64,000 nt of DNA from a virus. The stretch covers positions 1 through 64,000 of IMG/VR virus record IMGVR_UViG_3300023184_000062. One strand, written 5' to 3'. Under the pieces are notes generated by a model. That model did no database searches, was not told where the DNA came from, and saw nothing but the letters and a program-made list of their open reading frames with translations. How positions within the stretch are numbered: the stretch's first letter is position 1; every line of letters starts with the position of its first letter. Of this stretch, positions 1-64,000 are shown piece after piece. The position numbers and the translations under genes are program-made.

Positions 1-2
1 AT

Positions 3-425
3 CGTAACGAAAGTGGTGGCGCTATTGTTAGAAGCATGGCTCCTTTTATTATGATAAAGAACGGTCAGACAAGCACTGCCATGAATGTTGGGCCAGCTGT
101 TCAGGCTGCATTAAAGAAAGCTGGACTATTGAAAGGTGTAGAAGAAGGCATAGCGGAAGGCGACATGTATGGTGATGCAGAAGTAAGTTGGGAAAAAGGC
201 GGTCGTAGAGCGCCAACTGGCGCATTCAGAAATCCAAACTTTGGTAACGTACTTCAAAAAAGTGTAAACAAACACAATAAAGCTATAGTTAAAACTAGAC
301 AAGATATAGGTAGCAGAATTGCTGACATTGGCCCAGGTGGAAAAGAGTACAATGTAAAGACCGATGCTGCTTGGGATGCTGCTAAGAAAAAAGTAGCAGA
401 AGGCGTATCAGCTAAAGCTAGATAA
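3..425 (+). CDS. 5'-truncated modular (probable head-internal) protein with GIAEG/KVAEG junction motifs
   Basis: Frame is open from position 3; contains GVEEGIAEG and KVAEG motifs like those at 21985-26422. Confidence 0.6.
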   Translation, partial: RNESGGAIVRSMAPFIMIKNGQTSTAMNVGPAVQAALKKAGLLKGVEEGIAEGDMYGDAEVSWEKGGRRAPTGAFRNPNFGNVLQKSVNKHNKAIVKTRQDIGSRIADIGPGGKEYNVKTDAAWDAAKKKVAEGVSAKAR

Positions 426-445
426 TAGAAATAAGAAAGAGTATT

Positions 446-3238
446 ATGAAAACAAATGAATTTTTAACAGAACTATCTAACGAAAAGTTAGCAAAATACA
501 AAACTGCTGCTGCGGCTGATGCTAGCAAAGCTGATAAAGAAGGTGACTTCAAAAAAGGTGACAAGCGTTTTAAAGGTATTGTAAAAGCTACAAATAAACA
601 ATTTGCTAATGATACTAAAAAAGTACAAGAAAGCAAACAAGATATTTTAAATGAATCTTTATTAATGGAAGATCCCATTTATCGTCAATTTAAAAGTGTA
701 AGTAAGTATATTGTTGAACGCAGACTTAGCAAACAAGAAATCTATCAAATATTTGCTGATGCTGAAACCGGCATGACAAATAAAGATACTGGTGCTAATC
801 GTACTATGTTAGGTCGCGGCAAAGATGTAACAGGCAAAGCTATTACAAGTGTTAAAGATGCGGTATCAGGTGTTTTAAACTCTATACAATCTTCTGCTCC
901 AGTAGCAGCCGTTGATGTTGCATATGATCAAGCTACAGCTGCCTTAGGTAAATTAACTGGCGGTGAAAAAGGCAAGATAATGAAATCAATTATTGCTTAT
1001 CGCAATCTTGCTAAACAATATCCCAAAGCAGCAGGTTTTGCTAAAGCAGCATTAGTTGCTGCTGTAGGACTTGCTACCGGTGGAGCCGGACTTCCTGCTA
1101 TTGCGGGTTTAACTTATGCACTTGATTCTGCGATTAGAGGCGATAAGTTATCAAGTGTAATTGGAAAAGGTGCCGGCGCTGCTGCATTGGCATACGGCGG
1201 ACAAGCTGCGGCAGAATATGCTCAAGGCACCGGCGGTGCAGATATCCCAGGAGCAAATCCGCATCAACTTGATCCGTCACAAATGCAACAAGGCCCCGGC
1301 GGCGGAGGTGGCGGTGGCGGTGGCGGTGCAGGTGGTGCTGATATCCCAGGAGCAAATCCACATCAATTAGATCCGTCACAAATGCAACAAGCAGCAGGCG
1401 GTTCTAACGATATAGTAAAGACAGTTGTAAAGGGAGATAAATTAAGCGTCATTGCAGACAAATACAACACAAGCGTTGAATTACTACAACGTGCAAATCC
1501 TCAAATAACTAATCCTGATGCATTGGTAATAGGAACTAAAATCCATATACCCCCAACAAATGCTCCTACATATTATCATGGTGTAGGTACTGCGGCAGAC
1601 ACCGCTGCTAAAACTGCATCTGGCGCATATGATAGTGTACCAACAGCATTAGCTAAACAAGCAGCAGCCAATCGTGCCGGTGTTACTGAAAGTATTTGGA
1701 AAAATCATTCTCCTAAACTAGATAAAAACATTGTAGAATCAATATCATTTAAAAAGTTATCAGCATATGATTTAATAGACAAAAAAACTACTGCGTTCAA
1801 CTGGGCATTAAATGAAAGTATTGGTAATAAAAATAGAAATATAAATTTAACTACAGTAGGGGTATATACTATATTTGAAAATGTTGACCGTTACCGTCTT
1901 GCTGTAATGGAAGTAGCAGGAGTTCCGGGCAGCACTCGTCCAGAGCAGTATCGTCCAGATGAGCCGGAAGGTAAAGGTAAGGAAAGCAAACCAGGTTTAA
2001 TTGGTAGAGGACTTAATTGGTTAGACAAAACTGCCGGCAAAGTAGGCGGCGCATTAAGTAATTTTGGACATCAGTTCACTACAAACGTCACAAAAGAAAA
2101 ACTAAAAATGAATTGGACTCAAAAAGGCGAACAAAGTGATTCAGATGAAGTAGCAGCTTTTATGAAAAGTCAAGGTGTACCAGAAGATGTAATTTCAACA
2201 ATATACACAAAGATGGGTCTACCTTATACTCAAAGTACAGCCGCAGCTACAGCAGCAGCTACTCCAGCTGCCGACACAGGATCAACAAGTACAGATACTA
2301 GTGGTGCAGGTGCCGGCGCATTTAGTTCAATGGCAAATCAATTACCTAAATCAACTAATACATCATCTACTGGCGGCACAACTACAAATACATCAACTGG
2401 ATTAACACATACAAGCAAAGCAGTTGCACCAACAACAGGTGGTGCAGGTGGGACAAGTAGTGCAGGCAGTATGTCACAACCATCACAGCCTAATACACCG
2501 CGTGAACAACAAGCGGTGACTCGCACAGTACGACAACAGATTGATGACATTATGCATACTATATTGACTCAACATAATGACGACCAACCATCATTAGTAA
2601 AATATTTGCGTCAACGTCTTGATAGTAGTTTTCCCGGAGAAACTACAACAGCAGCGCCTAAAAGAGCAGCACCTAGAAAGGCAGCACTTAAAGGTAAAAA
2701 ACCTAATAATACTATAGCAATGCCAAAACGTGAAAAAATCCGTATAGGAAAAGACGAAATTAAACCCGATAATCCTATGTATGATAAAAAAAACGCTAGT
2801 GGGGTAACCGAATCATTAGGACTAAACTATCCTGAAACATATGAACAAACTAATGATAAATTCAAAAGCAAAGGTCAACGTAGAGTTGCTGCATTAACTA
2901 ATGAGCAAAATTATGATAGCGGTGATTATTCTAATGCTAGAATGGGTAGAGAGTACGGTAAAAGTAATTATCATGTTGATTCTGGTGCTTCACACTTTGA
3001 AAAAGAAAGAGTTAAAAATGAACCGGGCGGAGAATTAGGTAGACCAAAAAGTCTTGCAGGCGCATCTAAATCATTACCTGCTGATCCATTCAGTCGTACT
3101 ACAGGAAAAATACCAAAGGGTAAAACAGGACAGGTTCATAAAGTAGATATGGATGAAGGGAAACAACGCATAGATACTAGAGTCAAAAACTATGTACCAA
3201 TAAAAGAATCAGCAATATTACAAGGCTTAAGAGGATAA
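446..3238 (+). CDS. Large low-complexity probable virion protein with LysM domain
   Basis: VVKGDKLSVIADKYNTSVELLQRANPQITNPDALVIGTKIHIP is LysM; MKTNEFLTE leader; many [ILV]xE(S/G) motifs. Confidence 0.7.
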   Translation: MKTNEFLTELSNEKLAKYKTAAAADASKADKEGDFKKGDKRFKGIVKATNKQFANDTKKVQESKQDILNESLLMEDPIYRQFKSVSKYIVERRLSKQEIYQIFADAETGMTNKDTGANRTMLGRGKDVTGKAITSVKDAVSGVLNSIQSSAPVAAVDVAYDQATAALGKLTGGEKGKIMKSIIAYRNLAKQYPKAAGFAKAALVAAVGLATGGAGLPAIAGLTYALDSAIRGDKLSSVIGKGAGAAALAYGGQAAAEYAQGTGGADIPGANPHQLDPSQMQQGPGGGGGGGGGGAGGADIPGANPHQLDPSQMQQAAGGSNDIVKTVVKGDKLSVIADKYNTSVELLQRANPQITNPDALVIGTKIHIPPTNAPTYYHGVGTAADTAAKTASGAYDSVPTALAKQAAANRAGVTESIWKNHSPKLDKNIVESISFKKLSAYDLIDKKTTAFNWALNESIGNKNRNINLTTVGVYTIFENVDRYRLAVMEVAGVPGSTRPEQYRPDEPEGKGKESKPGLIGRGLNWLDKTAGKVGGALSNFGHQFTTNVTKEKLKMNWTQKGEQSDSDEVAAFMKSQGVPEDVISTIYTKMGLPYTQSTAAATAAATPAADTGSTSTDTSGAGAGAFSSMANQLPKSTNTSSTGGTTTNTSTGLTHTSKAVAPTTGGAGGTSSAGSMSQPSQPNTPREQQAVTRTVRQQIDDIMHTILTQHNDDQPSLVKYLRQRLDSSFPGETTTAAPKRAAPRKAALKGKKPNNTIAMPKREKIRIGKDEIKPDNPMYDKKNASGVTESLGLNYPETYEQTNDKFKSKGQRRVAALTNEQNYDSGDYSNARMGREYGKSNYHVDSGASHFEKERVKNEPGGELGRPKSLAGASKSLPADPFSRTTGKIPKGKTGQVHKVDMDEGKQRIDTRVKNYVPIKESAILQGLRG
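1232..1390 (+). repeat. ~60-bp coding direct repeat (GGADIPGANPHQLDPSQMQQ x2) around a poly-Gly linker
   Basis: Copies at 1232-1291 and 1331-1390. Confidence 0.9.
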
Positions 3239-3240
3239 TT

Positions 3241-3681
3241 ATGTTAACAGAAGATTTAAAAGTGTTATTGGCAAGTGTTAACTCATTATCCATCAAAGCA
3301 CAAAACTTTCATTGGAATGTAGAGGGCGATAACTTCCCCCAATATCACGAATTCTTTGGCAATTTCTATGAAGAAATATACAGCGCAGTAGATAAGGTTG
3401 CTGAATATATTCGTACATTAGATAGCTATGCGCCCGGCAGCTTAACACGCTATGCTGAATTAACTATCATTCAAGACCAACTTAAGATTCCACGTGCTGA
3501 ATTAATGTTTGCTGAATTGTTTGAAGATAATGCTAGAATGATTGAATTACTTAATCATTGCTTTGCTTCTGCTACACAAGAAAACAAACAAGGTATCGCT
3601 AACTTTATCGCTGAAAGGTTAGATGCTCACGAAAAACATCAATGGATGATTCGTAGTGTTCTAAAGAAAGCGAGAGCGTAA
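3241..3681 (+). CDS. dps: Dps / DNA starvation-stationary phase protection ferritin-like protein
   Basis: NFHWNVEG..F...HEFF, DKVAEYIR, HEKHQWMIRS motifs. Confidence 0.92.
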   Translation: MLTEDLKVLLASVNSLSIKAQNFHWNVEGDNFPQYHEFFGNFYEEIYSAVDKVAEYIRTLDSYAPGSLTRYAELTIIQDQLKIPRAELMFAELFEDNARMIELLNHCFASATQENKQGIANFIAERLDAHEKHQWMIRSVLKKARA

Positions 3682-3682
3682 G

Positions 3683-4498
3683 ATGAAAAAATTACTAGCA
3701 ATAGTATTGAGTATAGCCTCCTTTGCCGCATCAGCTTGGACACAACGAGCACCAAATCCACCTCAACAATGTCAAGTACACGCACCATACGGATTCCCCC
3801 AAACGGCATTAGCGGTACAGCCCATTTGCCGTCAAGCATATCTAGTTGGATATGATCCTATTGCAAAATTACCAAAGTATGTGACATATGAATTAATGCC
3901 ACAAAACGCATTAGGATGTGTTGCTAGAACAAATGCTTTTGCTGCTGATCAATCTATACCAAACGGTCCTAAACCAGACGATTATGCGGGTACAGGTTAC
4001 GATAAAGGTCATATGAGTCCAGATGGTGATCTATCATGGGATCAGCAAGTAGAGTTTGAATCATTCTTAATGACTAACATGGCTCCGCAAGCTGGTTCAT
4101 TGAATCGTGGTATATGGAAATTGTTAGAAACAAGTGTGCGTGGTTGGGCAGTTCAGCGCAATCAACCATACACAATTTATGTCGGCGGAGTATATAATGC
4201 ACAAGATAAGAAAATCGGCAACGGTGTTGTTGTTCCTCATGGTTATTACAAAATTGTTATCAATAATCAAACTAAAGAAATAGCAGGATGGGCATTTCCC
4301 CACGTTGCTCCTTATCCTAATTTGGGCAATGACTTAACTAAGTTTAGATTATCTGTGGTGCAAATTCAACAAGCAGCAGGGGTGCATTTTGGATTCCCGC
4401 AAGGTGCTAAAGAATTGAATCCTGGGCAAGAATGGCCAGTTGATTTTGGCGCACTTACAAAAGCTAAGAGAGCCAAATGCGGCAAGGATGATGATTAA
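3683..4498 (+). CDS. Secreted DNA/RNA non-specific endonuclease (NucA/EndoG family)
   Basis: Signal peptide MKKLLAIVLSIASFAASA; YDKGHM, NMAPQ..LNRGIW..LE motifs. Confidence 0.9.
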   Translation: MKKLLAIVLSIASFAASAWTQRAPNPPQQCQVHAPYGFPQTALAVQPICRQAYLVGYDPIAKLPKYVTYELMPQNALGCVARTNAFAADQSIPNGPKPDDYAGTGYDKGHMSPDGDLSWDQQVEFESFLMTNMAPQAGSLNRGIWKLLETSVRGWAVQRNQPYTIYVGGVYNAQDKKIGNGVVVPHGYYKIVINNQTKEIAGWAFPHVAPYPNLGNDLTKFRLSVVQIQQAAGVHFGFPQGAKELNPGQEWPVDFGALTKAKRAKCGKDDD

Positions 4499-4531
4499 TA
4501 TTAACACTAATATATCATACTAAATATCAGT

Positions 4532-4984
4532 ATGAACATCACAAAATTAGGCAAACTCGTGGGTGATTGGAGTAATATCAATGATAAATTGCTCCAACAA
4601 ATAAGCAATCTATTCAAACTTAGAGATTGTAATATTAATTTGGATATACAAAAGCCAAATAAAGTAACCCCTTTCATTAAAGACAACTTAGAACATTATA
4701 GTTTGGATAATCCCTTTACTGTTAAAAGAATCTGTATTCATTTAACAGATTGGGAACCGGGTCATTTCTATTGCTTTGATAATGATATCCATACTGGATG
4801 GAAAGCAGGAGATGTATATAGTGTTGATTGGCACAAAACTTCTTATGCTAGCGCAAACGCAGGTGCTTCTGATAGAATCATACTGCAACTAACTGGGCTT
4901 GTTTCAGAAGAATCTAATGAATTCTTGGCACGATTAAAAAGATTTGATACATACGCTATGGAACTTAAAGAAAGTTCTTGGTAA
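4532..4984 (+). CDS. 2OG-Fe(II) oxygenase-like (DSBH) protein, apparently degenerate
   Basis: LTDWEPGH..WKAGDV..W...YASANAG..DR..LQLTG pattern; the expected metal His appears replaced. Confidence 0.5.
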   Translation: MNITKLGKLVGDWSNINDKLLQQISNLFKLRDCNINLDIQKPNKVTPFIKDNLEHYSLDNPFTVKRICIHLTDWEPGHFYCFDNDIHTGWKAGDVYSVDWHKTSYASANAGASDRIILQLTGLVSEESNEFLARLKRFDTYAMELKESSW

Positions 4985-5081
4985 GAACACACCTACCTTA
5001 GGACCGTGTGACCCGGCTGCTGGGTTTAGAAAACGATTCGCTACCGTAGACTATAAAGTGAGCATATTTGATAAATACATA

Positions 5082-5666
5082 ATGCTTACCGAACACATCA
5101 TTATTGAATCCGCTGCACTTGAATTAGCAAAACGTTTGCCGTCATTGCAAAAACATGACTACAATACTATTGACAAATTAATGCAGCAAATTGCTAGTAA
5201 ACATCGTATTACTGGTAAAGCATTACATGATTTGTTCGTAAAGAAATTTCATAAAAATCCTGATAATTGGATCAAGGATAAATTAGATGAAGATAATGAT
5301 GAACCAGACTTCTTAGCAGATAACCCAATAATGCAGAAATTTATAGATTGGGCTAGTAGTGAACTACATTTAAAATCAACACCCGATTTTGAATTCAGCT
5401 ACAATACTGACGAAGCACAAGAAGGTCATCACACAGGTCGCCATAGTACAAATGATAATAGCGTTTGGGTATATGTTGCTAATCGTAATATGGTTGATAT
5501 TATGCGTACCGTTTACCATGAACTTACCCATGTCCGTCAAGGTGAATTGAATATGATTAAACCAGGTGACAGTTATCCGGGTAGCCCAATTGAAATGCTA
5601 GCTGATATGACCTCAGGAAAAGCCATGAAGATTTTTGGTAAAGATCACCCAGAAATCTTTCAATAA
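5082..5666 (+). CDS. Zincin-like metallopeptidase (HExxH), late gene
   Basis: YHELTHVRQ ... IEMLAD; ATG 5082 follows TAAATA at 5072. Confidence 0.7.
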   Translation: MLTEHIIIESAALELAKRLPSLQKHDYNTIDKLMQQIASKHRITGKALHDLFVKKFHKNPDNWIKDKLDEDNDEPDFLADNPIMQKFIDWASSELHLKSTPDFEFSYNTDEAQEGHHTGRHSTNDNSVWVYVANRNMVDIMRTVYHELTHVRQGELNMIKPGDSYPGSPIEMLADMTSGKAMKIFGKDHPEIFQ

Positions 5667-5692
5667 AATCGTTTCTATGCTATAATGCATAG

Positions 5693-6301
5693 ATGCTAAA
5701 ATTACTCTTTCCATTGCCAAAAGATATTGTTGTCGCACTTAGTGGCGGCGTTGACTCTGTTGCTATTACAGATTTCCTTTCTCAAAAACATAAGGTAGCT
5801 TGCGCTTTCTTCCATCATGGAACAGAGAACAGCGAACGGGCATTACAATTCGTTGCCAACTTCTGCACCGATCGTAATCTACCATTGATGGTAGGGATTA
5901 TTAAAAATAACAAGTCCAAAGAACTTAGTATGGAAGAACATTGGCGTAACGAACGCTATGACTTTTTGGATAGCTTTGGCGATTCATTGGGTCCAGTTAT
6001 TACTGGTCATCATTTGGATGACTGTGTAGAAACATATATCTGGTCATCACTTCACGGTAGACCAAAAGTTATCCCTGCAAAAAGAAACAATGTTGTACGA
6101 CCATTTCTTACAACAAACAAAAGTGAATTCACAAATTGGTGCGAACGAAAATCTATCAATTGGTGTCACGACAATAGCAACGATGACACAAAATATATGC
6201 GTAACTATGTCAGAACACATCTCATGCCACACGCATTACACGTTAACCCAGGACTGCATACTGTGGTTAAAAAGATTGTAGAAAGTCAGCAAAATGTTTG
6301 A
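5693..6301 (+). CDS. tilS: tRNA(Ile)-lysidine synthetase, N-terminal PP-loop domain only
   Basis: SGGVDS, R..RY.FL, TGHHLDD..ET, RPFL, D.SN....Y.RNY.R. Confidence 0.85.
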   Translation: MLKLLFPLPKDIVVALSGGVDSVAITDFLSQKHKVACAFFHHGTENSERALQFVANFCTDRNLPLMVGIIKNNKSKELSMEEHWRNERYDFLDSFGDSLGPVITGHHLDDCVETYIWSSLHGRPKVIPAKRNNVVRPFLTTNKSEFTNWCERKSINWCHDNSNDDTKYMRNYVRTHLMPHALHVNPGLHTVVKKIVESQQNV

Positions 6302-6348
6302 CTTTTCTACACAAGGCATGTATACTAATTACTTTACAAGGAGAAACT

Positions 6349-6606
6349 ATGAGTAAAATGTTTACCGGAGAGCAAAAGATTAAGTTGACTCAACTTATCA
6401 ACGAGGGCATGGTAGTCCTACATGAGATTGATACTCTACGTGAGGGATTATCTGATACTGTAAAAGCTATCGCAGAAGAACTGGAAGTAAAGCCAGGCAT
6501 TCTTAAGAAGGCAATATCTGTCGCACACAAAGCAAGTCTTGGTCAAACAAACGCTGACCACGAAGAACTAAACACTATTTTGGAAACTGTGGGTAAAACA
6601 CTTTGA
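6349..6606 (+). CDS. T4 DsbA/GapR-like dsDNA-binding protein
   Basis: Helical EIDTLREGLSDTVKAIAEELEVKPGILKKAI pattern; AGGAG SD before ATG 6349. Confidence 0.6.
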   Translation: MSKMFTGEQKIKLTQLINEGMVVLHEIDTLREGLSDTVKAIAEELEVKPGILKKAISVAHKASLGQTNADHEELNTILETVGKTL

Positions 6607-9308
6607 GTTACGTTGATGCTATTCATAGCAGGGATGAGGATCGTATCTACGTGGTGGAACGAGACCAGAATGGCAAGCGTCAATACAAAGAATATCCCAC
6701 AAACTATGTACTCTACTATCCCGATCATAAGGGAAAGTATCGCAGTATATATGGTGACCCTGTAAATCGTTTCAGTACACGCAAACGACAAGAGTTTGAA
6801 AAAGAAAGACGCATCCATTCAGGTAAGAAATTATTTGAAAGTGATGTGCCAGTAGTGTTTCGCTGCCTTAGTGAAAACTATCTTAAGGCAGATGTTCCTA
6901 AACTTCATACTTGTTTCTTTGACATTGAGGTAGACTTTGATCCTGAGAAGGGTTTCAGTCCTACCACTGATCCATTCAATCCAGTAACTGCTATCTCATT
7001 ATATTTAGATTGGCAAGATACATTGGTTACATTGGTCATTGCCCCGAAGCACATGAGTCCAGAGACAGCACAAGAGATTTGTAATGAATTTGAAAACTGT
7101 ATGCTTTTCACTAATGAGAAGGATATGTTTAATGTTTTCTTTCAACTTATTGAAGATGCTGATGTAATGACTGGCTGGAATAGTGAAGGATACGACATAC
7201 CTTATATGGTTAATCGTGTCACACGAGTAATGAGTAAGGATGACACACGCAAGTTTTGCTTGATGGGACAACTTCCTAAAGCTAGGGAATACGAAAGATT
7301 TGGCAAAAGTGAAACTACATACGACTTAGTAGGTCGCATTCACTTAGACTACTTACAACTCTACAAGAAATATAACTATGAATCACGCCATTCATATAAG
7401 TTAGATGCCATTGGTGAGATGGAAGTAGGCGAAAACAAAACTCAATATGAAGGTACACTTGACCAGTTGTATAACAAAGACTTTAAAAAGTTTATTGAAT
7501 ACAATCGTCAAGATACTATGTTGTTAGTGAAGATTCACAACAAACTCAAATTCTTAGAACTAGCCAATCAGCTAGCACATGAGAATACAGTATTACTGCC
7601 AACAGTAATGGGTTCTGTAGCTATGATTGAAATGGCAATTTTCAATGAAGCGCATGAACGAGGTTTAGTAGTGCCAGATAAAAAACGAAAGAATGAAAAT
7701 GCAGAAGAAACAACGCCAGCAGCAGGTGCCTTCGTTGCTACGCCCAAAAAAGGTATGCACGAATACGTTGGAGCAGTTGACATCAACTCGCTCTATCCCT
7801 CGGTTATTCGTGCCCTTAACATGGCAGGAGAAACCATCATTGGTCAGGTCCGCCAGACACTAACTGACAAATATATGCTTGACAAAGGTAAGCAACTTGC
7901 TAGCCTTAAAAAGCGGTTTAAAGAAGGTGACGATGATGTTACTGGTGCTATTCTATGGGAGAACTTGTTTGGTGTATTAGAATACACTAGCATTATGAAC
8001 CAAGAACGCGGCACAATGCTTACTATAGATTACGAAGATGGTCGTAGTGAGGAATATAGTGCTGCTGAAATCTGGAAAATGATCTTTGATAGCAATCGCC
8101 CATGGATGCTAAGTGCGAATGGTACGATCTTTACTTACGAGAAAGAGGGCGTAGTTCCTGGACTACTCTCACGTTGGTACAGTGATCGTAAAGTAATGCA
8201 GAAAAAACTTAAAGAATCTACTACTGATGAAGATAGAGACTATTGGGATAAGCGTCAACTTGTTCGTAAGATTTTGTTGAACTCGGCATATGGTGCATTG
8301 TTGAATGAACACTGCCGTTTCTATGACAAGCGCATTGGTCAAAGTGTTACATTAAGTGGTCGTCAGATTGTTAAACATATGATGAGTACCATCAATGAAA
8401 CAGTAACTGGTGATTATAACCATGAGGGTCCTGCGATTGTGTATGGTGATACTGACTCATGTTACTTTACTGCTTATCCTATTCTCAATTCGCAAATAGC
8501 GAATGGTGATATTAAATGGGACAAAGAAAATTGTATCACATTATATGATGGTATCGCTGACCAAGCTAATGAAAGTTTCCCTGCGTTCATGGAACGTGCA
8601 TTTCATGCCCCAAGAAAGAATGGAGAAATAATTAAAGCTGGTCGTGAATTGATCGGTGATCGTGCTATCTTTATAACAAAGAAACGCTATGCTATCAATA
8701 TCTTTGATAAAGAAGGTAAGCGTAAGGATGTGAACGGTAAGAACGGTGATATCAAAGCGATGGGTCTTGACTTGAAACGTGCTGATACTCCTAAGTATAT
8801 ACAAGAATTCTTGATGGATGTACTTACTAAGGTACTGGCAGGTGAGCAACGTGATAAAGTTATTGAAATGGTTAAAGAATTTAAAACTAAACTGTCTGAA
8901 CAAGATAGCTGGACAAAGGGTAGCCCAAAGAGTGTTAATAACTTAACTAAGCACACTATTGAATTTGAAAAGACTGGTAAGTGTGGTGTGGGTCATGCCC
9001 GAGCAGCAATTAACTGGAACTATCTACGTAGAGTATATGGTGACAACTATAGCCAGAAGATTATAGATGGTATGAAGATTGTTGTTTGTAAACTCAAAGA
9101 TAACGCATTGGGCTTCACTAGTATTGCTTATCCAGTAGATGAATTACGTTTACCACAATGGTTCAAAGAATTACCGTTTGATGATTTATTAATGGAATCA
9201 ACATTAGTTGATGAAAAGATTGACAACTTGCTTGGCGTATTGAATTGGGATATCAGAAGCAATACAGATGTTAACTCAATGTTTGATGAGTTATTCACAT
9301 TCGGTTAA
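6603..9308 (+). CDS. polB: Family B DNA polymerase with 3'-5' exonuclease
   Basis: FDIE, DINSLYPS, KILLNSAYG, YGDTDS, KKRY motifs. Confidence 0.97.
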   Translation: MSYVDAIHSRDEDRIYVVERDQNGKRQYKEYPTNYVLYYPDHKGKYRSIYGDPVNRFSTRKRQEFEKERRIHSGKKLFESDVPVVFRCLSENYLKADVPKLHTCFFDIEVDFDPEKGFSPTTDPFNPVTAISLYLDWQDTLVTLVIAPKHMSPETAQEICNEFENCMLFTNEKDMFNVFFQLIEDADVMTGWNSEGYDIPYMVNRVTRVMSKDDTRKFCLMGQLPKAREYERFGKSETTYDLVGRIHLDYLQLYKKYNYESRHSYKLDAIGEMEVGENKTQYEGTLDQLYNKDFKKFIEYNRQDTMLLVKIHNKLKFLELANQLAHENTVLLPTVMGSVAMIEMAIFNEAHERGLVVPDKKRKNENAEETTPAAGAFVATPKKGMHEYVGAVDINSLYPSVIRALNMAGETIIGQVRQTLTDKYMLDKGKQLASLKKRFKEGDDDVTGAILWENLFGVLEYTSIMNQERGTMLTIDYEDGRSEEYSAAEIWKMIFDSNRPWMLSANGTIFTYEKEGVVPGLLSRWYSDRKVMQKKLKESTTDEDRDYWDKRQLVRKILLNSAYGALLNEHCRFYDKRIGQSVTLSGRQIVKHMMSTINETVTGDYNHEGPAIVYGDTDSCYFTAYPILNSQIANGDIKWDKENCITLYDGIADQANESFPAFMERAFHAPRKNGEIIKAGRELIGDRAIFITKKRYAINIFDKEGKRKDVNGKNGDIKAMGLDLKRADTPKYIQEFLMDVLTKVLAGEQRDKVIEMVKEFKTKLSEQDSWTKGSPKSVNNLTKHTIEFEKTGKCGVGHARAAINWNYLRRVYGDNYSQKIIDGMKIVVCKLKDNALGFTSIAYPVDELRLPQWFKELPFDDLLMESTLVDEKIDNLLGVLNWDIRSNTDVNSMFDELFTFG

Positions 9309-9386
9309 ACTGGTGTTGACTATCGCAATATATTCCACTATAATACGTGATAGGAACTCCTAAATATTTTAAACAAAGGAAACAAA

Positions 9387-10118
9387 ATGAAAGATTATTT
9401 AAAAGACTTGATTGACCATACTCTTGGTCTTGGTACTATTGAACTTATTAAGGTCACCGGTACAGATACTGTAACGGCAATCAATGCTGTAGCAGAAAAT
9501 AAAAGCGTTATCATCAGTGGTACATTCAAAGACCCGATCGCCGACTTCATCGGTGTATTTGGTATGCCTAACTTGAACAAACTCAAAACAATCATTGGAT
9601 TTGATGAGTATGATGAAACATCTAAAATCAATGTTGTTCGTACTCAACGTGATGGTGTAGATGTACCTTCAACTATTCACTTTGAAACAAAGACTGGCGA
9701 CTTCATTAACGATTATCGTCTTATGCTTAAAAGCGTAGTTGATGAAAAAGTTAAATCAGTATCATTTAAAGGTGCTAAGTGGAATGTTGAATTTGAGCCT
9801 ACAGTTGCTGGTATTCAACGTCTTAAAAAGCAAGCACAAGCAAATAGCGAAGAAGAACATTTTGTGTTCAAAACTGATGGTAGTGATTTGAAAGTATTCT
9901 TTGGTGATGCTTCAACACACAGTGGTAACTTTGTGTTCAACACTCCAGTAACTGGTACACTAGCTGGTACACACAAGTGGCCCGTTAAAGAATTCTTGAG
10001 TATCATGGATCTAGTAGGTGACAAGACAGTTAAGATTAGTGAACAAGGTGCGACTGAAATCACAGTTAATAGTGGTATCGCAACATATGTTTACTTATTG
10101 CCAGCAAACAAGAAATGA
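9387..10118 (+). CDS. Sliding clamp (gp45-like)
   Basis: 243 aa two-domain alpha/beta pattern directly after PolB; ends TYVYLLPA. Confidence 0.65.
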   Translation: MKDYLKDLIDHTLGLGTIELIKVTGTDTVTAINAVAENKSVIISGTFKDPIADFIGVFGMPNLNKLKTIIGFDEYDETSKINVVRTQRDGVDVPSTIHFETKTGDFINDYRLMLKSVVDEKVKSVSFKGAKWNVEFEPTVAGIQRLKKQAQANSEEEHFVFKTDGSDLKVFFGDASTHSGNFVFNTPVTGTLAGTHKWPVKEFLSIMDLVGDKTVKISEQGATEITVNSGIATYVYLLPANKK

Positions 10119-10492
10119 TAAAGTACATTGCTAGTTCCGGTAAGTACATAAATGTAATTGGTGAATCTGTTGCCAATTACATTAATAACTATAGTGGGGC
10201 GCAAGGTGTCGGCAATATAAGATTCAATACTACTAATCAAAATATGGAAGTATATGACGGTAATGGTTGGATACTACTTCAGATGGGACACGTTAATGTA
10301 GGACTAAATGCTGATGCAGAATCAATACTTGATTGGGCTAAAAAGAAGCGTGATGAAGAACTTGAGTTAGAATCATTAGCAGAAACTAATCCTACTATCA
10401 AAGATTTAATGGAAACTATCAAGCAAAAGCAAGAACAAATAAGTATTGTCAAAGCCTTGATTAAGAAAGAAACAACAGTTGAAACAAGATAA
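10115..10492 (+). CDS. Hypothetical protein
   Basis: Overlapping start/stop in operon. Confidence 0.7.
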   Translation: MIKYIASSGKYINVIGESVANYINNYSGAQGVGNIRFNTTNQNMEVYDGNGWILLQMGHVNVGLNADAESILDWAKKKRDEELELESLAETNPTIKDLMETIKQKQEQISIVKALIKKETTVETR

Positions 10493-12020
10493 TCTATCAC
10501 AAAAGCATAAGCCAGAGTGGGCATTGTTCTTACCCGCAGTCAGTAGTTTCTATATTGCTGGCTTGGGTAAACAACGTAAGGGTCAAAACTATTTTGATCA
10601 AGCACGTATCCCTGCAAGTTTCAAGGGTGATGTTGAGAAACTAAACTTCTTAAATAGTAAAGAGGGTTTGTATTACTACAAGTGGGGTTTGTATAGTGCT
10701 GGTCATGCTAACTTAGATACTACAGTTGATGATCCATGTGAGTCAATCATCCGTGAACGTGAAGAAGGTACATTCATGTTGGGTGACTCTGGTGGCTTTC
10801 AGATTTTGAAAGGTCAATGGCCGGCTGATTGGAAGGATCCCAACTGTCCTCGTGCTATGATTAAACGTAAAGCAGTATTGACATGGATGGACACATACAT
10901 GGACTATGGTATGTGTCTGGACATCCCGTCACAATCATTAACTACGTTTGGCATGAAAGATAAGAATGGTAATAGCCTGCATGGTATCAGTACTATTGAA
11001 GAAGCAATATCTGCCACACATATTAATAACGAATACTTTATAAATAATCGCTCAGGGAAATGTAAGTTCTTAAATGTGTTGCAGGGTCGTAATCATACTC
11101 AATCAGATGATTGGTATGAGGAGATGAAGAAGTACTGTGATCCAAACATCTATCCAGACAATCATTTTAATGGTTGGGCATTTGGTGGTCAGAACAAGAT
11201 TGACATTCATTTGACCTTGCGTAGATTGGTTGGTATTATCCATGATGGATTACTACAAGAAGGCAAGCATGACTTGATTCATTGCTTGGGTACAAGTATC
11301 TTAGAGTATGCTGTATTGTTTACTGATATTCAAAAAGCTATACGTAAGTATCATAACCCAAGTCTACAGATTACATTTGATTGTGCTAGTCCATTCTTTA
11401 GTGCTGCCAAAGGTCTTGCTTACTTCAATACAACTATTGAGCATAACAAGAAATGGTCTTATCAAATGGAAAAGACTGCTGAAAAGAAAAGTTACGCTAA
11501 TGACAATCGTAAATACCGTGATGCTGTATTGGCTGATGGGATACATAAATCATTTACTGATAGCCCGGTAACTGATGCGTTAGTAATGAAAGATTTATGC
11601 TATCGTGGGTTAGGCTTTATTGGACAACATGGTAAAGAAACTAAAACAAGCTGGGATACGTTGAGTTATACATTGATTCAAAGTCACAATGTTTGGATGC
11701 ATATGAATGCGGTACAAGAGGCTAATCGTCAATATGAAACAGGTGTAGTGCCAAAGATGTTAACTCACAAGTTTGAAGGTGATAATTTCTTTGGTAACAT
11801 TGTTGATGAAATCTTTAGTAAGAAAACAAAGAAAGAATCATTAGATTTGATTGATTATCACAGTAGTTATTGGAAACAATTTCAATCAGGTAGTCAGGGT
11901 ATTAGCGGTAAGAAAACGGTTAATGCTATGAGTATGTTTGAAGAACTGTTTACCGTAGAGGAAGAACCAATTGAGGAAATAGAAGATAGCGATGAAGCTA
12001 TGTCATTAGTTTTGGAGTAA
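10479..12020 (+). CDS. dpdA: TGT-fold transglycosylase, DpdA-like (7-deazaguanine insertion)
   Basis: GDSGGFQI, LDIP, VLQG, GWAFGG, HCLG, FDCAS motifs; no tRNA-TGT Zn site seen; next to folE/queD/queE. Confidence 0.75.
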   Translation: MKQDNLSQKHKPEWALFLPAVSSFYIAGLGKQRKGQNYFDQARIPASFKGDVEKLNFLNSKEGLYYYKWGLYSAGHANLDTTVDDPCESIIREREEGTFMLGDSGGFQILKGQWPADWKDPNCPRAMIKRKAVLTWMDTYMDYGMCLDIPSQSLTTFGMKDKNGNSLHGISTIEEAISATHINNEYFINNRSGKCKFLNVLQGRNHTQSDDWYEEMKKYCDPNIYPDNHFNGWAFGGQNKIDIHLTLRRLVGIIHDGLLQEGKHDLIHCLGTSILEYAVLFTDIQKAIRKYHNPSLQITFDCASPFFSAAKGLAYFNTTIEHNKKWSYQMEKTAEKKSYANDNRKYRDAVLADGIHKSFTDSPVTDALVMKDLCYRGLGFIGQHGKETKTSWDTLSYTLIQSHNVWMHMNAVQEANRQYETGVVPKMLTHKFEGDNFFGNIVDEIFSKKTKKESLDLIDYHSSYWKQFQSGSQGISGKKTVNAMSMFEELFTVEEEPIEEIEDSDEAMSLVLE

Positions 12021-12024
12021 TAAT

Positions 12025-12234
12025 ATGTATAAACAACGAATTGCTAAACTACAACAACGGGCCATAGACCTTGACAAGGAAATCTTGAAGGCAGAAAAGG
12101 ACAGTAACTTTAACAAAGACGCCCTTAAAGCTATGCTGATAGACAGAAATGATGTATACTCTGAGATAAGAAGATATACAAAACTTCAATGGGATGAAGA
12201 TCACGAACGTGTTAACTTTGAGGATGATAGATAA
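12025..12234 (+). CDS. Small coiled-coil hypothetical protein
   Basis: ORF in operon. Confidence 0.65.
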   Translation: MYKQRIAKLQQRAIDLDKEILKAEKDSNFNKDALKAMLIDRNDVYSEIRRYTKLQWDEDHERVNFEDDR

Positions 12235-12686
12235 TGAATCAACAAGAACAAGCTGATATGGAAAAGCGTCAACGCATTAAAGATAAAGCATTTCGTACAA
12301 TCTTTGTACGATTTCAAAAAGAAGGTATTCACAAATACCCCGCAGCAGCAACAGACCCTAACTTGGCAACAGGTGATGAGTATGATGTTAGCTTTTTAGC
12401 AACTCCACATCGTCACATCTTTCATTTTGAAGTGACGATTGAAGTATTTCACAACGACCGTGATATTGAGTTTATTCAATTCAAGCGATGGTTAGAGAAT
12501 CAATATTCTCAAGGCATTCTTGCATTGGATTACAAAAGTTGTGAAATGATTAGTGATGACCTTTTTGAGGTTATTGCAACTCGGTATCCAAGTCGTAATA
12601 TCAAAATCAAAGTCTCTGAAGATGATGAGAATGGTGCTACGATTTCTTATAATAGAACTCAACCTTATCGTAACCTCGCTATTTAA
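12234..12686 (+). CDS. QueD-like T-fold protein, DpdL-like (putative CDG decarboxylase)
   Basis: EGIH...LATPHRHIF (LxxxHRHxF), DRDIEF, SCE, SEDDENG. Confidence 0.65.
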   Translation: MNQQEQADMEKRQRIKDKAFRTIFVRFQKEGIHKYPAAATDPNLATGDEYDVSFLATPHRHIFHFEVTIEVFHNDRDIEFIQFKRWLENQYSQGILALDYKSCEMISDDLFEVIATRYPSRNIKIKVSEDDENGATISYNRTQPYRNLAI

Positions 12687-12699
12687 AAGGAAATATAAA

Positions 12700-12906
12700 A
12701 TGGCAAAACAAACTTTTCAATCAAACCCACGTGTTCAACAAATCTTTGAGGACCTAGAGAAATATCTAGAATTCTGTGTGGATTTTGGTTATAAGTACAA
12801 TGAAGCAGAACTCTATGATCAACGGAGTTATGTATATCGTCAGTATACTAAATTTGCTACAGGCAAATTTGCTAAAGATCAATGGCAGGAAAACGCTCGT
12901 CCATAA
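12700..12906 (+). CDS. Hypothetical protein
   Basis: AAGGA SD before ATG 12700; stop overlaps next start. Confidence 0.7.
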   Translation: MAKQTFQSNPRVQQIFEDLEKYLEFCVDFGYKYNEAELYDQRSYVYRQYTKFATGKFAKDQWQENARP

Positions 12907-14081
12907 TGCGTAAGCTATATTACATGGGTCTTGAACCCTACAAAGCAAGGTATACTCTACAGTTACAAGACTGGAATACTACTGTGTTTGATCGTAGAGG
13001 CATCAACTATGTTGTAGTCCCCGGAGAAACACTAGGTAATGATCAAGCTATTGTAACTGGTCAAGTATTAGATGCACATGGTCGTACATATTTTGGTATG
13101 AGTCAACTTATGAATATAATTCGTATGATGAAACAAGGAGAATTGAATAATGAAGATGTTATCTACTTTGAGGACATGTTTCAGCCCGGAATTGAAAGTC
13201 TTCCGTACATTCTTAAACAAATCGACCCTATTCACAGGCCTAGGATTTTTGTTCGTTGTCTTGCCCAGTCTATTGATCCTGATGATTTTGTACATGTTTG
13301 GGGCATGTCAGAGTTTATGGGCCATTATGAAAAGATGGTTGATTCGTTCGTAGATGGTGTACTAGCAACTAATGAAGAAATGGTAATGCACATGAAGATT
13401 GCAGGTTGGAAGTCTCCAATCTACAATATCAGTGGGTTAGCATTCGGCAAGAGTGAAGTACAAAGTCGTGTCGCAAGTATCAAACCATTCAATGAACGAA
13501 AGAATCGTGTAGTATTCTCTGCACGATGGGATCAGGAGAAACAACCTGACTTCTATATGGACCTCATTGAACAATGGCACCAAGAAAAACCATACAATGA
13601 TGTTGAATTCTGTGTATGTAGCGGTGGTAAACTTAAATCAAATAGCGAAAGCTATATGGCACGTACACGTAATCTAGAAGCTAACGGTCTACTAAAAATC
13701 TATGAGGATTTAGAAAAGAATGATTATTACAATATTGTTAATGAATCTCGTGTTGTGTTCAATTGCGCTTTACAAGATTGGGTTTCGAATACGGTCAGCG
13801 AAGCAGATGCTCTTGGCTGCAATGTGTTGTATCCTGCATATCGTAGTTTTCCTGAAACTTTCGCTAACGATCCTGACCGTTTGTATATCCCTTGGTCTAT
13901 TGATAATGCTATTGGTAAGTTGCGCCGACTACTTCAAGAGCCTCATAAAAACATGGGAAAGATAAGTGACCGTAATGATAGCACAGTTGATAGAATCTGT
14001 GATATACTTGAAGGCAAGGGTGAGTCTATGCTACGAATGGGTGTAGACTATCGTAAATATACTAGAGAAAGCAAATACTGA
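12906..14081 (+). CDS. GT-B (GT4-like) glycosyltransferase
   Basis: FSARWDQEKQP, SEADALGCNVLYP...SFPE. Confidence 0.85.
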   Translation: MRKLYYMGLEPYKARYTLQLQDWNTTVFDRRGINYVVVPGETLGNDQAIVTGQVLDAHGRTYFGMSQLMNIIRMMKQGELNNEDVIYFEDMFQPGIESLPYILKQIDPIHRPRIFVRCLAQSIDPDDFVHVWGMSEFMGHYEKMVDSFVDGVLATNEEMVMHMKIAGWKSPIYNISGLAFGKSEVQSRVASIKPFNERKNRVVFSARWDQEKQPDFYMDLIEQWHQEKPYNDVEFCVCSGGKLKSNSESYMARTRNLEANGLLKIYEDLEKNDYYNIVNESRVVFNCALQDWVSNTVSEADALGCNVLYPAYRSFPETFANDPDRLYIPWSIDNAIGKLRRLLQEPHKNMGKISDRNDSTVDRICDILEGKGESMLRMGVDYRKYTRESKY

Positions 14082-14082
14082 T

Positions 14083-14370
14083 ATGTCAAGAATTCCAACA
14101 GACTTAACAGATGAAGAAATTGAAGAATGCATTGATGGCAGCAGCGATGTTGATATGATACGTGAAATCATGACCATGGAAGATGTGTGGGATGAAGGTA
14201 GTACTCATATCAATGAAGAAAACTTTGCTACACGTTTTGCTTATGCGATTGAAGGCTTCATTGATGCTGATGATCATACACCTGAATATGATGAAGCATG
14301 GGATAACAACTATGAGTGGGCATTGAGTATTGCCGAGAACATCAACGATTTATTAACTGAGGAAGAATAA
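14083..14370 (+). CDS. Highly acidic hypothetical protein
   Basis: ORF; D/E-rich. Confidence 0.65.
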   Translation: MSRIPTDLTDEEIEECIDGSSDVDMIREIMTMEDVWDEGSTHINEENFATRFAYAIEGFIDADDHTPEYDEAWDNNYEWALSIAENINDLLTEEE

Positions 14371-14371
14371 A

Positions 14372-14788
14372 ATGACAACATGGACATTAAAAACTCAACA
14401 TAAAAAAAGTGCGGTTGAAAAACAATATTGGTATAAAGACGGCAAACAAATTGTCCGTACTGAAGGATATCGTTGGGGAACATTCTATTGTGAAAGTGAT
14501 GAACAACCTGAAATTGATTTAGTCAATGAGGATGGTTATCGCATCGGTAGTGATGATTATGAATGGGAACTTGACAGTCTTGATGACGGATGTTATGCTG
14601 ATTGGGAATTCCCTGAGGATATGAGTGAAGAAGAACAAGATAAAATCATGGATGCATGGAATGAAGAATTCTATGAAGGTCTAGAAGAATTGGGTTGGAG
14701 TTGTGATGACACTGATTACATCCTTGAAGGTCCTCTAGAGTTGTTAGATGAAGATGATAATATTGTGGGTCAAGGCGATCCAAGCTAA
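14372..14788 (+). CDS. Acidic hypothetical protein
   Basis: ORF with GAGG SD. Confidence 0.7.
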   Translation: MTTWTLKTQHKKSAVEKQYWYKDGKQIVRTEGYRWGTFYCESDEQPEIDLVNEDGYRIGSDDYEWELDSLDDGCYADWEFPEDMSEEEQDKIMDAWNEEFYEGLEELGWSCDDTDYILEGPLELLDEDDNIVGQGDPS

Positions 14789-14812
14789 ATAAATTTTTAA
14801 AAGGAAAATAAA

Positions 14813-15001
14813 ATGAACGCACATAATGATATTAAAACACAATTGGCAGCATACGAAGCCGAACATGAAAAGTTTGAAAAAGGTAATGCAGCAGCAGGAA
14901 CTCGTGCCCGTAAAGCATTGGGTGAATTAGCTAAAGCAGTTAAGGCTCGCCGTAACGAAATTACCGCTGAGAAAGCCGCACGTAAAGAAGCTAAGGCTTA
15001 A
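14813..15001 (+). CDS. Histone H1-like (Hc1 family) protein
   Basis: KGNAAAGTRARKAL.EL.K..K..R signature. Confidence 0.8.
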   Translation: MNAHNDIKTQLAAYEAEHEKFEKGNAAAGTRARKALGELAKAVKARRNEITAEKAARKEAKA

Positions 15002-15003
15002 TC

Positions 15004-15210
15004 ATGGCAACCCGCAAAAAGAAAACAGAAACTATTGATGCTACTGGACAAGATGTAGTAAAGATAGTTAAAGGTAATCACTTAACAGTTACAACATTTC
15101 CAAATGGTAAAACTGAATTAGTTTGGGACGATGAAGCCCTATTGCGGGAAGTTACCGAAGCTATTGCTAGCGTTAAGCCAGCAAAAAAATCAAAAGCAAA
15201 ATCAAAGTGA
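15004..15210 (+). CDS. Small basic hypothetical protein
   Basis: ORF. Confidence 0.6.
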   Translation: MATRKKKTETIDATGQDVVKIVKGNHLTVTTFPNGKTELVWDDEALLREVTEAIASVKPAKKSKAKSK

Positions 15211-15282
15211 TAAATAAATATGTAAGCAGCACAACGGTTGCTTACATTTCAAAACACAAACCATCACAAAGGAAGGTTATCT

Positions 15283-15957
15283 ATGAGTTATAATAAAACA
15301 AAAACAGATCCAGAGTTGGGTCAAAAAGTACATGAACATTTGGTTAAGATGGGAGTTGAGACTCCTACTATTCCAAATAAACTAATTCGTACAGACAAAA
15401 TTCACATCATTGAAGGTCATTTCAAATCTATCATGGAAACAATGGGGCTTGACCTAAGTGATGATAGTTTGATTGAAACACCAAAGCGTGTGGCAAAGAT
15501 GTATGTCAACGAAATCTTTTGGGGACTTGACTATGATGCATTCCCTAAATGTACAGCAGTTGACAATAAGATGAAGTACAACGAAATGGTATGCGAACGC
15601 AATATCAATGTACAAAGTAACTGTGAACATCACTTTGTAGTTATTGATGGTCTAGCTACTGTCGCATATGTTCCCAATCAAAAAGTGCTTGGATTGAGTA
15701 AAATCAATCGCATTGTAGAATACTTTAGCAAGCGTCCACAAATTCAAGAACGATTGACTGAACAAATCTTCCACACACTACAATTTATTCTTGACACAGA
15801 AGATGTAGCAGTTATGATTGACGCACAACATTATTGTGTTAAAAGTCGTGGTGTAGAAGATACAGGTAGTAGCACTGTTACAAGTAAGCTAGGTGGCGGA
15901 TTCAAGTCAGACCCAGCTGCAAGAGCAGAATTCTATCAACTAGCAAGGAAACAATAA
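15283..15957 (+). CDS. folE: GTP cyclohydrolase I
   Basis: TPKRVAKM, CEHH, GLSKINR, RPQIQERLT, HYCVKSRG. Confidence 0.96.
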   Translation: MSYNKTKTDPELGQKVHEHLVKMGVETPTIPNKLIRTDKIHIIEGHFKSIMETMGLDLSDDSLIETPKRVAKMYVNEIFWGLDYDAFPKCTAVDNKMKYNEMVCERNINVQSNCEHHFVVIDGLATVAYVPNQKVLGLSKINRIVEYFSKRPQIQERLTEQIFHTLQFILDTEDVAVMIDAQHYCVKSRGVEDTGSSTVTSKLGGGFKSDPAARAEFYQLARKQ

Positions 15958-16196
15958 TGGGTTATCGCAAATCAATGGACTACAATAGTGTTCATCATCA
16001 AATTTATATGGCTGGAGTGGATCTGAATGATGATTATTACCATGACGGTTTCACCCAATGGGAAATAAAAAAAGATTTACATCGTATCAAATGGTTGCTA
16101 GATGAAATAATGGCTGATGCTCCAACATTTGCAGGAGAAGAAGAATTCTTAGATGAACATTCTAAAGTAAAGATGTGGAGAACATTGAAAAAATGA
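15957..16196 (+). CDS. Hypothetical protein
   Basis: Overlapping ORF in operon. Confidence 0.65.
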   Translation: MGYRKSMDYNSVHHQIYMAGVDLNDDYYHDGFTQWEIKKDLHRIKWLLDEIMADAPTFAGEEEFLDEHSKVKMWRTLKK

Positions 16197-16660
16197 TATT
16201 CAATAGAATTAAAGAATTAAAACTACAAGGCCTAAAGATAGGTATTGTATTCTCACAATTTGATATACTACATGCTGGTCATATCGCAATGCTTAGTGAA
16301 GCCAAGAATCATTGCGATTACCTCATTGCTGGATTACAGAATAACGCACAGTGGGATAGACCAGATAAGAATGCGCCCATTCAAAGTATTGTTGAACGCC
16401 AAATCAGTTTAAGTGCTGTGCGTTTTGTAGATGAGATAGTTGTTTACAATACTGAAAAAGATTTGGAAGATATCTTATTGACATTGCCCGTAGATGTGCG
16501 TATACTAGGGGTTGAGTACATGGAGAAAGACTTTACTGGACGTGCAATCTGTGAGAAGCGTAAGATTGAATTAGTATTCAACAGTCGTGACCACAGTTTC
16601 AGTAGCAGCAGTTTACGTAAACGTGTATCAGAAGCAGAACAAAATAAGGTAAAACAATGA
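16193..16660 (+). CDS. TagD-like cytidylyltransferase
   Basis: FDILHAGH, ER...L.AVRFVDE, R...FSSSSLR. Confidence 0.88.
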   Translation: MIFNRIKELKLQGLKIGIVFSQFDILHAGHIAMLSEAKNHCDYLIAGLQNNAQWDRPDKNAPIQSIVERQISLSAVRFVDEIVVYNTEKDLEDILLTLPVDVRILGVEYMEKDFTGRAICEKRKIELVFNSRDHSFSSSSLRKRVSEAEQNKVKQ

Positions 16661-17514
16661 CAAAAAAAATTCTAATTATGGGCTTGCCAGGCGCAGGAAA
16701 AACATTCTTAGCTACGGCATTGAAGAAATACATTGAAGAACATTCAGGTATTCATCACTTTCCAATGGAACGATCAATCAACATTGAATATGTTCCGCAT
16801 GACTACAAATGTACTGTAGATTGGTTCAATGCTGATGAAATTCGCAAAAGATTTAATGATTGGGACTTCAGCCGTGAAGGTCGTATTCGTCAATCATTAC
16901 GTATGGCTGAGTTTGCATTGAAATGTACTAGCGACTTTGTTATCTGTGACTTTGTTGCACCATTAGTTGAGATGCGTAATAACTTCAAAGCTGATTGGAC
17001 TATCTGGGTTGATACCATTGACCAAGGTCGTTTTGATGATACAAATAAAGCATTTATTCCACCAGAAGTATATGATTTCCGTATCACAGAACAAAACGCT
17101 GACAAGTGGGCAGAGTTTATTGGGCAACATATACTAGACAATCGCCGTAGACCAGTCTTTGATTGGAAGAAAGAAACGGTACAGATGCTAGGTCGTTGGC
17201 AACCATGGCATGCCGGACATCGTGCATTGTTTGAACGATTGATAGCAAAGACTGGGCAAGTTGTTATTCAAGTACGTGATGTACAAGGATGGCAAGGAAG
17301 TAATCCTTTCGCTATTGAACAAGTTAAAGGATTTATTCGTAGAGATTTGGATCCAATCTTTCAAGGACAATATGAGATACAAGTTGTACCTAATATTGTT
17401 CATATTGGATGGGGACGTGGTGTGGGTTATACATCAGGTGAGGAAACATTTGATGAAAGTATCACCCAAATTAGTGCCACAAATATCCGAAAAGAAATGA
17501 ATTTAGGTAAATAG
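16657..17514 (+). CDS. APS-kinase-like P-loop kinase fused to HIGH-type nucleotidyltransferase
   Basis: GLPGAGKT, NADEIR, DFS.EGR.RQ; C-terminal GRWQPWHAGH and ISATNIR. Confidence 0.8.
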   Translation: MTKKILIMGLPGAGKTFLATALKKYIEEHSGIHHFPMERSINIEYVPHDYKCTVDWFNADEIRKRFNDWDFSREGRIRQSLRMAEFALKCTSDFVICDFVAPLVEMRNNFKADWTIWVDTIDQGRFDDTNKAFIPPEVYDFRITEQNADKWAEFIGQHILDNRRRPVFDWKKETVQMLGRWQPWHAGHRALFERLIAKTGQVVIQVRDVQGWQGSNPFAIEQVKGFIRRDLDPIFQGQYEIQVVPNIVHIGWGRGVGYTSGEETFDESITQISATNIRKEMNLGK

Positions 17515-17587
17515 ATATAGCGGTCTTCGGTCATCATCCCGCTTTACAAATTCTGCTGCCTATGCTATAATAACATAGGAGAACATC

Positions 17588-18067
17588 ATGGCAAAATATA
17601 TTTCAACAAAGACTTACAAACAAATAGGTCCAGTAGCTTATCGTCAATGGCGTGCCGATAGTCATTGCAATCTAATACATGGCTACGCACTTTCATTTCA
17701 TTTTGAATTTGAAGCTGATACATTAGACGCACGTAATTGGGTAACAGACTTCGGGGGTCTAAAGCCTCTAAAATCTGTATTAGAAGATTGGTTTGATCAT
17801 ACATTATTAGTCGCACAAGATGACCCAATGCGTGAACATTTACTTGAGTTAGGTAAACTGAAATTAGCAAAGATTACAGAAGTTGAAAAGACTGGCTGTG
17901 AGGGTATTAGTGATTTCTTATACGAATACATTAACACTATTCTATTGCCTAGCTTTGGTGCTAGTGAAGCAGAACGTGTTTGGTGTAGCAAAGTAGAAGT
18001 AAGAGAAACTGACGCTAACATGGCAATGCGTGTTGGACATAGAGAAGATAACGAATTTCAGGATTAA
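17588..18067 (+). CDS. queD: 6-carboxytetrahydropterin synthase
   Basis: HCNLIHGY, DFGGLK, FDH, GCEG, VRET. Confidence 0.9.
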   Translation: MAKYISTKTYKQIGPVAYRQWRADSHCNLIHGYALSFHFEFEADTLDARNWVTDFGGLKPLKSVLEDWFDHTLLVAQDDPMREHLLELGKLKLAKITEVEKTGCEGISDFLYEYINTILLPSFGASEAERVWCSKVEVRETDANMAMRVGHREDNEFQD

Positions 18068-18068
18068 C

Positions 18069-18917
18069 ATGGCAAAATTAAAAATCGCAGAACTATTCTA
18101 TAGCATTCAGGGCGAAGGTCGATACATGGGCGTACCCTCAGTCTTTCTACGTACATTCGGATGTAACTTCAAATGTGCTGGCTTTGGTATGCCTAAAGGA
18201 GAACTAAGTCGTGAAGTAGAAGATATAGCTGCCCGTGTTCATTACTATACTGATTATAAACAACTACCATTAGTTAGCACAGGATGTGATAGCTATGCTA
18301 GTTGGGATCCTAGATTCAAAGACCTAAGTCCAATGCTTGAAACAGATAGTATTGTTGATAGCATTATGGATATGCTTCCATACAAGCGTTGGATGAGTGA
18401 ACATCTTGTTATCACAGGGGGTGAACCATTGCTAGGTTGGCAACGTAGTTATGTGGATTTACTTTCACATGAAAACATGCGTGGATTACAAGAATTAACT
18501 TTTGAAACTAACGGTACTCAATCATTACAACAAGACTTGAAAATCTATTTACACCAGTGGGCTATTAATCGTTCTAAGGGAGCAATTACATTTAGCGTTA
18601 GTCCTAAACTAAGTATCAGTGGTGAGAAGTGGGAAGAAGCAATAAGACCTGAAGTTGTATATGAATATACTCAAGTGGGTCATGTATATCTTAAGTTTGT
18701 TGTAGCAAATAAACAAGATGTAGAAGAAGCACAAGAAGCGGTTAATGAATACAGTAAGCGTGGCTTCAGAGGTCATGTATATTTGATGCCTTGTGGTGGA
18801 GTTGAAAGTTTATATAATATGAATGCTAGAACAGTTGCTAATGAAGCAATGCGTTTGGGCTGGCGTTATAGTGATAGATTACAAGTGCCATTGTTTAAGA
18901 ACGAGTGGGGAACTTAA
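18069..18917 (+). CDS. queE: 7-carboxy-7-deazaguanine synthase (radical SAM)
   Basis: ELFYSIQGEG..G.PSVFLR.FGCN, TGGEP, ETNG, SVSPK. Confidence 0.92.
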   Translation: MAKLKIAELFYSIQGEGRYMGVPSVFLRTFGCNFKCAGFGMPKGELSREVEDIAARVHYYTDYKQLPLVSTGCDSYASWDPRFKDLSPMLETDSIVDSIMDMLPYKRWMSEHLVITGGEPLLGWQRSYVDLLSHENMRGLQELTFETNGTQSLQQDLKIYLHQWAINRSKGAITFSVSPKLSISGEKWEEAIRPEVVYEYTQVGHVYLKFVVANKQDVEEAQEAVNEYSKRGFRGHVYLMPCGGVESLYNMNARTVANEAMRLGWRYSDRLQVPLFKNEWGT

Positions 18918-19011
18918 TGGATTATTTTTGGGGATTCTTACTTGGATATATAGTAGGTGTATTATACATGTGCTATCGTTCCAATATAGATGCTAGAGTG
19001 GATAGAGAATA

Positions 19012-19257
19012 ATGCCATCAAGTGATTGGCCTACACAATCAGCCGGTGATTATCATTTTAAAAAATGTATTATGGGTAGAAAATTAAAGTTTACCCTATT
19101 GCCTAGACGTTGCTATATAACAAAGCGTATAATATGGTTAGAGAGTGCATATTGTATTACCGCAGGATATCAAACAGGATTCGCAGATTGGTTGTTTGAA
19201 CATCGTTGGTATGATAAAGATGAATATTTAGTAGCAAGATTAAAGGATTTAATATGA
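19012..19257 (+). CDS. Hypothetical protein
   Basis: ORF. Confidence 0.6.
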   Translation: MPSSDWPTQSAGDYHFKKCIMGRKLKFTLLPRRCYITKRIIWLESAYCITAGYQTGFADWLFEHRWYDKDEYLVARLKDLI

Positions 19258-19448
19258 GATTTGAAATGCGTTGGCTCATTACAGCAGGGTGGGATGGACC
19301 TGAAAAAATACTACAATATCGGTATGAAACAGAAATAACAGACTATTCTACACAGAACCCTAGAACAGGTGGGTTTCTTAAACGTGCAGGATTTACAGAA
19401 TGGTGTACTGTGCCTGAAGTAGATGAGGTATGGAATGCGGACATATAA
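19254..19448 (+). CDS. Hypothetical protein
   Basis: ORF. Confidence 0.55.
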   Translation: MRFEMRWLITAGWDGPEKILQYRYETEITDYSTQNPRTGGFLKRAGFTEWCTVPEVDEVWNADI

Positions 19449-20793
19449 TAAAAGAATAGGCTTTCTAATTGCCGATCAGCACTTTATCCCACATGGTGGA
19501 ATAGGACAATTTGCTAAAGGCTTTACTGAAATGTGTCAACGTATCAACTGGAAAGTTGATATCATACTAGACAAACAACCAACAAATGAGTTTAGCGACT
19601 ATGTAAAATCATTAGGTGCTAATATTGTCTACCCTGAAAATCCATTACGCTATTCATCACATACTGCTACGTTCGCATTTAGTGATAGTATTAACTTTGA
19701 AAAAATGGTTAACTTCAGAGAAAGTATACTACAGGCTTTTCAAACTAATATATATGATATGTTAATATGTAATACTCAGGAAGCAATGAGTGCTGCTTAT
19801 GCCATGGGCATTGGTAAGTATATCCCAGTAGTATTCTATACACATTCATACAGCATGGTCTTCCGTGATGAACAAGATTTCAGCGATGTATGCATAGATG
19901 AATATCACAACTATTTTAATAAGCATATGGAACTATCACATAGTTTTGTAGGCACACAAAGTCAAAAGAATGTTGATGAGATGACTAAGTATGGAGCAAA
20001 GAATGTTTCACTATTACGTATGCCATTAAGTGAACGTGGATTACTGGACCCTAGTATTGGTCCTCGTAGTGGTGTATTGTTTATTGGACGATGGGAAGAA
20101 CGTAAGAATCCAGCCGCCTATATTAAAGTAATGAAAGAAACAGGGTTGCCCTGTAAAGTAATGACTAATGGTAATGGTGCTAAGAAGTTTGAAAAAGCAT
20201 TTAGTGAAGCTGGTATCACAGATTATGAAATCAAAATTGCTATCGTTGGGCAAGAGAAAGTAGATTTCATTAAGAGTTGTAAAGTATTCTTTATGCCAGC
20301 ATTGGGTGAGAACTATCCATTTGCCTTTAGCGAATGTCTCGGACATATGCCATGTGTTGTATTGGATAATCAAGAATGGTCTGATAACTTTGATAGTAAG
20401 TATTTCTATAAAGAGAAACTAGCCAATGCTGGAAATCTAATTAAATTATTATACAATGTTGACAACTACTATGATACCGGCGCATTAGATTATATCAATC
20501 AATTAGACAATGATACTGCACAAGGTTGGATACAATTCTTAGATAACTTTGTAGCAAAGCGTAGCAATACTAATGCCGCAAAGATTAACAACTATGAAAC
20601 AGTATGTTATAGAGATTATATTAAAGAGTTAGATCGTGGGCATTTGGCTCGGGAAGATTTTGAAAGTGTATTGGCTAATCGTCATAAGTTTATCATTAAT
20701 ACATACACAGATGATAATAGCTATTTAAGTAAAGACCCGGTTTATAAACCAATTGAAGAGGAAACAGGTGAAAGTCTGTTTGAATTTGTATGA
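19435..20793 (+). CDS. GT-B (GT4-like) glycosyltransferase
   Basis: HGGIGQF, LFIGRWEERKNP, MPALGENYPFAFSEC. Confidence 0.85.
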   Translation: MRTYNKRIGFLIADQHFIPHGGIGQFAKGFTEMCQRINWKVDIILDKQPTNEFSDYVKSLGANIVYPENPLRYSSHTATFAFSDSINFEKMVNFRESILQAFQTNIYDMLICNTQEAMSAAYAMGIGKYIPVVFYTHSYSMVFRDEQDFSDVCIDEYHNYFNKHMELSHSFVGTQSQKNVDEMTKYGAKNVSLLRMPLSERGLLDPSIGPRSGVLFIGRWEERKNPAAYIKVMKETGLPCKVMTNGNGAKKFEKAFSEAGITDYEIKIAIVGQEKVDFIKSCKVFFMPALGENYPFAFSECLGHMPCVVLDNQEWSDNFDSKYFYKEKLANAGNLIKLLYNVDNYYDTGALDYINQLDNDTAQGWIQFLDNFVAKRSNTNAAKINNYETVCYRDYIKELDRGHLAREDFESVLANRHKFIINTYTDDNSYLSKDPVYKPIEEETGESLFEFV

Positions 20794-21611
20794 AAAAAGT
20801 ATTAATAACAGGTAACAGTGGTTACATCGGTAGTCATCTTAGTAAGATGCTACGTACAGATTATGAGATATATGGATTGGATATTAATCCATCACAATAT
20901 CCTGTAACCGATCATTATCAACTTAATATCAACAAGTTGTTTAATATTGATATGGAATTTGATGCGGTAATTCATTTGGCAGCATTAGTTAATGTTAGTG
21001 AAAGTGAACGAATGCCCATTCAATATTATATCACCAACTTGAATGGCACAATGAATGTTATTAACAAGGTAAAGACAAAGAACTTTATCTTTGCTAGTAC
21101 AGGCGCGGCACAAGATTGTGAAAGTGCTTATGGCATCAGCAAAAGAGCAGCGGAAGATGTGGTACGTGAGTATTGTACTCAACATAGTCCCAAAGATTAC
21201 ACTATCTTTAGATTCTATAATGTAATCGGTAGTGATGGGTTTGCCCCAACTAACCCTGATGGACTAATGTATAACTTGATGAAAGCTAAAGAGACGGGTG
21301 AGTTTACTATTTTTGGTACAGACTATGGTTCGTATGACGGAACTTGTGTGCGTGATTATGTTCATGTTAATGAGATATGTGACGCATTACGTAGTGCTAT
21401 TGAGAAGCCAAGCAATCAAGTAGAATGCTTGGGCCATGGAGTTGGACATTCAGTTAGAGATATTGTTAATCTATATAAGAAGGTTAACAATGTTGAATTT
21501 CTAGTAAAACACGGTCCAAGAAGAAAGGGTGACTTAGCAGTATCTGTATTAGATAATGTGTCACCCTATATGAAAGAGTTATACTCTTTGGAAGAACTAC
21601 TTAAGGTCTAA
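20790..21611 (+). CDS. NAD-dependent NDP-sugar epimerase (GalE-like extended SDR)
   Basis: ITGNSGYIG, HLAA, YGISK, RFYNV.G, DGTCVRDYVHV. Confidence 0.9.
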   Translation: MKKVLITGNSGYIGSHLSKMLRTDYEIYGLDINPSQYPVTDHYQLNINKLFNIDMEFDAVIHLAALVNVSESERMPIQYYITNLNGTMNVINKVKTKNFIFASTGAAQDCESAYGISKRAAEDVVREYCTQHSPKDYTIFRFYNVIGSDGFAPTNPDGLMYNLMKAKETGEFTIFGTDYGSYDGTCVRDYVHVNEICDALRSAIEKPSNQVECLGHGVGHSVRDIVNLYKKVNNVEFLVKHGPRRKGDLAVSVLDNVSPYMKELYSLEELLKV

Positions 21612-21983
21612 AAACTTTATTTGGTTTGTTGAAAACACAACATACCAAACATCATCTCCCTCATCGTGTTCAGCAATGATACTATCATATCCGTCTGCTA
21701 TTAATTCTTCACGTAGTTCTAAATAATCTTCTTTCTCTAGTCCTACTAACTCATCCATTGTTGCTTCATATGTCTTGTTCATGGTCAATGACGCAGATAT
21801 GATATATTTTCCGTATAGTTTTGCTTCACGAATAGAAGTAGTAAAAAAATGTCCTAGTACAGCATTTGGATCTCCTGTACTAGTTCCTAGCGTAGCATTA
21901 TCAAATGACGAGAATTTATTGTTAGTACCGTGATAGGCAACAACACCCGAACTACTTTCAGCAATAAATTCTCTTGCTCTCAT
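21597..21983 (-). CDS. ADP-ribosyltransferase-like protein (polyvalent-protein ART type) with MRAREFIAE leader
   Basis: AYHGT...F..FD, GHFFTT...A..YG, GYDSII...WYVVF..NQIK. Confidence 0.7.
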   Translation of the reverse strand: MRAREFIAESSSGVVAYHGTNNKFSSFDNATLGTSTGDPNAVLGHFFTTSIREAKLYGKYIISASLTMNKTYEATMDELVGLEKEDYLELREELIADGYDSIIAEHDEGDDVWYVVFSTNQIKFLDLK

Positions 21984-21984
21984 T

Positions 21985-24024
21985 TTAGTGTCTTAACAAT
22001 AGTGTACTTAATACACCAGGATCGTTAGCACTAACATCACCTTCGCCCGGAGCAACAATAACATTGTACTTCATTCCAGCTGGGATTGAATTTCTCTTGG
22101 CCATGTACTCATCATAATTTAGTATAGAGTTAGAACTTAGTCCATACTCTTTAGCCAAACGCTGTTTCAATTCTTGTGTAGCTTGGTTATCACGGGTTAC
22201 CCAACGACCGCCCTTACCTTTTTCGTCTGCGCCCTCTTTATCTAAGTTACCCTTCTCATCCTTAGCTAACAAGTCCCAGAATAGTTTTTCAGGAACGATA
22301 CGACTATTCTTAGTTTTGTCTAAGTTTGGATCTTGTGCTTTAACTTGTTTCTCTTGCTCAGTGTTGGCACCTTCACTCCAATTGATAATGAAGTTGTCTG
22401 GCTTCTTAGCTAATGCTGCTCCGGCCATCTTAGTGTAAGCATAGAATCTAACATCAGGATGTTTTGCTGCCATCTTCAATGCCATGTCTAAGTATTCTGG
22501 ACTAAAGAAGTCGCCAGCATCATGCCAACGAACTGTTGTTTGCCAACCATTGGGGAATTTCTTATCACCCTTTGCTGCTGCACTTGCTTCTTTTGATATC
22601 TCACTGCTTAGTTGATTAAAGAAACCATCAGGGTCATTCAATAGATATGTAAGTATTCTTCCATCACTTTGCCATGCTGCCTTAAATTGTATCTTACCGC
22701 CCTTCATAGCGAAACAATCTACTTTACATGAGCCGGCGCCTGGACATGTGTTAACAACGATTAGATTATTAGTTTGTTCATCTAATGCGATTCCCACTAA
22801 TGCCGCGAACCCAACGTTGAAGAATTGTTCAAACTCTCCATTGCTATGCTTCATTTTTTCATTTTGCTTTAATAATGCTTTAGGACGAATTGCTAATGTT
22901 TTCTTAACCGCATCTTCATCATATGTTTTACCATCTGGACTTAAGTATGTAACTACGCTACTACGATGGATGTAGGGCATCTTGTATTTGTCACCTTTAG
23001 TCTTACCTGACACAAACTTTTCGTTACCCTTTTTATCTACTTTAACTTTTCCTGTTTTCTTGTCAATATTAGGTGTACCAACGATACGGTTCATGTAGTC
23101 TTGAAATTCTTGACCACCCAAATCACGGGTTTGTGCTGGTAGTTTAGTTGCTTCACCTAGACCAGATAGTTTACGAATTCTGTCTAAGTGTTCTTGACTC
23201 TCTGCCATGCCTTTCTTAGCAAAGCCGGAGTTTTGAAAACTGCCTTCGATATACCATTCCATGTCATCATCATTTACTTTACAATTTAATACTTGAACAC
23301 TATAACCTTGATCATCTAACCAGGCTTGTGCTTCTTGTATCATGTATTCTTTTGGCACTTCTGAATCAATTACGCCAATGTTTGCACCGCTGACGTCCAT
23401 ATCTTGCCACCAGCCATCACCTACTATGTCAGTCATTTCATCATCTGTGTACCAACGTCCTGATTCACCGCCGCCCGATCCCTGAGCAAATTCGTTTAAC
23501 GAGCCTTCCGCCACACCTTCTTTTAGACTTGTTATATAATTCACAGCAGGTTTTAATCCTGCAAATTCTTCTACAAAAGCACGACCAGGGCCATGTCCAT
23601 ACGCAATATATAGGCCTTCGGCAGTGTCAGGCTGATTCTTTATCACATACCCAATCATTTCTTTGCCACGATATATATGCCATTCTTTTTCATGACCGTC
23701 ATCATGAACTTTGCTCACATTAACATCGGGCGTTACAGAGCCTTCCGCCATACCTTCTGTTGCTGACTTTTTTAACGCATCAGCAGTTGGTGCACCTTTA
23801 CTTCCCGGTGTACGCATATGCTCACCACTACCATGCTTGATACGCTCACGTTTGGCGTGAATGTTAGCCCATAATCCGGGCTTGCCTTCTTCAACTTCTT
23901 CATCACCCTCATCAGGCATGTCACCAGCTTTAGCAACGAATTGCTGAGGTGTCATAATCTTGATACCACTTGGGGCACCTGGCATACTTGGCTCTGCGCC
24001 CTCGTGTAATTCTTTAAAGTTCAT
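21985..24024 (-). CDS. Modular probable head protein with C-terminal GP88-like (radical-SAM-related) domain
   Basis: TCPGAGSCKVDCFA, VRWHDAGDFFS, FYAYTK; N-terminal modules split by G(M/V)AE(G/S); start set at MNFKELHE. Confidence 0.7.
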   Translation of the reverse strand: MNFKELHEGAEPSMPGAPSGIKIMTPQQFVAKAGDMPDEGDEEVEEGKPGLWANIHAKRERIKHGSGEHMRTPGSKGAPTADALKKSATEGMAEGSVTPDVNVSKVHDDGHEKEWHIYRGKEMIGYVIKNQPDTAEGLYIAYGHGPGRAFVEEFAGLKPAVNYITSLKEGVAEGSLNEFAQGSGGGESGRWYTDDEMTDIVGDGWWQDMDVSGANIGVIDSEVPKEYMIQEAQAWLDDQGYSVQVLNCKVNDDDMEWYIEGSFQNSGFAKKGMAESQEHLDRIRKLSGLGEATKLPAQTRDLGGQEFQDYMNRIVGTPNIDKKTGKVKVDKKGNEKFVSGKTKGDKYKMPYIHRSSVVTYLSPDGKTYDEDAVKKTLAIRPKALLKQNEKMKHSNGEFEQFFNVGFAALVGIALDEQTNNLIVVNTCPGAGSCKVDCFAMKGGKIQFKAAWQSDGRILTYLLNDPDGFFNQLSSEISKEASAAAKGDKKFPNGWQTTVRWHDAGDFFSPEYLDMALKMAAKHPDVRFYAYTKMAGAALAKKPDNFIINWSEGANTEQEKQVKAQDPNLDKTKNSRIVPEKLFWDLLAKDEKGNLDKEGADEKGKGGRWVTRDNQATQELKQRLAKEYGLSSNSILNYDEYMAKRNSIPAGMKYNVIVAPGEGDVSANDPGVLSTLLLRH

Positions 24025-26331
24025 TTTTCTTATTCCTAATAAATTGTTCAGCAAGCATCACTAATTCATGTAGTTCTTCAATAGATTCGCAATGCCATCT
24101 ACGTAGACTTTTATTTATGTTGCTGTTTGGATCGTGTGCAGTTTTCGCACCAGTACGATGTTTCTTCATGCCACGCATTCTAGCACAGAAGCTAGCACGG
24201 CGTTTTGCTGCCTTACTACCTTTTTTAAGTTTGCTTGGTTTAGTTGTAACTGCTGTTTGAATCTTACTACCAGGATGACTACGGCGATAACTACTTACAC
24301 TCTTTTTACTCATCCCACCTGCACGTTTATTATTGTGCTTTGACCAATTCTCGCCCTCAGAGAAACTTGCTTCTTTTTCATCGGTAGTGTCACCGGTTAC
24401 TTTATATGTTTTTCCATGTACTACAAATGTGTCTTTGTCGGCTTTTATAGCATTCATTCTAGCATCAGTAAACTCATTGGATTCATCAACTTCTTTCTTT
24501 GCCATACCGATACCATCACAAGCACCGCATTTATACTTTTTAGCGCCCGGTACGTCATTAGCAGGAAGAATTTTTCCGTCAGGTGCTTTCCATAAAGTAC
24601 CACGACCTTTACATCTTTTACAACTAGTATTAGGGTTCTTTACAGTGGCACCGGGCATGTGGTCTACATCATACGGGAAGCCTTCCGCCACACCTTGATT
24701 GACGCTTCCTGTTGTTAGTTTAGCTGGGGCATAAAATGGTAGTGCGTGTTTGCCTAACAACTTAGCACTTAGTATATCAACAACATCTAATTTACCTTTA
24801 GACTTTAAAAGTCCAATTAGGACTTCTGGACCTTTAGTTTGTAATAATGTTAATAATTCTTTTTTATATGCTCCTGCTAATGCTACACCTACACCTGCAG
24901 CCGGACCGGCTACAGTGGCAGTCAATACTCCTGCTAGAGCGGATAATCCATAAGAAACTATGTCTTTAAACTGATACTTCATTTCTTCATTTTCTTCTGG
25001 AGTAACAGGTTGATTATTGGCATACTTTTTCATCACATCAATCATTATAGATGTTTCTTTTGCTTCTTTTCTTGCTTTGTCAAGCGCATTGCTTACAATA
25101 ATTTTTGTAACTGTTGGAAACACTGAGTATAGATTAGCTATCGTTCCTGGATCTATTTCATTGATATTTTCTTCGTCAATAGTTTGTTCACTAATTACTG
25201 TCCATAAAGCATCGTGAAGTTTATTTAAACCCGATGAATCTTCCGCCACACCTTGCAATCTAGGATCTGTGGATAATCTACGACCGTGATCATCTAATTT
25301 CTTAAACACAATGGCAGCGACACGATTAAAGATTGTTGTGGAAATATTATTTTTAGCAAAATAACGGTCTAACGCACGATAAATGGTACTATCATGGGCC
25401 ATATCATTTAACTTTGCTAAGTTTTTATCAGTAGTCAGTTTATCAGCAACATCTAGAGCCTGTCTATTCAAATCTTCTGAGCCTTCCGCCACACCTTGCG
25501 GGTTGCCTAATCTCCTAACAGGAATTTTATATTGTTGTACCAAGCGATCAACTTCTGGCGGAATGTCAGCAGGCAATACAATTTCTTTGATTTTCCAATT
25601 GTCAACCAACACTTCGTGGTGAACTGATGTATCCATACTTAACGTAGGATCAATTTGTCCAGGCCGACTAGAATATTTTTGTTGTCCTCGTTGTCCAGCA
25701 GTCATCTTATATTGATCTGACGCCAAATCTCCACGCCCACCGATTGTAATATGACCGTCAAGTACAATACCAACCGTTGGATTAGATCCGCCTCCCCACC
25801 TTTTTTTCCCCAAAGATTCAGTATTTGGTGCTAGGTATGCGCTTAGTTCAATCTTGTTATTCACTTTTCCTTGTAAGAATGACTCCAATTGGTTCAATGG
25901 AGCCCAGTGTACTTTTAGCATTGATGCAGCTTTTTTAGCATCCATTTTTTGTTGAAAGAGTTTTTTGAGATATCGCTCGGCCCCATATGTTCGTGTATTG
26001 GTGGCTTGTGTTGCAGCCTGATCTTTTGCTTGAAGTTGTTTGTACTGTGCTTGCTCTTCTGGAGTCATCCACGATACATCATTAAACTGTTTATTGTATT
26101 CTGCTGATGACGCCGCCGCGTCTGCTTTGGCTTTTGCTGGATCAAGAAGATCGGCAAGTGCTGTTTCCCAGGCCTGTTTATTTTCATCCGGATACTTGGC
26201 AAAAAAATCATCTGCAGGAATAAATCCACTTGTGGCAGGATCTTTAATTGTTTTTGCCTGTGGATCGGTCATAACGCCGGCAATTTTTCTAGCTTCTTTT
26301 AATTGTTTGTTTGAGCCTTCCGCAACACTTT
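23501..26331 (-). repeat. Dispersed 19-bp coding repeat, minus-strand consensus AAGGTGTGGCGGAAGGCTC
   Basis: Copies at 23501-23519, 23738-23756, 24678-24696, 25236-25254, 25479-25497, 26313-26331. Confidence 0.9.
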
Positions 26332-26422
26332 TTGGCTTCTTTCCAGCTTTCTTCATGGCAATGGCTATTGCTGCTCGTTGGGCATTACTACCAGCTTCGG
26401 ATATAATCTCACTAAATCTCAT
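24014..26422 (-). CDS. Modular probable head protein (GVAEG-delimited modules, CxxCxGxG zinc finger, C-terminal RRASFCARM module)
   Basis: MRFSEIISE leader; four VAE(G/D) junctions; CKRCKGRG...CGACDGIG. Confidence 0.7.
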   Translation of the reverse strand: MRFSEIISEAGSNAQRAAIAIAMKKAGKKPKSVAEGSNKQLKEARKIAGVMTDPQAKTIKDPATSGFIPADDFFAKYPDENKQAWETALADLLDPAKAKADAAASSAEYNKQFNDVSWMTPEEQAQYKQLQAKDQAATQATNTRTYGAERYLKKLFQQKMDAKKAASMLKVHWAPLNQLESFLQGKVNNKIELSAYLAPNTESLGKKRWGGGSNPTVGIVLDGHITIGGRGDLASDQYKMTAGQRGQQKYSSRPGQIDPTLSMDTSVHHEVLVDNWKIKEIVLPADIPPEVDRLVQQYKIPVRRLGNPQGVAEGSEDLNRQALDVADKLTTDKNLAKLNDMAHDSTIYRALDRYFAKNNISTTIFNRVAAIVFKKLDDHGRRLSTDPRLQGVAEDSSGLNKLHDALWTVISEQTIDEENINEIDPGTIANLYSVFPTVTKIIVSNALDKARKEAKETSIMIDVMKKYANNQPVTPEENEEMKYQFKDIVSYGLSALAGVLTATVAGPAAGVGVALAGAYKKELLTLLQTKGPEVLIGLLKSKGKLDVVDILSAKLLGKHALPFYAPAKLTTGSVNQGVAEGFPYDVDHMPGATVKNPNTSCKRCKGRGTLWKAPDGKILPANDVPGAKKYKCGACDGIGMAKKEVDESNEFTDARMNAIKADKDTFVVHGKTYKVTGDTTDEKEASFSEGENWSKHNNKRAGGMSKKSVSSYRRSHPGSKIQTAVTTKPSKLKKGSKAAKRRASFCARMRGMKKHRTGAKTAHDPNSNINKSLRRWHCESIEELHELVMLAEQFIRNKKNEL

Positions 26423-26501
26423 GTTTTTGTCCGTAAATAGTTGACTTTATTGCGTAAATATGTTACACTACATATCTTATTTATCACTTTGGGCTTTTAC
26501 C

Positions 26502-27527
26502 TTGACAAATCAATCTATCAAACGCATCGGTTTCGCTTGTAAGTTTTCGGAACTAAACAGTAAGGGTGAAATCTGTTCTATCAAAGAACTGAACACAGGT
26601 GGCACAACTCGTGCCTGGGTCAATAGACAAACTCAAAGTGTAGCGGAAGAAAAGGTGCTGGATGTATCAAAACAAAACATTCTACATACTCACAATCTAG
26701 TTAAAAAAGTGTCATCACTAGAACCCGCATTGCGTATGGTTCGTCTTACATCGGATATGTTGCCTTTCTATACAATGGATGGCTGGCAAGACTTTTGGCA
26801 AGATAAATCAATGCAGGATAATCTAGCACGATGGTTCGCACCGATTGGTGAAACAGCACGGGCTAATGATGTTCGTCTTAGTTTTCACCCTGACCAATTT
26901 GTAGTTTTAGCGAGTGACCGTGAAGAGGTAGTAAATAAGAGTATAGAAGAATTTGAATATCATGTTGATATGGCCCGCATGATGGGGTATGGTAAACAAT
27001 TTCAGGATATCAAAATCAATGTACACATCAGTGGTCGTAAAGGTCCACAGGGCATTCGTGATGTTTACAATCGTTTGTCTCCCGAAGCCCGCAACACACT
27101 TACACTAGAGAATGAGGAATACACACATGGACTACTTGACTGCTTATCATTATCTGACCTCGTACCTACGGTCATGGACATTCACCATAACTGGATACGT
27201 GAGGGAGAATACATTCAACCATCTGATGACAGGGTTAAGAGGGTTATTGATAGCTGGCGTGGTGTGCGCCCTACTATGCATTACAGTGTTAGCCGCGAAG
27301 ATGTACTCGGGTCACATCCACGACACATCTTACCCGATCATGGTGCGTTGATTAATGAAGGACATAGTAAGCAAAAACTTCGGGCACATAGTGATTTCTA
27401 TTGGAACGATGCGGTGAATGACTGGGCATTGACATTCTGTGATAACTTTGATATAATGTGTGAATCAAAATGGAAAAATCTTGCCAGCTTTAAATTATTT
27501 GAAAGATACAAAAATGGGATTATTTGA
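26502..27527 (+). CDS. uvsE: UV-damage endonuclease
   Basis: RIGFAC, RLTSD, RLSFHPDQF, NVH, LENEE, DIHH, MHYS, RAHSD, MCESK; start approximate. Confidence 0.92.
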   Translation: MTNQSIKRIGFACKFSELNSKGEICSIKELNTGGTTRAWVNRQTQSVAEEKVLDVSKQNILHTHNLVKKVSSLEPALRMVRLTSDMLPFYTMDGWQDFWQDKSMQDNLARWFAPIGETARANDVRLSFHPDQFVVLASDREEVVNKSIEEFEYHVDMARMMGYGKQFQDIKINVHISGRKGPQGIRDVYNRLSPEARNTLTLENEEYTHGLLDCLSLSDLVPTVMDIHHNWIREGEYIQPSDDRVKRVIDSWRGVRPTMHYSVSREDVLGSHPRHILPDHGALINEGHSKQKLRAHSDFYWNDAVNDWALTFCDNFDIMCESKWKNLASFKLFERYKNGII

Positions 27528-27957
27528 TAAACTATTTGGCAAAAAGCCAGAACCAGTAGTAGAGGCACCGAAGCCAGTTAAGGAAAAGAAACCACGCAAA
27601 CCTAAAGTAAAGAAGGAAGAACCTACTTCATCTGATAAGGAAAAGGCCAATGCTGAAGGACTACCATACGTTAATATTTTGAAAATGGAAATTGACCCAT
27701 ACGATATTAATAGTGGTGCTTTTGAACTTGATTTCAATGACAAATTTGTTTTGAATTTGATTCGTGCAGGTTATAAAATGCGTGATGATGACACCGATAC
27801 TATCATTGTAGACCGTTGGTTCCAAACTGTATGTCGCAATGTGGCATTGGAGCTATATGAACAGCAACAAGCGGATCCAGAAAACCGAGCAATGGCCTCA
27901 GATATGAGAGTGGTTCGTGCTAAAGATTTAGGTGATGGACGTACAGAGGTAAGTTGA
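27514..27957 (+). CDS. Conserved phage hypothetical protein
   Basis: MGLFDKLF start; FELDFND.FV..L..AGY. Confidence 0.7.
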   Translation: MGLFDKLFGKKPEPVVEAPKPVKEKKPRKPKVKKEEPTSSDKEKANAEGLPYVNILKMEIDPYDINSGAFELDFNDKFVLNLIRAGYKMRDDDTDTIIVDRWFQTVCRNVALELYEQQQADPENRAMASDMRVVRAKDLGDGRTEVS

Positions 27958-28403
27958 TGAGAAGATTAGTCTTTAATACTTTTATAGAGAGTAGCGTATA
28001 TAATATATTGAATCGGAATAAGGAACATGTTAATTGTTCCTTGATAATTAAAACATCATACAAGACTCTGTATCGCCGAGCATTGTATTGTGCAGAGCAT
28101 GATTTTTTTCTTACTTGGGTTAATGAAAATCATTATGATGAGTATAAAAAATTAGGAATCAATGACGTAGAATATCCCGATAATAATTATAATTATTATA
28201 TCTCATTGTTACACCAGACCAACTCTAAAAATAACAACTGGGCAGTAAAAGACTTGTTAACAATGGGTGATCCTGAAATAACAACAAAAGTAAAAAACTA
28301 TAGAAATGGTAAAAAAGTTGATTTATGGGTAGCTTTCAAGGGAGACCCATGTCGTGATCCTTCAATGCCCGAATATTGGAAATTTATTGAGAAATTTGTA
28401 TGA
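27954..28403 (+). CDS. Hypothetical protein (AT-rich)
   Basis: ORF. Confidence 0.55.
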   Translation: MMRRLVFNTFIESSVYNILNRNKEHVNCSLIIKTSYKTLYRRALYCAEHDFFLTWVNENHYDEYKKLGINDVEYPDNNYNYYISLLHQTNSKNNNWAVKDLLTMGDPEITTKVKNYRNGKKVDLWVAFKGDPCRDPSMPEYWKFIEKFV

Positions 28404-28433
28404 TTTTGTTGTAAAAATACAACAAAATAATAG

Positions 28434-28462
28434 TTGACAGTAATACCAAACTACTGTATACT
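28434..28462 (+). promoter_or_regulatory. sigma70 promoter preceded by palindrome 28403-28428
   Basis: TTGACA-17-TATACT; ATTTTGTTGTA-AAAA-TACAACAAAAT upstream. Confidence 0.8.
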
Positions 28463-28495
28463 TAAGGCTTATTCAGTCAACAACAGGAGTAATTT

Positions 28496-29746
28496 ATGGC
28501 TTTTCCACTTACGTTTAATGTAATCAATCGTGACACCGATGAACGTCAAATTGATAATATTTTAGAACGACACCCCGGTGAATATAAGCAAAATTCTATT
28601 GCTGTATTAGCCGCAAAAGTTGATACCGGCAATAATACCGATTTTATCTCTGCAAAAGAAAGATTTAAAACTCTAAAAACAATATTTGATCCAGCTGAGA
28701 TGCCTATTGCAAGTCAAATCATGCTGGGACAATTAATGAGTGATGAAGATATTCAACGTGAGATTGATGTACCTCACGCCACACATATTTTTTCTTACTA
28801 CGACCCACAACGTGTGCAATCTATTCAGGTAGTCAAAGCAGTAGGCAAAGAAGAATATACAATTGTAAATGGACAACATACTGCTACCACTACTGCACTA
28901 ATCATCATGTCAGGGTTGATGAAGGGTTGGAAAGCAAAAGATTGGAAGAAGTTTCCAGTTAACGTAACCTATATTGAAACTGATGACCGTAGCAAGGCAC
29001 GGGAAACATTTGCACTAATGAACGGTGAAATGTCCAAAGAGATCACTACCTTTGATCATTGGAAGCAACATTATTTGTCTGTGCGTTTGGACCAAAGCGG
29101 CAACCCAAAGTACCTGCATACTTACAAACTGATTCAATTACTACGCAAATACAATTGCACACCTCTGCCTGAAGGGCATGATGACATTGGTCAAGCTGGA
29201 GCAATTACTCACTTGAATGCAGTTGAAACTGCTGCTAAAAATGAAAACTATGAACGTCTTGAATTCATTCTAATGAACCATGACAAGTATTGGAATTCTC
29301 TTCCAGTAGATAATAGTGAATTTGGTTTGTATGGCAGCTTGCTTGACATTACAGAAGATGAGAATATTTCTAATTCTACTAAAGAATGGGATATTTTTAT
29401 GACTGACTTGCATGCGGTTATTCAAAAGGTATTCAAAGGCATGACTAAATTGCGTGGTAGCGCAAAGAAAGCATACAAGAAATATCGGTATGACCTCTTT
29501 GCAGACAAGAACGCTAGTTCGCCGTTTACTGTTGAATTGTATGTAGCATACAAAGTGTACCGACTATTAGGAGGTACATTTGATATTCCAAAGTTGCACA
29601 CAATGTATTTGCATAAGAATATTGATGTTATCAATTATCTATCTAAAGCAGAGGTTGAACATATCAATACATTGGTTAGTACTAAAGTAAAAATTAAAAT
29701 TAAAGATGTAGTGATTCCTACTGCCAACAAAAAAGGTAAGAAATGA
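28496..29746 (+). CDS. ParB/Srx-like (DGQHR-type) domain protein
   Basis: IQREID...H, YTIVNGQHT, A.ETF..MNG. Confidence 0.65.
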   Translation: MAFPLTFNVINRDTDERQIDNILERHPGEYKQNSIAVLAAKVDTGNNTDFISAKERFKTLKTIFDPAEMPIASQIMLGQLMSDEDIQREIDVPHATHIFSYYDPQRVQSIQVVKAVGKEEYTIVNGQHTATTTALIIMSGLMKGWKAKDWKKFPVNVTYIETDDRSKARETFALMNGEMSKEITTFDHWKQHYLSVRLDQSGNPKYLHTYKLIQLLRKYNCTPLPEGHDDIGQAGAITHLNAVETAAKNENYERLEFILMNHDKYWNSLPVDNSEFGLYGSLLDITEDENISNSTKEWDIFMTDLHAVIQKVFKGMTKLRGSAKKAYKKYRYDLFADKNASSPFTVELYVAYKVYRLLGGTFDIPKLHTMYLHKNIDVINYLSKAEVEHINTLVSTKVKIKIKDVVIPTANKKGKK

Positions 29747-30159
29747 ATGAATTCTTTTATATAATGGTACTCTCACACAATCTAAAGGTTGGGTTTGGTA
29801 TCACTGGGTCCGTACATACTAGAATTTATGATTACATTGCTGGCTCTGCTGAACTGCAATCTTTCAAGTATCTTTACTACGGAGATAAAGAACATATCTC
29901 CCTAGTTGAATCAACTTTGAAAAAAGAATGGAGACGCCATCTTTGGTCAGTGTTCAAAGGTAATAAATGGAAACTAGAAGTACTAGATCCAGCTAGCGGA
30001 ATTTCTGCTGAAGATGTAAAAGATTGGGTAGAAAAAACTATTATCAAACTTGACTTACCAATTAGGGGTGTCAAGAGTGAATGGTTACCTTATCGCGGAG
30101 ACAAACGAGTAACACGCAAATATATTAACTTGAATCCGGATTTATATCTTGAGCCATAA
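29743..30159 (+). CDS. GIY-YIG / T5orf172-like nuclease
   Basis: FFYIM...KVGFGIT.....RI..Y...VES.LK. Confidence 0.55.
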   Translation: MNEFFYIMVLSHNLKVGFGITGSVHTRIYDYIAGSAELQSFKYLYYGDKEHISLVESTLKKEWRRHLWSVFKGNKWKLEVLDPASGISAEDVKDWVEKTIIKLDLPIRGVKSEWLPYRGDKRVTRKYINLNPDLYLEP

Positions 30160-30197
30160 AATTTGACTTTATTTAAATAGCAGTATATAATACACAC

Positions 30198-31196
30198 ATG
30201 AAATACGCATTAATTGATACCGCAAATACATTCTTTCGTGCCCGTCACATTGCATCACGCAATAGTACAGTTGACGAGAAAATTGGAATGGCAATTCATC
30301 TTACAATGGCAAGTACTAATCAAATCGTTAAACGTTTTGGAATTGATCATGTTGTGTTTTGTTTAGAAGGTCGTAGCTGGCGCAAAGACTACTACACTCC
30401 ATATAAGAAGAACCGTGTAGTAGATACGCTATCGCAAACAGAAGCGGAAGTGGAAGAAAACACCATGTTTTGGCAAACGTATGAGGCCTTCACAAATTAC
30501 CTTAAAGACCGCACAAACTGTAGTGTATTGCGTGATCCTAAGGCTGAGGCTGATGATCTCATAGCAAGGTTTGTGGCACTTCATCCAGAAGATGAACATT
30601 TTATAATTTCAACGGACAGCGATTACCAACAACTAATTTCCTCACGAGTAAAGCAATATTCGGGTGTCACTGGTGAATTGATTACTCTAGAGGGATATTT
30701 TGATGACAAGGGTCGTCCAGTAAAAGATAAGAAAACTAAAGAGCCTAAACTACTTGAAGATCCACAATACATCCTATTCCGAAAGTGCATGAGGGGAGAT
30801 TCAACCGACAACGTATTCAGTGCTTTTCCCGGGGTACGTGAAAAAGGTTCAAGTAAGAAAGCTGGACTAATTGAAGCGTATGCTGACAGAACAAAACGTG
30901 GATTTGACTGGAACAATATGATGTTGCAGCGTTGGACGGACCATGATGGTAATGAGGTTCGGGTCAAAGATGCGTATGAACGGAATCGGGTACTTATAGA
31001 CTTGACAGCACAACCCGATGATGTTAAACTGTCAGTAGATACAAACATCCGTGAAGGTGTGCGTAGAACTACTATTCCTCAAGTAGGCCTACACTTACTA
31101 AAATTTTGCGGGAAGTATGAACTGCAAAAAATTGCAGATAACGCAGAGACATACGCAAAATGGTTGAACAGTCCTTATGTAGGAGTATTGAAATGA
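30198..31196 (+). CDS. rnh: T4 RNase H-like 5'-3' exonuclease (FEN family)
   Basis: LIDT.N, SWRKDYY..YK.NR, EADD, STDSD, GDSTDNV. Confidence 0.9.
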   Translation: MKYALIDTANTFFRARHIASRNSTVDEKIGMAIHLTMASTNQIVKRFGIDHVVFCLEGRSWRKDYYTPYKKNRVVDTLSQTEAEVEENTMFWQTYEAFTNYLKDRTNCSVLRDPKAEADDLIARFVALHPEDEHFIISTDSDYQQLISSRVKQYSGVTGELITLEGYFDDKGRPVKDKKTKEPKLLEDPQYILFRKCMRGDSTDNVFSAFPGVREKGSSKKAGLIEAYADRTKRGFDWNNMMLQRWTDHDGNEVRVKDAYERNRVLIDLTAQPDDVKLSVDTNIREGVRRTTIPQVGLHLLKFCGKYELQKIADNAETYAKWLNSPYVGVLK

Positions 31197-31402
31197 ATAA
31201 CAGAGTAAGAGAATTAATTAAAGAACATGGCAGTGATTCTAGTGGCAAGTGGGTAGCAATTGATAAGGTAGAATTGATTACTGAGTTGATTGTAGAAGAA
31301 TGCCTTGATATTTTAGAAGATGAAGATGATGGTGAAATTGAAACTAGAAGTGTTCGCATTGCTGCGATAAGGATAAAAAAACTTTTTGGAGTTGAAGTAT
31401 GA
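31193..31402 (+). CDS. Small MNxRIxEL/ELIVxEC family protein
   Basis: Paralog of 33275, 43986, 59877. Confidence 0.65.
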   Translation: MNNRVRELIKEHGSDSSGKWVAIDKVELITELIVEECLDILEDEDDGEIETRSVRIAAIRIKKLFGVEV

Positions 31403-31683
31403 AATTTAAAATTTGCGGAATAGATTACGAGGTAAAATATAAGACCCCGGAAGAAATGCAAGGTACAATTGGTCTAGCACGATTCAATGACCAAGAGATT
31501 TGGATTGGTAATCAATTCACTGAACAAACTAAAAAGATTGCATTGTGGCATGAAGTATTACATATACTAGACCATGCTTACAATCTTAAAATGACTGAGG
31601 AACAGGTTAAGTTTCAAACACATGCATTGATTGCACTAGTAGAAGATAACCCGGAAGTATTTAAAAATGGCACAACACAGTAA
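31399..31683 (+). CDS. ImmA/IrrE-like small metallopeptidase
   Basis: G......I.I.......ALWHEVLH..E.QV. Confidence 0.7.
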   Translation: MKFKICGIDYEVKYKTPEEMQGTIGLARFNDQEIWIGNQFTEQTKKIALWHEVLHILDHAYNLKMTEEQVKFQTHALIALVEDNPEVFKNGTTQ

Positions 31684-32512
31684 TTACTGGTCATGCACCC
31701 CTTTTGCCGATTGGGTGCGCGGTACGCCAAAAGGCGGAGCCAAGACTAGTGAAGATTGGGATGAATGGAATAATGCAGCTAAACAATACCATCCTGTTCG
31801 TTATTGGTTAGCAGAAGAAGCACTTGATAAACTTCAAGATTTTGTAACATATCCTATTAGAAAAATTTACGATGTTAAGTATTACATCAATAACCGTTGG
31901 GTTACTCGTACTCATGCTCTCACCGCTCATCACCGTGATATTAAGCCTGGTTCTTGGTCTGATGTTGGCAATCGCTTCCTTCCATGCTTATTTAATGAGT
32001 TGGTTGATTTTGTTGAGGTTGAACAAGCCTGGAGTCACATCGCATGGGGAAGTAAAGAAGATAGAAAGAAGTATGATGCTCCTTTTTATGCTACTGGGTG
32101 GTGGCGTTGGCGCACTTGGCGTTGCCCTCAAGCAGGTCTTGATCATCTTGACTGGGCAATGACACTTGTACTTGATAAAGATATGGGAGTAGATCCAGCT
32201 AACCCAGAGTACGGTAAGCCTACTGGTCAAGCATTACGTGCTAAAGAAATTAAAGAACTTTACACATGGTGGACCACTGTATATCCAAATCGTCCAGACC
32301 CGCACGATGCAAGTGGCTGGAGTGAATACTGTGAAAGTTTACGCATTAAGTTTGGTACAAACTGGATTGGTAGATCCGATAAAGATACTGCAAGTAAAAA
32401 AGCAGGTGATAAGGCTCTTAAACTTACTACTAAGATTGAAAAAGCCTACGACAAAGAAGATACTGAAATGATGATTCGTTTAATTAAAATTCGTGATAGT
32501 TTGTGGACATGA
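31667..32512 (+). CDS. Conserved Trp-rich phage protein
   Basis: Long ORF. Confidence 0.75.
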   Translation: MAQHSNYWSCTPFADWVRGTPKGGAKTSEDWDEWNNAAKQYHPVRYWLAEEALDKLQDFVTYPIRKIYDVKYYINNRWVTRTHALTAHHRDIKPGSWSDVGNRFLPCLFNELVDFVEVEQAWSHIAWGSKEDRKKYDAPFYATGWWRWRTWRCPQAGLDHLDWAMTLVLDKDMGVDPANPEYGKPTGQALRAKEIKELYTWWTTVYPNRPDPHDASGWSEYCESLRIKFGTNWIGRSDKDTASKKAGDKALKLTTKIEKAYDKEDTEMMIRLIKIRDSLWT

Positions 32513-32513
32513 T

Positions 32514-32963
32514 ATGAAAAAGATTTACTACGAAAAAGTAGGACGTAAGTATGTACCTGTTGCAGAATACGATAGCGACTGGATGGACAGTTTTCATAAA
32601 GGTACACACCTTTTGATGGTATATCCGGGTGGGCAGAGTCGTAGGTTTAATATTGATCCTAACTACGCGGCTATGATTGCAGCCAGCCGAGTAGCCGAAG
32701 AGGCTATAATTCGTGCTATGCATAAAGCTAGTGAACTGAAACCTGTGCGAACTCCGATAACAGAAGGTCAACGCAAGGCATGGAAGAAATTGGCTAAAGA
32801 GTTTGGAGATGAACTTTGTACGTTGAGTGGAGCCAGTTCACACGATATTGCCGAAGCAGGTGTGAAAGCTATGATGGCAGAAGCTGATCAGTTAATGACT
32901 AACCCTGCTGTAAAGAAAGCCTACGAACATTTTTTATTGGTTGCTGAATTGACAAAGGATTAA
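32514..32963 (+). CDS. Hypothetical protein
   Basis: ORF. Confidence 0.7.
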   Translation: MKKIYYEKVGRKYVPVAEYDSDWMDSFHKGTHLLMVYPGGQSRRFNIDPNYAAMIAASRVAEEAIIRAMHKASELKPVRTPITEGQRKAWKKLAKEFGDELCTLSGASSHDIAEAGVKAMMAEADQLMTNPAVKKAYEHFLLVAELTKD

Positions 32964-33274
32964 GTATGACAGTAGATGAATACGTTAAAGAATTAGAAGG
33001 ATATCTTGAACCTGAATTAATTGCTAGATTTAGTGATTGGTCAACTGATACCAAATTGTATATGTACTTACACCATATTCAACTGCGACATATGGATGAG
33101 TTTAGTAATGCATTAAGTATTGCTACTCAAATTTTGTGTTCTTTAAGAAAAAATAATGATGCGTAAATATATCACTAACAAATTCAATAGTGTATTTCTT
33201 CCCTACGAGGAAGGGATGATTGAATGGCTAATTGAGAATTATCCATATAGTAAATATGTTGTTGTGGAGGTCGT

Positions 33275-33457
33275 GTGAGAAAACTAATCAAAGAACTTGA
33301 ACCACAATGTTGGGAACACAATGAATTTGGTCTTAATTTTAATTACGAAAAGTTTGCCGAGTTGATTATAAAAGAATGTGCTATTGCAGTAGCCAAAGCC
33401 AATAACCCTCTTGGACGCAATATTGATAAACTATTTGAAATGCACTTTGAAAAATGA
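33275..33457 (+). CDS. Small KFAELIxxEC family protein
   Basis: EKFAELIIKEC. Confidence 0.6.
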   Translation: MRKLIKELEPQCWEHNEFGLNFNYEKFAELIIKECAIAVAKANNPLGRNIDKLFEMHFEK

Positions 33458-33678
33458 TTGAAATTTTTATACCTGTATTGTTTATGTGCCTAAATGACAA
33501 TTGTAATTTTATGCAATCACAGAATGTTTATAAGTCGGAAGCACAATGCAGATTGTCAATTGATAATCAAAAAAAACACATGCTTGAAGTTGCTAATCAA
33601 GCTGGTCAGCCAAAGATGACTATACTTGAAGGTACTTGTATTAATACGAAAATTGAAAATACAGGAAAGAAAATATGA
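33454..33678 (+). CDS. Small Cys-containing hypothetical protein
   Basis: ORF. Confidence 0.55.
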   Translation: MIEIFIPVLFMCLNDNCNFMQSQNVYKSEAQCRLSIDNQKKHMLEVANQAGQPKMTILEGTCINTKIENTGKKI

Positions 33679-33956
33679 TTGATTTACATTTCAAACTTAA
33701 CAATCCATGGAGTGAACGTTGGAATTTTCTTTGGTCTAAACATAGAATGATTACCAAATACAAAGCCTGGGAATTAGGTTTATATCGTACAAATAGTATT
33801 GTTGAATTATATTTTCACTATAGAATAAGATGTGACCATGCTGGAGTTAAATTTATGTTCAGTTTATTTGGCTACACTATTGAATTGAATTTATACGATA
33901 CCCGTCATTGGGATTATGATAATAAAACTTGGGGAACATATGCGGAATCAAGCTGA
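33675..33956 (+). CDS. Hypothetical protein
   Basis: ORF. Confidence 0.55.
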   Translation: MIDLHFKLNNPWSERWNFLWSKHRMITKYKAWELGLYRTNSIVELYFHYRIRCDHAGVKFMFSLFGYTIELNLYDTRHWDYDNKTWGTYAESS

Positions 33957-34233
33957 ATACTTTAAAGAAAATCGTCATGTAGCCAAATATGAATTTGGTG
34001 AACGTATCTTTGGATATTGGAATAGTATTCCATTTGTAGGTACAGTTGGCAATGATACCGTAATCAATGAAACAATTGGGCCACAATACAGTATCCATTT
34101 GGATTTACCAATATGCTTTGAGAATACTACCTATAATGTTATAGTAGACAAACAAAGTAATTTTAAAAAGATTACAAAATTAATAGAAATGGAAGAAGAT
34201 GTCAAAACCACTAATCGCAAAACCCGTCGTTAA
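33940..34233 (+). CDS. Hypothetical (SH3-like) protein
   Basis: KYEFGERIFG..FVGTVG pattern. Confidence 0.5.
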   Translation: MRNQAEYFKENRHVAKYEFGERIFGYWNSIPFVGTVGNDTVINETIGPQYSIHLDLPICFENTTYNVIVDKQSNFKKITKLIEMEEDVKTTNRKTRR

Positions 34234-34657
34234 AAATCAATTTTGGATTGTTACTGATGGCAAAGAAAAAGTAGGAAATGTAATTGCTGATGGGTCTGGA
34301 TTTGAAGTAAAACTTAACGGCAGTAAAACTCATTTCAAAAATACTAATGCAATTAAAAAGCAAACTAGTATTCAGTTTGAAACAATTAAAATAGATAAGC
34401 ACAAAAAAGAAGTACCTTTCAACGAATACCCTACTACAAAGAAGGTATTTAACTCTATACTTGATATTAAACGCAAGATCCATCTATTCACAACAACACA
34501 AAAAAGCAAATGCTTTCACGCCGCGGGATGGTATGTACTGTATCAAGGTGACGAACCAGTTGTAACATTCTGTCCTAAATACATCTTTATACAGCGTTAT
34601 GAGTATCTAGGTCCGTTCAAAACAGAGGATGAGGCGAAAAAACTGATAAATATCTAA
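34199..34657 (+). CDS. Conserved phage hypothetical protein
   Basis: ORF. Confidence 0.7.
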   Translation: MSKPLIAKPVVKNQFWIVTDGKEKVGNVIADGSGFEVKLNGSKTHFKNTNAIKKQTSIQFETIKIDKHKKEVPFNEYPTTKKVFNSILDIKRKIHLFTTTQKSKCFHAAGWYVLYQGDEPVVTFCPKYIFIQRYEYLGPFKTEDEAKKLINI

Positions 34658-34857
34658 TGATTCATATCAAACGATTTATTGATAGGGTAGCAAGTATTGA
34701 GAGTAGACAGGGTAAGGATGTGGTTATTCCATTATCTGATGCTAGAGGTTTACGTGATGAATTAGCTAAACTATTGGTAGATCACTATGAAAGTACTGAA
34801 GGAAAGAAGAACACTTCCGAAGTTATTCAAGTTGAACTAGTCGGAGGTAAATTTTAA
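34657..34857 (+). CDS. Hypothetical protein
   Basis: ORF after TAAATA. Confidence 0.65.
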   Translation: MIHIKRFIDRVASIESRQGKDVVIPLSDARGLRDELAKLLVDHYESTEGKKNTSEVIQVELVGGKF

Positions 34858-35495
34858 TGAGCAGAACACAAGCATATTTATACAGATGGACACACAAATC
34901 TTCAGGAATGTGGTATGTTGGGTGTCGCACTGCCAAGGGCTGTCATCCCGATGACGGATATTTATGTTCAAGTAATTTAGTTAAACCTTTGTTGTTAGAA
35001 TCTCCCACAGATTGGGATAGAAAAATCTTGTGTATAGCTGATCCAAATTATATTCTAAATTTAGAAACTTTATACTTACATGAAGTAGACGCAAAAAATG
35101 ACCCGTTGAGTTTTAATCAACACAACGGTGATGGCAAATTTATTCTAAGATCACACAGTCAATTAACGAAAAATAAATTTAAAGATGGCAGGATGGCTAA
35201 AGAAAATAATGGATTTTATGGAAAAAAACACACTACCGAATCTATAGAAAAATCTAAAAAAGTCGGGTCTGACAACGGCATGTTTGGAAAATATAACAAG
35301 GATAATCCTAATTTTGGCAAGATTAGATCAGATGAATCTAAAATCAAATATAGTTTATCTAAAGTAGGAAACAAACATCCGTCTAAAAATACAAAAAATC
35401 ACAAAGTATGCGAACATTGTGGATTGACAATCACCCTGCCTACAAATTATACTCGGTGGCACGGAGAAAAATGTAAAAGGAATACTAATGTCTAG
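34857..35495 (+). mobile_element. Free-standing GIY-YIG (Seg-like) homing endonuclease with NUMOD3-like repeats
   Basis: YLYRW...WYVG.R...DDGY.CSS; NGFYGKKHT.ES, NGMFGK, NPNFGK; C-terminal CEHCG...RWH.EKC. Confidence 0.85.
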
Positions 35496-35781
35496 AACAC
35501 AACCAAAAATTCTGCTAGAAATCGTAGATAAGAACACATACAAATGTGACCAAATTGTAGAAGCTGCGGGAATATGGGCCATTATGTTTGAAGGACAACC
35601 AATCAATTTAAAGTCACAACACTATCAAGATCCAGATGCCACTCCCAAGTATAAGAAAACAAGTTTCAGTAATCCTGGACATGCACGTAATCTTTGTCGC
35701 AAACTAAACACACAATTTAAAACAGATAAATTTACAGTCGTGTTTATGAATAATGGTACTACTGTGTACCCAGATGAGTGA
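35488..35781 (+). CDS. Conserved phage hypothetical protein (homing endonuclease insertion neighbour)
   Basis: ORF starting MSRTQ. Confidence 0.75.
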   Translation: MSRTQPKILLEIVDKNTYKCDQIVEAAGIWAIMFEGQPINLKSQHYQDPDATPKYKKTSFSNPGHARNLCRKLNTQFKTDKFTVVFMNNGTTVYPDE

Positions 35782-36163
35782 TAGAAAAAAACTAAAGTAC
35801 ACTATCACTAGAGCAGTTATGGATCAACTGCCTAGCAACAATATCCCAATTGAGACAATCATAAGTGATTGGTGGTTCACCAAATCAGGTGACAGCCTGC
35901 GCCTGACTCCCCAGGGCGATATAAAATTCAAAGAAGCACAGATAGAATATTTTGACCTACCAGTTAAAGTTAAGAAAACTAATTGGTATAAGTTTTTAAC
36001 TGAATGTAATAGAAAAATTAAATGTCCATATTACTTTAGTGTAAATAAAGGTGGAGAAACAAAAGAACCCTTTATCAGATTGTACGATAGTAAGATAGCA
36101 ATGATGCTAGCACTATATGGTGATATAGAAAGTTATTTAGAATCAGTGAGGATACGACAATGA
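35774..36163 (+). CDS. Hypothetical protein
   Basis: ORF. Confidence 0.7.
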   Translation: MSDRKKLKYTITRAVMDQLPSNNIPIETIISDWWFTKSGDSLRLTPQGDIKFKEAQIEYFDLPVKVKKTNWYKFLTECNRKIKCPYYFSVNKGGETKEPFIRLYDSKIAMMLALYGDIESYLESVRIRQ

Positions 36164-36333
36164 CAGAAGAAAAGAAAAGCAAAAATCCATTTATAGCAAT
36201 GGCACAAGAAGCTAAAAAGAAAAACGCAGCAAATCCAGGATTGGGTAAGGCTCCTAAAAGTCAAGGACCTAAGGCAAATACTAAGGGATTTGGTGGAGCA
36301 AATGTTACACGTAGAGCAGGTCGCGGTGGTTAA
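36160..36333 (+). CDS. Small basic protein (57 aa, not in ORF track)
   Basis: MTEEKKSKNPF...RRAGRGG; ATGA overlap. Confidence 0.6.
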   Translation: MTEEKKSKNPFIAMAQEAKKKNAANPGLGKAPKSQGPKANTKGFGGANVTRRAGRGG

Positions 36334-36824
36334 TACCACTCACCTTCATTACGCATACGTTTAATAAAAGACAAGTAATTACTACATACACCGAAACAAC
36401 GTAGGTGTACTGTACTGTACATACCTCTATCCTGTATCTCGGGTAGAAATATAACACTAGAATTATCTATCGCAACAGTTCCGGGAGTAATGATTTTACC
36501 ATTACTTGCTGTTACCGGAGTACTTTCAGTATCAGTAGGGAACCAAAAGTAATTTGGATATAACTTGCTAGGTTGAGTAACTATCCAATCTTGCATTTCA
36601 GTATTCATAGCATTTAACCAAAACCGAGGACCTTGCAAGTATTTTTCGGTCACTTGTGTTATGGGTTGATTCACACCCAAATATAGTATTCCACTTTCAC
36701 GCCAAACATTGACCATAGTGCTGAATCCAGCATTCATTGATTTGGTTATTTGTTTTGGGGTAGCAGCATCTTCAAAATTGGTGCCGTCATAGATTCCCTG
36801 ATAGGATATATATTGTAAACGCAT
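36330..36824 (-). CDS. GDPD/PLC-like phosphodiesterase homolog, apparently inactive
   Basis: ISYQG...GFSTMVNVW...LYLGVN pattern mirrors ISHRG/EVDVW/LGHD. Confidence 0.5.
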   Translation of the reverse strand: MRLQYISYQGIYDGTNFEDAATPKQITKSMNAGFSTMVNVWRESGILYLGVNQPITQVTEKYLQGPRFWLNAMNTEMQDWIVTQPSKLYPNYFWFPTDTESTPVTASNGKIITPGTVAIDNSSVIFLPEIQDRGMYSTVHLRCFGVCSNYLSFIKRMRNEGEWY

Positions 36825-37064
36825 TTAGTATTTAGTCTTGTCAACGGAAGTACGGTCTGCCGCGTTAAATATATATGCAAGACAAAAATCAACTTGATGA
36901 CTACGAAACGAAACAGGATAAAAATGAATCGTTTCAGGAACAGTATTTGCCCACTAGTTATGATTGGAGATTATCCAATTGTGATGAAAGGCGTAGTGTT
37001 CCGTGTAAGATCAAAGATGAATATGTTAAGCATAAATTTCATTAACACTAAAAGGAAACTTAAA

Positions 37065-37334
37065 ATGAAAAAAATCGCTACTCTTATCGCTACTTTGTTA
37101 ACTACTGCTGCTTTTGCAACTGAACCTGCTAAGACTCCTGCTGCACCGGCTGCTCCTGCTGTAACTGCTTCTGCTCCTGCTAAGGAAGAAATGAAGTTAG
37201 CCAAGAAGAAGGAGGACAAAAAGGCTGATGCCACCAAAAGTGCTAAGCCAGCTAAACCTGCCCAAGACAAAACGGCTACAGCTAAAACTGAGCCTGCAAA
37301 ACCAGCAGCGCCAGCAGTACCCGCTACTAAGTAA
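37065..37334 (+). CDS. Secreted Pro/Ala/Lys-rich protein
   Basis: Signal MKKIATLIATLLTTAAFA; AAGGA SD. Confidence 0.75.
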   Translation: MKKIATLIATLLTTAAFATEPAKTPAAPAAPAVTASAPAKEEMKLAKKKEDKKADATKSAKPAKPAQDKTATAKTEPAKPAAPAVPATK

Positions 37335-37594
37335 TACAATAATAGAGGAGGATGATGACGATGATGGTCCAGAAGAATTGGATTATCATCGTGCATATGG
37401 TCGTCCTAAGGTTTACTATGTAGATGAAAAAGTTATAGATTTAGGTGATGACCCATTATCTGATTATGTAACTGTCAGGTTAGCCCTTTCCAGAGCAAAA
37501 GCCTTGCTAAAATATAGAGAAACCTATACAATTGTATAAATACAGTTAAGAGTTCTGTTTTAAAAACTCTTTAACACACTTACACGGAGAATAT

Positions 37595-37768
37595 ATGTTA
37601 AACCACTTAGCGGGCTATTTTTGTAGCCTACTCAATAACTTCAGCAGACCACAAACTTATGGCTCTGCATTAGAAGAATACATTGTTAGACATGCACCCC
37701 AAAATGCATGTGATGTAGACCGTCTCACCCGTCAATTTGAAATACAACAATCTGGTAGAGGATGGTAA
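37595..37768 (+). CDS. Small protein (57 aa, not in ORF track)
   Basis: GGAG SD; follows TATAAATA at 37535. Confidence 0.55.
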   Translation: MLNHLAGYFCSLLNNFSRPQTYGSALEEYIVRHAPQNACDVDRLTRQFEIQQSGRGW

Positions 37769-37937
37769 TCATGCAAGTATTAAAAGCAATATACAATTTT
37801 TTTGGTGCTATGAGACAGGCAAGAGCAGCCTCAACATTAGCACACAATGGAGATCATAAAGGCGCACGTAAACTTATTATGTCTGACTTTAAGGGCTGGA
37901 TCTAATAACTAAATAACATACTAACAAAGGATCCATT

Positions 37938-38183
37938 ATGTTTACACCTGATTTTTATATAGAAATGTTCCAGACCTCAAAAAGGATGGCAACTAACCAA
38001 ATTTTCAAAGACGAGAGATTAAATAAGGTCGCCAACGACTTTATAGATGCCCAAACAGTATTTGCAAAGATGATGGCAAAGAATACAATAGAGATGTTAA
38101 CTTATGCTGCTGACAGCATGAGTAAAACAATTTATCCTCAAGGTGAGGATGAAACAGTCAAGGCAAAGACTGAGAAAAAATAA
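37938..38183 (+). CDS. Small helical (possibly phasin-like) protein
   Basis: Amphipathic helical ORF; AAGGA SD. Confidence 0.5.
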   Translation: MFTPDFYIEMFQTSKRMATNQIFKDERLNKVANDFIDAQTVFAKMMAKNTIEMLTYAADSMSKTIYPQGEDETVKAKTEKK

Positions 38184-38220
38184 GCTATTCACACACCGAC
38201 ATTAACACAAGGAGATTATT

Positions 38221-38493
38221 ATGTCAGATTTCACACCAAAATTACCCGAAGTAAAATTCAACAAGAACGGTTACGAGATTCGTACCGAAATTTTAGATAT
38301 GGCCAAAGGTCTTGTTTCAGAGGAATACCATTCCAAGTTTCAAGGTTGGGAAATGTCAGTTGCCAGAGATGAAAAGACTGGTAAACTAGTTACCACAGTA
38401 GGTATGCCCGAATTCCCAGGTCTAGACAAGATTTTGGAAACTGCTGAAAAGATGTATGCGTTTGTAAACCAAAACACAACTTCTAAGAAGTAA
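38221..38493 (+). CDS. Conserved phage protein (KNGYEIRTEIL.MA motif)
   Basis: AGGAG SD; ORF. Confidence 0.7.
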   Translation: MSDFTPKLPEVKFNKNGYEIRTEILDMAKGLVSEEYHSKFQGWEMSVARDEKTGKLVTTVGMPEFPGLDKILETAEKMYAFVNQNTTSKK

Positions 38494-38509
38494 TTCTTTT
38501 ACACACCGT

Positions 38510-38531
38510 AATGCCCCTTAATTGGGGCGTT
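38510..38531 (+). terminator. Hairpin, probable terminator
   Basis: AATGCCCC-TTAATT-GGGGCGTT. Confidence 0.5.
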
Positions 38532-38595
38532 CCTACCTTGACAATAAATCTATTGTGTGATATACTAACGTATATTGTATAACTATGGGTAACCC

Positions 38596-40080
38596 ATGAA
38601 AAAACTTTTATTGTTGTTGTCAGTTGTAATTGCGGGGTGTGGCGGGGGTGGTAATAGTAATACTACACCATCGTCGCCAAGTATTGCTGCACAGGGAGCC
38701 CTAATCTCCCCTGATCCGGCATTATTTTCAAATACTCCAATATTATTACCAGACCTTAAAGCCAAGTATGATGCACTTTGTGGTAGTAATGTTAATGTAC
38801 AAACTGCAATACCAATTGATTTAAACAATGACGGCAAACTAGATTTAGTATTTGATTTATGGTGCAATCACAAACCAGCGGGTGAATACTATGTAGGACC
38901 AGTACCCAACACATTGGTAGCATTTATTCAAACTTCACCTGGCGTATTTCAAGATAAAACAAAAGATATTTTTGGATCCGATGTAGTTGATATCGGCGGT
39001 AAAAACTACGGGTATATAGTTACTGATTTGAATGGTGATGGATATGATGACCTGGTTATGTCGTGCGATAGAGAGGACGGCAGAATCACTAATGATTATA
39101 GTTTTTCCAGTAATATGAATTGTCAAACTGTTTCTTTTATAAGCGATGGAAGGGGGAAATACAATAAAGTTTCTTTTGGAAATACATTATGGGGAGATGA
39201 TATTAAACTAATAAAAGATAAAAATGGCAATAAACAAATTATATTATTACCAGCTGATAGTTCACCTGAGGCATGGACATACAATGGTCAATGGAATAGA
39301 GTTCCGGGATATGAATGGCTACAAAAAAATCCAGTGTTTATTCAATCAACAAATTCAAACTCTACAACTACAATTATTAACAAATATTCTAATGGACAAA
39401 AATTAGAAATATGGAATAGTTTAAATGATGTGTGGAGTAAACTATTGGATTATTTTTATCTCTCACCTACTACAATATTACTCACAAACAGTTCAATGAA
39501 TACAACTACTACCTCTATATTTAGGATTGATAATACTGATTATATTGATTACGGTGGTTTATATGAGGGATGCGCTTTAAAAAGAACAAAAGACGGACCA
39601 ACCGAAGTACTATATTCATTTGTGGGAGGTACAATTCAGGGAGGATATACTGGTCAAACATTAACTGACACATGGAAACCACCAATCGTAAAATTAATGT
39701 CATTGGGGGTGACTACTCAAAATTTAAATATATCACCAGTGACATTAAATACAGACCAGATAGATTCAAACTTTTATCATATGACCTGCCAGGATTTAAA
39801 TAACGACGGTATGGATGATGTATTAATAAGAACAACTGGCACTCCATTAATTTATGTAAATAATGGACAAGGTAAATTTGGAAAAGTTAATTCTAATATA
39901 ATACCAAAAGCACCTATAGGAGCAGCACATATCTATGTAGATATTGACGGAGATGGAATTAAGGATTTGTTATATTTCCCAATTGATAGATGGCAATTTG
40001 GTAATTATACTAAGGTTCAGTTCTTGCTATACAGGGGAAATAGAGCAATAAAGCAAGATGATTTGGTTTTTGCTAACTAA
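38596..40080 (+). CDS. Lipoprotein with FG-GAP/VCBS (DxNxDG) repeats
   Basis: Lipobox IAGC; DLNNDGKLD, DLNGDGYDD, DLNNDGMDD, DIDGDGIKD; own TTGACA-17-TATACT promoter at 38538. Confidence 0.85.
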   Translation: MKKLLLLLSVVIAGCGGGGNSNTTPSSPSIAAQGALISPDPALFSNTPILLPDLKAKYDALCGSNVNVQTAIPIDLNNDGKLDLVFDLWCNHKPAGEYYVGPVPNTLVAFIQTSPGVFQDKTKDIFGSDVVDIGGKNYGYIVTDLNGDGYDDLVMSCDREDGRITNDYSFSSNMNCQTVSFISDGRGKYNKVSFGNTLWGDDIKLIKDKNGNKQIILLPADSSPEAWTYNGQWNRVPGYEWLQKNPVFIQSTNSNSTTTIINKYSNGQKLEIWNSLNDVWSKLLDYFYLSPTTILLTNSSMNTTTTSIFRIDNTDYIDYGGLYEGCALKRTKDGPTEVLYSFVGGTIQGGYTGQTLTDTWKPPIVKLMSLGVTTQNLNISPVTLNTDQIDSNFYHMTCQDLNNDGMDDVLIRTTGTPLIYVNNGQGKFGKVNSNIIPKAPIGAAHIYVDIDGDGIKDLLYFPIDRWQFGNYTKVQFLLYRGNRAIKQDDLVFAN

Positions 40081-40108
40081 TTTTGCTTAAAAATTAAGCA
40101 AAAAAAGG

Positions 40109-40137
40109 TTGACATTAATTGGATTTGGGTATATAAT
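40109..40137 (+). promoter_or_regulatory. Consensus sigma70 early promoter (repeat family)
   Basis: TTGACA-17-TATAAT with TTTGGGTA spacer. Confidence 0.9.
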
Positions 40138-40170
40138 AGAATCTTAGACAGTAAACAAACGGAGTTAATT

Positions 40171-40398
40171 ATGAATCTCAATATCAACGATGCAATTTCT
40201 TGGACTAGTGCTGCCGGCGACCTGTCAGGTTATATCTCTAATATTTGTCTCAATCTCAATGCTGCTAATCAAGTTGTGCCCTGGATTGATGTTACATATA
40301 TGCACGAAAACGGCCGTGAATGTAGTGTCCGTCTTTGCGCTACTGAATCAAATCTCAAGGCAATGCGTGTTGCTAAACTTAACGCTGAAACTGTTTAA
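40171..40398 (+). CDS. Early hypothetical protein
   Basis: GGAG SD after promoter. Confidence 0.65.
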   Translation: MNLNINDAISWTSAAGDLSGYISNICLNLNAANQVVPWIDVTYMHENGRECSVRLCATESNLKAMRVAKLNAETV

Positions 40399-40408
40399 GG
40401 AGTAAATT

Positions 40409-40606
40409 ATGGCAATCGTACACAATGTTCAAATGTACCCTGTATATGAAGGTCATATCAATGACCACAAGATCCTGACTGAGCGTGAGTTTACCGCCTA
40501 TCAGGATGCTATTGACTATGTGGAGTTCTTTAACTCAACGGGAGCCCAGGGAGTCATTGCTGTCTACACTGGTGCCATTGATACAGTCTCCGGTGAAAAT
40601 CTATAA
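40409..40606 (+). CDS. Hypothetical protein
   Basis: AAGGAG SD. Confidence 0.65.
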   Translation: MAIVHNVQMYPVYEGHINDHKILTEREFTAYQDAIDYVEFFNSTGAQGVIAVYTGAIDTVSGENL

Positions 40607-40621
40607 ACTAAAGGAATTGTA

Positions 40622-41263
40622 ATGTCTCGCTTTCAAAAACCTGCTCCCCTCAATCTTAACGCTGATGATGTGTGGGCGGCTGCTTGCATGGCACAACGCC
40701 TAAATCAGGGCTACATTAAGGTTAGTGAAGATGCTCCAATGGGGCAAACAAACCGTAATCTAGTAACGCAATATCTTGCCGACACTTCAAAGATCACCGA
40801 CGAGGATCGTGAACAAGGTAAAGAGGTTCGCAAATTCTATCAAGCATATACATTCAAAATCCTTAAAGGTATCAAGTTGTCTGATTTTGACAACACCGCA
40901 ATGCTACTTGCTAATCGTGAAACTATTGATACAGGGTTTGATATTGCGGTAATTACTAGTTTGCCCTCAGGCTACGTGCGTGGCATGAAACGACAAACAG
41001 TGGACCAGCGTATCGCATTCGCTACAGGCGGATTGATCGGTAGTGTAGGTGACAAAGTGTCTCCTTCTATCGAGGTCGTCAAATCCGTATTCTCGCAAAC
41101 TTGGAATACACATTACATTACTGGTATTACTAGTGATGACCAAGTGTTGTTCTTTGCGTACAAACAACAACTAGAAGTGGGCAAGCAGTTTGATATTTAT
41201 GGAACTGTCAAAGCACACCGTGATAATTCAACTCAACTTAACCGTGTAAAGGTAATCATATGA
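40622..41263 (+). CDS. Hypothetical protein with C-terminal OB-fold-like domain
   Basis: IGSVGDKV...GTVKAH...TQLNRVK. Confidence 0.6.
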   Translation: MSRFQKPAPLNLNADDVWAAACMAQRLNQGYIKVSEDAPMGQTNRNLVTQYLADTSKITDEDREQGKEVRKFYQAYTFKILKGIKLSDFDNTAMLLANRETIDTGFDIAVITSLPSGYVRGMKRQTVDQRIAFATGGLIGSVGDKVSPSIEVVKSVFSQTWNTHYITGITSDDQVLFFAYKQQLEVGKQFDIYGTVKAHRDNSTQLNRVKVII

Positions 41264-41403
41264 AAACAAAATTGGTATTGGGAATGTTGCTATTGACTTT
41301 TATCTCAGGATGTAGTACAGTAGCGGGAGCAGTACGTGGTGTTGGCGAAGATGTCAAACAAGGTACTGATGTTATGTCAACTTGGATTAAACCAGCAAAA
41401 TGA
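41260..41403 (+). CDS. Entericidin EcnA/B-like small lipoprotein (47 aa, not in ORF track)
   Basis: MKTKLVLGMLLLTFISGCSTVAGAVRGVGEDV. Confidence 0.65.
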   Translation: MKTKLVLGMLLLTFISGCSTVAGAVRGVGEDVKQGTDVMSTWIKPAK

Positions 41404-41572
41404 AAAATTTTATATTAGGAACATTGTTCGGGATCGTTATTGCTACTGTAGGGTTTGGCGGCGTTGCCCGTCTACTTGACAATAGTGTGAACAAAACCAA
41501 AGCAATTGTGCAAGAACAGGTCAAATAATGGCTTGGATAGCGGTTATATTTTTGATTGTAACAGGTCATATT

Positions 41573-41638
41573 AGCGCCGCCATTTTCTTAGCAATATTAA
41601 GTTTAAGCGCCGCCATTTTCTTAGCAATATTAAGTTTA
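41573..41638 (+). repeat. Perfect 33-bp tandem duplication within small hydrophobic ORF 41528-41650
   Basis: AGCGCCGCCATTTTCTTAGCAATATTAAGTTTA x2. Confidence 0.92.
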
Positions 41639-41652
41639 CTCTTTAATTAAGT

Positions 41653-42015
41653 ATGGCTAAACTAACATTGTTTCCGGGACTAGATGAAAGGGGTCGCCGC
41701 TTAGGCGAGATTCGTATCCCTACACATACCATGGAAGCATTGGATGATTATTTTCTCAGGGGGTATGAACCCGGAAGATTTATTGTAAGCATACTTACTA
41801 ACAATTTGTATGGTGCTGTGACTAGTGCGGATCTTGCCAATCGTCATGCTATCTATGAGATAGTTAAATGGTTAACTACTGATCCAATAGTCCCCATACA
41901 TAGTTGGGGTACCAAAGATCATGTATCTAATTGGTTGAGTGACACTGGTGGTATCAGGACTAAGTTTGTAGAGAAGATTGAAAAAGAATATATTTGGAAA
42001 ACACTGAAAGATTAA
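41653..42015 (+). CDS. Conserved phage hypothetical protein
   Basis: GYEPG.F...IL.NNL..AV..AD..N. Confidence 0.7.
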   Translation: MAKLTLFPGLDERGRRLGEIRIPTHTMEALDDYFLRGYEPGRFIVSILTNNLYGAVTSADLANRHAIYEIVKWLTTDPIVPIHSWGTKDHVSNWLSDTGGIRTKFVEKIEKEYIWKTLKD

Positions 42016-42016
42016 T

Positions 42017-42367
42017 ATGGCAGGCTGGAATACAATTCAACAAGTTCGTAAACTAGAAGAACGAGCGGATAGTCTTGGCATGCGGTTTACTCCATACAAG
42101 CATGATGATATGTATGGTGAGAATGTAGCATTAGTGCCAAAAGATAAAGACGCATTGCCTATCTACAGCCGTGATGCTATATTATTTGCTGGCTCATTAG
42201 AACATGCCGACAGGTTTATGCAAGGTGTGTTATGGGCACGAGAATACGACCGTATGGCCATTGATCGGAACCTTGACAAAAAGCGTGAACGCAAAGAACA
42301 AGATGAACGCAATAAGCAAATGGTTAAAATCTTAAAAGAAGAAAAACTAAGTTTAGTACAGACATAA
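42017..42367 (+). CDS. Hypothetical protein
   Basis: ORF. Confidence 0.7.
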   Translation: MAGWNTIQQVRKLEERADSLGMRFTPYKHDDMYGENVALVPKDKDALPIYSRDAILFAGSLEHADRFMQGVLWAREYDRMAIDRNLDKKRERKEQDERNKQMVKILKEEKLSLVQT

Positions 42368-42375
42368 ATAGTGTT

Positions 42376-42594
42376 ATGCTAAAAAATGTAATTATCGCAG
42401 GGTTGTCATTCATTACAATACTGTTGTGGATGAAAGTTGATCCAGAATGTGTCATCAACCAAGATGACCCAAATGCAGTAGTTATAGAATATCAATGCTC
42501 TAACCTTGATGATTACGAAATTGTGCCACCGGAAGTCGTAGAAGAATGCAGAGATAGGGCAAATCAATCTACTAATCACAAAAATAATACTTGA
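42376..42594 (+). CDS. Small membrane-anchored protein
   Basis: N-terminal hydrophobic helix; TAAATA at 42365. Confidence 0.6.
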   Translation: MLKNVIIAGLSFITILLWMKVDPECVINQDDPNAVVIEYQCSNLDDYEIVPPEVVEECRDRANQSTNHKNNT

Positions 42595-42644
42595 CACCCT
42601 TCCTAATAAATAGTATAATATTAGTATATATATAGGAGTTATAA

Positions 42645-43979
42645 ATGTCAGCTAGTTGGATAATCAAATTAAACGAGAGCGATAGCCGCCTTTATAAGGA
42701 AGATGTAATTCGTCAGGCATTAGAGGCGAGTGTCCTGGGTAGCACAAACGCAATCAATTTTTTAAAATTCACTAAACTTTGTTATGATCCTTATGTTACA
42801 TTTGGAGTTAGACAGGTTCCTGAATCAGATGGCCTTATACATCGCGGTAATAATTGGCAAGAATTTGAAGATTTGCTATTGAAACTTAGCAGACGAGAAT
42901 TATCAGGCAATGATGCGATTGATGCTGTTAAGAAAATGGCTTGGAATTTTGATAGTGATGAATGGAACGTTTTTGTTGCACCAGTATTACGCAGGGACTT
43001 ACGTGCAGGCATCAGTGATAAAACAATTAATAAAATTTGTAAGGGTACTGAATTTGAAATACCAATCTTTGGTTGTCAACTAGCAACCACTAGTGAAAAT
43101 CGTCCTGAGATGAATGGAGTTAAACGTCTTGAACCTAAACTAGATGGTGTTCGTGTATTGATGGTGGTAAAACCAAATGGCATAGGTACGGCATCAGTAT
43201 CAAGTTTGAGTCGTAACGGCAAAGAATTTGAAAACTTTTCACTGATTGAAAAACAAATTTCTGATAACTTTAAGAACATTGTCAACACCAATAAACGCAC
43301 ATTGAAAGATGGATTCGTTTTAGACGGTGAAGTTATCAGTAGTTCATTTCAGGAACTAATGAAACAGGCACGTAGAAAAAAAGATGTTAATTCTGATGAT
43401 AGTGTGTTTAATATTTTTGATATTATCCCTATTAATGAATTCTATAATAGTATATATGAAGAACCATTAAGTAAGCGATTAAAGATATTAGACAAGATGC
43501 GGCCAGTAGTTGATACAATGCCCAATGTTGATTTCTTAACTAGCATTAAAGTTAACCTTGACACTGCCGCCGGCAAAGACCAATTAGAGCGTTATGCTAA
43601 GGATATGGTTGCAGAGGGGTTTGAAGGTATTATGATTAAAGACCTTGAAGCGTATTACGAATGCAAACGTACTACCTCTTGGATGAAATGGAAGCCTACA
43701 CTTACTGTAGATTTGGAGGTCATTGATGTTCAAGAGGGTACTGGTAAAAATAAAGGACGACTTGGAGCACTTGTTTGCGCCGGCCACGATCAAGGGGTCG
43801 ATATTTCAGTCAATGTTGGCAGTGGGTTTACTGATGCTGCTAGAAATGATTATTGGGATAATTGTGATAGCGTCATTGGTCGTACTGCTGAAGTCCTATG
43901 TGATGCCGTAACACAAAACAAAGACGGAACTTATAGTTTGCGTTTCCCCAGATTTGTTCGTTTCCGTGATGACAAATGA
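42645..43979 (+). CDS. lig: ATP-dependent DNA ligase
   Basis: EPKLDGVR, LDGE, FDI, EGIMIK, WMKWK, SLRFPRFVRFRDDK. Confidence 0.96.
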   Translation: MSASWIIKLNESDSRLYKEDVIRQALEASVLGSTNAINFLKFTKLCYDPYVTFGVRQVPESDGLIHRGNNWQEFEDLLLKLSRRELSGNDAIDAVKKMAWNFDSDEWNVFVAPVLRRDLRAGISDKTINKICKGTEFEIPIFGCQLATTSENRPEMNGVKRLEPKLDGVRVLMVVKPNGIGTASVSSLSRNGKEFENFSLIEKQISDNFKNIVNTNKRTLKDGFVLDGEVISSSFQELMKQARRKKDVNSDDSVFNIFDIIPINEFYNSIYEEPLSKRLKILDKMRPVVDTMPNVDFLTSIKVNLDTAAGKDQLERYAKDMVAEGFEGIMIKDLEAYYECKRTTSWMKWKPTLTVDLEVIDVQEGTGKNKGRLGALVCAGHDQGVDISVNVGSGFTDAARNDYWDNCDSVIGRTAEVLCDAVTQNKDGTYSLRFPRFVRFRDDK

Positions 43980-43985
43980 TAGAAT

Positions 43986-44195
43986 ATGAAAGAAGATATT
44001 CTTAAAGATTTAATAATTGAATCTGGGTTTGCCAGAATAATTAATCATCCTACTTCACCGACCGGTACACATATTTTTATTGATCCTGAAATTCAAAATA
44101 AAGCAGAAAAACTTTCCGAGTTGGTTATAAAAGAATGTATTAGTATAGTAGGTAAAAAATTTGGTGATCAAATAAGTAAACATTTTGGAGTATAA
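43986..44195 (+). CDS. Small ELVIKEC family protein
   Basis: KLSELVIKEC...HFGV. Confidence 0.6.
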   Translation: MKEDILKDLIIESGFARIINHPTSPTGTHIFIDPEIQNKAEKLSELVIKECISIVGKKFGDQISKHFGV

Positions 44196-44197
44196 CA

Positions 44198-44383
44198 ATG
44201 GCATTATTTGCAGTAGGTGATAAAGTAGAAAAAGTTAGTGGGTACAAATGGCCCGGTATCGTTGTATCAGTATTTGATACACTTGACGGTCAACGCAGAG
44301 TTGTTGTAGAATGTACTACTCCAGAAGTAGCAGGTGCTTTGCACATCTACAACGAAGGTCAATTAAGAATTTCTTTGGAGTAA
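44198..44383 (+). CDS. SH3-fold protein resembling type II (R67/DfrB) dihydrofolate reductase
   Basis: FAVGDKVEKVSGYKWPGIVV...VVEC...GALHIY. Confidence 0.55.
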   Translation: MALFAVGDKVEKVSGYKWPGIVVSVFDTLDGQRRVVVECTTPEVAGALHIYNEGQLRISLE

Positions 44384-44386
44384 ATC

Positions 44387-45748
44387 ATGGTATCAGTTGT
44401 TAAAAGTGAATGGCATCAAGTAGAGAAACGTTATGGCATTGAAATTGATGCCTCTTTGTTGAGTGAAATTTATCCTGAATTGGATGAAGATGAAATTGAA
44501 GCAAAACTTGCCGCACTAGAATCAGGTGAGGAAGATGTTGAAGAAGTACTCAATGAAGCATGGAACAATGATGTTGACATTGAATGGGATTATCTCAATG
44601 AAGATGATTGGTGGACTGATCGTAAAGGTGGGTATGAAGTTACCTATAAAGTAGAAGAATGGAAAGTGCATGAAGATTATGTGTCTCCTGTTACTCACAA
44701 GTGTACTAAGTGTAAATGGACTGGAACACAGTATGATGCTGCATGGTCTTGGCAAGATAGTGATGGTAATGAGATAGATGATCCAATCAAGATTTGCCCC
44801 ATGTGTGATAGTGCTACTGAATTAACAGAAGTGGGTGTTGAGGAAGCCGCAAAGGATGCTGCCAACAAAGCAAAGTGGGCTAAGATAGAGGACGAGGCTC
44901 TTGAAGAAACACCCGAAGAAGATGATGAAAACGTAGGCACTCCGCCAAGCGATGAAGAAATGAAGGCACAATTAGAAGTACTTGTAAATGAACAAGTAGC
45001 TAAATGGCCCTTTGAGAATGAACTTAACGAAGAATCTGATAAACATGAAGAAGAAGTTGCAGCAGCCTGGCCGTTTGATAAAACTCCGCCGGTAGTAGAT
45101 ACAGATGTACTTCCAAACTATCCAGCTGGTGAATATACCATTCGTATCTGGGGTCGTACCCGTGAAATCGGTGTAGGTAAGATTAGTAAACAACAATACG
45201 AATACTGGAGTCATGAGGATCACAATGATGACCTTTCTGATGCAATGAATGAGTCATATGATTATGACGAGAACAATACACCAGAAAAAGCACGATTTGA
45301 TAGTGCATATTATGAGTACCAAGATGTACATTCATTCTGGGGCTTTGATGAAGATGATACTCATATGACTATCACTAATGAAAGTGGTGAAGAAATTTAT
45401 GACGGCACCTTAGATGGATTTATTAGTGAAGCACACGGAGACAATGATAGTCGTTGGGACGCTACCGAAGAAGTAGAAGAACTATATCCTCACTATTTAG
45501 GTAAAGGTTACTTTGTAGTATGGACACAAGGTGGTAAGGGTAGTTGTATTCAAACTACAATTGATACTGAAGGTGAAGAGTTTGATCCTCGCAAACTAAA
45601 GTATACTACTTGGGATATTGAAGGTAGTTCATGTGTCAATCGTTTGAAATATGATGATGTTGAACTTGATGACTATGGTATGGATAGTGAACATGATAAC
45701 TGGCGTGGACAGTGGTCACAGTTTGATGTTTATCACAACAAGAAATAA
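44387..45748 (+). CDS. Very acidic multi-domain protein with zinc ribbon
   Basis: CTKC...CPMC; D/E-rich. Confidence 0.7.
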   Translation: MVSVVKSEWHQVEKRYGIEIDASLLSEIYPELDEDEIEAKLAALESGEEDVEEVLNEAWNNDVDIEWDYLNEDDWWTDRKGGYEVTYKVEEWKVHEDYVSPVTHKCTKCKWTGTQYDAAWSWQDSDGNEIDDPIKICPMCDSATELTEVGVEEAAKDAANKAKWAKIEDEALEETPEEDDENVGTPPSDEEMKAQLEVLVNEQVAKWPFENELNEESDKHEEEVAAAWPFDKTPPVVDTDVLPNYPAGEYTIRIWGRTREIGVGKISKQQYEYWSHEDHNDDLSDAMNESYDYDENNTPEKARFDSAYYEYQDVHSFWGFDEDDTHMTITNESGEEIYDGTLDGFISEAHGDNDSRWDATEEVEELYPHYLGKGYFVVWTQGGKGSCIQTTIDTEGEEFDPRKLKYTTWDIEGSSCVNRLKYDDVELDDYGMDSEHDNWRGQWSQFDVYHNKK

Positions 45749-45757
45749 GGATTAATC

Positions 45758-45988
45758 ATGCCATACGTATACAAAGAAGTTGAAGTAGATATTGATTTGA
45801 GTGACTTTGAAACAGATGACCTAATTGAAGAATTAGAAAGTCGTGGGGAATTATCTTCACGCACTGGACCTGGTCCATATGATCATAAAGAATTATTGGA
45901 AATTATTTGGATGCGGCGCAGAAACGGTCAAAACTATGATGCGCCGTTGGATCAATTAATTTATAATGTAACTGGTCATATAGTATGA
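45758..45988 (+). CDS. Hypothetical protein
   Basis: DLSDFETDDLIEELESRG motif. Confidence 0.65.
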   Translation: MPYVYKEVEVDIDLSDFETDDLIEELESRGELSSRTGPGPYDHKELLEIIWMRRRNGQNYDAPLDQLIYNVTGHIV

Positions 45989-46182
45989 CACATCCTTTAG
46001 TAGGGAAATCATATACCTTTGAAGATGGTAATAGGATGGAGATAATCCAAGTAAGAGAAGTAGATGAACTACGCGGTGGTGCTAGTGTTACTTACTTGGC
46101 TTATCAAGGTCCAGGCATTCCACAAAAATTAATACTAAATTTAGAACAATTCATGGATATCTACGGTCAGCTATTTGAATGA
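45985..46182 (+). CDS. Hypothetical protein
   Basis: ORF. Confidence 0.6.
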   Translation: MTHPLVGKSYTFEDGNRMEIIQVREVDELRGGASVTYLAYQGPGIPQKLILNLEQFMDIYGQLFE

Positions 46183-46216
46183 CTATTTAGGTAGTCTACT
46201 GTAGACTAAATACAAA

Positions 46217-47908
46217 ATGCTTAAAAGAATATTCAGTTTTTCCAACCTCACCTTATTAGTAGCATTAACACTTAGCACTATTGCCGCCTGGTATAGTATT
46301 ATTGGTTTAACTACTATCTTTGCCGGAGCAGTAGTTCCAGTTATCATCATGGGTTCAGCACTTGAACTCGCTAAGATTATAACAACAGTATGGCTGCGTA
46401 AGTATTGGCATCGTGCTGGATTACTAATCAAACTCTACTTAGTGCCAGCTGTAATGGCTATTGCATTGATTACAAGTATGGGTATCTTTGGCTTTTTAAG
46501 CAAAGCACACATGGATCAAGGTGTTACATCAGGTGATATACAATCTAAGATAGCAATATATGATGAAAAAATCAAAACCGAAAAAGAGAATATTGAAGCA
46601 AACCGCAAGGCGCTTAAACAAATGGATGAGGGAGTGGACCAAGTACTGGGCCGCTCAACAACAGAAACGGGTGCCGAAAAAGCTGTGGCTATGCGAAAGT
46701 CCCAGCAGAAAGAACGTACTCGCCTTCAAAATGAAATACTACAGTCGCAGAAGTCTATCGCGGGACTTAACGATGAACGTGCGCCTATTGCCGCCGAGGT
46801 ACGAAAAGTGGAGGCAGAGGTTGGACCAATAAAATATATAGCAGCATTACTATATGGTGATAATCCTGACACTAACGTATTAGAACGTGCTGTACGTTGG
46901 GTTATTATTTTACTTGTTATTGTATTTGATCCATTAGCATTGATGTTAGTGTTAGCCGCTAATCAGAGTAAAGATTGGGACGATGAAGAACCTGTTGAAG
47001 AATCTGTTGAAGAAAAAGTAGAAGAAGATATTTCAGAAGATGGGTATAAGACTACATGGCCTACCAGACCTCCTATACCCGGATACGATGACGAATATGT
47101 TAAATATCCCGGTGGCGTTGGGATTACTGAACCTGTAGCAGAAAAAGAATTTGATATTAAAGATCATCCATACTTGTTTACACCTGCAGGTAGTGATACC
47201 CCTCCAGGAATTAAACCAGTTGGCCCGCAAGTATACAAGCCAGAGCCAAGCGACCCAACATTAGACCCTTGCTATAAGTGCGGCACTCCATTAATGATTG
47301 CTCCGGGAATAGGTCCGTTTTGCCCAAACAAAGAGTGTGATGTATCAGACAATACAAACGGGGTAGAACCCATTGAGATAACATATATTCCACCTGCTCC
47401 AATCGTTGATGATGCTCCAAACTTTGAAGCAATTAAAATTGATGGAGAATGGGTACAAACTGGGCCGGCATTTGAAGAAAAACTCAAAGGTGAGTTGCCC
47501 GATACTATAGAATCCAATACTATTCCTTATCAGGAATTGGATGGTGGTTATGTAATGTATGACAATAAACATATGCATAAGGATGTCTTATTGGGTATGC
47601 GCCCAGATATGTTAAAACTAGTAGCCGATTCGGGTAGGGAATCTAAAACTAGTTTTGGAACATCATTCCCTGCTTTGTCTACAAAGGGTGATACATTTGT
47701 ACGTGTTGATGCCTTACCAAATAAGGTTTACAAATTTGACGGAACCAGATGGATTGTTGTTAATAAGGCACAATCAACAAGCTATCTTTATGACCAAGAA
47801 TATATCAAGTATTTGGTCAAGAAGATAGAATCAGGCGAGTACGATATTGAATTATTATCCGATACCGAAAAGCAACAAATTGAAGAATACTTAACCAAAA
47901 AAGATTGA
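46217..47908 (+). CDS. Late membrane protein (three TM helices, coiled coil, TM, cytoplasmic tail)
   Basis: Hydrophobic segments; FDPLA motif; TAAATA at 46207. Confidence 0.75.
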   Translation: MLKRIFSFSNLTLLVALTLSTIAAWYSIIGLTTIFAGAVVPVIIMGSALELAKIITTVWLRKYWHRAGLLIKLYLVPAVMAIALITSMGIFGFLSKAHMDQGVTSGDIQSKIAIYDEKIKTEKENIEANRKALKQMDEGVDQVLGRSTTETGAEKAVAMRKSQQKERTRLQNEILQSQKSIAGLNDERAPIAAEVRKVEAEVGPIKYIAALLYGDNPDTNVLERAVRWVIILLVIVFDPLALMLVLAANQSKDWDDEEPVEESVEEKVEEDISEDGYKTTWPTRPPIPGYDDEYVKYPGGVGITEPVAEKEFDIKDHPYLFTPAGSDTPPGIKPVGPQVYKPEPSDPTLDPCYKCGTPLMIAPGIGPFCPNKECDVSDNTNGVEPIEITYIPPAPIVDDAPNFEAIKIDGEWVQTGPAFEEKLKGELPDTIESNTIPYQELDGGYVMYDNKHMHKDVLLGMRPDMLKLVADSGRESKTSFGTSFPALSTKGDTFVRVDALPNKVYKFDGTRWIVVNKAQSTSYLYDQEYIKYLVKKIESGEYDIELLSDTEKQQIEEYLTKKD

Positions 47909-47963
47909 CTCTTTATCCTAACTAGTGTATAATACTAGTATCATTAACTAACTGGAGTTATCC

Positions 47964-48593
47964 ATGAAACTTAAACTTGCCGCTATTGCGATAGCTATCG
48001 TACTTACTGGTTGCGCCTCAACTAAAAATGAAGGAGACGGGCCTGTAAAAACACAGAAACTTTCTACCTCATTTGCTGGTGAGAAAATTAAAATTGAAAC
48101 TAATTGTACTTGGTACAAGTTTTGGAAAACTGAATGTGAGGTAATTGCTATTGAATCTACTGCGACTGCTACCTCATTCGGCAATACTTCAAACAATCGT
48201 AAAACCGCATTAACTGTTGCTGAAATGCGAGCCAATTCACACGTAGCAGAATTTATATCTAAGGATATCTCTACTACCCGGGTAACAAATACCATTGCTA
48301 AGAATCTTGAAAAAGCAAATGATAAAGTTAAATCTGGAAATACTGATGGTTCTACTGTAGAAATGTCTGATAAGGAAGCTGCGTCTATTAGTTTGCGTGA
48401 AAACAACAACGAAACAATACATACTCTTACTGAAACAATACGTACTAATTCACAAGCAATACTTAAAGGATTTATCAAAATCAATGAAGAAGTAGTTGGC
48501 AATCAGGAAGTACTAGTAACTATTCGTTGGGATAAAGATACTGAACGTGCTGCCGAAACATTGCGTAGAAAATTCAGCCCTAATCAGAACTAA
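47964..48593 (+). CDS. Lipoprotein, LPP20-like
   Basis: Lipobox LTGC; A...AEMRA...VAEFI. Confidence 0.65.
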   Translation: MKLKLAAIAIAIVLTGCASTKNEGDGPVKTQKLSTSFAGEKIKIETNCTWYKFWKTECEVIAIESTATATSFGNTSNNRKTALTVAEMRANSHVAEFISKDISTTRVTNTIAKNLEKANDKVKSGNTDGSTVEMSDKEAASISLRENNNETIHTLTETIRTNSQAILKGFIKINEEVVGNQEVLVTIRWDKDTERAAETLRRKFSPNQN

Positions 48594-48596
48594 AAC

Positions 48597-49565
48597 ATGT
48601 TACGGCTACTTTGTTTAGTAGCATGTTTTTTGTTTGTTAATAATGCAGTAAGCGCCGAGAAATATATTCGTGTTACCGGCGAGGCTACTACTATTGAACA
48701 AGCAAAAGAAAATGCTTTTCGCACTGCTATTCAACAACGAGCAGGTGCTATTGTACTAAGTGAACGTGAGGCTAGAATGTCCTCACTCACTAAAGACAAT
48801 ATATCTGTGTTTAGCGCAGGATATATCAATGATTTTAAAATCGTTGATATCAATCAAAATGGTTCTACTATCATAATCACTATGGATGTATTAGTAGCTG
48901 ATAGTAAATTACTTAACCAGGTACTTACTACAGGGAGAACTGAACAGAGTATAGATGGCAATCGTGCCGGAATTGCAGTAAGTACTTACTTAGATCAAAA
49001 ACAAAAAGGTGATCAAATGCTAGATATGGTATTAAGTACCTATCCACATAATGCCTTTACTATTCAACAAAAGCCCTTTATTATTGCTATGGATAGTTAT
49101 CGTAATACTTTAATACAAATACCGTATACCATTAAATGGAATAAAGATTATATCTATGCATTAAACGAAGCATTAACATTATTGGAGGATAAGATTAGTT
49201 TCTTTCAAGAGGCTCCTGCTAAAATTGTAATAGGTGATAAAGACCCGATTGGTGCTTACGCTGGTAAATGGCAACATAAATTTAATGACTTAGTAACATA
49301 TAACAAAATTGTAAACTCATTGAAGAATGACAGAGAATCACGATTCTTATTAGAAATATATGATAATGGTGGAGAATTGTTATATCATTCTTGCTATACT
49401 ATGCCAATGTTTTATTCTATACAATTTAAACAATTAATGTTTATAACTTCCAAAATTGAAACATCCTACTTACAAGCAACTATTGACAACGAACATAGAT
49501 ATGTAATTGACAGGGCTAGTAGGATAGAAGTGTCATCTGTTCCCGACAGTGAATGTCACTGGTAA
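48597..49565 (+). CDS. Secreted protein with LPP20/FlgT-N-like N-terminal domain
   Basis: Signal peptide; V.GEATTIEQAKENAFR.AIQQ.AG. Confidence 0.6.
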   Translation: MLRLLCLVACFLFVNNAVSAEKYIRVTGEATTIEQAKENAFRTAIQQRAGAIVLSEREARMSSLTKDNISVFSAGYINDFKIVDINQNGSTIIITMDVLVADSKLLNQVLTTGRTEQSIDGNRAGIAVSTYLDQKQKGDQMLDMVLSTYPHNAFTIQQKPFIIAMDSYRNTLIQIPYTIKWNKDYIYALNEALTLLEDKISFFQEAPAKIVIGDKDPIGAYAGKWQHKFNDLVTYNKIVNSLKNDRESRFLLEIYDNGGELLYHSCYTMPMFYSIQFKQLMFITSKIETSYLQATIDNEHRYVIDRASRIEVSSVPDSECHW

Positions 49566-49601
49566 AAATAATAATCAAATTTTAAAAAGATAAATTAATA
49601 T

Positions 49602-50810
49602 ATGACCAACGAAACTAAAATAAACCATTGTTCCTTTTGTGAATTGCACAAAGATAAAGTTAAAAAATTAATAGTAAGTGAGGGTGTTGCTATATGTAGT
49701 GATTGTATTGATCTATGTAATAATCTGATCAAGGATGATAGTTCAATTGTAGAAAGCAATCCCAAAGATGAAGAAGATATAAAATATGATCCATCTAGTA
49801 TCAAAGAATACTTAGATATTCATGTAGTTGGGCAGAATAATGCTAAAACAGTACTAAGTGTGGCTATTGCTAATCACTATAAACGTATCACTTATCCACC
49901 AAAAGATTTAGAGATTGCCAAAGGTAATGTGTTATTAATTGGGCCAACTGGATCAGGTAAAACATTGCTAGCCAAGACTGTAGCAAAATATCTCAAAGTG
50001 CCCTTCGTTGTTGCTGATGCTACTTCACTAACAGAAGCTGGCTATGTGGGTGATGATGTTGAATCCATGATTAGTATGCTATTAAATGCTGCCGGGGGAG
50101 ACCCTAGATTAGCAGAACGTGGTATTGTGTTTGTTGATGAGATTGACAAGATTGCCCGTCGTAGTGAATCAGCAAGTATTACCCGAGACGTATCAGGTGA
50201 GGGCGTTCAGCAAGCATTACTTAAGTTGGTTGAAGGTACAGTATGTCGTATCCCAGCTGGTGGAGGGCGTAAACATCCTGGTGGTGACATGATGGAAATT
50301 GATACGAAAAATATATTATTCATATCAGGCGGAGCCTTTGTTGGGTTGAAAGATTTGATTGGTAATCGTAAGAATGGCTCTACTATTGGATTTGGTGCTG
50401 ATATCAAAGACAAAAAAGTAGAGGGTGATTTGACTGAAGTTACCCCAGATGACTTAACCAAGTATGGAATGATTCCAGAGTTTATTGGACGTTTCACCAC
50501 TACAGTTAGTATCGGGGAATTGAATAAAGAAGAATTGTTACGTGTTTTGACTGAAGTTAAAAACAACTATATCGCCCAATATACATATCTATTGAGTATT
50601 GATGATATTAATTTAACCTTTGCGGATGAGGCCTTAGAACAAATTGTTGAAAATTGCTTGACACTAAAGACCGGAGCACGTGGATTACATACTGAAATTG
50701 AGCGTTGTTTGATGCCACACATGTTCAACACCAAAAAGTACAGAGAAAATAACGTAACTGAGATAAATATAACAAGGGAGCAAGTTTTAGAACCAAAATC
50801 AATTTTATGA
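49602..50810 (+). CDS. clpX: ATP-dependent Clp protease ATP-binding subunit
   Basis: CSFC zinc finger, GPTGSGKT, DEIDK, RDVSGEGVQQALLK, GARGL. Confidence 0.97.
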   Translation: MTNETKINHCSFCELHKDKVKKLIVSEGVAICSDCIDLCNNLIKDDSSIVESNPKDEEDIKYDPSSIKEYLDIHVVGQNNAKTVLSVAIANHYKRITYPPKDLEIAKGNVLLIGPTGSGKTLLAKTVAKYLKVPFVVADATSLTEAGYVGDDVESMISMLLNAAGGDPRLAERGIVFVDEIDKIARRSESASITRDVSGEGVQQALLKLVEGTVCRIPAGGGRKHPGGDMMEIDTKNILFISGGAFVGLKDLIGNRKNGSTIGFGADIKDKKVEGDLTEVTPDDLTKYGMIPEFIGRFTTTVSIGELNKEELLRVLTEVKNNYIAQYTYLLSIDDINLTFADEALEQIVENCLTLKTGARGLHTEIERCLMPHMFNTKKYRENNVTEINITREQVLEPKSIL

Positions 50811-51028
50811 GCATAAAAGGAAGACGAGTTATTGTTACTGACGGAAACGTTGATAAAGCATTACGTAAATTCAAAAAGAAGATAACAGACCAAAATCTGT
50901 TACAGGAATTGCGTGATCGGGAACAATATGTCAAACCCAGTATACAGCGTAAGGTTGATAAAGGGTTAGCCAAACGTAGATGGCAGAAATACTTGCGTGA
51001 CCAGAGTCTTCCCAAAAAACTATTTTAA
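50807..51028 (+). CDS. rpsU: 30S ribosomal protein bS21
   Basis: VDKALRKFKKK...ELRDREQYVKPS..RK. Confidence 0.9.
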   Translation: MSIKGRRVIVTDGNVDKALRKFKKKITDQNLLQELRDREQYVKPSIQRKVDKGLAKRRWQKYLRDQSLPKKLF

Positions 51029-51111
51029 CCTAAATAGTAGAATTTTTTACGTATTTCATATATAATAAATACTTATTGTAGATGCCGATGGTCGGGTCTA
51101 CAATATAGTCA

Positions 51112-51128
51112 TCTTGCTTAATAGGAGA
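51112..51128 (+). promoter_or_regulatory. ROSE-like RNA thermometer hairpin occluding hsp20 SD
   Basis: TCTTGCT-TAAT-AGGAGA; upstream long hairpin 51074-51105. Confidence 0.65.
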
Positions 51129-51133
51129 AAAAT

Positions 51134-51583
51134 ATGACAAAAACTTTACACCTTCGTTCCCTTGACATTCCGTCAATTCACAAATTTGCAGTAGGTTTTG
51201 ATAATATGTTTGATGAAATCTTACGTGTTAATGCTCAACAATCTAATTCAAACTATCCCCCGTATAATGTCGTTCAAATCAATGAGGACGAGTTTATGAT
51301 TAGTATCGCAGTGGCTGGATTTGGTCTTGATAATCTTTCGGTAACAAAAGACAAAAACTTTTTAATTATTGAAGGTAAAAACACAATCAAGGAAGAAGAA
51401 ATTGACATTAACTATCTACACAAGGGTATCAGCGCAAGAGATTTCCGTCGTGAATTCAAACTTGCCGACTTTGTAGAGATTGAAAATGCTCATTTAGAAT
51501 TGGGAATTCTTAATGTTCACTTAAAACGTGAAATACCTGAAGAACAAAAGCCCAAGTCTATTGCTATTACCTATACTAAATAG
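51134..51583 (+). CDS. ibpA: Small heat shock protein (IbpA/Hsp20)
   Basis: NYPPYN, AVAGF, YLHKGIS.R.F.R.F.L, PEEQKP. Confidence 0.95.
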   Translation: MTKTLHLRSLDIPSIHKFAVGFDNMFDEILRVNAQQSNSNYPPYNVVQINEDEFMISIAVAGFGLDNLSVTKDKNFLIIEGKNTIKEEEIDINYLHKGISARDFRREFKLADFVEIENAHLELGILNVHLKREIPEEQKPKSIAITYTK

Positions 51584-51597
51584 TATAATAGCATCAT

Positions 51598-51626
51598 GTG
51601 TGTAGTCATAGTGGCTACACACTTTT
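51598..51626 (+). terminator. Hairpin with T-tract
   Basis: GTGTGTAGTCA-TAG-TGGCTACACAC-TTTT. Confidence 0.6.
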
Positions 51627-51648
51627 ATAACTAACAATATAAACTACT

Positions 51649-51954
51649 ATGTCTAAAACAGAAACAAAAATTAAGATCAAGCCTAACCTTGCATTATCCG
51701 AGCCTCCGTTGTTCAAAATCATTTATATCAATGATAATGTAACAAGTATGGAATTTGTCGTAGGTAGTTTAATTGATTACTTTAATTATAACCAAGATAC
51801 TGCACAAACAATTACACATAATATCCATGAAGAAGGTAGTGCAATTGTTGCTGTACTGCCATATGAAATTGCTGAACAAAAGGGTATTGAGGTTACACTT
51901 GATGCACGTAGTCAAGGATTCCCGTTACAAGTGAAAGTTGAAGCTGAGGCTTAA
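51649..51954 (+). CDS. clpS: Clp protease adaptor
   Basis: FKIIYINDNVTSMEFV, IHEEG.A, EIAEQK, FPL. Confidence 0.92.
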   Translation: MSKTETKIKIKPNLALSEPPLFKIIYINDNVTSMEFVVGSLIDYFNYNQDTAQTITHNIHEEGSAIVAVLPYEIAEQKGIEVTLDARSQGFPLQVKVEAEA

Positions 51955-52649
51955 ATTGTAATTGCTATTCGTTTAGCCCAATAGGGGTTTCTTTTGAAAC
52001 TGCTATTATTAATGTAGTTGATATCATTTATATTGGTATCAACTACTTTTTTGTATGTGCCATACAACCAATGCGATACTTTACTTTCTGTATCGGCTAG
52101 TAGTGAAATACTTAAATTAAGTTGAGTATCTATTGTTGAGGGATGTTCGCCAAAGTATAAATCTATACTGGGAACAGAGTTAGAGACTACTACAATACGT
52201 TTAACATCTAAATGTTTTTGTAGTCGTTCAATTGTATTTTTAAGATATAATATATCCTCATTGCGATGAACTTCTATGATGCTAGCGGTTTCATCTTCAT
52301 ATACAGTATTGCCATACCAGCCATTAGCACCAATAACTGCTATGCCATCAATGACAACCACATGATGGTGCATTAATGCTAGATTACGAATATTGCGACA
52401 TGCTTTATGGATTTCTTCAGTTCTTTTTGCAACATCACCTGTATTGTGATATTCTAGTGAACCTAGAGTATAGAATATACCCTGATAGAATTTAGATAAA
52501 TGCGATAAAGTTTGCTTAATCGTGCGTAAATCTTCACTAATGTTTCCTGCTATTATACAGTATAAACTAGTTGCTTTTCCTTCCCAATCAAAACTATCAT
52601 CGGGAGATAGATTTAGGTCACTAATTAAGTCAAACCCTATCGTGGTCAT
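51951..52649 (-). CDS. Calcineurin-like metallophosphoesterase homolog, apparently inactive
   Basis: SDLNL, AGNI, GSLEY, SNSVP, YGTY in place of SDLH/GD/GNHE/HH/HGH. Confidence 0.65.
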   Translation of the reverse strand: MTTIGFDLISDLNLSPDDSFDWEGKATSLYCIIAGNISEDLRTIKQTLSHLSKFYQGIFYTLGSLEYHNTGDVAKRTEEIHKACRNIRNLALMHHHVVVIDGIAVIGANGWYGNTVYEDETASIIEVHRNEDILYLKNTIERLQKHLDVKRIVVVSNSVPSIDLYFGEHPSTIDTQLNLSISLLADTESKVSHWLYGTYKKVVDTNINDINYINNSSFKRNPYWAKRIAITI

Positions 52650-52988
52650 TTATTTTGCAATGCTAATTTTAGGCTTTTTTGCAGCAGCAGGTGCTTTCGC
52701 TTTTGCTGGCGCTTTTGCTGGCGCTTTTTCTGCTTTTGGCTTAGCAGGTGCTTTAGCAGCGGCAGGCTTTGCGGCCTTTGGCTTAGCAGGTGCTTTAGCT
52801 ACAGCAGGAGCCTTTTCAGCTACAACCGGAGCAGCTACAGTGGCAGGAGCAACTACAGCCGGGGCTGGAGTTGGTGCTTCTACTTTGTAGGATGCAGCAG
52901 GTGCCGCTGTCTCGGGGGTCGCTACCGGGGCTGGGGATTCAATCCCGAGTAGACTTTTTAGAAATTTGATCATAATTTTCTCCTTCAT
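52650..52988 (-). CDS. Pro/Ala/Lys-rich histone-like protein
   Basis: AKAPAKPKA repeats; start may be MIKFL. Confidence 0.7.
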   Translation of the reverse strand: MKEKIMIKFLKSLLGIESPAPVATPETAAPAASYKVEAPTPAPAVVAPATVAAPVVAEKAPAVAKAPAKPKAAKPAAAKAPAKPKAEKAPAKAPAKAKAPAAAKKPKISIAK

Positions 52989-53044
52989 AGTATTTACTAT
53001 CGGTTAAGAATTTTATATTTTTTTCTATAGATAAATACTAAACT

Positions 53045-54577
53045 ATGCGTGAACTTATTAATATCATTGAACAACTGAACGAAAGCACTGGACTAGCCGG
53101 GCGTAAACCAGGCGACGTTTTTAAAAACGAAAATGGTGAGGAGGCAATATTTAATGATATTAAATTCTTCCCCGAAGGTGGAGGAAAATACTCGCCTGAA
53201 GAACTGGATCAGGCACTAGGTGAAATTGAACAACAAGTTCCAGGAATTGTTTGGCAAAACAGTCGTTCTGGACGTACAGGTGGATTTGCAATAATCTCAT
53301 TCGGTAACTTTGTTATTGGACAATATCTACAGGAAGTTAAACCTTCTATTACTGATAACAAAGTATCAAATACATTTACAGTAGATGGTGCAACTTATAA
53401 GTTCGGTGGCAAGGCTGCTGCCAAAGCTGATGCAGGATTAAGTCCACAAGATTTGTTAACGGATAAAATTGATTTAACTATTCCAAAGATAATGAATCAG
53501 CTTGCTAGCAGTCTAGGAACTGATAACCCATTATACGCTTTAGCACATAATATCGCAATGGGACAACCATTGCCCATAACATTTGATGCTCCAGAGGGAG
53601 TTAGTTTTACTGCGTTCCGTGATTATTTCTGTGAAATATTACAACCAATAGCATTGCAAAAAGGTCAATACACGGGTAACGCAGGTGAGGCTGCAAATAA
53701 GTTTTTAGGTGGATCATTCCAAAAAACATTAATCAGTTTTGATGATAGCAAAACCGCAGGACTAAGCGATAGTGTTATGTCTACTAGAGATGGTCGTAGC
53801 GTACTGGTAAGTACTAAAGGTGGCAAAGGTGCTACCGCTAGCGCATCAAACTTAATTGACCAAATTGATAAGATTGCAGAAACGCCAGATGGTGGAAAAT
53901 TCTTAAACAAACACAAACAAATAGTTGACTTACTACGTGAGATACAAGATGCAGGGCAAGCAGGTGCTCCATTAATGTTGGGTGTAAGATATGGTATCAT
54001 CAGTCCTGATGATGCTGAAATGATTAGAGCATTTAAAAAGTTAAGTCCAGTTAGCTTAGACAATCTTGGTCAACTTGGTCTTAGCGAGAACTTAACAAAA
54101 TTGGCACAATCACGTAACACAGATGATCCAGATAATGTAAACTTATATTATCACTTGATGGCAGCAGTGGCACACAAAGCTGCTGAGGAAGTTAATGACA
54201 AAACTAAATTCAGTTCTGCTGCTGCTGATATATTAAACAACGGTGCATTAGTGCAAATGTATACCAAAGCAAATGAGGGCAAAGGTAAATGGACCTTGCA
54301 AGAATTCAATACAGTTTATCCAGGTAAAAGCATCAAGGGTGTTTATCTCTCAGCAGGTAAAACATATTACAGCACTGGAATAAAGGGTAACTATACATTC
54401 AAAATTGATAAAGGTTCAGGTAAACCCAAAGATGATGAAGAAACAACTAGCACACCTGCAGCAAGAGTAAAACGTGAAAAAAATGCAGGTAAAGATGAGT
54501 TAGCAACATCAGCAAGAGATATTGTTAATCCTGTTAATAAGCCAAGAGAAACTGGCACTAGGACTAAACGTAAATAA
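53045..54577 (+). CDS. Late probable head protein with putative PD-(D/E)xK nuclease domain
   Basis: MRELINIIEQLNE leader; DYFCEIL...GLSDS...VLVSTKG. Confidence 0.55.
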   Translation: MRELINIIEQLNESTGLAGRKPGDVFKNENGEEAIFNDIKFFPEGGGKYSPEELDQALGEIEQQVPGIVWQNSRSGRTGGFAIISFGNFVIGQYLQEVKPSITDNKVSNTFTVDGATYKFGGKAAAKADAGLSPQDLLTDKIDLTIPKIMNQLASSLGTDNPLYALAHNIAMGQPLPITFDAPEGVSFTAFRDYFCEILQPIALQKGQYTGNAGEAANKFLGGSFQKTLISFDDSKTAGLSDSVMSTRDGRSVLVSTKGGKGATASASNLIDQIDKIAETPDGGKFLNKHKQIVDLLREIQDAGQAGAPLMLGVRYGIISPDDAEMIRAFKKLSPVSLDNLGQLGLSENLTKLAQSRNTDDPDNVNLYYHLMAAVAHKAAEEVNDKTKFSSAAADILNNGALVQMYTKANEGKGKWTLQEFNTVYPGKSIKGVYLSAGKTYYSTGIKGNYTFKIDKGSGKPKDDEETTSTPAARVKREKNAGKDELATSARDIVNPVNKPRETGTRTKRK

Positions 54578-54590
54578 GTAGGAGGTTATC

Positions 54591-55319
54591 GTGGCAACTT
54601 GTAAATTTGACTGGTCATCAATAAATCGCTACGAGTTAAACGATTACATTTGGTCGATGCATCCTAAAGTAATTAACAAAGAAATGACTATTGCAAATTT
54701 CCATAGACTAGTAGGAAATCACATAAAGAAACATATCCCTATTAAATTAAAAAAATGGAGAGATAGTGATGTTGAAAACAATTGCACTTGGGTCGGTGGT
54801 GCTTACTACAGTGATTTAGATAAACAAAAACAAAAATCAATTGAATTAGTACTTGTTTATAAGAGTAGAGAAAATTCAATTAAGATAACTCCACTTAATT
54901 TTCAAAGGTCATGTCGTACTATTACTCATACAATAATGCATGAAATAATTCATATGCGACAATATCGCCGTAGAAAATTTAAAGAGTTACCCGATTATAA
55001 TAGCACCGCTAAAAAAACAGAGCAACGAGAAGAACAATCTTATCTTGGATGTAGTGATGAGATTGATGCGTATGGATTCAATATAGCCTGTGAATTGTTA
55101 TGGAAATTCAATAATGACACGGATAAAGTAATTTCATACCTCAATGAGGACCAAAGAGGTAAACGCAGAAAACATAACAGTTGGAGATTGTATTTAAAAG
55201 CATTCAATCACGACCACGAGCATCCAATCATAAAACGGGTAAAACAAAAGGTTGTACGATACTTACCAAATGCAATGTATGGTAAACCCTATCGCAATAA
55301 AGATTGGATAAATCATTAA
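54591..55319 (+). CDS. Zincin-like metallopeptidase (HExxH)
   Basis: MHEIIHMRQ...Y....DEIDAY. Confidence 0.7.
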   Translation: MATCKFDWSSINRYELNDYIWSMHPKVINKEMTIANFHRLVGNHIKKHIPIKLKKWRDSDVENNCTWVGGAYYSDLDKQKQKSIELVLVYKSRENSIKITPLNFQRSCRTITHTIMHEIIHMRQYRRRKFKELPDYNSTAKKTEQREEQSYLGCSDEIDAYGFNIACELLWKFNNDTDKVISYLNEDQRGKRRKHNSWRLYLKAFNHDHEHPIIKRVKQKVVRYLPNAMYGKPYRNKDWINH

Positions 55320-55376
55320 CCATAATAGTTGCAACTAGCTAAATTTTCTGTTATACTTACAATTTTAAGGAAGTAT

Positions 55377-55964
55377 ATGAGTTTAGTACCAATGGTTTTA
55401 GAACAAACAAGCAAAGGTGAGCGTAGTTACGATATCTACAGCCGCATGTTGCGTGACCGTGTCATTTTGCTTGAGGGCGAAGTACATGACCAAATGGCAA
55501 ATCTTATTGTTGCCCAATTACTTTACTTAGAAAGTGAAGGAGCAAAGGATATCAGTCTTTATATCAACAGCCCTGGTGGTAGTGTAACTGCTGGTATGGC
55601 AATCTATGACTGTATGCAATTCATTAAACCTGATATTATGACTATCGTTATGGGTCAAGCATGTAGCATGGGTAGTTTGCTAGCACAAGCAGGTAGTAAA
55701 GGTAAGCGTTACATGTTACCCAATGCAAGGCACATGATTCATCAGCCGAGCGGTGGCGCACGTGGTCAAGCTACCGATATGCTTATTCAAGTAGAAGAAA
55801 TCCTTGAGATGAAAAGGAACCTTACCAATATCTATGTTAAACACAATAGTGCAGGAAAGACGTTTGAACAATTGACACAGGATATGGAACGTGATAACTT
55901 TATGTCAGCGGACCAAGCTGTTGCGTATGGGTTAGCTGATATTGTGATGGAAAAACGAGAATAA
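55377..55964 (+). CDS. clpP: ATP-dependent Clp protease proteolytic subunit
   Basis: [33 protein letters not shown]. Confidence 0.97.
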
Positions 55965-56042
55965 GTTGATTAATTATCCTGTTTCATTGACTTTCTTGCC
56001 AAACTACTGTAAAATTCTATACTTAACTTAATAGGAGTACCT

Positions 56043-57956
56043 ATGCTTTATTACAATCTTGGCCCATCAAGTGTTAACACAACTTATGCCCCATTAACAA
56101 TTCAACAAATTGTTGATAGGGCTACATTAGATTCGGAACAACTACATCATTTATATAATGTAGTATTGTACAAACTTTCAACTTCTGCAGGTAAGACAGT
56201 CATCTTGCCGGCCCCAATGGGTTCAGGCAAGTCACATACATTGTTTAATGCTACTATTTTTGGTGCAATACATGATGACCCTAAATTAAGACTTGTACTG
56301 ATTGTTAATCCAAGGGAAGAATTGGTATCAAATGTTTCAAGTAGTCTAGCAAAATTTGCTAACAAACAATTAGTTTGTGTGGACGGATCTGAAAAATATA
56401 TTGATGTTGACGACCAAGAACAATTTGCAGATAGATTGGATCTTCTAGCAAGAACTAGACCGCAAAAGCGTGACGATCCTGAGTCAGTAGTTATAGCATC
56501 GGTTAGCATTCAATGGCTTACTAATCATCATAAGCGTATATGTAAGCTATTTACATATGGATTAGTTATTTTTGATGAAGTGCATGTGGGATTAAAGATT
56601 GCGTCAAAGAATAGTATTTGGGATGATTCAGGTCGCTATCCTAGTAAGGCATTTAAACAAACATGGGTTCCCATGATGAATGAAATTGCCACTAGTGGTT
56701 GGAAATGTCTAGGTATTACAGCGACTCCAAGTGCAAGTCATCAAGGTCTTACTGCTGACGGATTGAAAATGTTTGAGTTGATATCTGATGTTATGCCAAA
56801 GCGTAGGGAAAAGAATTGCTTTCCCAAATTACATTGGTATGCTACATTAGAAGAAGTACTTGATGGTTGGAAAGAATTTTGGCTCAATCATATTAATGAT
56901 ACAGAAAAACTAATCAGCAGTATAGATACTGAAACTTGGGATAAAGCAAAAGAGATCGGTATCTATCCCAAGATGCCAATCTCAATGGTTAAAGCAGGTA
57001 GCATTATTGCTTCAAATAGTATTTCACTATTAGGAAATGATCAGGGCCTTTTTGGTAGAAGTACATTGAAGGATAACTTACACGATTACCATCGTGCGTT
57101 GGGAAAGCCAAACATGTTTGCAGTAAATTCTTCTGACTTCAAGTACTTTGAAAAACGAAAGAATTCAAACTATGGCATTACACACGGGTATCAGTTGTCT
57201 GATGTAATTTATGAATTTAATGATGATGCTAATGCATTGTATAGTGCTATCTTGCCAGTTATTAACACGGGTATTGTAGGTGTAAGTATCCCTAGATTGA
57301 CTACATTGGCATACTTGTCGGACCCTAAGAATCCCGGCGAGATTGTTGATTCGCAAATTCAAACATTGGGTAGACTTAATCGTTTCATTGTTAGTGGTAT
57401 GCGTTCACATGAAGAAATGCGTGACCAAATCAATTCACTTGATATTTCAGTATCTCAAAAAATTGCATTGTGTCAGTATATGGTTCATTTTTCTACAAAT
57501 CACATTTTTGCAATTGATACTGAATTGATGCACAATGCGGTGTTTGAATATGTTGAAGATACGTTTACACCTGATGAAGGGTTGGCTTATTATATCGGTG
57601 CGATGACTGCACATAGTCCAACTTTTAAAAAGCCACACATCAGTCTGGGATATAATCCCGGTTCACAGAATCAACAGTACAAAAAAGATTACTGTGAACA
57701 TTGCACACGGTTAGGTTTAGTAAATGAACACGGTGTTACTTATTGTAAAATTCTAGGACGCACTCTTGCTGAAGATATTGCAAAGCGTAAACTTTCTGAT
57801 GCAGAATTTGAAAAACATTGGAAAGATGCATTGAAGTTGGATCATATTAATAGTAGGCGCGATGACAATCGTCCTGAAAATCATTGCACTAGATGCGGCA
57901 TTAGTGATGCACTTAAAACATTAATCTGCCTTGATTATTTAACTAGTTACAAGTAA
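56043..57956 (+). CDS. SF2 (DExH) helicase fused to C-terminal HNH nuclease
   Basis: APMGSGKS, FDEVH, TATP, QTLGRLNR; CEHC...LDHINSRRDDNRPEN...C. Confidence 0.75.
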   Translation: MLYYNLGPSSVNTTYAPLTIQQIVDRATLDSEQLHHLYNVVLYKLSTSAGKTVILPAPMGSGKSHTLFNATIFGAIHDDPKLRLVLIVNPREELVSNVSSSLAKFANKQLVCVDGSEKYIDVDDQEQFADRLDLLARTRPQKRDDPESVVIASVSIQWLTNHHKRICKLFTYGLVIFDEVHVGLKIASKNSIWDDSGRYPSKAFKQTWVPMMNEIATSGWKCLGITATPSASHQGLTADGLKMFELISDVMPKRREKNCFPKLHWYATLEEVLDGWKEFWLNHINDTEKLISSIDTETWDKAKEIGIYPKMPISMVKAGSIIASNSISLLGNDQGLFGRSTLKDNLHDYHRALGKPNMFAVNSSDFKYFEKRKNSNYGITHGYQLSDVIYEFNDDANALYSAILPVINTGIVGVSIPRLTTLAYLSDPKNPGEIVDSQIQTLGRLNRFIVSGMRSHEEMRDQINSLDISVSQKIALCQYMVHFSTNHIFAIDTELMHNAVFEYVEDTFTPDEGLAYYIGAMTAHSPTFKKPHISLGYNPGSQNQQYKKDYCEHCTRLGLVNEHGVTYCKILGRTLAEDIAKRKLSDAEFEKHWKDALKLDHINSRRDDNRPENHCTRCGISDALKTLICLDYLTSYK

Positions 57957-57960
57957 TACA

Positions 57961-58185
57961 ATGGAAGACTTTCTTAAACGAAAATTAAATATAGGGGATA
58001 GTGTGATATTCATACCACCCTATAGTAAAACAATGACACTGGGCCGTGTCGTTGCTTTCAGTCCCAAAATGGTTCGTGTAGTGTATCACGGTTGGCGTAA
58101 TGAAGAACATGAATCTAGTCGCTATCCTAAAGAACTTGTCAGAGTAGACGGACCAGACCTAACTATGTATTTGCTCAAAAAATAA
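57961..58185 (+). CDS. SH3/KOW-like hypothetical protein
   Basis: DFL.RKLNIGDSV. Confidence 0.6.
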   Translation: MEDFLKRKLNIGDSVIFIPPYSKTMTLGRVVAFSPKMVRVVYHGWRNEEHESSRYPKELVRVDGPDLTMYLLKK

Positions 58186-58232
58186 GCAAAATAAAGGTTG
58201 ACAATAAATCATTTTGGGTATATAATACATGT

Positions 58233-58457
58233 ATGCTTAAAAATGATACACTACAATGGGGCGGGGTTTTCTTTGTTATCGCAGGGCATTTGCTCAATGC
58301 GATGGGAAATATGGACCCTTACAATATAATTGCTTTTGCTTTTGGGACGATTTTCTTCCTAATTTGGGCGTTGCGTGTCCGCAACAACCCCCAAATTCTG
58401 GTGAATATTGTCTCAATCGCCATTTGTGCTAGTGGCTTATTCAGGGCCGCGACTTGA
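58233..58457 (+). CDS. Small three-TM membrane protein
   Basis: Hydrophobic ORF, leaderless-like after promoter. Confidence 0.6.
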   Translation: MLKNDTLQWGGVFFVIAGHLLNAMGNMDPYNIIAFAFGTIFFLIWALRVRNNPQILVNIVSIAICASGLFRAAT

Positions 58458-58515
58458 CATTAAATGGTTTTGGGTATATAATATAGACTTAGACAGTTAA
58501 GAACAGGACTAGAAA

Positions 58516-58788
58516 ATGCGTACAAAAACAGTGATTGAAGGCTTCAAAAATTCACAAAAATTCCGTGTGATTTTCAAGGGCGATGGCTCCGAGAACGACA
58601 TTGGAATGTATATGACGGTCAAGCAAATGACCGAGCAATTTGCTACAGTTAACGCCCGCGTATTGTGCTGGGATGCAGTACAACAGTTGGCAAACATGCG
58701 TTATTTTGCTAAGGTTGACGGAAAACCAGTGCCCTCCGGACTTGGAACTACGATTCGGGGCAAGCAAATTCAAGTGGACCTAGTATAA
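58516..58788 (+). CDS. Early hypothetical protein
   Basis: ORF after promoter. Confidence 0.65.
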   Translation: MRTKTVIEGFKNSQKFRVIFKGDGSENDIGMYMTVKQMTEQFATVNARVLCWDAVQQLANMRYFAKVDGKPVPSGLGTTIRGKQIQVDLV

Positions 58789-59006
58789 TGTACAATTTAC
58801 TTTACATGGTTGTGGTAGCCCAGTCGCAAATGACATTTTTTCTGGGCAGTTACAATGATTTAAACAGTTGTCAGAATGCTATCCACGAAATTTACGCAAC
58901 CAGACTAAATTTACCTAATCAACGCAACCCTGATTTGGAGAAAATTATCCAAAAACAGATGGAATTAAACCGAGAATTTGTCTGTATTCCGGTGAAAAAA
59001 GGTTGA
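58788..59006 (+). CDS. Hypothetical protein
   Basis: ORF. Confidence 0.55.
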   Translation: MYNLLYMVVVAQSQMTFFLGSYNDLNSCQNAIHEIYATRLNLPNQRNPDLEKIIQKQMELNREFVCIPVKKG

Positions 59007-59064
59007 CATTAAATGGGTTTGGGTATATAATACAATCTTAGACAGTTAATTAAAGGACAAGAAA

Positions 59065-59382
59065 ATGACAGATACAGAATTTGACACTAAATTTGACTAC
59101 TACGAGACCGTTCGTGAGGAACTAGGATTGAGTGCTATTTGGTCTATCTTTGAAGTAGAAAATCTCAGCGAACCCCATCCGTTCAAGGATGCAAAAATTG
59201 TTTCTTACAAGGTCTATCATGGTAAGGAATATCAGATTGAAATCAATGGTTCTACATGGGCCGCATTGTATGTTGCGGCTAATGCTGTTATTCGTGATAG
59301 CCGTGACTATCATGTTTTCATTGAAGCCTTCACCCCGAATGGTAAAAACCCTGAAATCCTAGAATTGCACACTGGTTCTTAA
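59065..59382 (+). CDS. Early hypothetical protein
   Basis: ORF after promoter. Confidence 0.7.
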   Translation: MTDTEFDTKFDYYETVREELGLSAIWSIFEVENLSEPHPFKDAKIVSYKVYHGKEYQIEINGSTWAALYVAANAVIRDSRDYHVFIEAFTPNGKNPEILELHTGS

Positions 59383-59448
59383 TAGTTGACAATAAATGGT
59401 TTTGGGTATATAATAGAGTCTTAATCAGTTAATTACAGGAGTTTGAAA

Positions 59449-59877
59449 ATGGGTACACGTTCACGAATTGGTGTTATGCATGGTGACAAACTGAAAAGCG
59501 TTTACTGTCATTGGGATGGTTATCTGTCAAACAACGGCAAGATCCTGCAAGCACACTATGATAGTGCTAAGGCAAATCATCTGGTATCGCTAGGCGACTT
59601 GTCTAGCTTGGGTACTACTATTGGCGAAAAGCATGACTTTGATACTCGCACCGATTGTTGCACTTTCTACGGCCGTGATCGTGAGGAAACTGGTGTTGAC
59701 TTTACTGTGGATCAATCGTATGACGAGTTTTTGAGCAAGGATTATGATTACGAGTACTACTACATTATGAACGATGGTGTATGGTATGTTGGTGTTGCGT
59801 ATGAGGTTGACGGCATGGTGCCTGGACAACTGTATGTATTGGCTGAGCAATTGGCTAAGTTAACAGAGGAAGAATAA
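59449..59877 (+). CDS. Conserved phage protein (MGTRS..YCHWDGY family)
   Basis: SVYCHWDGY...G..L..HY, FYGRDR.E. Confidence 0.75.
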   Translation: MGTRSRIGVMHGDKLKSVYCHWDGYLSNNGKILQAHYDSAKANHLVSLGDLSSLGTTIGEKHDFDTRTDCCTFYGRDREETGVDFTVDQSYDEFLSKDYDYEYYYIMNDGVWYVGVAYEVDGMVPGQLYVLAEQLAKLTEEE

Positions 59878-60083
59878 TGAACGAACGAATTAAACAACTG
59901 TTGATCCAATCAGAGGTCTTTAACAAAGACGGCACTGTACTGAAAGATGTGTGTGGATATGAATTGAATAAGTTCGCCGAGTTGATTGTGCAGAAATGTG
60001 CTGATATCGGTGAACGGTATGCTGACGGCAACTACGAAGTTCGTAATCAGATTATGGCACATTTTGGATTGGAAGAAGCATAA
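59877..60083 (+). CDS. Small MNERI/KFAELIV family protein
   Basis: MNERIKQL..KFAELIVQKC..HFG. Confidence 0.65.
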   Translation: MNERIKQLLIQSEVFNKDGTVLKDVCGYELNKFAELIVQKCADIGERYADGNYEVRNQIMAHFGLEEA

Positions 60084-60424
60084 TGGAAGCTGTAGTAGAA
60101 ACAACAGTATGGTCGGGTGATGTTCAGCCCAATCATAAATATTTGCTTGATGGTACCAAAGTACTTGCGTATATCAAGCAGGGTTCTACTACGCCACTCT
60201 ATCTCAAAACTCCATTGACAATTGACAAGCGTGGTCGTAAGTTTGCCCCACTAAAAACAAATCCTTTCAAAAAGGTCAAAGAAAAGAGTACAATCGTCAA
60301 AGTGTCCGGTAGCAAGGGTCAGGTGTACTCTATTGACACAGAAGAAAAGTCATGCACTTGTCCTGGATATACATTCCGTGGCGCTTGCAAACATTTATCA
60401 GAGTTGACAACAAATGGTGTTTAG
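60083..60424 (+). CDS. SWIM zinc-finger protein
   Basis: SGSKG..Y......SCTCPG..FRG.CKH. Confidence 0.8.
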   Translation: MEAVVETTVWSGDVQPNHKYLLDGTKVLAYIKQGSTTPLYLKTPLTIDKRGRKFAPLKTNPFKKVKEKSTIVKVSGSKGQVYSIDTEEKSCTCPGYTFRGACKHLSELTTNGV

Positions 60425-60475
60425 TGTATTATAAGGGCTTAATCATTATTGATTAAGACTTTACAGGACCTATAT

Positions 60476-61057
60476 ATGACATACATTGCTACAAAACTTG
60501 ATTACATTCAATCACTGATTGATGAGGGAAATACTGTCGTTGTACAAAATCAAAGATACAACTGGGCAGGATCTGTGCATCGTGTGATTACTGAAAAAGA
60601 TAAAGATATGGGTGAGGGCTTCTTTATCTCTGAGTGGTGGCATAAACCTGCTAGGAAGCCTGGCAAGATTGGACCATACAGTAAAAAAGCAATTGATAAA
60701 TTGCATATCGTAAAACTTAGTGACAAGCATTATGAAGTTTATCATAGTGAAAAAGATTATCTAACTAAGCCACGCATTGAAAAGACTAGTAAATGGTATG
60801 ATGATTTGGAAGCAGATAAAAAACTTAATGCTTTCACATATTTTTATACATACACTCTTTCAAATCCCAATGAACGTCTAAAGAAGAATCGTGTTAGAAA
60901 TTCAGGCGTATCTATGTCAGGCCCAACTGAGCCAGACTTGAATGAAGTATTTGATAGAGTATCTAATTATACAAAACACTTAGGTGTAGTATCAAACTTG
61001 AAACTTGAGTGTGTGCGTACTTGGGAAGAAGAAAACACACATCAACTTGCGAGATAA
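60476..61057 (+). CDS. Hypothetical protein
   Basis: Promoter at 60404, AGGA SD. Confidence 0.65.
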   Translation: MTYIATKLDYIQSLIDEGNTVVVQNQRYNWAGSVHRVITEKDKDMGEGFFISEWWHKPARKPGKIGPYSKKAIDKLHIVKLSDKHYEVYHSEKDYLTKPRIEKTSKWYDDLEADKKLNAFTYFYTYTLSNPNERLKKNRVRNSGVSMSGPTEPDLNEVFDRVSNYTKHLGVVSNLKLECVRTWEEENTHQLAR

Positions 61058-61119
61058 TCGGAATTGACAATAAATCAAGTATAGTGTATACTATTATTTT
61101 AATTACTTAGGAGTAGATT

Positions 61120-61488
61120 ATGAACGGATTTGATCGCATACTAGAATTGAAACAGAATGGCGCAACATTGATTTCTCGCTTTTCGGAATACTACGGGCTA
61201 GAGATTTTTGATGTTCATAACCCACATGATAAAAAGTATATGAGTGGGTTGATTATGGAACTGGATGAAGATGACTATCTACTAAATTCTATGGCAGTAG
61301 ATGAAACAGGTGTTCCAATGGAACTAAATATTACACACGAGGAAAACGAAAATATCCCCGTAGGTAAAAAAGCTAGTGTTGTAGGAACATCAATAAGTCA
61401 ATCAGATTTATTGGCATTACATCAAACTGGTCCAAACACATATGATGTTTATATAAATGATAAACAAATGAAAAAAGCATTAAAATGA
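61120..61488 (+). CDS. Hypothetical protein
   Basis: Promoter at 61064, AGGAG SD. Confidence 0.65.
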   Translation: MNGFDRILELKQNGATLISRFSEYYGLEIFDVHNPHDKKYMSGLIMELDEDDYLLNSMAVDETGVPMELNITHEENENIPVGKKASVVGTSISQSDLLALHQTGPNTYDVYINDKQMKKALK

Positions 61489-62327
61489 AAATAGCACTAT
61501 GTAGTGATTTACATTTAGAATTTATGGATATCAACATTCAAAATACAGAGAATGCTGATGTATTAATCTTGTCCGGCGATATTCTTGTAGCCGAGGACCT
61601 GCACAACCATCCTGAAGTGCATCCAATGGACCCAGTTAACATCCCTAACTTGGGTCGCAGACAATCAACTGCATTACGTTTCCGTGACTTTATGAAACGC
61701 TGTAGCTTTCAATTCCCGCATGTAGTAGTAATTGCAGGCAATCACGAATTCTATCATGGTAACTGGAAAGCCAGTATCCAGTACCTGCGTGATGAATATA
61801 GTAAGTTTCCAAACATCTATTTCCTTGAGCAAGAACTTAAGGTCATTAATGATGTGACATTTATTGGTGCAACATTGTGGACTGACTGTAACAAAGGTGA
61901 CCCTCTTACGCTTCATGCATTGGGTGATATGATGAATGACTTTAGAATCATTCGTAATGATGAACTTGGTTTTACTAAGTTACGTCCTGCTCATGCTATG
62001 CATCGCCATCACCGCACACTTGGTTATTTGAAAGCAGTATTGCCTGACTTGAAAGATAAGAAGGTTGTATTTGTTGGTCACCATGCACCTACCTTGAATA
62101 GCATACATGAAAAATATCGCAATGATCAATTGATGAATGGTGGTTATGCTAGTGACTTGAGCGAACTTATACTAGATAATCCACAGATTAAACTTTGGAC
62201 GCATGGTCACATGCATGATCCTTTTGACTACATGGTTGGTGAAACCCGCGTGGTTTGCAATCCTCGTGGTTATGCAGGACATGATGCACAAGCCGATGTG
62301 TTTGAAGTAAAGTTTTTGGACATCTAA
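61485..62327 (+). CDS. Calcineurin-like metallophosphoesterase
   Basis: SDLHLE, SGD, GNHEFY, GHHAP, HGHMH, NPRGY. Confidence 0.92.
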   Translation: MKIALCSDLHLEFMDINIQNTENADVLILSGDILVAEDLHNHPEVHPMDPVNIPNLGRRQSTALRFRDFMKRCSFQFPHVVVIAGNHEFYHGNWKASIQYLRDEYSKFPNIYFLEQELKVINDVTFIGATLWTDCNKGDPLTLHALGDMMNDFRIIRNDELGFTKLRPAHAMHRHHRTLGYLKAVLPDLKDKKVVFVGHHAPTLNSIHEKYRNDQLMNGGYASDLSELILDNPQIKLWTHGHMHDPFDYMVGETRVVCNPRGYAGHDAQADVFEVKFLDI

Positions 62328-62437
62328 GTATGTTGTCTGGGCAACAAAATGTCCAATATATGTTGCATTAACAACAGTATTATTGTATAATTGTTCTACA
62401 TCGTGCGAACGATGAATCATTTAATAAGGAAAACAAA

Positions 62438-62695
62438 ATGACTTTAACTAAACAAGCCCGTGTCCTAGAGGCACTACAATCTGGTGAGCAACTTACCGCA
62501 AAACAAATCGCCGCACGTTTTGGCGTAAAGAACCCAACCGCTACTGTTAGCGACTTGCGTTTCGCTGGTTATGCAGTTTATGCAAACAAGCACACCGACA
62601 CCAAAGGTCGTACTTCTACTAAGTACCGTTTGGGTCGTCCAAGCCGTGAAATCGTAGCTGCTGGCTACAAAGCAATGGCTCTTGGTCTAGTCTAA
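62438..62695 (+). CDS. Winged helix-turn-helix protein
   Basis: LTAKQIAARFGV.NP.ATVSDLR..GY. Confidence 0.75.
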   Translation: MTLTKQARVLEALQSGEQLTAKQIAARFGVKNPTATVSDLRFAGYAVYANKHTDTKGRTSTKYRLGRPSREIVAAGYKAMALGLV

Positions 62696-62715
62696 TCTCG
62701 GGATGAGATGAGCAG

Positions 62716-62742
62716 GAAAGGGTGCATTGCACCCTTTCTTTA
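62716..62742 (+). terminator. Rho-independent terminator
   Basis: GAAAGGGTGCA-T-TGCACCCTTTC followed by T-rich tail. Confidence 0.75.
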
Positions 62743-62788
62743 CTTGTAAAAAAATCAATTTTGTGTTATAATTAACAAAGGAAATAAT

Positions 62789-63013
62789 ATGTATATTACA
62801 CTAACAAACGCAACACCCGCACACCGCGGAAACAAACTAGCAATTGATGGCAAACTAATTGCTACAATTCATAATTCAACTATTACCCGTGAAACAGGTG
62901 AAACTGAAAACGTTACATTCGTTTTTTGTCCACCGCATGGTACTTGGGAAGTTGTTGAATCATTGGAAGAAGTAGTTGCTGAACTTAACAATGATATTTG
63001 GAATCGTAAATGA
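62789..63013 (+). CDS. FlbD-like small protein
   Basis: MYITLT...I....I.TI...VVESLEEVV. Confidence 0.45.
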   Translation: MYITLTNATPAHRGNKLAIDGKLIATIHNSTITRETGETENVTFVFCPPHGTWEVVESLEEVVAELNNDIWNRK

Positions 63014-63291
63014 ACGACCAAACTAGAGAAGTATTGCTAATCCTACAAGAGGAATGCGCTGAGGTAACACAAGCAATTAGCAAATGTTTTCGTTTTGGAC
63101 CTGATCAAATGAAGCCAGGCAAAGATAGAACAAACGTCAATATGCTTGAAGAAGAAATTGGCGATCTATACGCTATGGTTGAATTGCTTGTTGATTTAAA
63201 GATTGGGGTAACCCAAAACGGTATCAGTAAAGCAAAGAAACAGAAATTTGAAAAATTGAAACAATGGTCTAACTTGAAAATTAATAAATAA
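63010..63291 (+). CDS. MazG-like NTP pyrophosphohydrolase
   Basis: QEECAEV.QAISK..RFG...LEEEIGD. Confidence 0.8.
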   Translation: MNDQTREVLLILQEECAEVTQAISKCFRFGPDQMKPGKDRTNVNMLEEEIGDLYAMVELLVDLKIGVTQNGISKAKKQKFEKLKQWSNLKINK

Positions 63292-63295
63292 CATT

Positions 63296-63649
63296 ATGGA
63301 TTACTCTCTTACTTATTTCTTGGATCTTGTTTTTGCCTTCTTATTAGGAGCGTGGATAACTGATAAGATTATTTTTTACAAAATACGTAAAACATTAGAA
63401 GAAGCCGGAGTAGATTTTGAAGATGATGAAGAAGATAAAGTAGAAGTAATTAAAGTTAAGAAATGTTTTGTAGAGAAAATTAACGGATCATTATACCTTT
63501 ACGAACATACTACAAATAGCTTTATTGGTCAAGCTAAATCATTAGATGAACTTGCTATTCTTGCCAAGGATCAGGCCAGAGTTGTAGGGGTAAGTTATAA
63601 TGAAGAAGTACTTTGGTTTGTTGACGGGAAAGTTAGGACTACAATATGA
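63296..63649 (+). CDS. Membrane-anchored hypothetical protein
   Basis: N-terminal TM helix. Confidence 0.65.
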   Translation: MDYSLTYFLDLVFAFLLGAWITDKIIFYKIRKTLEEAGVDFEDDEEDKVEVIKVKKCFVEKINGSLYLYEHTTNSFIGQAKSLDELAILAKDQARVVGVSYNEEVLWFVDGKVRTTI

Positions 63650-64000
63650 AATTAAATATTGGCAAGTTTCCAAAGAAATCTAGTGGGAGACGAAAAATTG
63701 ATATTCAAATTGAAAACCATGATACTTGGAATCTAGACCACACTCTAGCATTGATTATCTATCCAGCCTTGCTTCAACTTAAAGCAACTAAACAAGGGGT
63801 GCCAAGTGAATTTGCCGATGTTGGCGGCGAGAGTAATGGGACGCAAGATAGTTTTGATTTCTACCAAGAAACACATGAAGATGCCTGGAAAGACGGACTA
63901 GAACGCTGGGATGACGCATTAGATAAGATGATATGGTCTTTTGAACAATTGCTTAAAGGTGAATATGATGACCAATATCATCACGGAGATGCCGAATATG
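63646..64000 (+). CDS. Conserved phage protein, 3'-truncated
   Basis: MKLNIGKFPKK...DTWNLDHTLA; open to window end. Confidence 0.7.
   Translation, partial: MKLNIGKFPKKSSGRRKIDIQIENHDTWNLDHTLALIIYPALLQLKATKQGVPSEFADVGGESNGTQDSFDFYQETHEDAWKDGLERWDDALDKMIWSFEQLLKGEYDDQYHHGDAEY

Follow-up and report, generated by a model that had tools for sequence, protein, structure and literature searches.

Does an uncultured large phage attach a sugar to a deazaguanine base of its own DNA? This question is raised by a window of 64,000 nucleotides, the first part of the IMG/VR record IMGVR_UViG_3300023184_000062, in which an initial annotation had seen 7-deazaguanine genes interleaved with sugar-transfer genes and had proposed a glycosylated deazaguanine base. 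The module and its linkage to glycosyltransferase and epimerase genes were borne out by the present analysis; the sugar-bearing base itself is a prediction. We read the region 10479-21611 as a module for 7-deazaguanine modification of DNA into which a sugar-transfer arm is built, a reading of predicted chemistry to which we give about an even chance of being right.

Gene content of the region

All the genes of the region lie on the + strand (Table 1), downstream of polB (6603-9308) and of an ORF at 9387-10118, whose first label of 'clamp' could not be confirmed and recurs solely in the annotation of its counterpart in Phosso. The gene list proposed earlier, co-oriented from a DpdA/TGT-like gene to a GalE-like epimerase gene, was confirmed gene by gene, as was the identity of polB. 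A glycosyltransferase gene (GT1) does stand two ORFs after the DpdL-like gene, as first described; the 68-aa ORF between them, just 5' of GT1, was found by tblastn in 75 loci of the window lineage, 48 loci of a second clade and three MAG loci. The 69-aa ORF is recognisable in 27 of 80 close loci, and the Hc1 gene is also present in 38 related loci.

Table 1. Genes of the region 10479-21611, with the basis of each assignment.
Feature	Position	Strand	Basis
TGT-fold, DpdA-like transglycosylase, PA5oct type (513 aa)	10479..12020	+	AlphaFold2 model, Foldseek, hhalign
Small ORF between transglycosylase and DpdL (69 aa)	12025..12234	+	no match in family search
DpdL, T-fold protein, putative CDG decarboxylase (150 aa)	12234..12686	+	LxxxHRHxF; phrog_17812 E 1e-32
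Conserved ORF (68 aa)	12700..12906	+	tblastn; stop overlaps likely GT1 start (TAATG)
GT1, GT4-like retaining-type GT-B glycosyltransferase	12882..14081 (likely start 12906)	+	AlphaFold2 model, structure matches
Hc1 histone-H1-like DNA-binding protein, inside cluster	14813..15001	+	PF07432 E 1.5e-14
FolE, GTP cyclohydrolase I	15238..15957	+	PF01227 E 1.9e-62
Cytidylyltransferase-like enzyme (TagD / ECT / RfaE-domain-II-like)	16175..16660	+	PF01467 E 6e-10
P-loop kinase and NMNAT-like nucleotidyltransferase fusion	16657..17514	+	family searches
QueD (CPH4 synthase; PTPS)	17588..18067	+	PF01242 E 1e-14
QueE (CDG synthase, radical SAM)	18030..18917	+	phrog_2076 E 2.7e-54
GT2, second GT4-like glycosyltransferase	19423..20793	+	weak PF00534 match; Atlas neighbours (GT4 families)
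GalE-like UDP-hexose 4-epimerase, short form (273 aa)	20790..21611	+	PF01370 E 1.5e-29

Deazaguanine synthesis and insertion

FolE, QueD and QueE form an established pathway from GTP to 7-carboxy-7-deazaguanine (CDG). Their window counterparts, for which gene identity alone was established, would carry out the same conversion. QueD is 70% identical to that of ACP17, and QueD proteins of this phage type show the motif CxxxHGY; the NCBIfam models for QueE matched the window protein below their cut-offs. DpdL carries L-ATP-HRH-I-F, which fits LxxxHRHxF, in place of the CxxxHGH of QueD, and is 55% identical to DpdL of ACP17 and 34% identical to that of the Cellulophaga phage phiST (CGPG_00067, E 2e-14). 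It would convert CDG into 7-deazaguanine, a predicted activity proposed by Cui et al. 2023 (PMC10516641).

Neither QueC nor QueF had been seen in the window by the initial annotation. When the whole 100.7-kb contig (~29% complete) was searched, neither was found above cut-off, the best match to the QueC model (11.9 bits) being a TilS-like PP-loop gene, and a 95%-complete relative gave no QueC match whatsoever. With FolE, QueD and QueE, the DpdL motif and no QueC in this partial contig, the region corresponds to a DpdL-type phage system, and the deazaguanine module first proposed stands as a QueC-less FolE/QueD/QueE set accompanied by DpdL and a TGT-fold transglycosylase.

The transglycosylase had no Pfam, NCBIfam or PHROG match and thus none to the Pfam TGT family (PF01702), against which three of its 59 homologues gave E ~0.01. 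The best 50 PDB matches of its AlphaFold2 model (pLDDT 91.6) were all tRNA-guanine transglycosylases (Foldseek probability 1.0), with TM values of ~0.5-0.57 on the target, revealing the TGT (beta/alpha)8 fold. Residues D103 (in DSGGFQ), D148 and D301 are invariant among the 59 homologues and in the alignment coincide with DSGGLQ and SYDS, motifs of the ACP17 and BUCT-ZZ01 DpdA; they would probably map onto the Z. mobilis catalytic residues, including the DSGG(F/L)Q Asp and the nucleophile Asp. By hhalign, the match to the ACP17/BUCT-ZZ01 DpdA had a probability of 96%, and that of the 513-aa family to phiST DpdA3 (CGPG_00065, 259 aa) one of 60% over 82 columns. Of the DpdA-like assignment, the TGT fold was retained and membership of DpdA1-4 was not clearly recognisable. 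From its fold and its conserved, putatively catalytic aspartates, the enzyme may swap guanine in DNA for deazaguanine.

The glycosyltransferases and their linkage to the module

The AlphaFold2 model of GT1 (pLDDT 79) shows the two Rossmann domains of a GT-B fold. Its best PDB matches, at Z 23-24.6, were MshA (Z 24.6, 336 residues aligned), BshA, sucrose-phosphate synthase and glycogen synthase, and its nearest structures are of enzymes acting on small molecules; about 900 chains were matched at Z >= 8, the pterin glucosyltransferase BGluT having a Z of 21.4. None of the 50 best PDB rows was a T-even AGT or BGT, and one viral 'DNA alpha-glucosyltransferase' model appeared at rank 26 (TM 0.42). 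R215, K220 and E307 are invariant in the family and fall in an R-x4-K and (D/E)-x7-E pattern, the ACP17 clade having E and the window clade D as its first acidic residue; these are probably the donor-site and catalytic residues of a GT4 enzyme. The score against Pfam Glycos_transf_1 was 23.8 bits, just under the gathering score of 26.4, and some close homologues carry PF00534. Most homologues have a length of 391 aa, and acidity is common to all 34 members of the family that were examined, with a median pI of 5.4.

In 80 close IMG/VR loci of the window lineage, GT1 forms one contiguous group with the transglycosylase and DpdL genes, and the same two genes lie beside it in 79 of the 80 loci of a second GT1 clade that is deeply divergent (~22% identical). 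They also adjoin it in Phosso and in the PA5oct-like Pseudomonas jumbo phages (Wroclawvirus), which share with the window the order polB, a 243-248-aa protein, a TGT-like enzyme (34% identical to that of the window), a GT1 member, DpdL and QueE; the PA5oct glycosyltransferase belongs to the divergent clade, and no GT2 homologue was found in PA5oct. The same adjacency is seen in ACP17, BUCT-ZZ01, Xanthomonas X1/BUDD and Burkholderia BCSR5, where the transglycosylase is of a different DpdA subfamily. Co-occurrence of the glycosyltransferase with DpdA and DpdL, which the initial annotation had put forward as a check, is thus strongly positive in bacterial loci and in phages of many lineages; a part of it reflects synteny passed down inside a single broad group of jumbo phages.

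On alphaproteobacterial chromosomes, GT1 and a TGT-like gene occur together in 28 of 28 loci. DpdL is absent from 12 of these, so that GT1 is not strictly dependent on the DpdL product, and a precursor transporter of the YhhQ/Vut_1 type is present in 20. In the bacterial Dpd system (DpdA/DpdB/DpdC and restriction genes), a TGT-family enzyme puts 7-deazaguanine into DNA. Like that system, which is encoded on chromosomal islands, the alphaproteobacterial loci are chromosomal; they are flanked by recombinases, and defence-type genes lie near the two examined in detail. No DpdB or DpdC was seen in them; the transglycosylase is instead joined by a two-component system, a GT4-like enzyme and, in many cases, a transporter resembling YhhQ.

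These transporters, together with a fold which is that of tRNA-guanine transglycosylases, could suggest that the TGT-like enzyme and the glycosyltransferases act on tRNA, giving a glycosylated anticodon deazaguanine comparable to the mannosyl- and galactosyl-queuosine of eukaryotes. QTMAN, which glycosylates the queuosine of tRNA, is of the GT-B type, and QTMAN/QTGAL likewise act on a 7-deazaguanine derivative in nucleic acid after TGT-type insertion. However, their substrate is the cyclopentenediol of queuosine, and QTMAN_N (PF12038) was not matched at E <= 1 by the contig or by any of the four GT1 phages BUCT-ZZ01, ACP17, PA5oct and Phosso. Furthermore, the window genes lie directly 3' of polB, among replication genes, DpdL is known from DNA systems only, and in PA5oct itself it is the DNA that is G-modified, being reported as resistant to G-site restriction enzymes. 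We therefore consider a tRNA target unlikely.

GT2 recurs with the module in two other contexts, the BUCT-ZZ01 cluster, to a gene of which it is 43% identical, and roseobacter loci, where it is 33% identical (E 7e-65) to a gene of a Shimia locus; among close relatives its identity is bimodal. The GalE-like protein scored 160.9 against TIGR01179, below the cut-off of 262.3, and its best PDB matches were all UDP-glucose 4-epimerases (E 1.5e-32). In a divergent sublineage (locus L012), a true GalE (307.8 against the same cut-off) lies directly 3' of GT1, and a GalE-type epimerase adjoins GT1 or GT2 in both freshwater sublineages.

Two further genes of the first list, those for the cytidylyltransferase and the kinase-nucleotidyltransferase fusion, are less firmly tied to the module than it had suggested. 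The former, which among solved structures is closest to ethanolamine-phosphate and glycerol-3-phosphate cytidylyltransferases (PDB 3elb, 1coz), is present in 44 of the 80 loci and the fusion in 24, so that many close relatives do without them. In a Sanovirus, the fusion's phage homologue adjoins a NADAR-domain gene, which points to NAD or ADP-ribose metabolism and not to sugar activation. Both genes are optional extras of the module, and the fusion is probably outside the pathway.

This variability, and the bimodal identity of GT2, as expected of swappable cassettes, might mean that the glycosyltransferases and sugar-nucleotide enzymes are passengers which share an early block by chance and glycosylate virion proteins, the host envelope or a hydroxymethyl-pyrimidine, surface glycans being a common GT4 product. 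We hold this to be very improbable: GT1 keeps its neighbourhood in bacterial loci and in several families of phages, with either of two unrelated DpdA subfamilies, and the sole thymidylate-synthase homologue in the 95%-complete relative scores above the ThyA equivalog cut-offs, which leaves no evident hydroxymethylase.

A predicted sugar-bearing base

In phiST, plain 2'-deoxy-7-deazaguanosine (dDG) was measured in DNA (Cui, Hutinet et al., NAR 2023, PMC10516641). This phage shares with the window FolE, QueD, QueE, an LxxxHRHxF DpdL, a TGT-superfamily enzyme, the lack of QueC and the location next to a DNA polymerase; it differs by its much shorter DpdA3, and the window has in addition GT1 with its coupled small ORF, a second GT4-like enzyme and a GalE-like epimerase. 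The DNA of the window phage might likewise contain plain dDG (or dCDG), GT1 being a needed helper that leaves no sugar on DNA; it might act on a pathway intermediate, glycosylating or activating it for a short time, or be an obligate partner of the transglycosylase. The resemblance of its DpdL to that of a dDG-making phage agrees with this, as do the acidity of GT1 and its resemblance to small-molecule GT4 enzymes including BGluT, its tightest association being with the TGT-like enzyme in all bacterial loci, and the lack of success in E. coli with ACP17 dpdA and dpdL alone. However, a search with a positive control found no GT1-family member in the phiST genome or in six other DpdL phages, so GT1 is not generally required for dDG, and a helper leaves the recurring GalE and second glycosyltransferase unexplained. 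Such a role is conceivable, but we regard it as doubtful.

If the module does include a sugar-transfer arm, as we prefer, GT1 would transfer a sugar from an NDP-hexose to deazaguanine, either ahead of insertion, on the free base, or afterwards, on the base in DNA. With GalE found beside GT1, UDP-Gal or UDP-Glc would be the probable donor, and GT2 may add or vary a second sugar in the window lineage. What is shown are the identities of the genes and the linkage of the glycosyltransferases to the module; that a sugar is transferred, the atom that accepts it and the sequence of steps are inferred. The modified base would protect the DNA against the nucleases of the host. A sugar on 7-deazaguanine would have to be carried by C7/C8, N2 or O6, for which we know of no precedent.

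C7 of 7-deazaguanine has neither hydroxyl nor amine and offers no obvious site for a sugar, which was counted against a glycosylated base, along with the acidity of GT1, its small-molecule GT4 relatives, its sub-gathering Pfam score, the inherited part of the synteny and the 12 loci lacking DpdL. Counted in favour were the gene identities, the contiguity of GT1 with the transglycosylase and DpdL, its donor-site pattern, the neighbouring GalE, the recurrence of GT2 and the seven DpdL phages, phiST among them, without GT1.

In T-even phages (AGT/BGT) and in base J, the sugar is placed on the hydroxymethyl of a pyrimidine, which is 5-hydroxymethylcytosine in T-even phages. The window is predicted to resemble them by a phage GT-B enzyme, a UDP-sugar donor, a non-canonical DNA base and lineage-specific second sugars. 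It would differ in its base, a purine analogue without obvious hydroxyl, and the structures nearest to GT1 among the 50 PDB rows listed are GT4 small-molecule enzymes and not T4 AGT/BGT. No paper describing a module of deazaguanine and glycosyltransferase genes was found. If the proposed reading is true, this phage would carry a sugar-bearing purine in its DNA.

Gene block and transglycosylase

The contig measures 100.7 kb in IMG/VR, the window being its first 64 kb, with a completeness of about 29% according to CheckV; relatives reach 303-335 kb. Downstream of polB, a block of co-oriented genes was found (see table). FolE, QueD and QueE were all clearly identified by family matches. DpdL, a T-fold protein proposed to decarboxylate 7-carboxy-7-deazaguanine, was 55% identical to its counterpart in phage ACP17 and 34% to the founding member, from Cellulophaga phage phiST. 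Neither QueC nor QueF gave a match above threshold in the 100.7-kb contig, and no QueC match was obtained in a 95%-complete relative. The weak "QueC" match in the contig was due to the TilS-like PP-loop gene just upstream of polB, the product of which is devoid of tRNA-binding C-terminal domains.

Features of the deazaguanine gene block and its surroundings (window positions)
Feature	Position	Strand	Basis or remark
PP-loop protein, 202 aa	5693-6301	+	above TilS N-terminal domain cut-off (TIGR02432, 128 bits vs 93.6)
polB	6603-9308		
Transglycosylase, 513 aa	10479-12020	+	TGT fold of AlphaFold2 model
DpdL	12234-12686	+	motif LATPHRHIF
Conserved 68-aa ORF	12700-12906	+	terminates on GT1 start codon
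GT1	12882-14081, start likely 12906	+	GT-B model
Two very acidic small proteins	14083-14788		pI ~4
Hc1, chlamydial-type histone H1-like	14813-15001	+	PF07432, E 1.5e-14
TagD/ECT-like cytidylyltransferase	16175-16660	+	sequence and solved relatives
P-loop kinase fused to NMNAT-like domain	16657-17514	+	sequence families
GT2, GT4-like in appearance	19423-20793	+	sequence
GalE-like epimerase, short form	20790-21611	+	sequence and PDB matches
ART-PolyVal ADP-ribosyltransferase domain protein, 128 aa	within 21597-24054	-	
GP88-domain protein, 689 aa	within 21597-24054	-	

The Hc1 gene, which lies within the deazaguanine cluster and occurs in 38 related loci, is flanked by the two acidic proteins. 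The plus-strand block stops at 21611 and is followed, on the opposite strand, by the ART-PolyVal and GP88-domain proteins. The clamp noted after polB in the initial annotation was not confirmed. An Rfam search at E <= 1 returned no riboswitch in 9000-22500, so that no known family backs a riboswitch-like element ahead of queD. Promoter and terminator scans remained at chance level, and no cultured phage was matched when the region was compared by megablast.

The identity of the 513-aa protein was settled by fold search only, as nothing was found in Pfam, NCBIfam or PHROGs and a profile built from 59 homologues matched no PDB sequence. The best 50 PDB matches of its AlphaFold2 model (pLDDT 91.6) were all tRNA-guanine transglycosylases (50/50). 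In the 59-sequence alignment, S73, D103-S104-G106 (DSGGFQ motif), D148, H268-G271 and D301 were invariant. When family profiles were aligned with hhalign, the protein matched DpdA of ACP17 and of cyanophage BUCT-ZZ01 with 96% probability over the catalytic core, but DpdA3, the phiST transglycosylase, with just 60%; for this reason the window enzyme is assigned to a large, putative subfamily of its own within the TGT/DpdA superfamily, distinct from DpdA3. The family comprises 834 clusters at 50% identity, and its cultured carriers are the PA5oct-like phages and Phosso.

Association of GT1 with the transglycosylase and DpdL

The first glycosyltransferase, GT1, was modelled as a GT-B enzyme (pLDDT 79). 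Among known structures it most resembles retaining enzymes of the GT4 type (MshA, BshA, sucrose-phosphate synthase, glycogen synthase and PimB'), and R215, K220 and a (D/E)-x7-E pattern are conserved in it.

Co-inheritance of this gene with DpdA and DpdL across phages, proposed as a test in the initial annotation, was borne out, GT1 travelling with the module in phage lineages as well as in bacterial loci. The order polB, 243-aa protein, TGT-like gene, DpdL, GT1 was preserved in 80 IMG/VR loci of close relatives, in which the variable genes were the cytidylyltransferase (44/80), the kinase fusion (24/80) and GT2 (37/80). In a second, deeply divergent GT1 clade (~22% identical), sampled by an independent query, GT1 was directly preceded by DpdL in 79 of 80 loci, and the TGT-like gene, FolE and QueE flanked GT1 wherever the contig extended far enough. 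The three genes for the TGT-like protein, the glycosyltransferase and DpdL are consecutive in PA5oct-like Pseudomonas jumbo phages, and in Phosso DpdL is followed by the glycosyltransferase. Furthermore, a glycosyltransferase is retained beside DpdL and DpdA in ACP17, BUCT-ZZ01, Xanthomonas X1/BUDD and Burkholderia BCSR5, whose ACP17-type DpdA belongs to another subfamily than that of the window; taxonomically, too, these phages are separate from PA5oct, ACP17 being a Busanvirus and BUCT-ZZ01 a member of the Kyanoviridae. It is very improbable that the glycosyltransferases are unrelated passengers. The version of this explanation based on a hydroxymethyl-pyrimidine is weakened by the sole thymidylate-synthase homologue of a near-complete relative, which is a canonical ThyA; no candidate hydroxymethylase was found.

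In four loci selected by GT1 similarity, which introduces some bias into the comparison (L012, L015, L027, L028), GT1 was 82-90% identical to that of the window, versus only 56-58% for polB and 34-36% for the transglycosylase. This reflects either extreme constraint or recent exchange. In BUCT-ZZ01, GT1 was the best-conserved protein of the cluster (63%).

No match to the GT1 profile, which gave 325-485 bits in four positive-control genomes, was obtained when seven DpdL phages were searched genome-wide: phiST, Faecalibacterium phage Roos, Rhizobium phage RHph_I1_18, Vibrio phages Bakedbeans and D479, Aeromonas phage Ahp1 and Chryseobacterium phage MA9V-3. GT1 is thus an accessory of some DpdL systems only. 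The DNA of phiST contains plain 2'-deoxy-7-deazaguanosine (dDG), as reported in the study that defined DpdL and DpdA3 (Cui et al. 2023, PMC10516641); the sole DpdL product measured to date comes from a system without GT1. Complete dDG substitution was described for vibriophage VP1 (preprint), and in the study of PA5oct, whose DNA is reported to resist G-site restriction enzymes, a modified G was inferred for that phage without mass spectrometry. Plain dDG might be considered for the window phage too, GT1 being then a helper, a reading which we find rather unlikely. When dpdL and dpdA of phiST and of ACP17 were expressed in E. coli, no dDG was obtained, and a glycosyltransferase is nowhere mentioned (Cui et al. 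2023, PMC10516641); omission of the intervening glycosyltransferase gene offers a concrete reason for the failure of the ACP17 pair.

The annotated coding sequences that hold DpdL are much longer in Bakedbeans (L174:7215-8366, 383 aa) and MA9V-3 (L177:5452-6333, 293 aa). Since the N-terminal half of the MA9V-3 product resembles HNH endonucleases, they may represent a fusion or an annotation run-through; as a clue to the pathway, this half was discarded as uninformative.

When GTDB species genomes were scanned with the GT1 profile of the ACP17 clade, 42 loci were returned, 8 of which are apparently phage contigs that had been binned into MAGs and 28 of which are alphaproteobacterial and chromosomal (Magnetospirillum, Methylobacterium, Pelagibacterium, Devosia, Shimia, Sulfitobacter, Ochrobactrum and others). 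GT1 adjoined a window-type TGT-like gene in all 28, whereas DpdL was present in 16; the tightest partner of GT1 is therefore the transglycosylase, not DpdL, and the loci devoid of DpdL show that GT1 can do without that particular product. A YhhQ/Vut_1-type transporter was encoded upstream of GT1 in 20/28, and a LuxR-type regulator (17/28), a MASE1 histidine kinase (15/28) and small tyrosine recombinases (15/28) also recurred. A QueD-like gene was often present as well in the GTDB loci L187-L217 (e.g. L188, Shimia ponticola; L198, Magnetospirillum aberrantis). No solved relatives were found for two conserved proteins of the bacterial loci. In two loci inspected closely, the neighbours included HEPN, ABC-3C, AAA_15 and CoiA-nuclease-like genes and integrases. 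Such loci may be DNA- or tRNA-modification or defence islands. As for the system as a whole, we consider it improbable that tRNA is the target. QTMAN was rejected as a candidate, the QTMAN_N domain being absent from the contig and from BUCT-ZZ01, ACP17, PA5oct and Phosso.

Sugar supply and optional genes

In a divergent freshwater sublineage, whose polB is only 56-66% identical to that of the window, the gene right after GT1 encodes a full-length GalE scoring above the TIGR01179 cut-off; the sublineage of the window has the short GalE-like gene after GT2. The presence of GalE beside one or the other glycosyltransferase points to a UDP-hexose as the probable donor, galactose or glucose being the simplest guess.

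Homologues of GT2 were present in the BUCT-ZZ01 cluster (43% identical) and in five roseobacter loci (33% identical to that of the window, E 7e-65). Its identity among close relatives (comparison with L007, L009, L019 and L060) is bimodal (~42-46% or 70-97%) and unrelated to polB identity. QueD follows the same pattern, which looks like allelic replacement of tailoring genes.

The cytidylyltransferase is optional. Proteins homologous to the kinase-NMNAT fusion are encoded by Sanovirus-type phages that infect Xylella, Stenotrophomonas and Xanthomonas, and in Stenotrophomonas phage Bhz60 (L178:4565-5741) the gene directly follows one for a NADAR-domain protein. The fusion is dispensable, and in view of this neighbour we read it as presumably NAD- or ADP-ribose-related rather than a sugar activator.

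A phosphoribosyltransferase, for which no gene was found in the window's lineage, is encoded inside the cluster of the second GT1 clade (L094:12469-13390, followed by a HIT-domain protein) and in BUCT-ZZ01 (L001:7093-7554); it might serve guanine salvage or the building of deazaguanine nucleotides.

Proposed modification and its implications

The cluster noticed in the initial annotation was thus confirmed, and its interpretation as the source of a glycosylated base received partial support: the gene identities and the linkage of the glycosyltransferase stood, and the cytidylyltransferase and the kinase fusion proved optional. That a deazaguanine in the DNA of the window phage is decorated with a sugar appears to us, from the genes it carries, an even chance. 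The wider proposal, that 7-deazaguanine bearing one or two hexoses occurs in the DNA of the window lineage, in that of PA5oct, ACP17, BUCT-ZZ01 and Phosso, in that of uncultured phages by the hundred, and perhaps also in alphaproteobacteria having GT1 and the TGT-like gene, is put forward tentatively.

The sugar may be added to the free base before its insertion into DNA, an order towards which three observations lean: GT1 is acidic in the 34/34 members examined, the structures most similar to it are those of enzymes with small-molecule substrates, among them a pterin glucosyltransferase binding a 2-amino-4-oxo ring, and the transglycosylase is unusually large. Sugar decoration meets above all a chemical objection, since C7 of 7-deazaguanine offers no evident oxygen or nitrogen handle. 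A further weak point is that GT1 persists in bacterial loci devoid of DpdL.

To our knowledge, the sugar-bearing DNA bases described to date (glucosyl- and arabinosyl-hmC and base J) are all pyrimidines, and a full-text literature search turned up no account of glycosylated deazaguanine as a DNA base. If true, the modification would be the first sugar-decorated purine known in DNA, and a GT4-like enzyme would make it together with DNA transglycosylases of a new, large subfamily. A glycosylated deazapurine would represent new nucleic-acid chemistry as well as a new route by which phages evade restriction, CRISPR and DNA-glycosylase defences. The 834 clusters of the transglycosylase family alone make the module a very common one; it is present in cultured phages, including the therapy-relevant Pseudomonas phage PA5oct, and the bacterial loci suggest that the same chemistry may serve cells too.

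Follow-up and report, generated by a model that had tools for sequence, protein, structure and literature searches.

A codon-fixed GVAEG linker joins unrelated modules in two neighbouring genes of a putative giant T4-type phage

Results

Two neighbouring genes are chains of unrelated modules

Two neighbouring genes in a 64,000-nucleotide stretch of viral DNA (the window; positions 1 to 64,000 of IMG/VR record IMGVR_UViG_3300023184_000062) are chains of unrelated modules joined by a single linker, GVAEG, whose codons are fixed. The explanation that we consider probable is that they encode head-packaged cargo polyproteins whose joints are short in-frame recombination homologies and probably gp21 cut sites too. 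We found no published description of this joint. The two genes, an adjacent ADP-ribosyltransferase (ART) gene and their parts are as follows.

24014 to 26422, minus strand: gene A, ORF of 802 aa, a leader and four modules with GVAEG-type joints (module families 16-3-6-2-4)
26396 to 26422, minus strand: gene A leader MRFSEIISE, like the T4 capsid-targeting sequence and ending in I-S-E (ORF and leader comparison)
25484 to 26317, minus strand: gene A module 1, residues 36-313, family 3, weak hint of an ART fold (Tpt1/DarT-like)
25241 to 25483, minus strand: gene A module 2, residues 314-394, family 6, helical; in other phages its neighbours differ (9 on the left, 10 on the right)
24683 to 25240, minus strand: gene A module 3, residues 395-580, family 2, hydrophobic and helical (module clustering)
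21985 to 24024, minus strand: gene B, 679 aa from ATG 24024, probably its true start, in an ORF of 689 aa open from 24054 (families 1-43-10-0)
24001 to 24024, minus strand: gene B leader MNFKELHE (leader comparison)
21988 to 23199, minus strand: GP88 module of gene B, residues 286-689, family 0, conserved and terminal
21597 to 21983, minus strand: stand-alone ART-PolyVal ADP-ribosyltransferase gene, 128 aa (Pfam PF18760, E 4.7e-14)
21957 to 21983, minus strand: ART gene leader MRAREFIAE (ORF and leader comparison)

The C-terminal module of gene A contains a zinc-ribbon-like CxxC..CxxC segment and DUF6321 (Pfam, residues 700-776), and gene B consists of a conserved leader module, two variable modules and the conserved GP88 module (Pfam GP88, residues 395-569). 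All three leaders fit M-(K/R/N)-x-x-E-(I/L/F)-x-x-E, and MNFKEL(L/H)EG opens 60 or more gene B homologues. Relatives differ in whether they have the ART gene: L013 and L016 lack it and retain the conserved flanks, and L011 and L020 have other DNA in its place. An ATAAATA about 60 nt upstream, the sole hint of its kind, suggests that these genes may be transcribed late.

Six in-frame copies share a 15-17-nt core

Scanning the window with the 19-mer AAGGTGTGGCGGAAGGCTC gave six matches with 0-2 mismatches (23501, 23738, 24678, 25236, 25479 and 26313, all on the minus strand), compared to none in 100 shuffles (0 expected), and the whole record of 100,746 bases held no further copy. All six lie in frame, as an earlier note on this DNA had claimed, within two adjacent, overlapping minus-strand ORFs; the minus-strand orientation corrects that note. 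Its repeat length of 19 bp also needs correction, since the part conserved across phages is 15-17 nt, (CA)AGGTGTGGCGGAAGG(C), with the nearly invariant spelling (CA)A GGT GTG GCG GAA GG(C) and the peptide (Q/K/E)-G-V-A-E-(G/D). The degenerate copies that it had placed near 23198 and at 145-161 are real, at 23197-23211 and 147-161. One more, absent from its list, lies at 24353-24367.

26313 to 26331, minus strand: joint 1, KSVAEGS, AGT GTT GCG GAA GGC (19-mer match)
25479 to 25497, minus strand: joint 2, QGVAEGS, exact 19-mer
25236 to 25254, minus strand: joint 3, QGVAEDS (19-mer match)
24678 to 24696, minus strand: joint 4, QGVAEGF (19-mer match)
23738 to 23756, minus strand: joint 5, EGMAEGS (19-mer match)
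23501 to 23519, minus strand: joint 6, EGVAEGS, exact 19-mer
24353 to 24367, minus strand: decayed joint SFSEG/ENWS, AGT TTC TCT GAG GGC, preceding the DUF6321 part
23197 to 23211, minus strand: decayed joint KGMAES/QEH, GGC ATG GCA GAG AGT, preceding the GP88 module
147 to 161, plus strand: decayed joint GIAEG/DMYG, GGC ATA GCG GAA GGC, in a separate, 5'-truncated cargo-like gene (3-425)

The joints are locked at the codon level

Codon reading of the six copies confirmed the note's observation that alanine is always GCG (6/6) and valine GTG in four of six, the other two being one Met ATG and one Val GTT. These choices are far from the background of the rest of the genome, where 8% of alanines are encoded by GCG and 11% of valines by GTG. 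Among 46 non-redundant joints from related phages, GCG encodes 44/46 of Ala (background 9%) and GTG 36/44 of Val (15%), the first Gly is GGT in 37/38 (51%), Glu is GAA in 43/46 (76%) and the second Gly is GGC in 24/35, with GCC and GTC almost absent. By comparison, 20 [VLIM]AE[GSA] sites in the relatives' head genes (scaffold, capsid and other head-gene ORFs of at least 190 aa) contained 0 GCG and 0 GTG, and in the adjacent GP88 module from 18 non-redundant genomes codons were fixed in 0/10 invariant Gly columns and 1/9 invariant Ala columns, with GCG at 2%. Together with the spread of the 17-mer described below, the lock and both controls bear out the view that the repeat is conserved as DNA, beyond its peptide.

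Such a lock could also be a translation or RNA signal, in which rare GUG-GCG and/or a Shine-Dalgarno-like AAGGUG pauses the ribosome at module borders for separate folding, or in which the core binds an RNA regulator or nuclease. These genomes use GCG least of all Ala codons and GTG rarely for Val, AGGUG can base-pair with the 3' end of 16S rRNA, and an AlphaFold model places the joints exactly between folded units. However, common codons that pausing does not need (GGT, GAA, and GGC at the second Gly) are locked too, and although any rare codon would do, GCC and GTC hardly occur. A start codon at a fixed distance after the joint is likewise missing, and the homology breaks inside the core would be left unexplained, making this signal quite improbable as the cause of the lock.

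Modules are gained, lost, swapped and reordered at the core

We found the exact 17-mer in at least 119 IMG/VR stretches. Peptide contexts differed in 102/103 occurrences, all in the QGVAEG frame, with a median open frame of 542 aa and locus GC of 0.30-0.66. Matches had 76-95% identity and covered just 10-40% of the query. Clustering resolved 219 proteins into 212 module families, in which 50 different modules stand directly left of GP88 and 54 directly right of the leader module. Architectures include 16-3-6-2-4 (gene A), 16-3-36-4, 16-3-4, 2-0, 2-10-0 and 1-10-0, and gene A module 3 is fused straight to GP88 in P0010 and P0102.

Homology to relatives begins or ends only a few nucleotides from the core: 85/184 internal BLASTP homology ends were no more than 8 aa from a joint (8.5% expected; reached by 0/10,000 random placements), and the blastn boundaries fell at core positions +11 to +15, -2 and -3/-4. 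At joint 1, homology to five loci (L010, L011, L016, L017, L025) stops 11-15 nt past the core start by blastn, and at joint 2 that to L007 stops at core +12. BLASTP ends concentrate at residues 390-406 around joint 3; L008 and L041 homology begins at core -3/-4 of joint 4, and L008 and L013 homology stops at core -2 of joint 5. Several breaks lie away from joints, at gene A residues 109-112 and 380.

In lake metagenomes, 13/24 listed loose ends of contigs lay at joint edges, including 25481, 25483 and 25499 (joint 2), 24680, 24681, 24697 and 24700 (joint 4), and 23503, 23504 and 23520 (joint 6, where contigs also join 23521 to 23909). One back-joint permutes modules via a canonical core. These contigs represent mixed populations, and in many of their 'joints' one side is just about 20 nt long, no more than the motif itself. 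They diverge at core edges. The excised circles that the note had suggested looking for did not turn up in them, nor did any excision products.

Decayed joints coincide with the same borders. At 24353-24367 relatives carry canonical GVAEG/ENWS, homology in about 30 loci begins at 24358, and metagenome variants run on into TTCCGCCACACCTT at 24355/24358. GP88 homology in about 20 loci begins at 23181-23202, where contigs join 23191 to 23921 and 23196 to 24680, and L013 has canonical GVAEG/DMYG where the window has GIAEG/DMYG.

As the note had proposed for a recombination joint, gain, loss and swap of modules thus break at the repeat, as does reordering, in relatives and metagenomes alike; crossover on the core as the mechanism is what we infer. 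Breakpoints in linkers are alone no proof of homology-driven crossover, because any shuffling survives at domain borders.

False mosaics would also arise if assemblers had fused unrelated phage fragments at a shared repeat. All data are metagenomic, and at joint 4 the Logan unitigs are interrupted, leaving an overlap of 30 nt as the link. We regard this artefact as extremely unlikely: the core (17-19 nt) is shorter than usual assembly k-mers, X2 contigs from a run of another study span joints 1-3 (24680-26358) and 5-6 (23409-23958) with 0 differences, frames stay open through every joint, and the same architectures occur in many independent samples.

The joint might instead be a flexible linker and protease site only, its DNA identity a functionless by-product of all joints descending from one ancestral linker and of frequent gene conversion (concerted evolution). 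One sequence is common to all joints, all lie in disordered linkers, and the three decayed joints occur between conserved module pairs, so the lock can lapse without gene loss. But silent sites are saturated at invariant residues next door in the same genomes, and passive descent poorly explains a 17-mer in 102 unrelated contexts across that GC range. Since gene conversion between copies already amounts to recombination on the core, all that sets this unlikely alternative apart is its denial of a selective benefit.

Relatives encode T4-type protease, capsid and recombinase genes

The source is probably an uncultured freshwater giant T4-type phage of about 350 kb, judging by its relatives, which are T4-type phages of about that size. 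The lineage is read from these relatives and from DNA polymerase similarity because the window's record is a 29% fragment without a protease or capsid gene. In five relatives, two of them complete, we found gp21 protease (PF03420), gp23 and RecA/UvsX in 5/5 each, and no tyrosine recombinase or integrase in these five or in the 100.7-kb record. The joint, an in-frame 15-17-nt homology, has no attC-like structure; with neither tyrosine recombinase nor circles, the label 'integron-like' given to the system earlier is not supported. Short-homology recombination is the simpler mechanism, because all relatives encode a UvsX/RecA recombinase; for RecA-type recombination, 15-17 nt is short.

A dedicated enzyme, such as a homing-type nuclease or recombinase, could recognize the core and break or exchange DNA there, in a true site-specific cassette system. 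The core is sharply bounded and nearly invariant over 15-17 nt, a length typical of homing-endonuclease sites, and T4-type phages are rich in homing-type nucleases. Besides the missing tyrosine integrase, however, the cargo loci have no linked enzyme gene, complete relative G002 retains a single joint, and contigs yielded no excision products. We therefore doubt this reading strongly and favour recombination on short homology.

The joint fits the rule for prohead protease cleavage

V-A-E/G fits the gp21-type rule of hydrophobic-x-Glu followed by a small residue. This agrees with the note's appeal to a T4-type prohead protease, as does the gp21-type enzyme in the lineage. The predicted capsid maturation site in relatives is LLAE/S, and their scaffold has LVAE/G and FVAE/S. 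The strict QGVAEG exceeds what a cut site needs, because the gp21 rule asks only for hydrophobic-x-Glu. That the proteins enter the head, are cut at VAE/G and are injected is plausible from their leaders, which resemble the T4 capsid-targeting sequence MKTYQEFIAE (PMC8442874), and from the AlphaFold model, in which all joints fall in linkers of pLDDT<50. In T4, gp21 cuts the ART Alt at ITE-6 and LTE-619 (PMC5694885).

Discussion

We propose that genes A and B and the ART gene (21597-26422, minus strand) probably code for cargo that a T4-related freshwater phage of about 350 kb packages in its head and injects, each gene opening with a T4-type leader for capsid targeting. At the DNA level, the core of 15-17 nt would be a 'linker' as Botstein used the term, a short stretch of in-frame homology on which the phage's UvsX/RecA-type recombination would cross over between co-infecting relatives or between genes within one genome. 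Whole modules could thereby be gained, lost, swapped or reordered with the frame intact, and silent positions would stay fixed because cassettes with an intact core go on spreading. As peptide, V-A-E/G would be cut by the gp21-type protease, since it fits that enzyme's rule, splitting the chain into single modules inside the prohead that would be delivered along with the DNA.

Among the closest known systems are T4 IPI-III and Alt (PMC9026906, PMC8442874, PMC5694885), which share an N-terminal leader that is about 9-10 aa long and closes with hydrophobic-x-Glu, a gp21-type (S77) protease in the lineage, highly variable, non-core cargo genes and, with Alt, an ADP-ribosyltransferase among the cargo. 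T4 IPs, however, are single small proteins cut once, whereas here several unrelated modules share a chain in which the putative cut site recurs internally, as a constant six-residue peptide encoded by constant DNA. Polyvalent proteins are multidomain and proposed to be delivered with DNA and processed into units, with ART-PolyVal as a member domain (Iyer et al. 2017, PMC5512222), and ART-PolyVal is encoded next door to genes A and B. In contrast, their proposed self-processing relies on a zincin-type MPTase domain, none of which Pfam found here, and their large LPD-type domains were not detected here; PMC5512222 appears not to describe the joint linker, because the word 'linker' has 0 matches there. 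In phiKZ-like phages (201phi2-1, phiKZ, SPN3US), inner-body or ejection proteins are likewise cut after Glu at several sites by a gp21-related protease, although the motif is S/A/G-x-E or A-x-E, extra sites mostly strip propeptides, and DNA-level conservation or module swapping is unreported there (PMC9026906, PMC5694885).

On the DNA side, 'recer' sequences, 15-bp direct repeats in Gram-positive albumin/IgG-binding surface proteins (de Chateau and Bjorck 1996, via PMC3467074), are similar in being multiple 15-bp repeats in an intronless gene, at module borders, with proposed in-frame shuffling, but as described there they concern a bacterial surface protein and few genes, with no protease-site role. 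Among T4-type phages, crosses showed crossovers in short in-frame glycine-rich motifs (GRM) of T-even gp38 (Tetart 1998, cited in PMC3157838), and PeSL cassettes and IP-locus elements are shuffled (PMC2839356; Repoila 1994, cited there). In both, variable segments are bordered by short conserved sequences, the proposed crossover points at which T4-type phages swap these segments. According to these accounts, PeSLs are intergenic promoter-terminator units moving whole genes and gp38 GRMs belong to the structure of one domain, whereas the joint described here is in-frame, 15-17 nt long, codon-locked, located between independent modules and present in at least 119 contigs.

An in-frame repeat in two overlapping polyprotein genes

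Scanning the window for the 19-mer AAGGTGTGGCGGAAGGCTC with up to two mismatches returned six matches, all on the minus strand, against none in 100 shuffles, and the whole 100,746-base IMG/VR record holds no copy beyond those six. Two adjacent ORFs, here called gene A and gene B, carry all six in frame. We refer to the GVAEG-type linker between modules as the joint, and to its conserved nucleotides as the core.

Genes, repeat copies and decayed copies
24014-26422, minus strand: gene A, ORF of 802 aa
21985-24054, minus strand: gene B, ORF of 689 aa
26313, minus strand: 19-mer copy, joint 1
25479, minus strand: 19-mer copy, joint 2
25236, minus strand: 19-mer copy, joint 3
24678, minus strand: 19-mer copy, joint 4
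23738, minus strand: 19-mer copy, joint 5
23501, minus strand: 19-mer copy, joint 6
24353-24367: decayed copy, SFSEG
23197-23211: decayed copy, GMAES
147-161, plus strand: decayed copy GIAEG (GGC ATA GCG GAA GGC, then DMYG as in the related locus L013), in a separate gene
3-425, plus strand: 5'-truncated gene holding the GIAEG copy

Gene B probably starts at the ATG at 24024, since more than 60 homologues begin MNFKEL(L/H)EG. Each of the six copies encodes (S/G)-(V/M)-A-E-(G/D), with Ala written as GCG in six of six and Val as GTG in four of six, whereas these codons account for 8% of Ala and 11% of Val codons, respectively, in the remainder of the genome. An earlier note made from the sequence alone had described these six in-frame copies, two degenerate ones near 23198 and at 145-161, and the use of both rare codons, and the scan and codon counts bear it out on each point. 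Directly upstream of the copy at 147-161, AAAGGTGTAGAAGAAGGC resembles an incomplete second copy of the core, perhaps left as a scar by an imprecise exchange; the same gene (3-425) ends in a C-terminal KKVAEG with ordinary codons (GTA GCA), as in plain protease sites.

Silent sites are conserved at the joint

Codon choice was compared over 46 non-redundant joints from relatives, with unrelated flanks.

Codon choice at joints, with background frequency
Ala: GCG in 44 of 46; background 9%
Val: GTG in 36 of 44; background 15%
First Gly: GGT in 37 of 38; background 51%
Glu: GAA in 43 of 46; background 76%
Second Gly: GGC in 24 of 35; background 20%

In the relatives' scaffold, capsid and other head-gene ORFs, 20 [VLIM]AE[GSA] sites used ordinary codons, with GCG and GTG both absent. 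The GP88 module adjoins joints, and among its invariant columns across 18 non-redundant genomes a single codon was fixed in none of 10 for Gly and one of 9 for Ala, with GCG at 2% of Ala codons in the invariant Ala columns. These controls show that the codon lock is specific to the joint. The repeat is conserved as DNA and not as peptide alone, as the earlier note had proposed, given 44 of 46 GCG at joints and none in the head-gene controls.

Conservation covers about 15-17 nt, (CA)AGGTGTGGCGGAAGG(C), and drops sharply outside. A translational or RNA signal could also be proposed for the lock, an explanation that we rank below crossover on the core; a reading of the core as a Chi site was dropped, there being no match to known Chi sequences. 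The exact 17-mer CAAGGTGTGGCGGAAGG occurs in at least 119 IMG/VR stretches, and in 80 loci examined (GC 0.30 to 0.66) its 103 occurrences fall in 102 different 14-aa contexts, in the QGVAEG frame every time, with a median open frame of 542 aa vs 20 aa in the two alternative frames. The same short DNA stands at module borders with its silent sites conserved, one feature of a recombination linker. Passive descent with gene conversion would be another way to explain joint identity, and we rank it lower than exchange at the core. Joint number among the long relatives runs from 1 (G002, complete, 349 kb) up to 11 (G004), and relatives also have second loci with joints in other leader-tagged genes (MNLKELNSF..., 1151 aa; MRFKQIVENS..., 520-701 aa).

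Modules are exchanged between relatives, often at joints

Homologues match gene A at 76-95% identity over only 10-40% of its length, and carry other domains (cytidylyltransferase, NUDIX, GNAT, GP88). At least 1,937 proteins (E <= 0.001) are related to gene B through its C-terminal GP88 module (21988-23199, minus strand; 80-98% identical), with variable N-terminal parts; this module has a CPGAGSCKVDC cysteine cluster and is the last in every chain. Splitting 219 proteins at the motif gave 627 segments, which group into 212 families. To the left of the GP88 module 50 distinct neighbours occur, and 54 to the right of gene B's leader module; an 81-aa module of gene A has 9 on the left and 10 on the right. 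Written as module family numbers from N to C terminus, with GP88 as 0, the architectures include 16-3-6-2-4 (gene A), 16-3-36-4, 16-3-4 and 37-2-4, and 2-0, 2-10-0, 1-10-0 and 1-43-10-0 (gene B), and modules of gene A are found elsewhere joined to GP88.

BLASTP homology to gene A has 184 internal ends, and 85 of these are no more than 8 aa from a canonical joint (8.5% expected), a count never reached in 10,000 random placements. In nucleotide comparisons, homology to five lineages stops at core +11 to +15 of joint 1, and the limits fall at +12 for the end at joint 2, -2 for the end at joint 5 and -3/-4 for the start at joint 4; homology also breaks at two decayed joints. Module exchange between relatives thus breaks within the linker, a second feature of a recombination linker. 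The earlier note had expected turnover to break at the repeat, and this stood for the 85 ends and for the DNA limits at the core, but not for gene A breaks at residues 109-112 and 380, which lie off the joints. Beside gene B, the stand-alone ART-PolyVal gene (21597-21983) shows clean presence or absence between conserved flanks among relatives.

Joint-edge variation in lake populations

The stretch is found in freshwater and lake metagenomes of at least 12 studies. Logan contigs from four lake runs, each of a different study, which represent mixed populations, were aligned to the locus, and 13 of the 24 loose contig ends listed lie at joint edges.

Loose contig ends at joint edges
23503/23504/23520
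24680/24681/24697/24700
25481/25483/25499 (twice)
24355/24358

At 24355/24358, where the window has a decayed copy, other variants run on with a canonical core. One back-joint (24664>23210, with GCCTTCCGCCACA between) places a gene B module ahead of the zinc-finger module of gene A. We set aside metagenome joints in which one side spans about 20 nt, since such a side is nothing but the motif. Mosaics of this kind could be artefacts of assembly, a rival that we rank lower: contigs of run X2, from a study other than that of the best-matching run, agree with the window base for base across joints 1-3 and 5-6, which argues against chimeras. In the lake contigs, neither circles nor excised forms could be made out.

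The locus probably belongs to a T4-related giant-phage group

The record covers about 29% of its genome, the window part consisting mainly of replication and nucleotide-metabolism genes, and neither the prohead protease gp21 nor the capsid protein gp23 had a match in these 100.7 kb. The DNA polymerase of the record shares 43-48% identity with its counterparts in T4-related jumbo phages of 345-490 kb (Atu_ph07, Phosso, Vibrio 2.275.O, RaK2). Among 50,697 phage records, megablast with the locus matched none, and a related-locus search gave 39 loci on IMG/VR contigs of up to 367 kb. Five long relatives were searched, two of which CheckV rates as 100% complete and all with the same cargo genes; Peptidase_S77 (T4 gp21) prohead protease, gp23 and a RecA/UvsX recombinase are present in 5 of 5. 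One example of the gp21-type protease among relatives is a 211-aa ORF at 1462-2097 of locus L046. Tyrosine integrase (PF00589) was found in none of the five nor in the record itself, and the control genomes all gave matches. A dedicated site-specific enzyme acting at the core is a further rival, likewise ranked lower.

Leaders and joints resemble T4 head-protease substrates

T4 gp21 cleaves after the Glu of hydrophobic-x-Glu motifs; positions 8 and 10 of its capsid-targeting sequence (CTS) MKTYQEFIAE control processing, which Asp at position 10 blocks (PMC9026906), and in the ADP-ribosyltransferase Alt the cuts fall at ITE-6 and LTE-619 (PMC9026906, PMC8442874, PMC5694885). The relatives' capsid protein has a predicted maturation site LLAE/S, and their scaffold protein has sites LVAE/G, FVAE/S, QLAE/S and KIAE/A. 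Because these sites are similar, V-A-E/G fits the expected substrates of the gp21-type protease, and we infer from sequence that the joint may be a gp21-type cut site and that the proteins may be packaged in the head. Gene A, gene B and the ART-PolyVal gene start, in that order, with MRFSEIISE, MNFKELHE and MRAREFIAE, leaders of about 10 aa that resemble MKTYQEFIAE and end in (I/L/V/F)-x-E. The pattern is family-wide, and among the 724 frames of the record that open with ATG only 8 fit it. AlphaFold gave gene A a model with mean pLDDT 60.9, in which stretches below 50 (31-56, 307-314, 389-400, 543-612 and 670-693 among others) cover every joint and the decayed joint.

The sole hint of late expression is an ATAAATA about 60 nt upstream of gene A, which resembles the T4 late-promoter TATAAATA; runs containing the stretch are all recorded as DNA, with no RNA run among them. 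This likely late-type element falls within the first codons of a divergently adjoining UvdE-type UV-damage endonuclease gene (26460-27527, plus strand; Pfam E 1.9e-36).

Elsewhere in the window, a 930-aa protein (446-3238, plus strand) starts MKTNEFLTE, very close to the T4 CTS, with a transglycosylase/endolysin-like part at residues 324-386 (PHROG 4602/380) and a duplicated GGADIPGANPHQLDPSQMQQ segment flanking a stretch of poly-Gly. This is probably a further head or ejection protein, part of which would degrade cell walls. Outside the window, two ORFs of the record (G000:C1 72562-73134 and 76723-77514) have CTS-like starts, MRIRELFEE and MRAKEFLTE, and are candidates for further packaged cargo.

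Cargo modules

Pfam recognized DUF6321 and GP88 alone in the two polyproteins, ART-PolyVal being a separate 128-aa gene, and a sequence search of solved structures gave no match for either polyprotein. The C-terminal half of module 1 of gene A (25484-26317, minus strand) gave a weak VIA-align match to Tpt1 (tRNA 2'-phosphotransferase; Z 6.1) and to DarT (Z 4.6-5.4). Foldseek with the 802-aa model placed Tpt1 at rank 3 and returned nothing at E <= 0.001. We treat this ART-fold match as a lead and not a finding, because Z scores of 4.6-6.1 are under the reliability range; if the resemblance is real, the locus would hold two ART-type cargo units.

With gene B as tblastn query, the phage matches comprised only the GP88 core (Streptomyces phage Gilgamesh) and a 40-aa 'GLWANIHAKR' module. 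This basic module, PGLWANIHAKRERIKHGSGEHMRTPGSKGAPT (phrog_16028; 23757-23883, minus strand; gene B residues 58-98), occurs elsewhere as a stand-alone 64-98-aa protein beside structural genes, without a joint, in T7-like cyanophages (S-CBP4, P-GSP1), pelagiphages and a Limnohabitans phage, the cyanophage and pelagiphage matches being podoviruses; in loci L008 and L013 it lies within the other cargo gene.

Discussion

The simplest account of these data is short-homology crossover by phage recombination. The core would serve as a short homology on which the phage's own recombination system crosses over, a shared reading frame would keep such crossovers in register, and the lock would be upheld since cassettes with an intact core go on being exchanged. 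A bolder proposal makes the core the target of a phage-encoded nuclease, recombinase or template switching that actively drives in-frame exchange, a 'protein-level integron' that would vary the injected anti-defence cargo within ecological time, while the six residues of the joint would also direct release by the head protease; we regard this as improbable.

If crossover on the core and cleavage at the joint both hold, one 15-17-nt in-frame linker recombines unrelated modules without introns or site-specific recombinases while doubling as a protease site, a clear natural case of silent-site selection for evolvability. The virion cargo of a large, abundant freshwater giant-phage group would then be readable from sequence, as a leader followed by modules between joints, yielding small proteins by the hundred, candidates for anti-defence or host takeover, pre-cut into functional units. 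The arrangement could likewise be a practical model for building modular payloads into T4-type capsid delivery vectors.

The earlier note had likened the system to an integron, and this did not hold up. Integrons comprise IntI, attI and a structured attC, whereas PF00589 is absent from the record and the five relatives, and the joint is a 15-17-nt coding sequence judged non-palindromic by eye. Polyvalent proteins (Iyer et al. 2017) are chains of conflict domains with a self-processing zincin MPTase and LPD domains; unlike them, the two polyproteins gave no zincin MPTase or any other peptidase domain and no LPD domain by Pfam, and the word 'linker' occurs nowhere in the text of that paper. A full-text literature search for 'GVAEG' returned no phage paper. 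Closer precedents come from T4-type phages, in which crossovers occur in short in-frame glycine-rich motifs of gp38 (PMC3157838) and PeSL-mediated shuffling occurs, with analogous elements at internal-protein loci (PMC2839356); outside phages, 15-bp 'recer' repeats have been proposed for intronless module shuffling, as cited in PMC3467074. We class the present finding as CTS/gp21 cargo combined with in-frame recombination linkers, both of which are known kinds.
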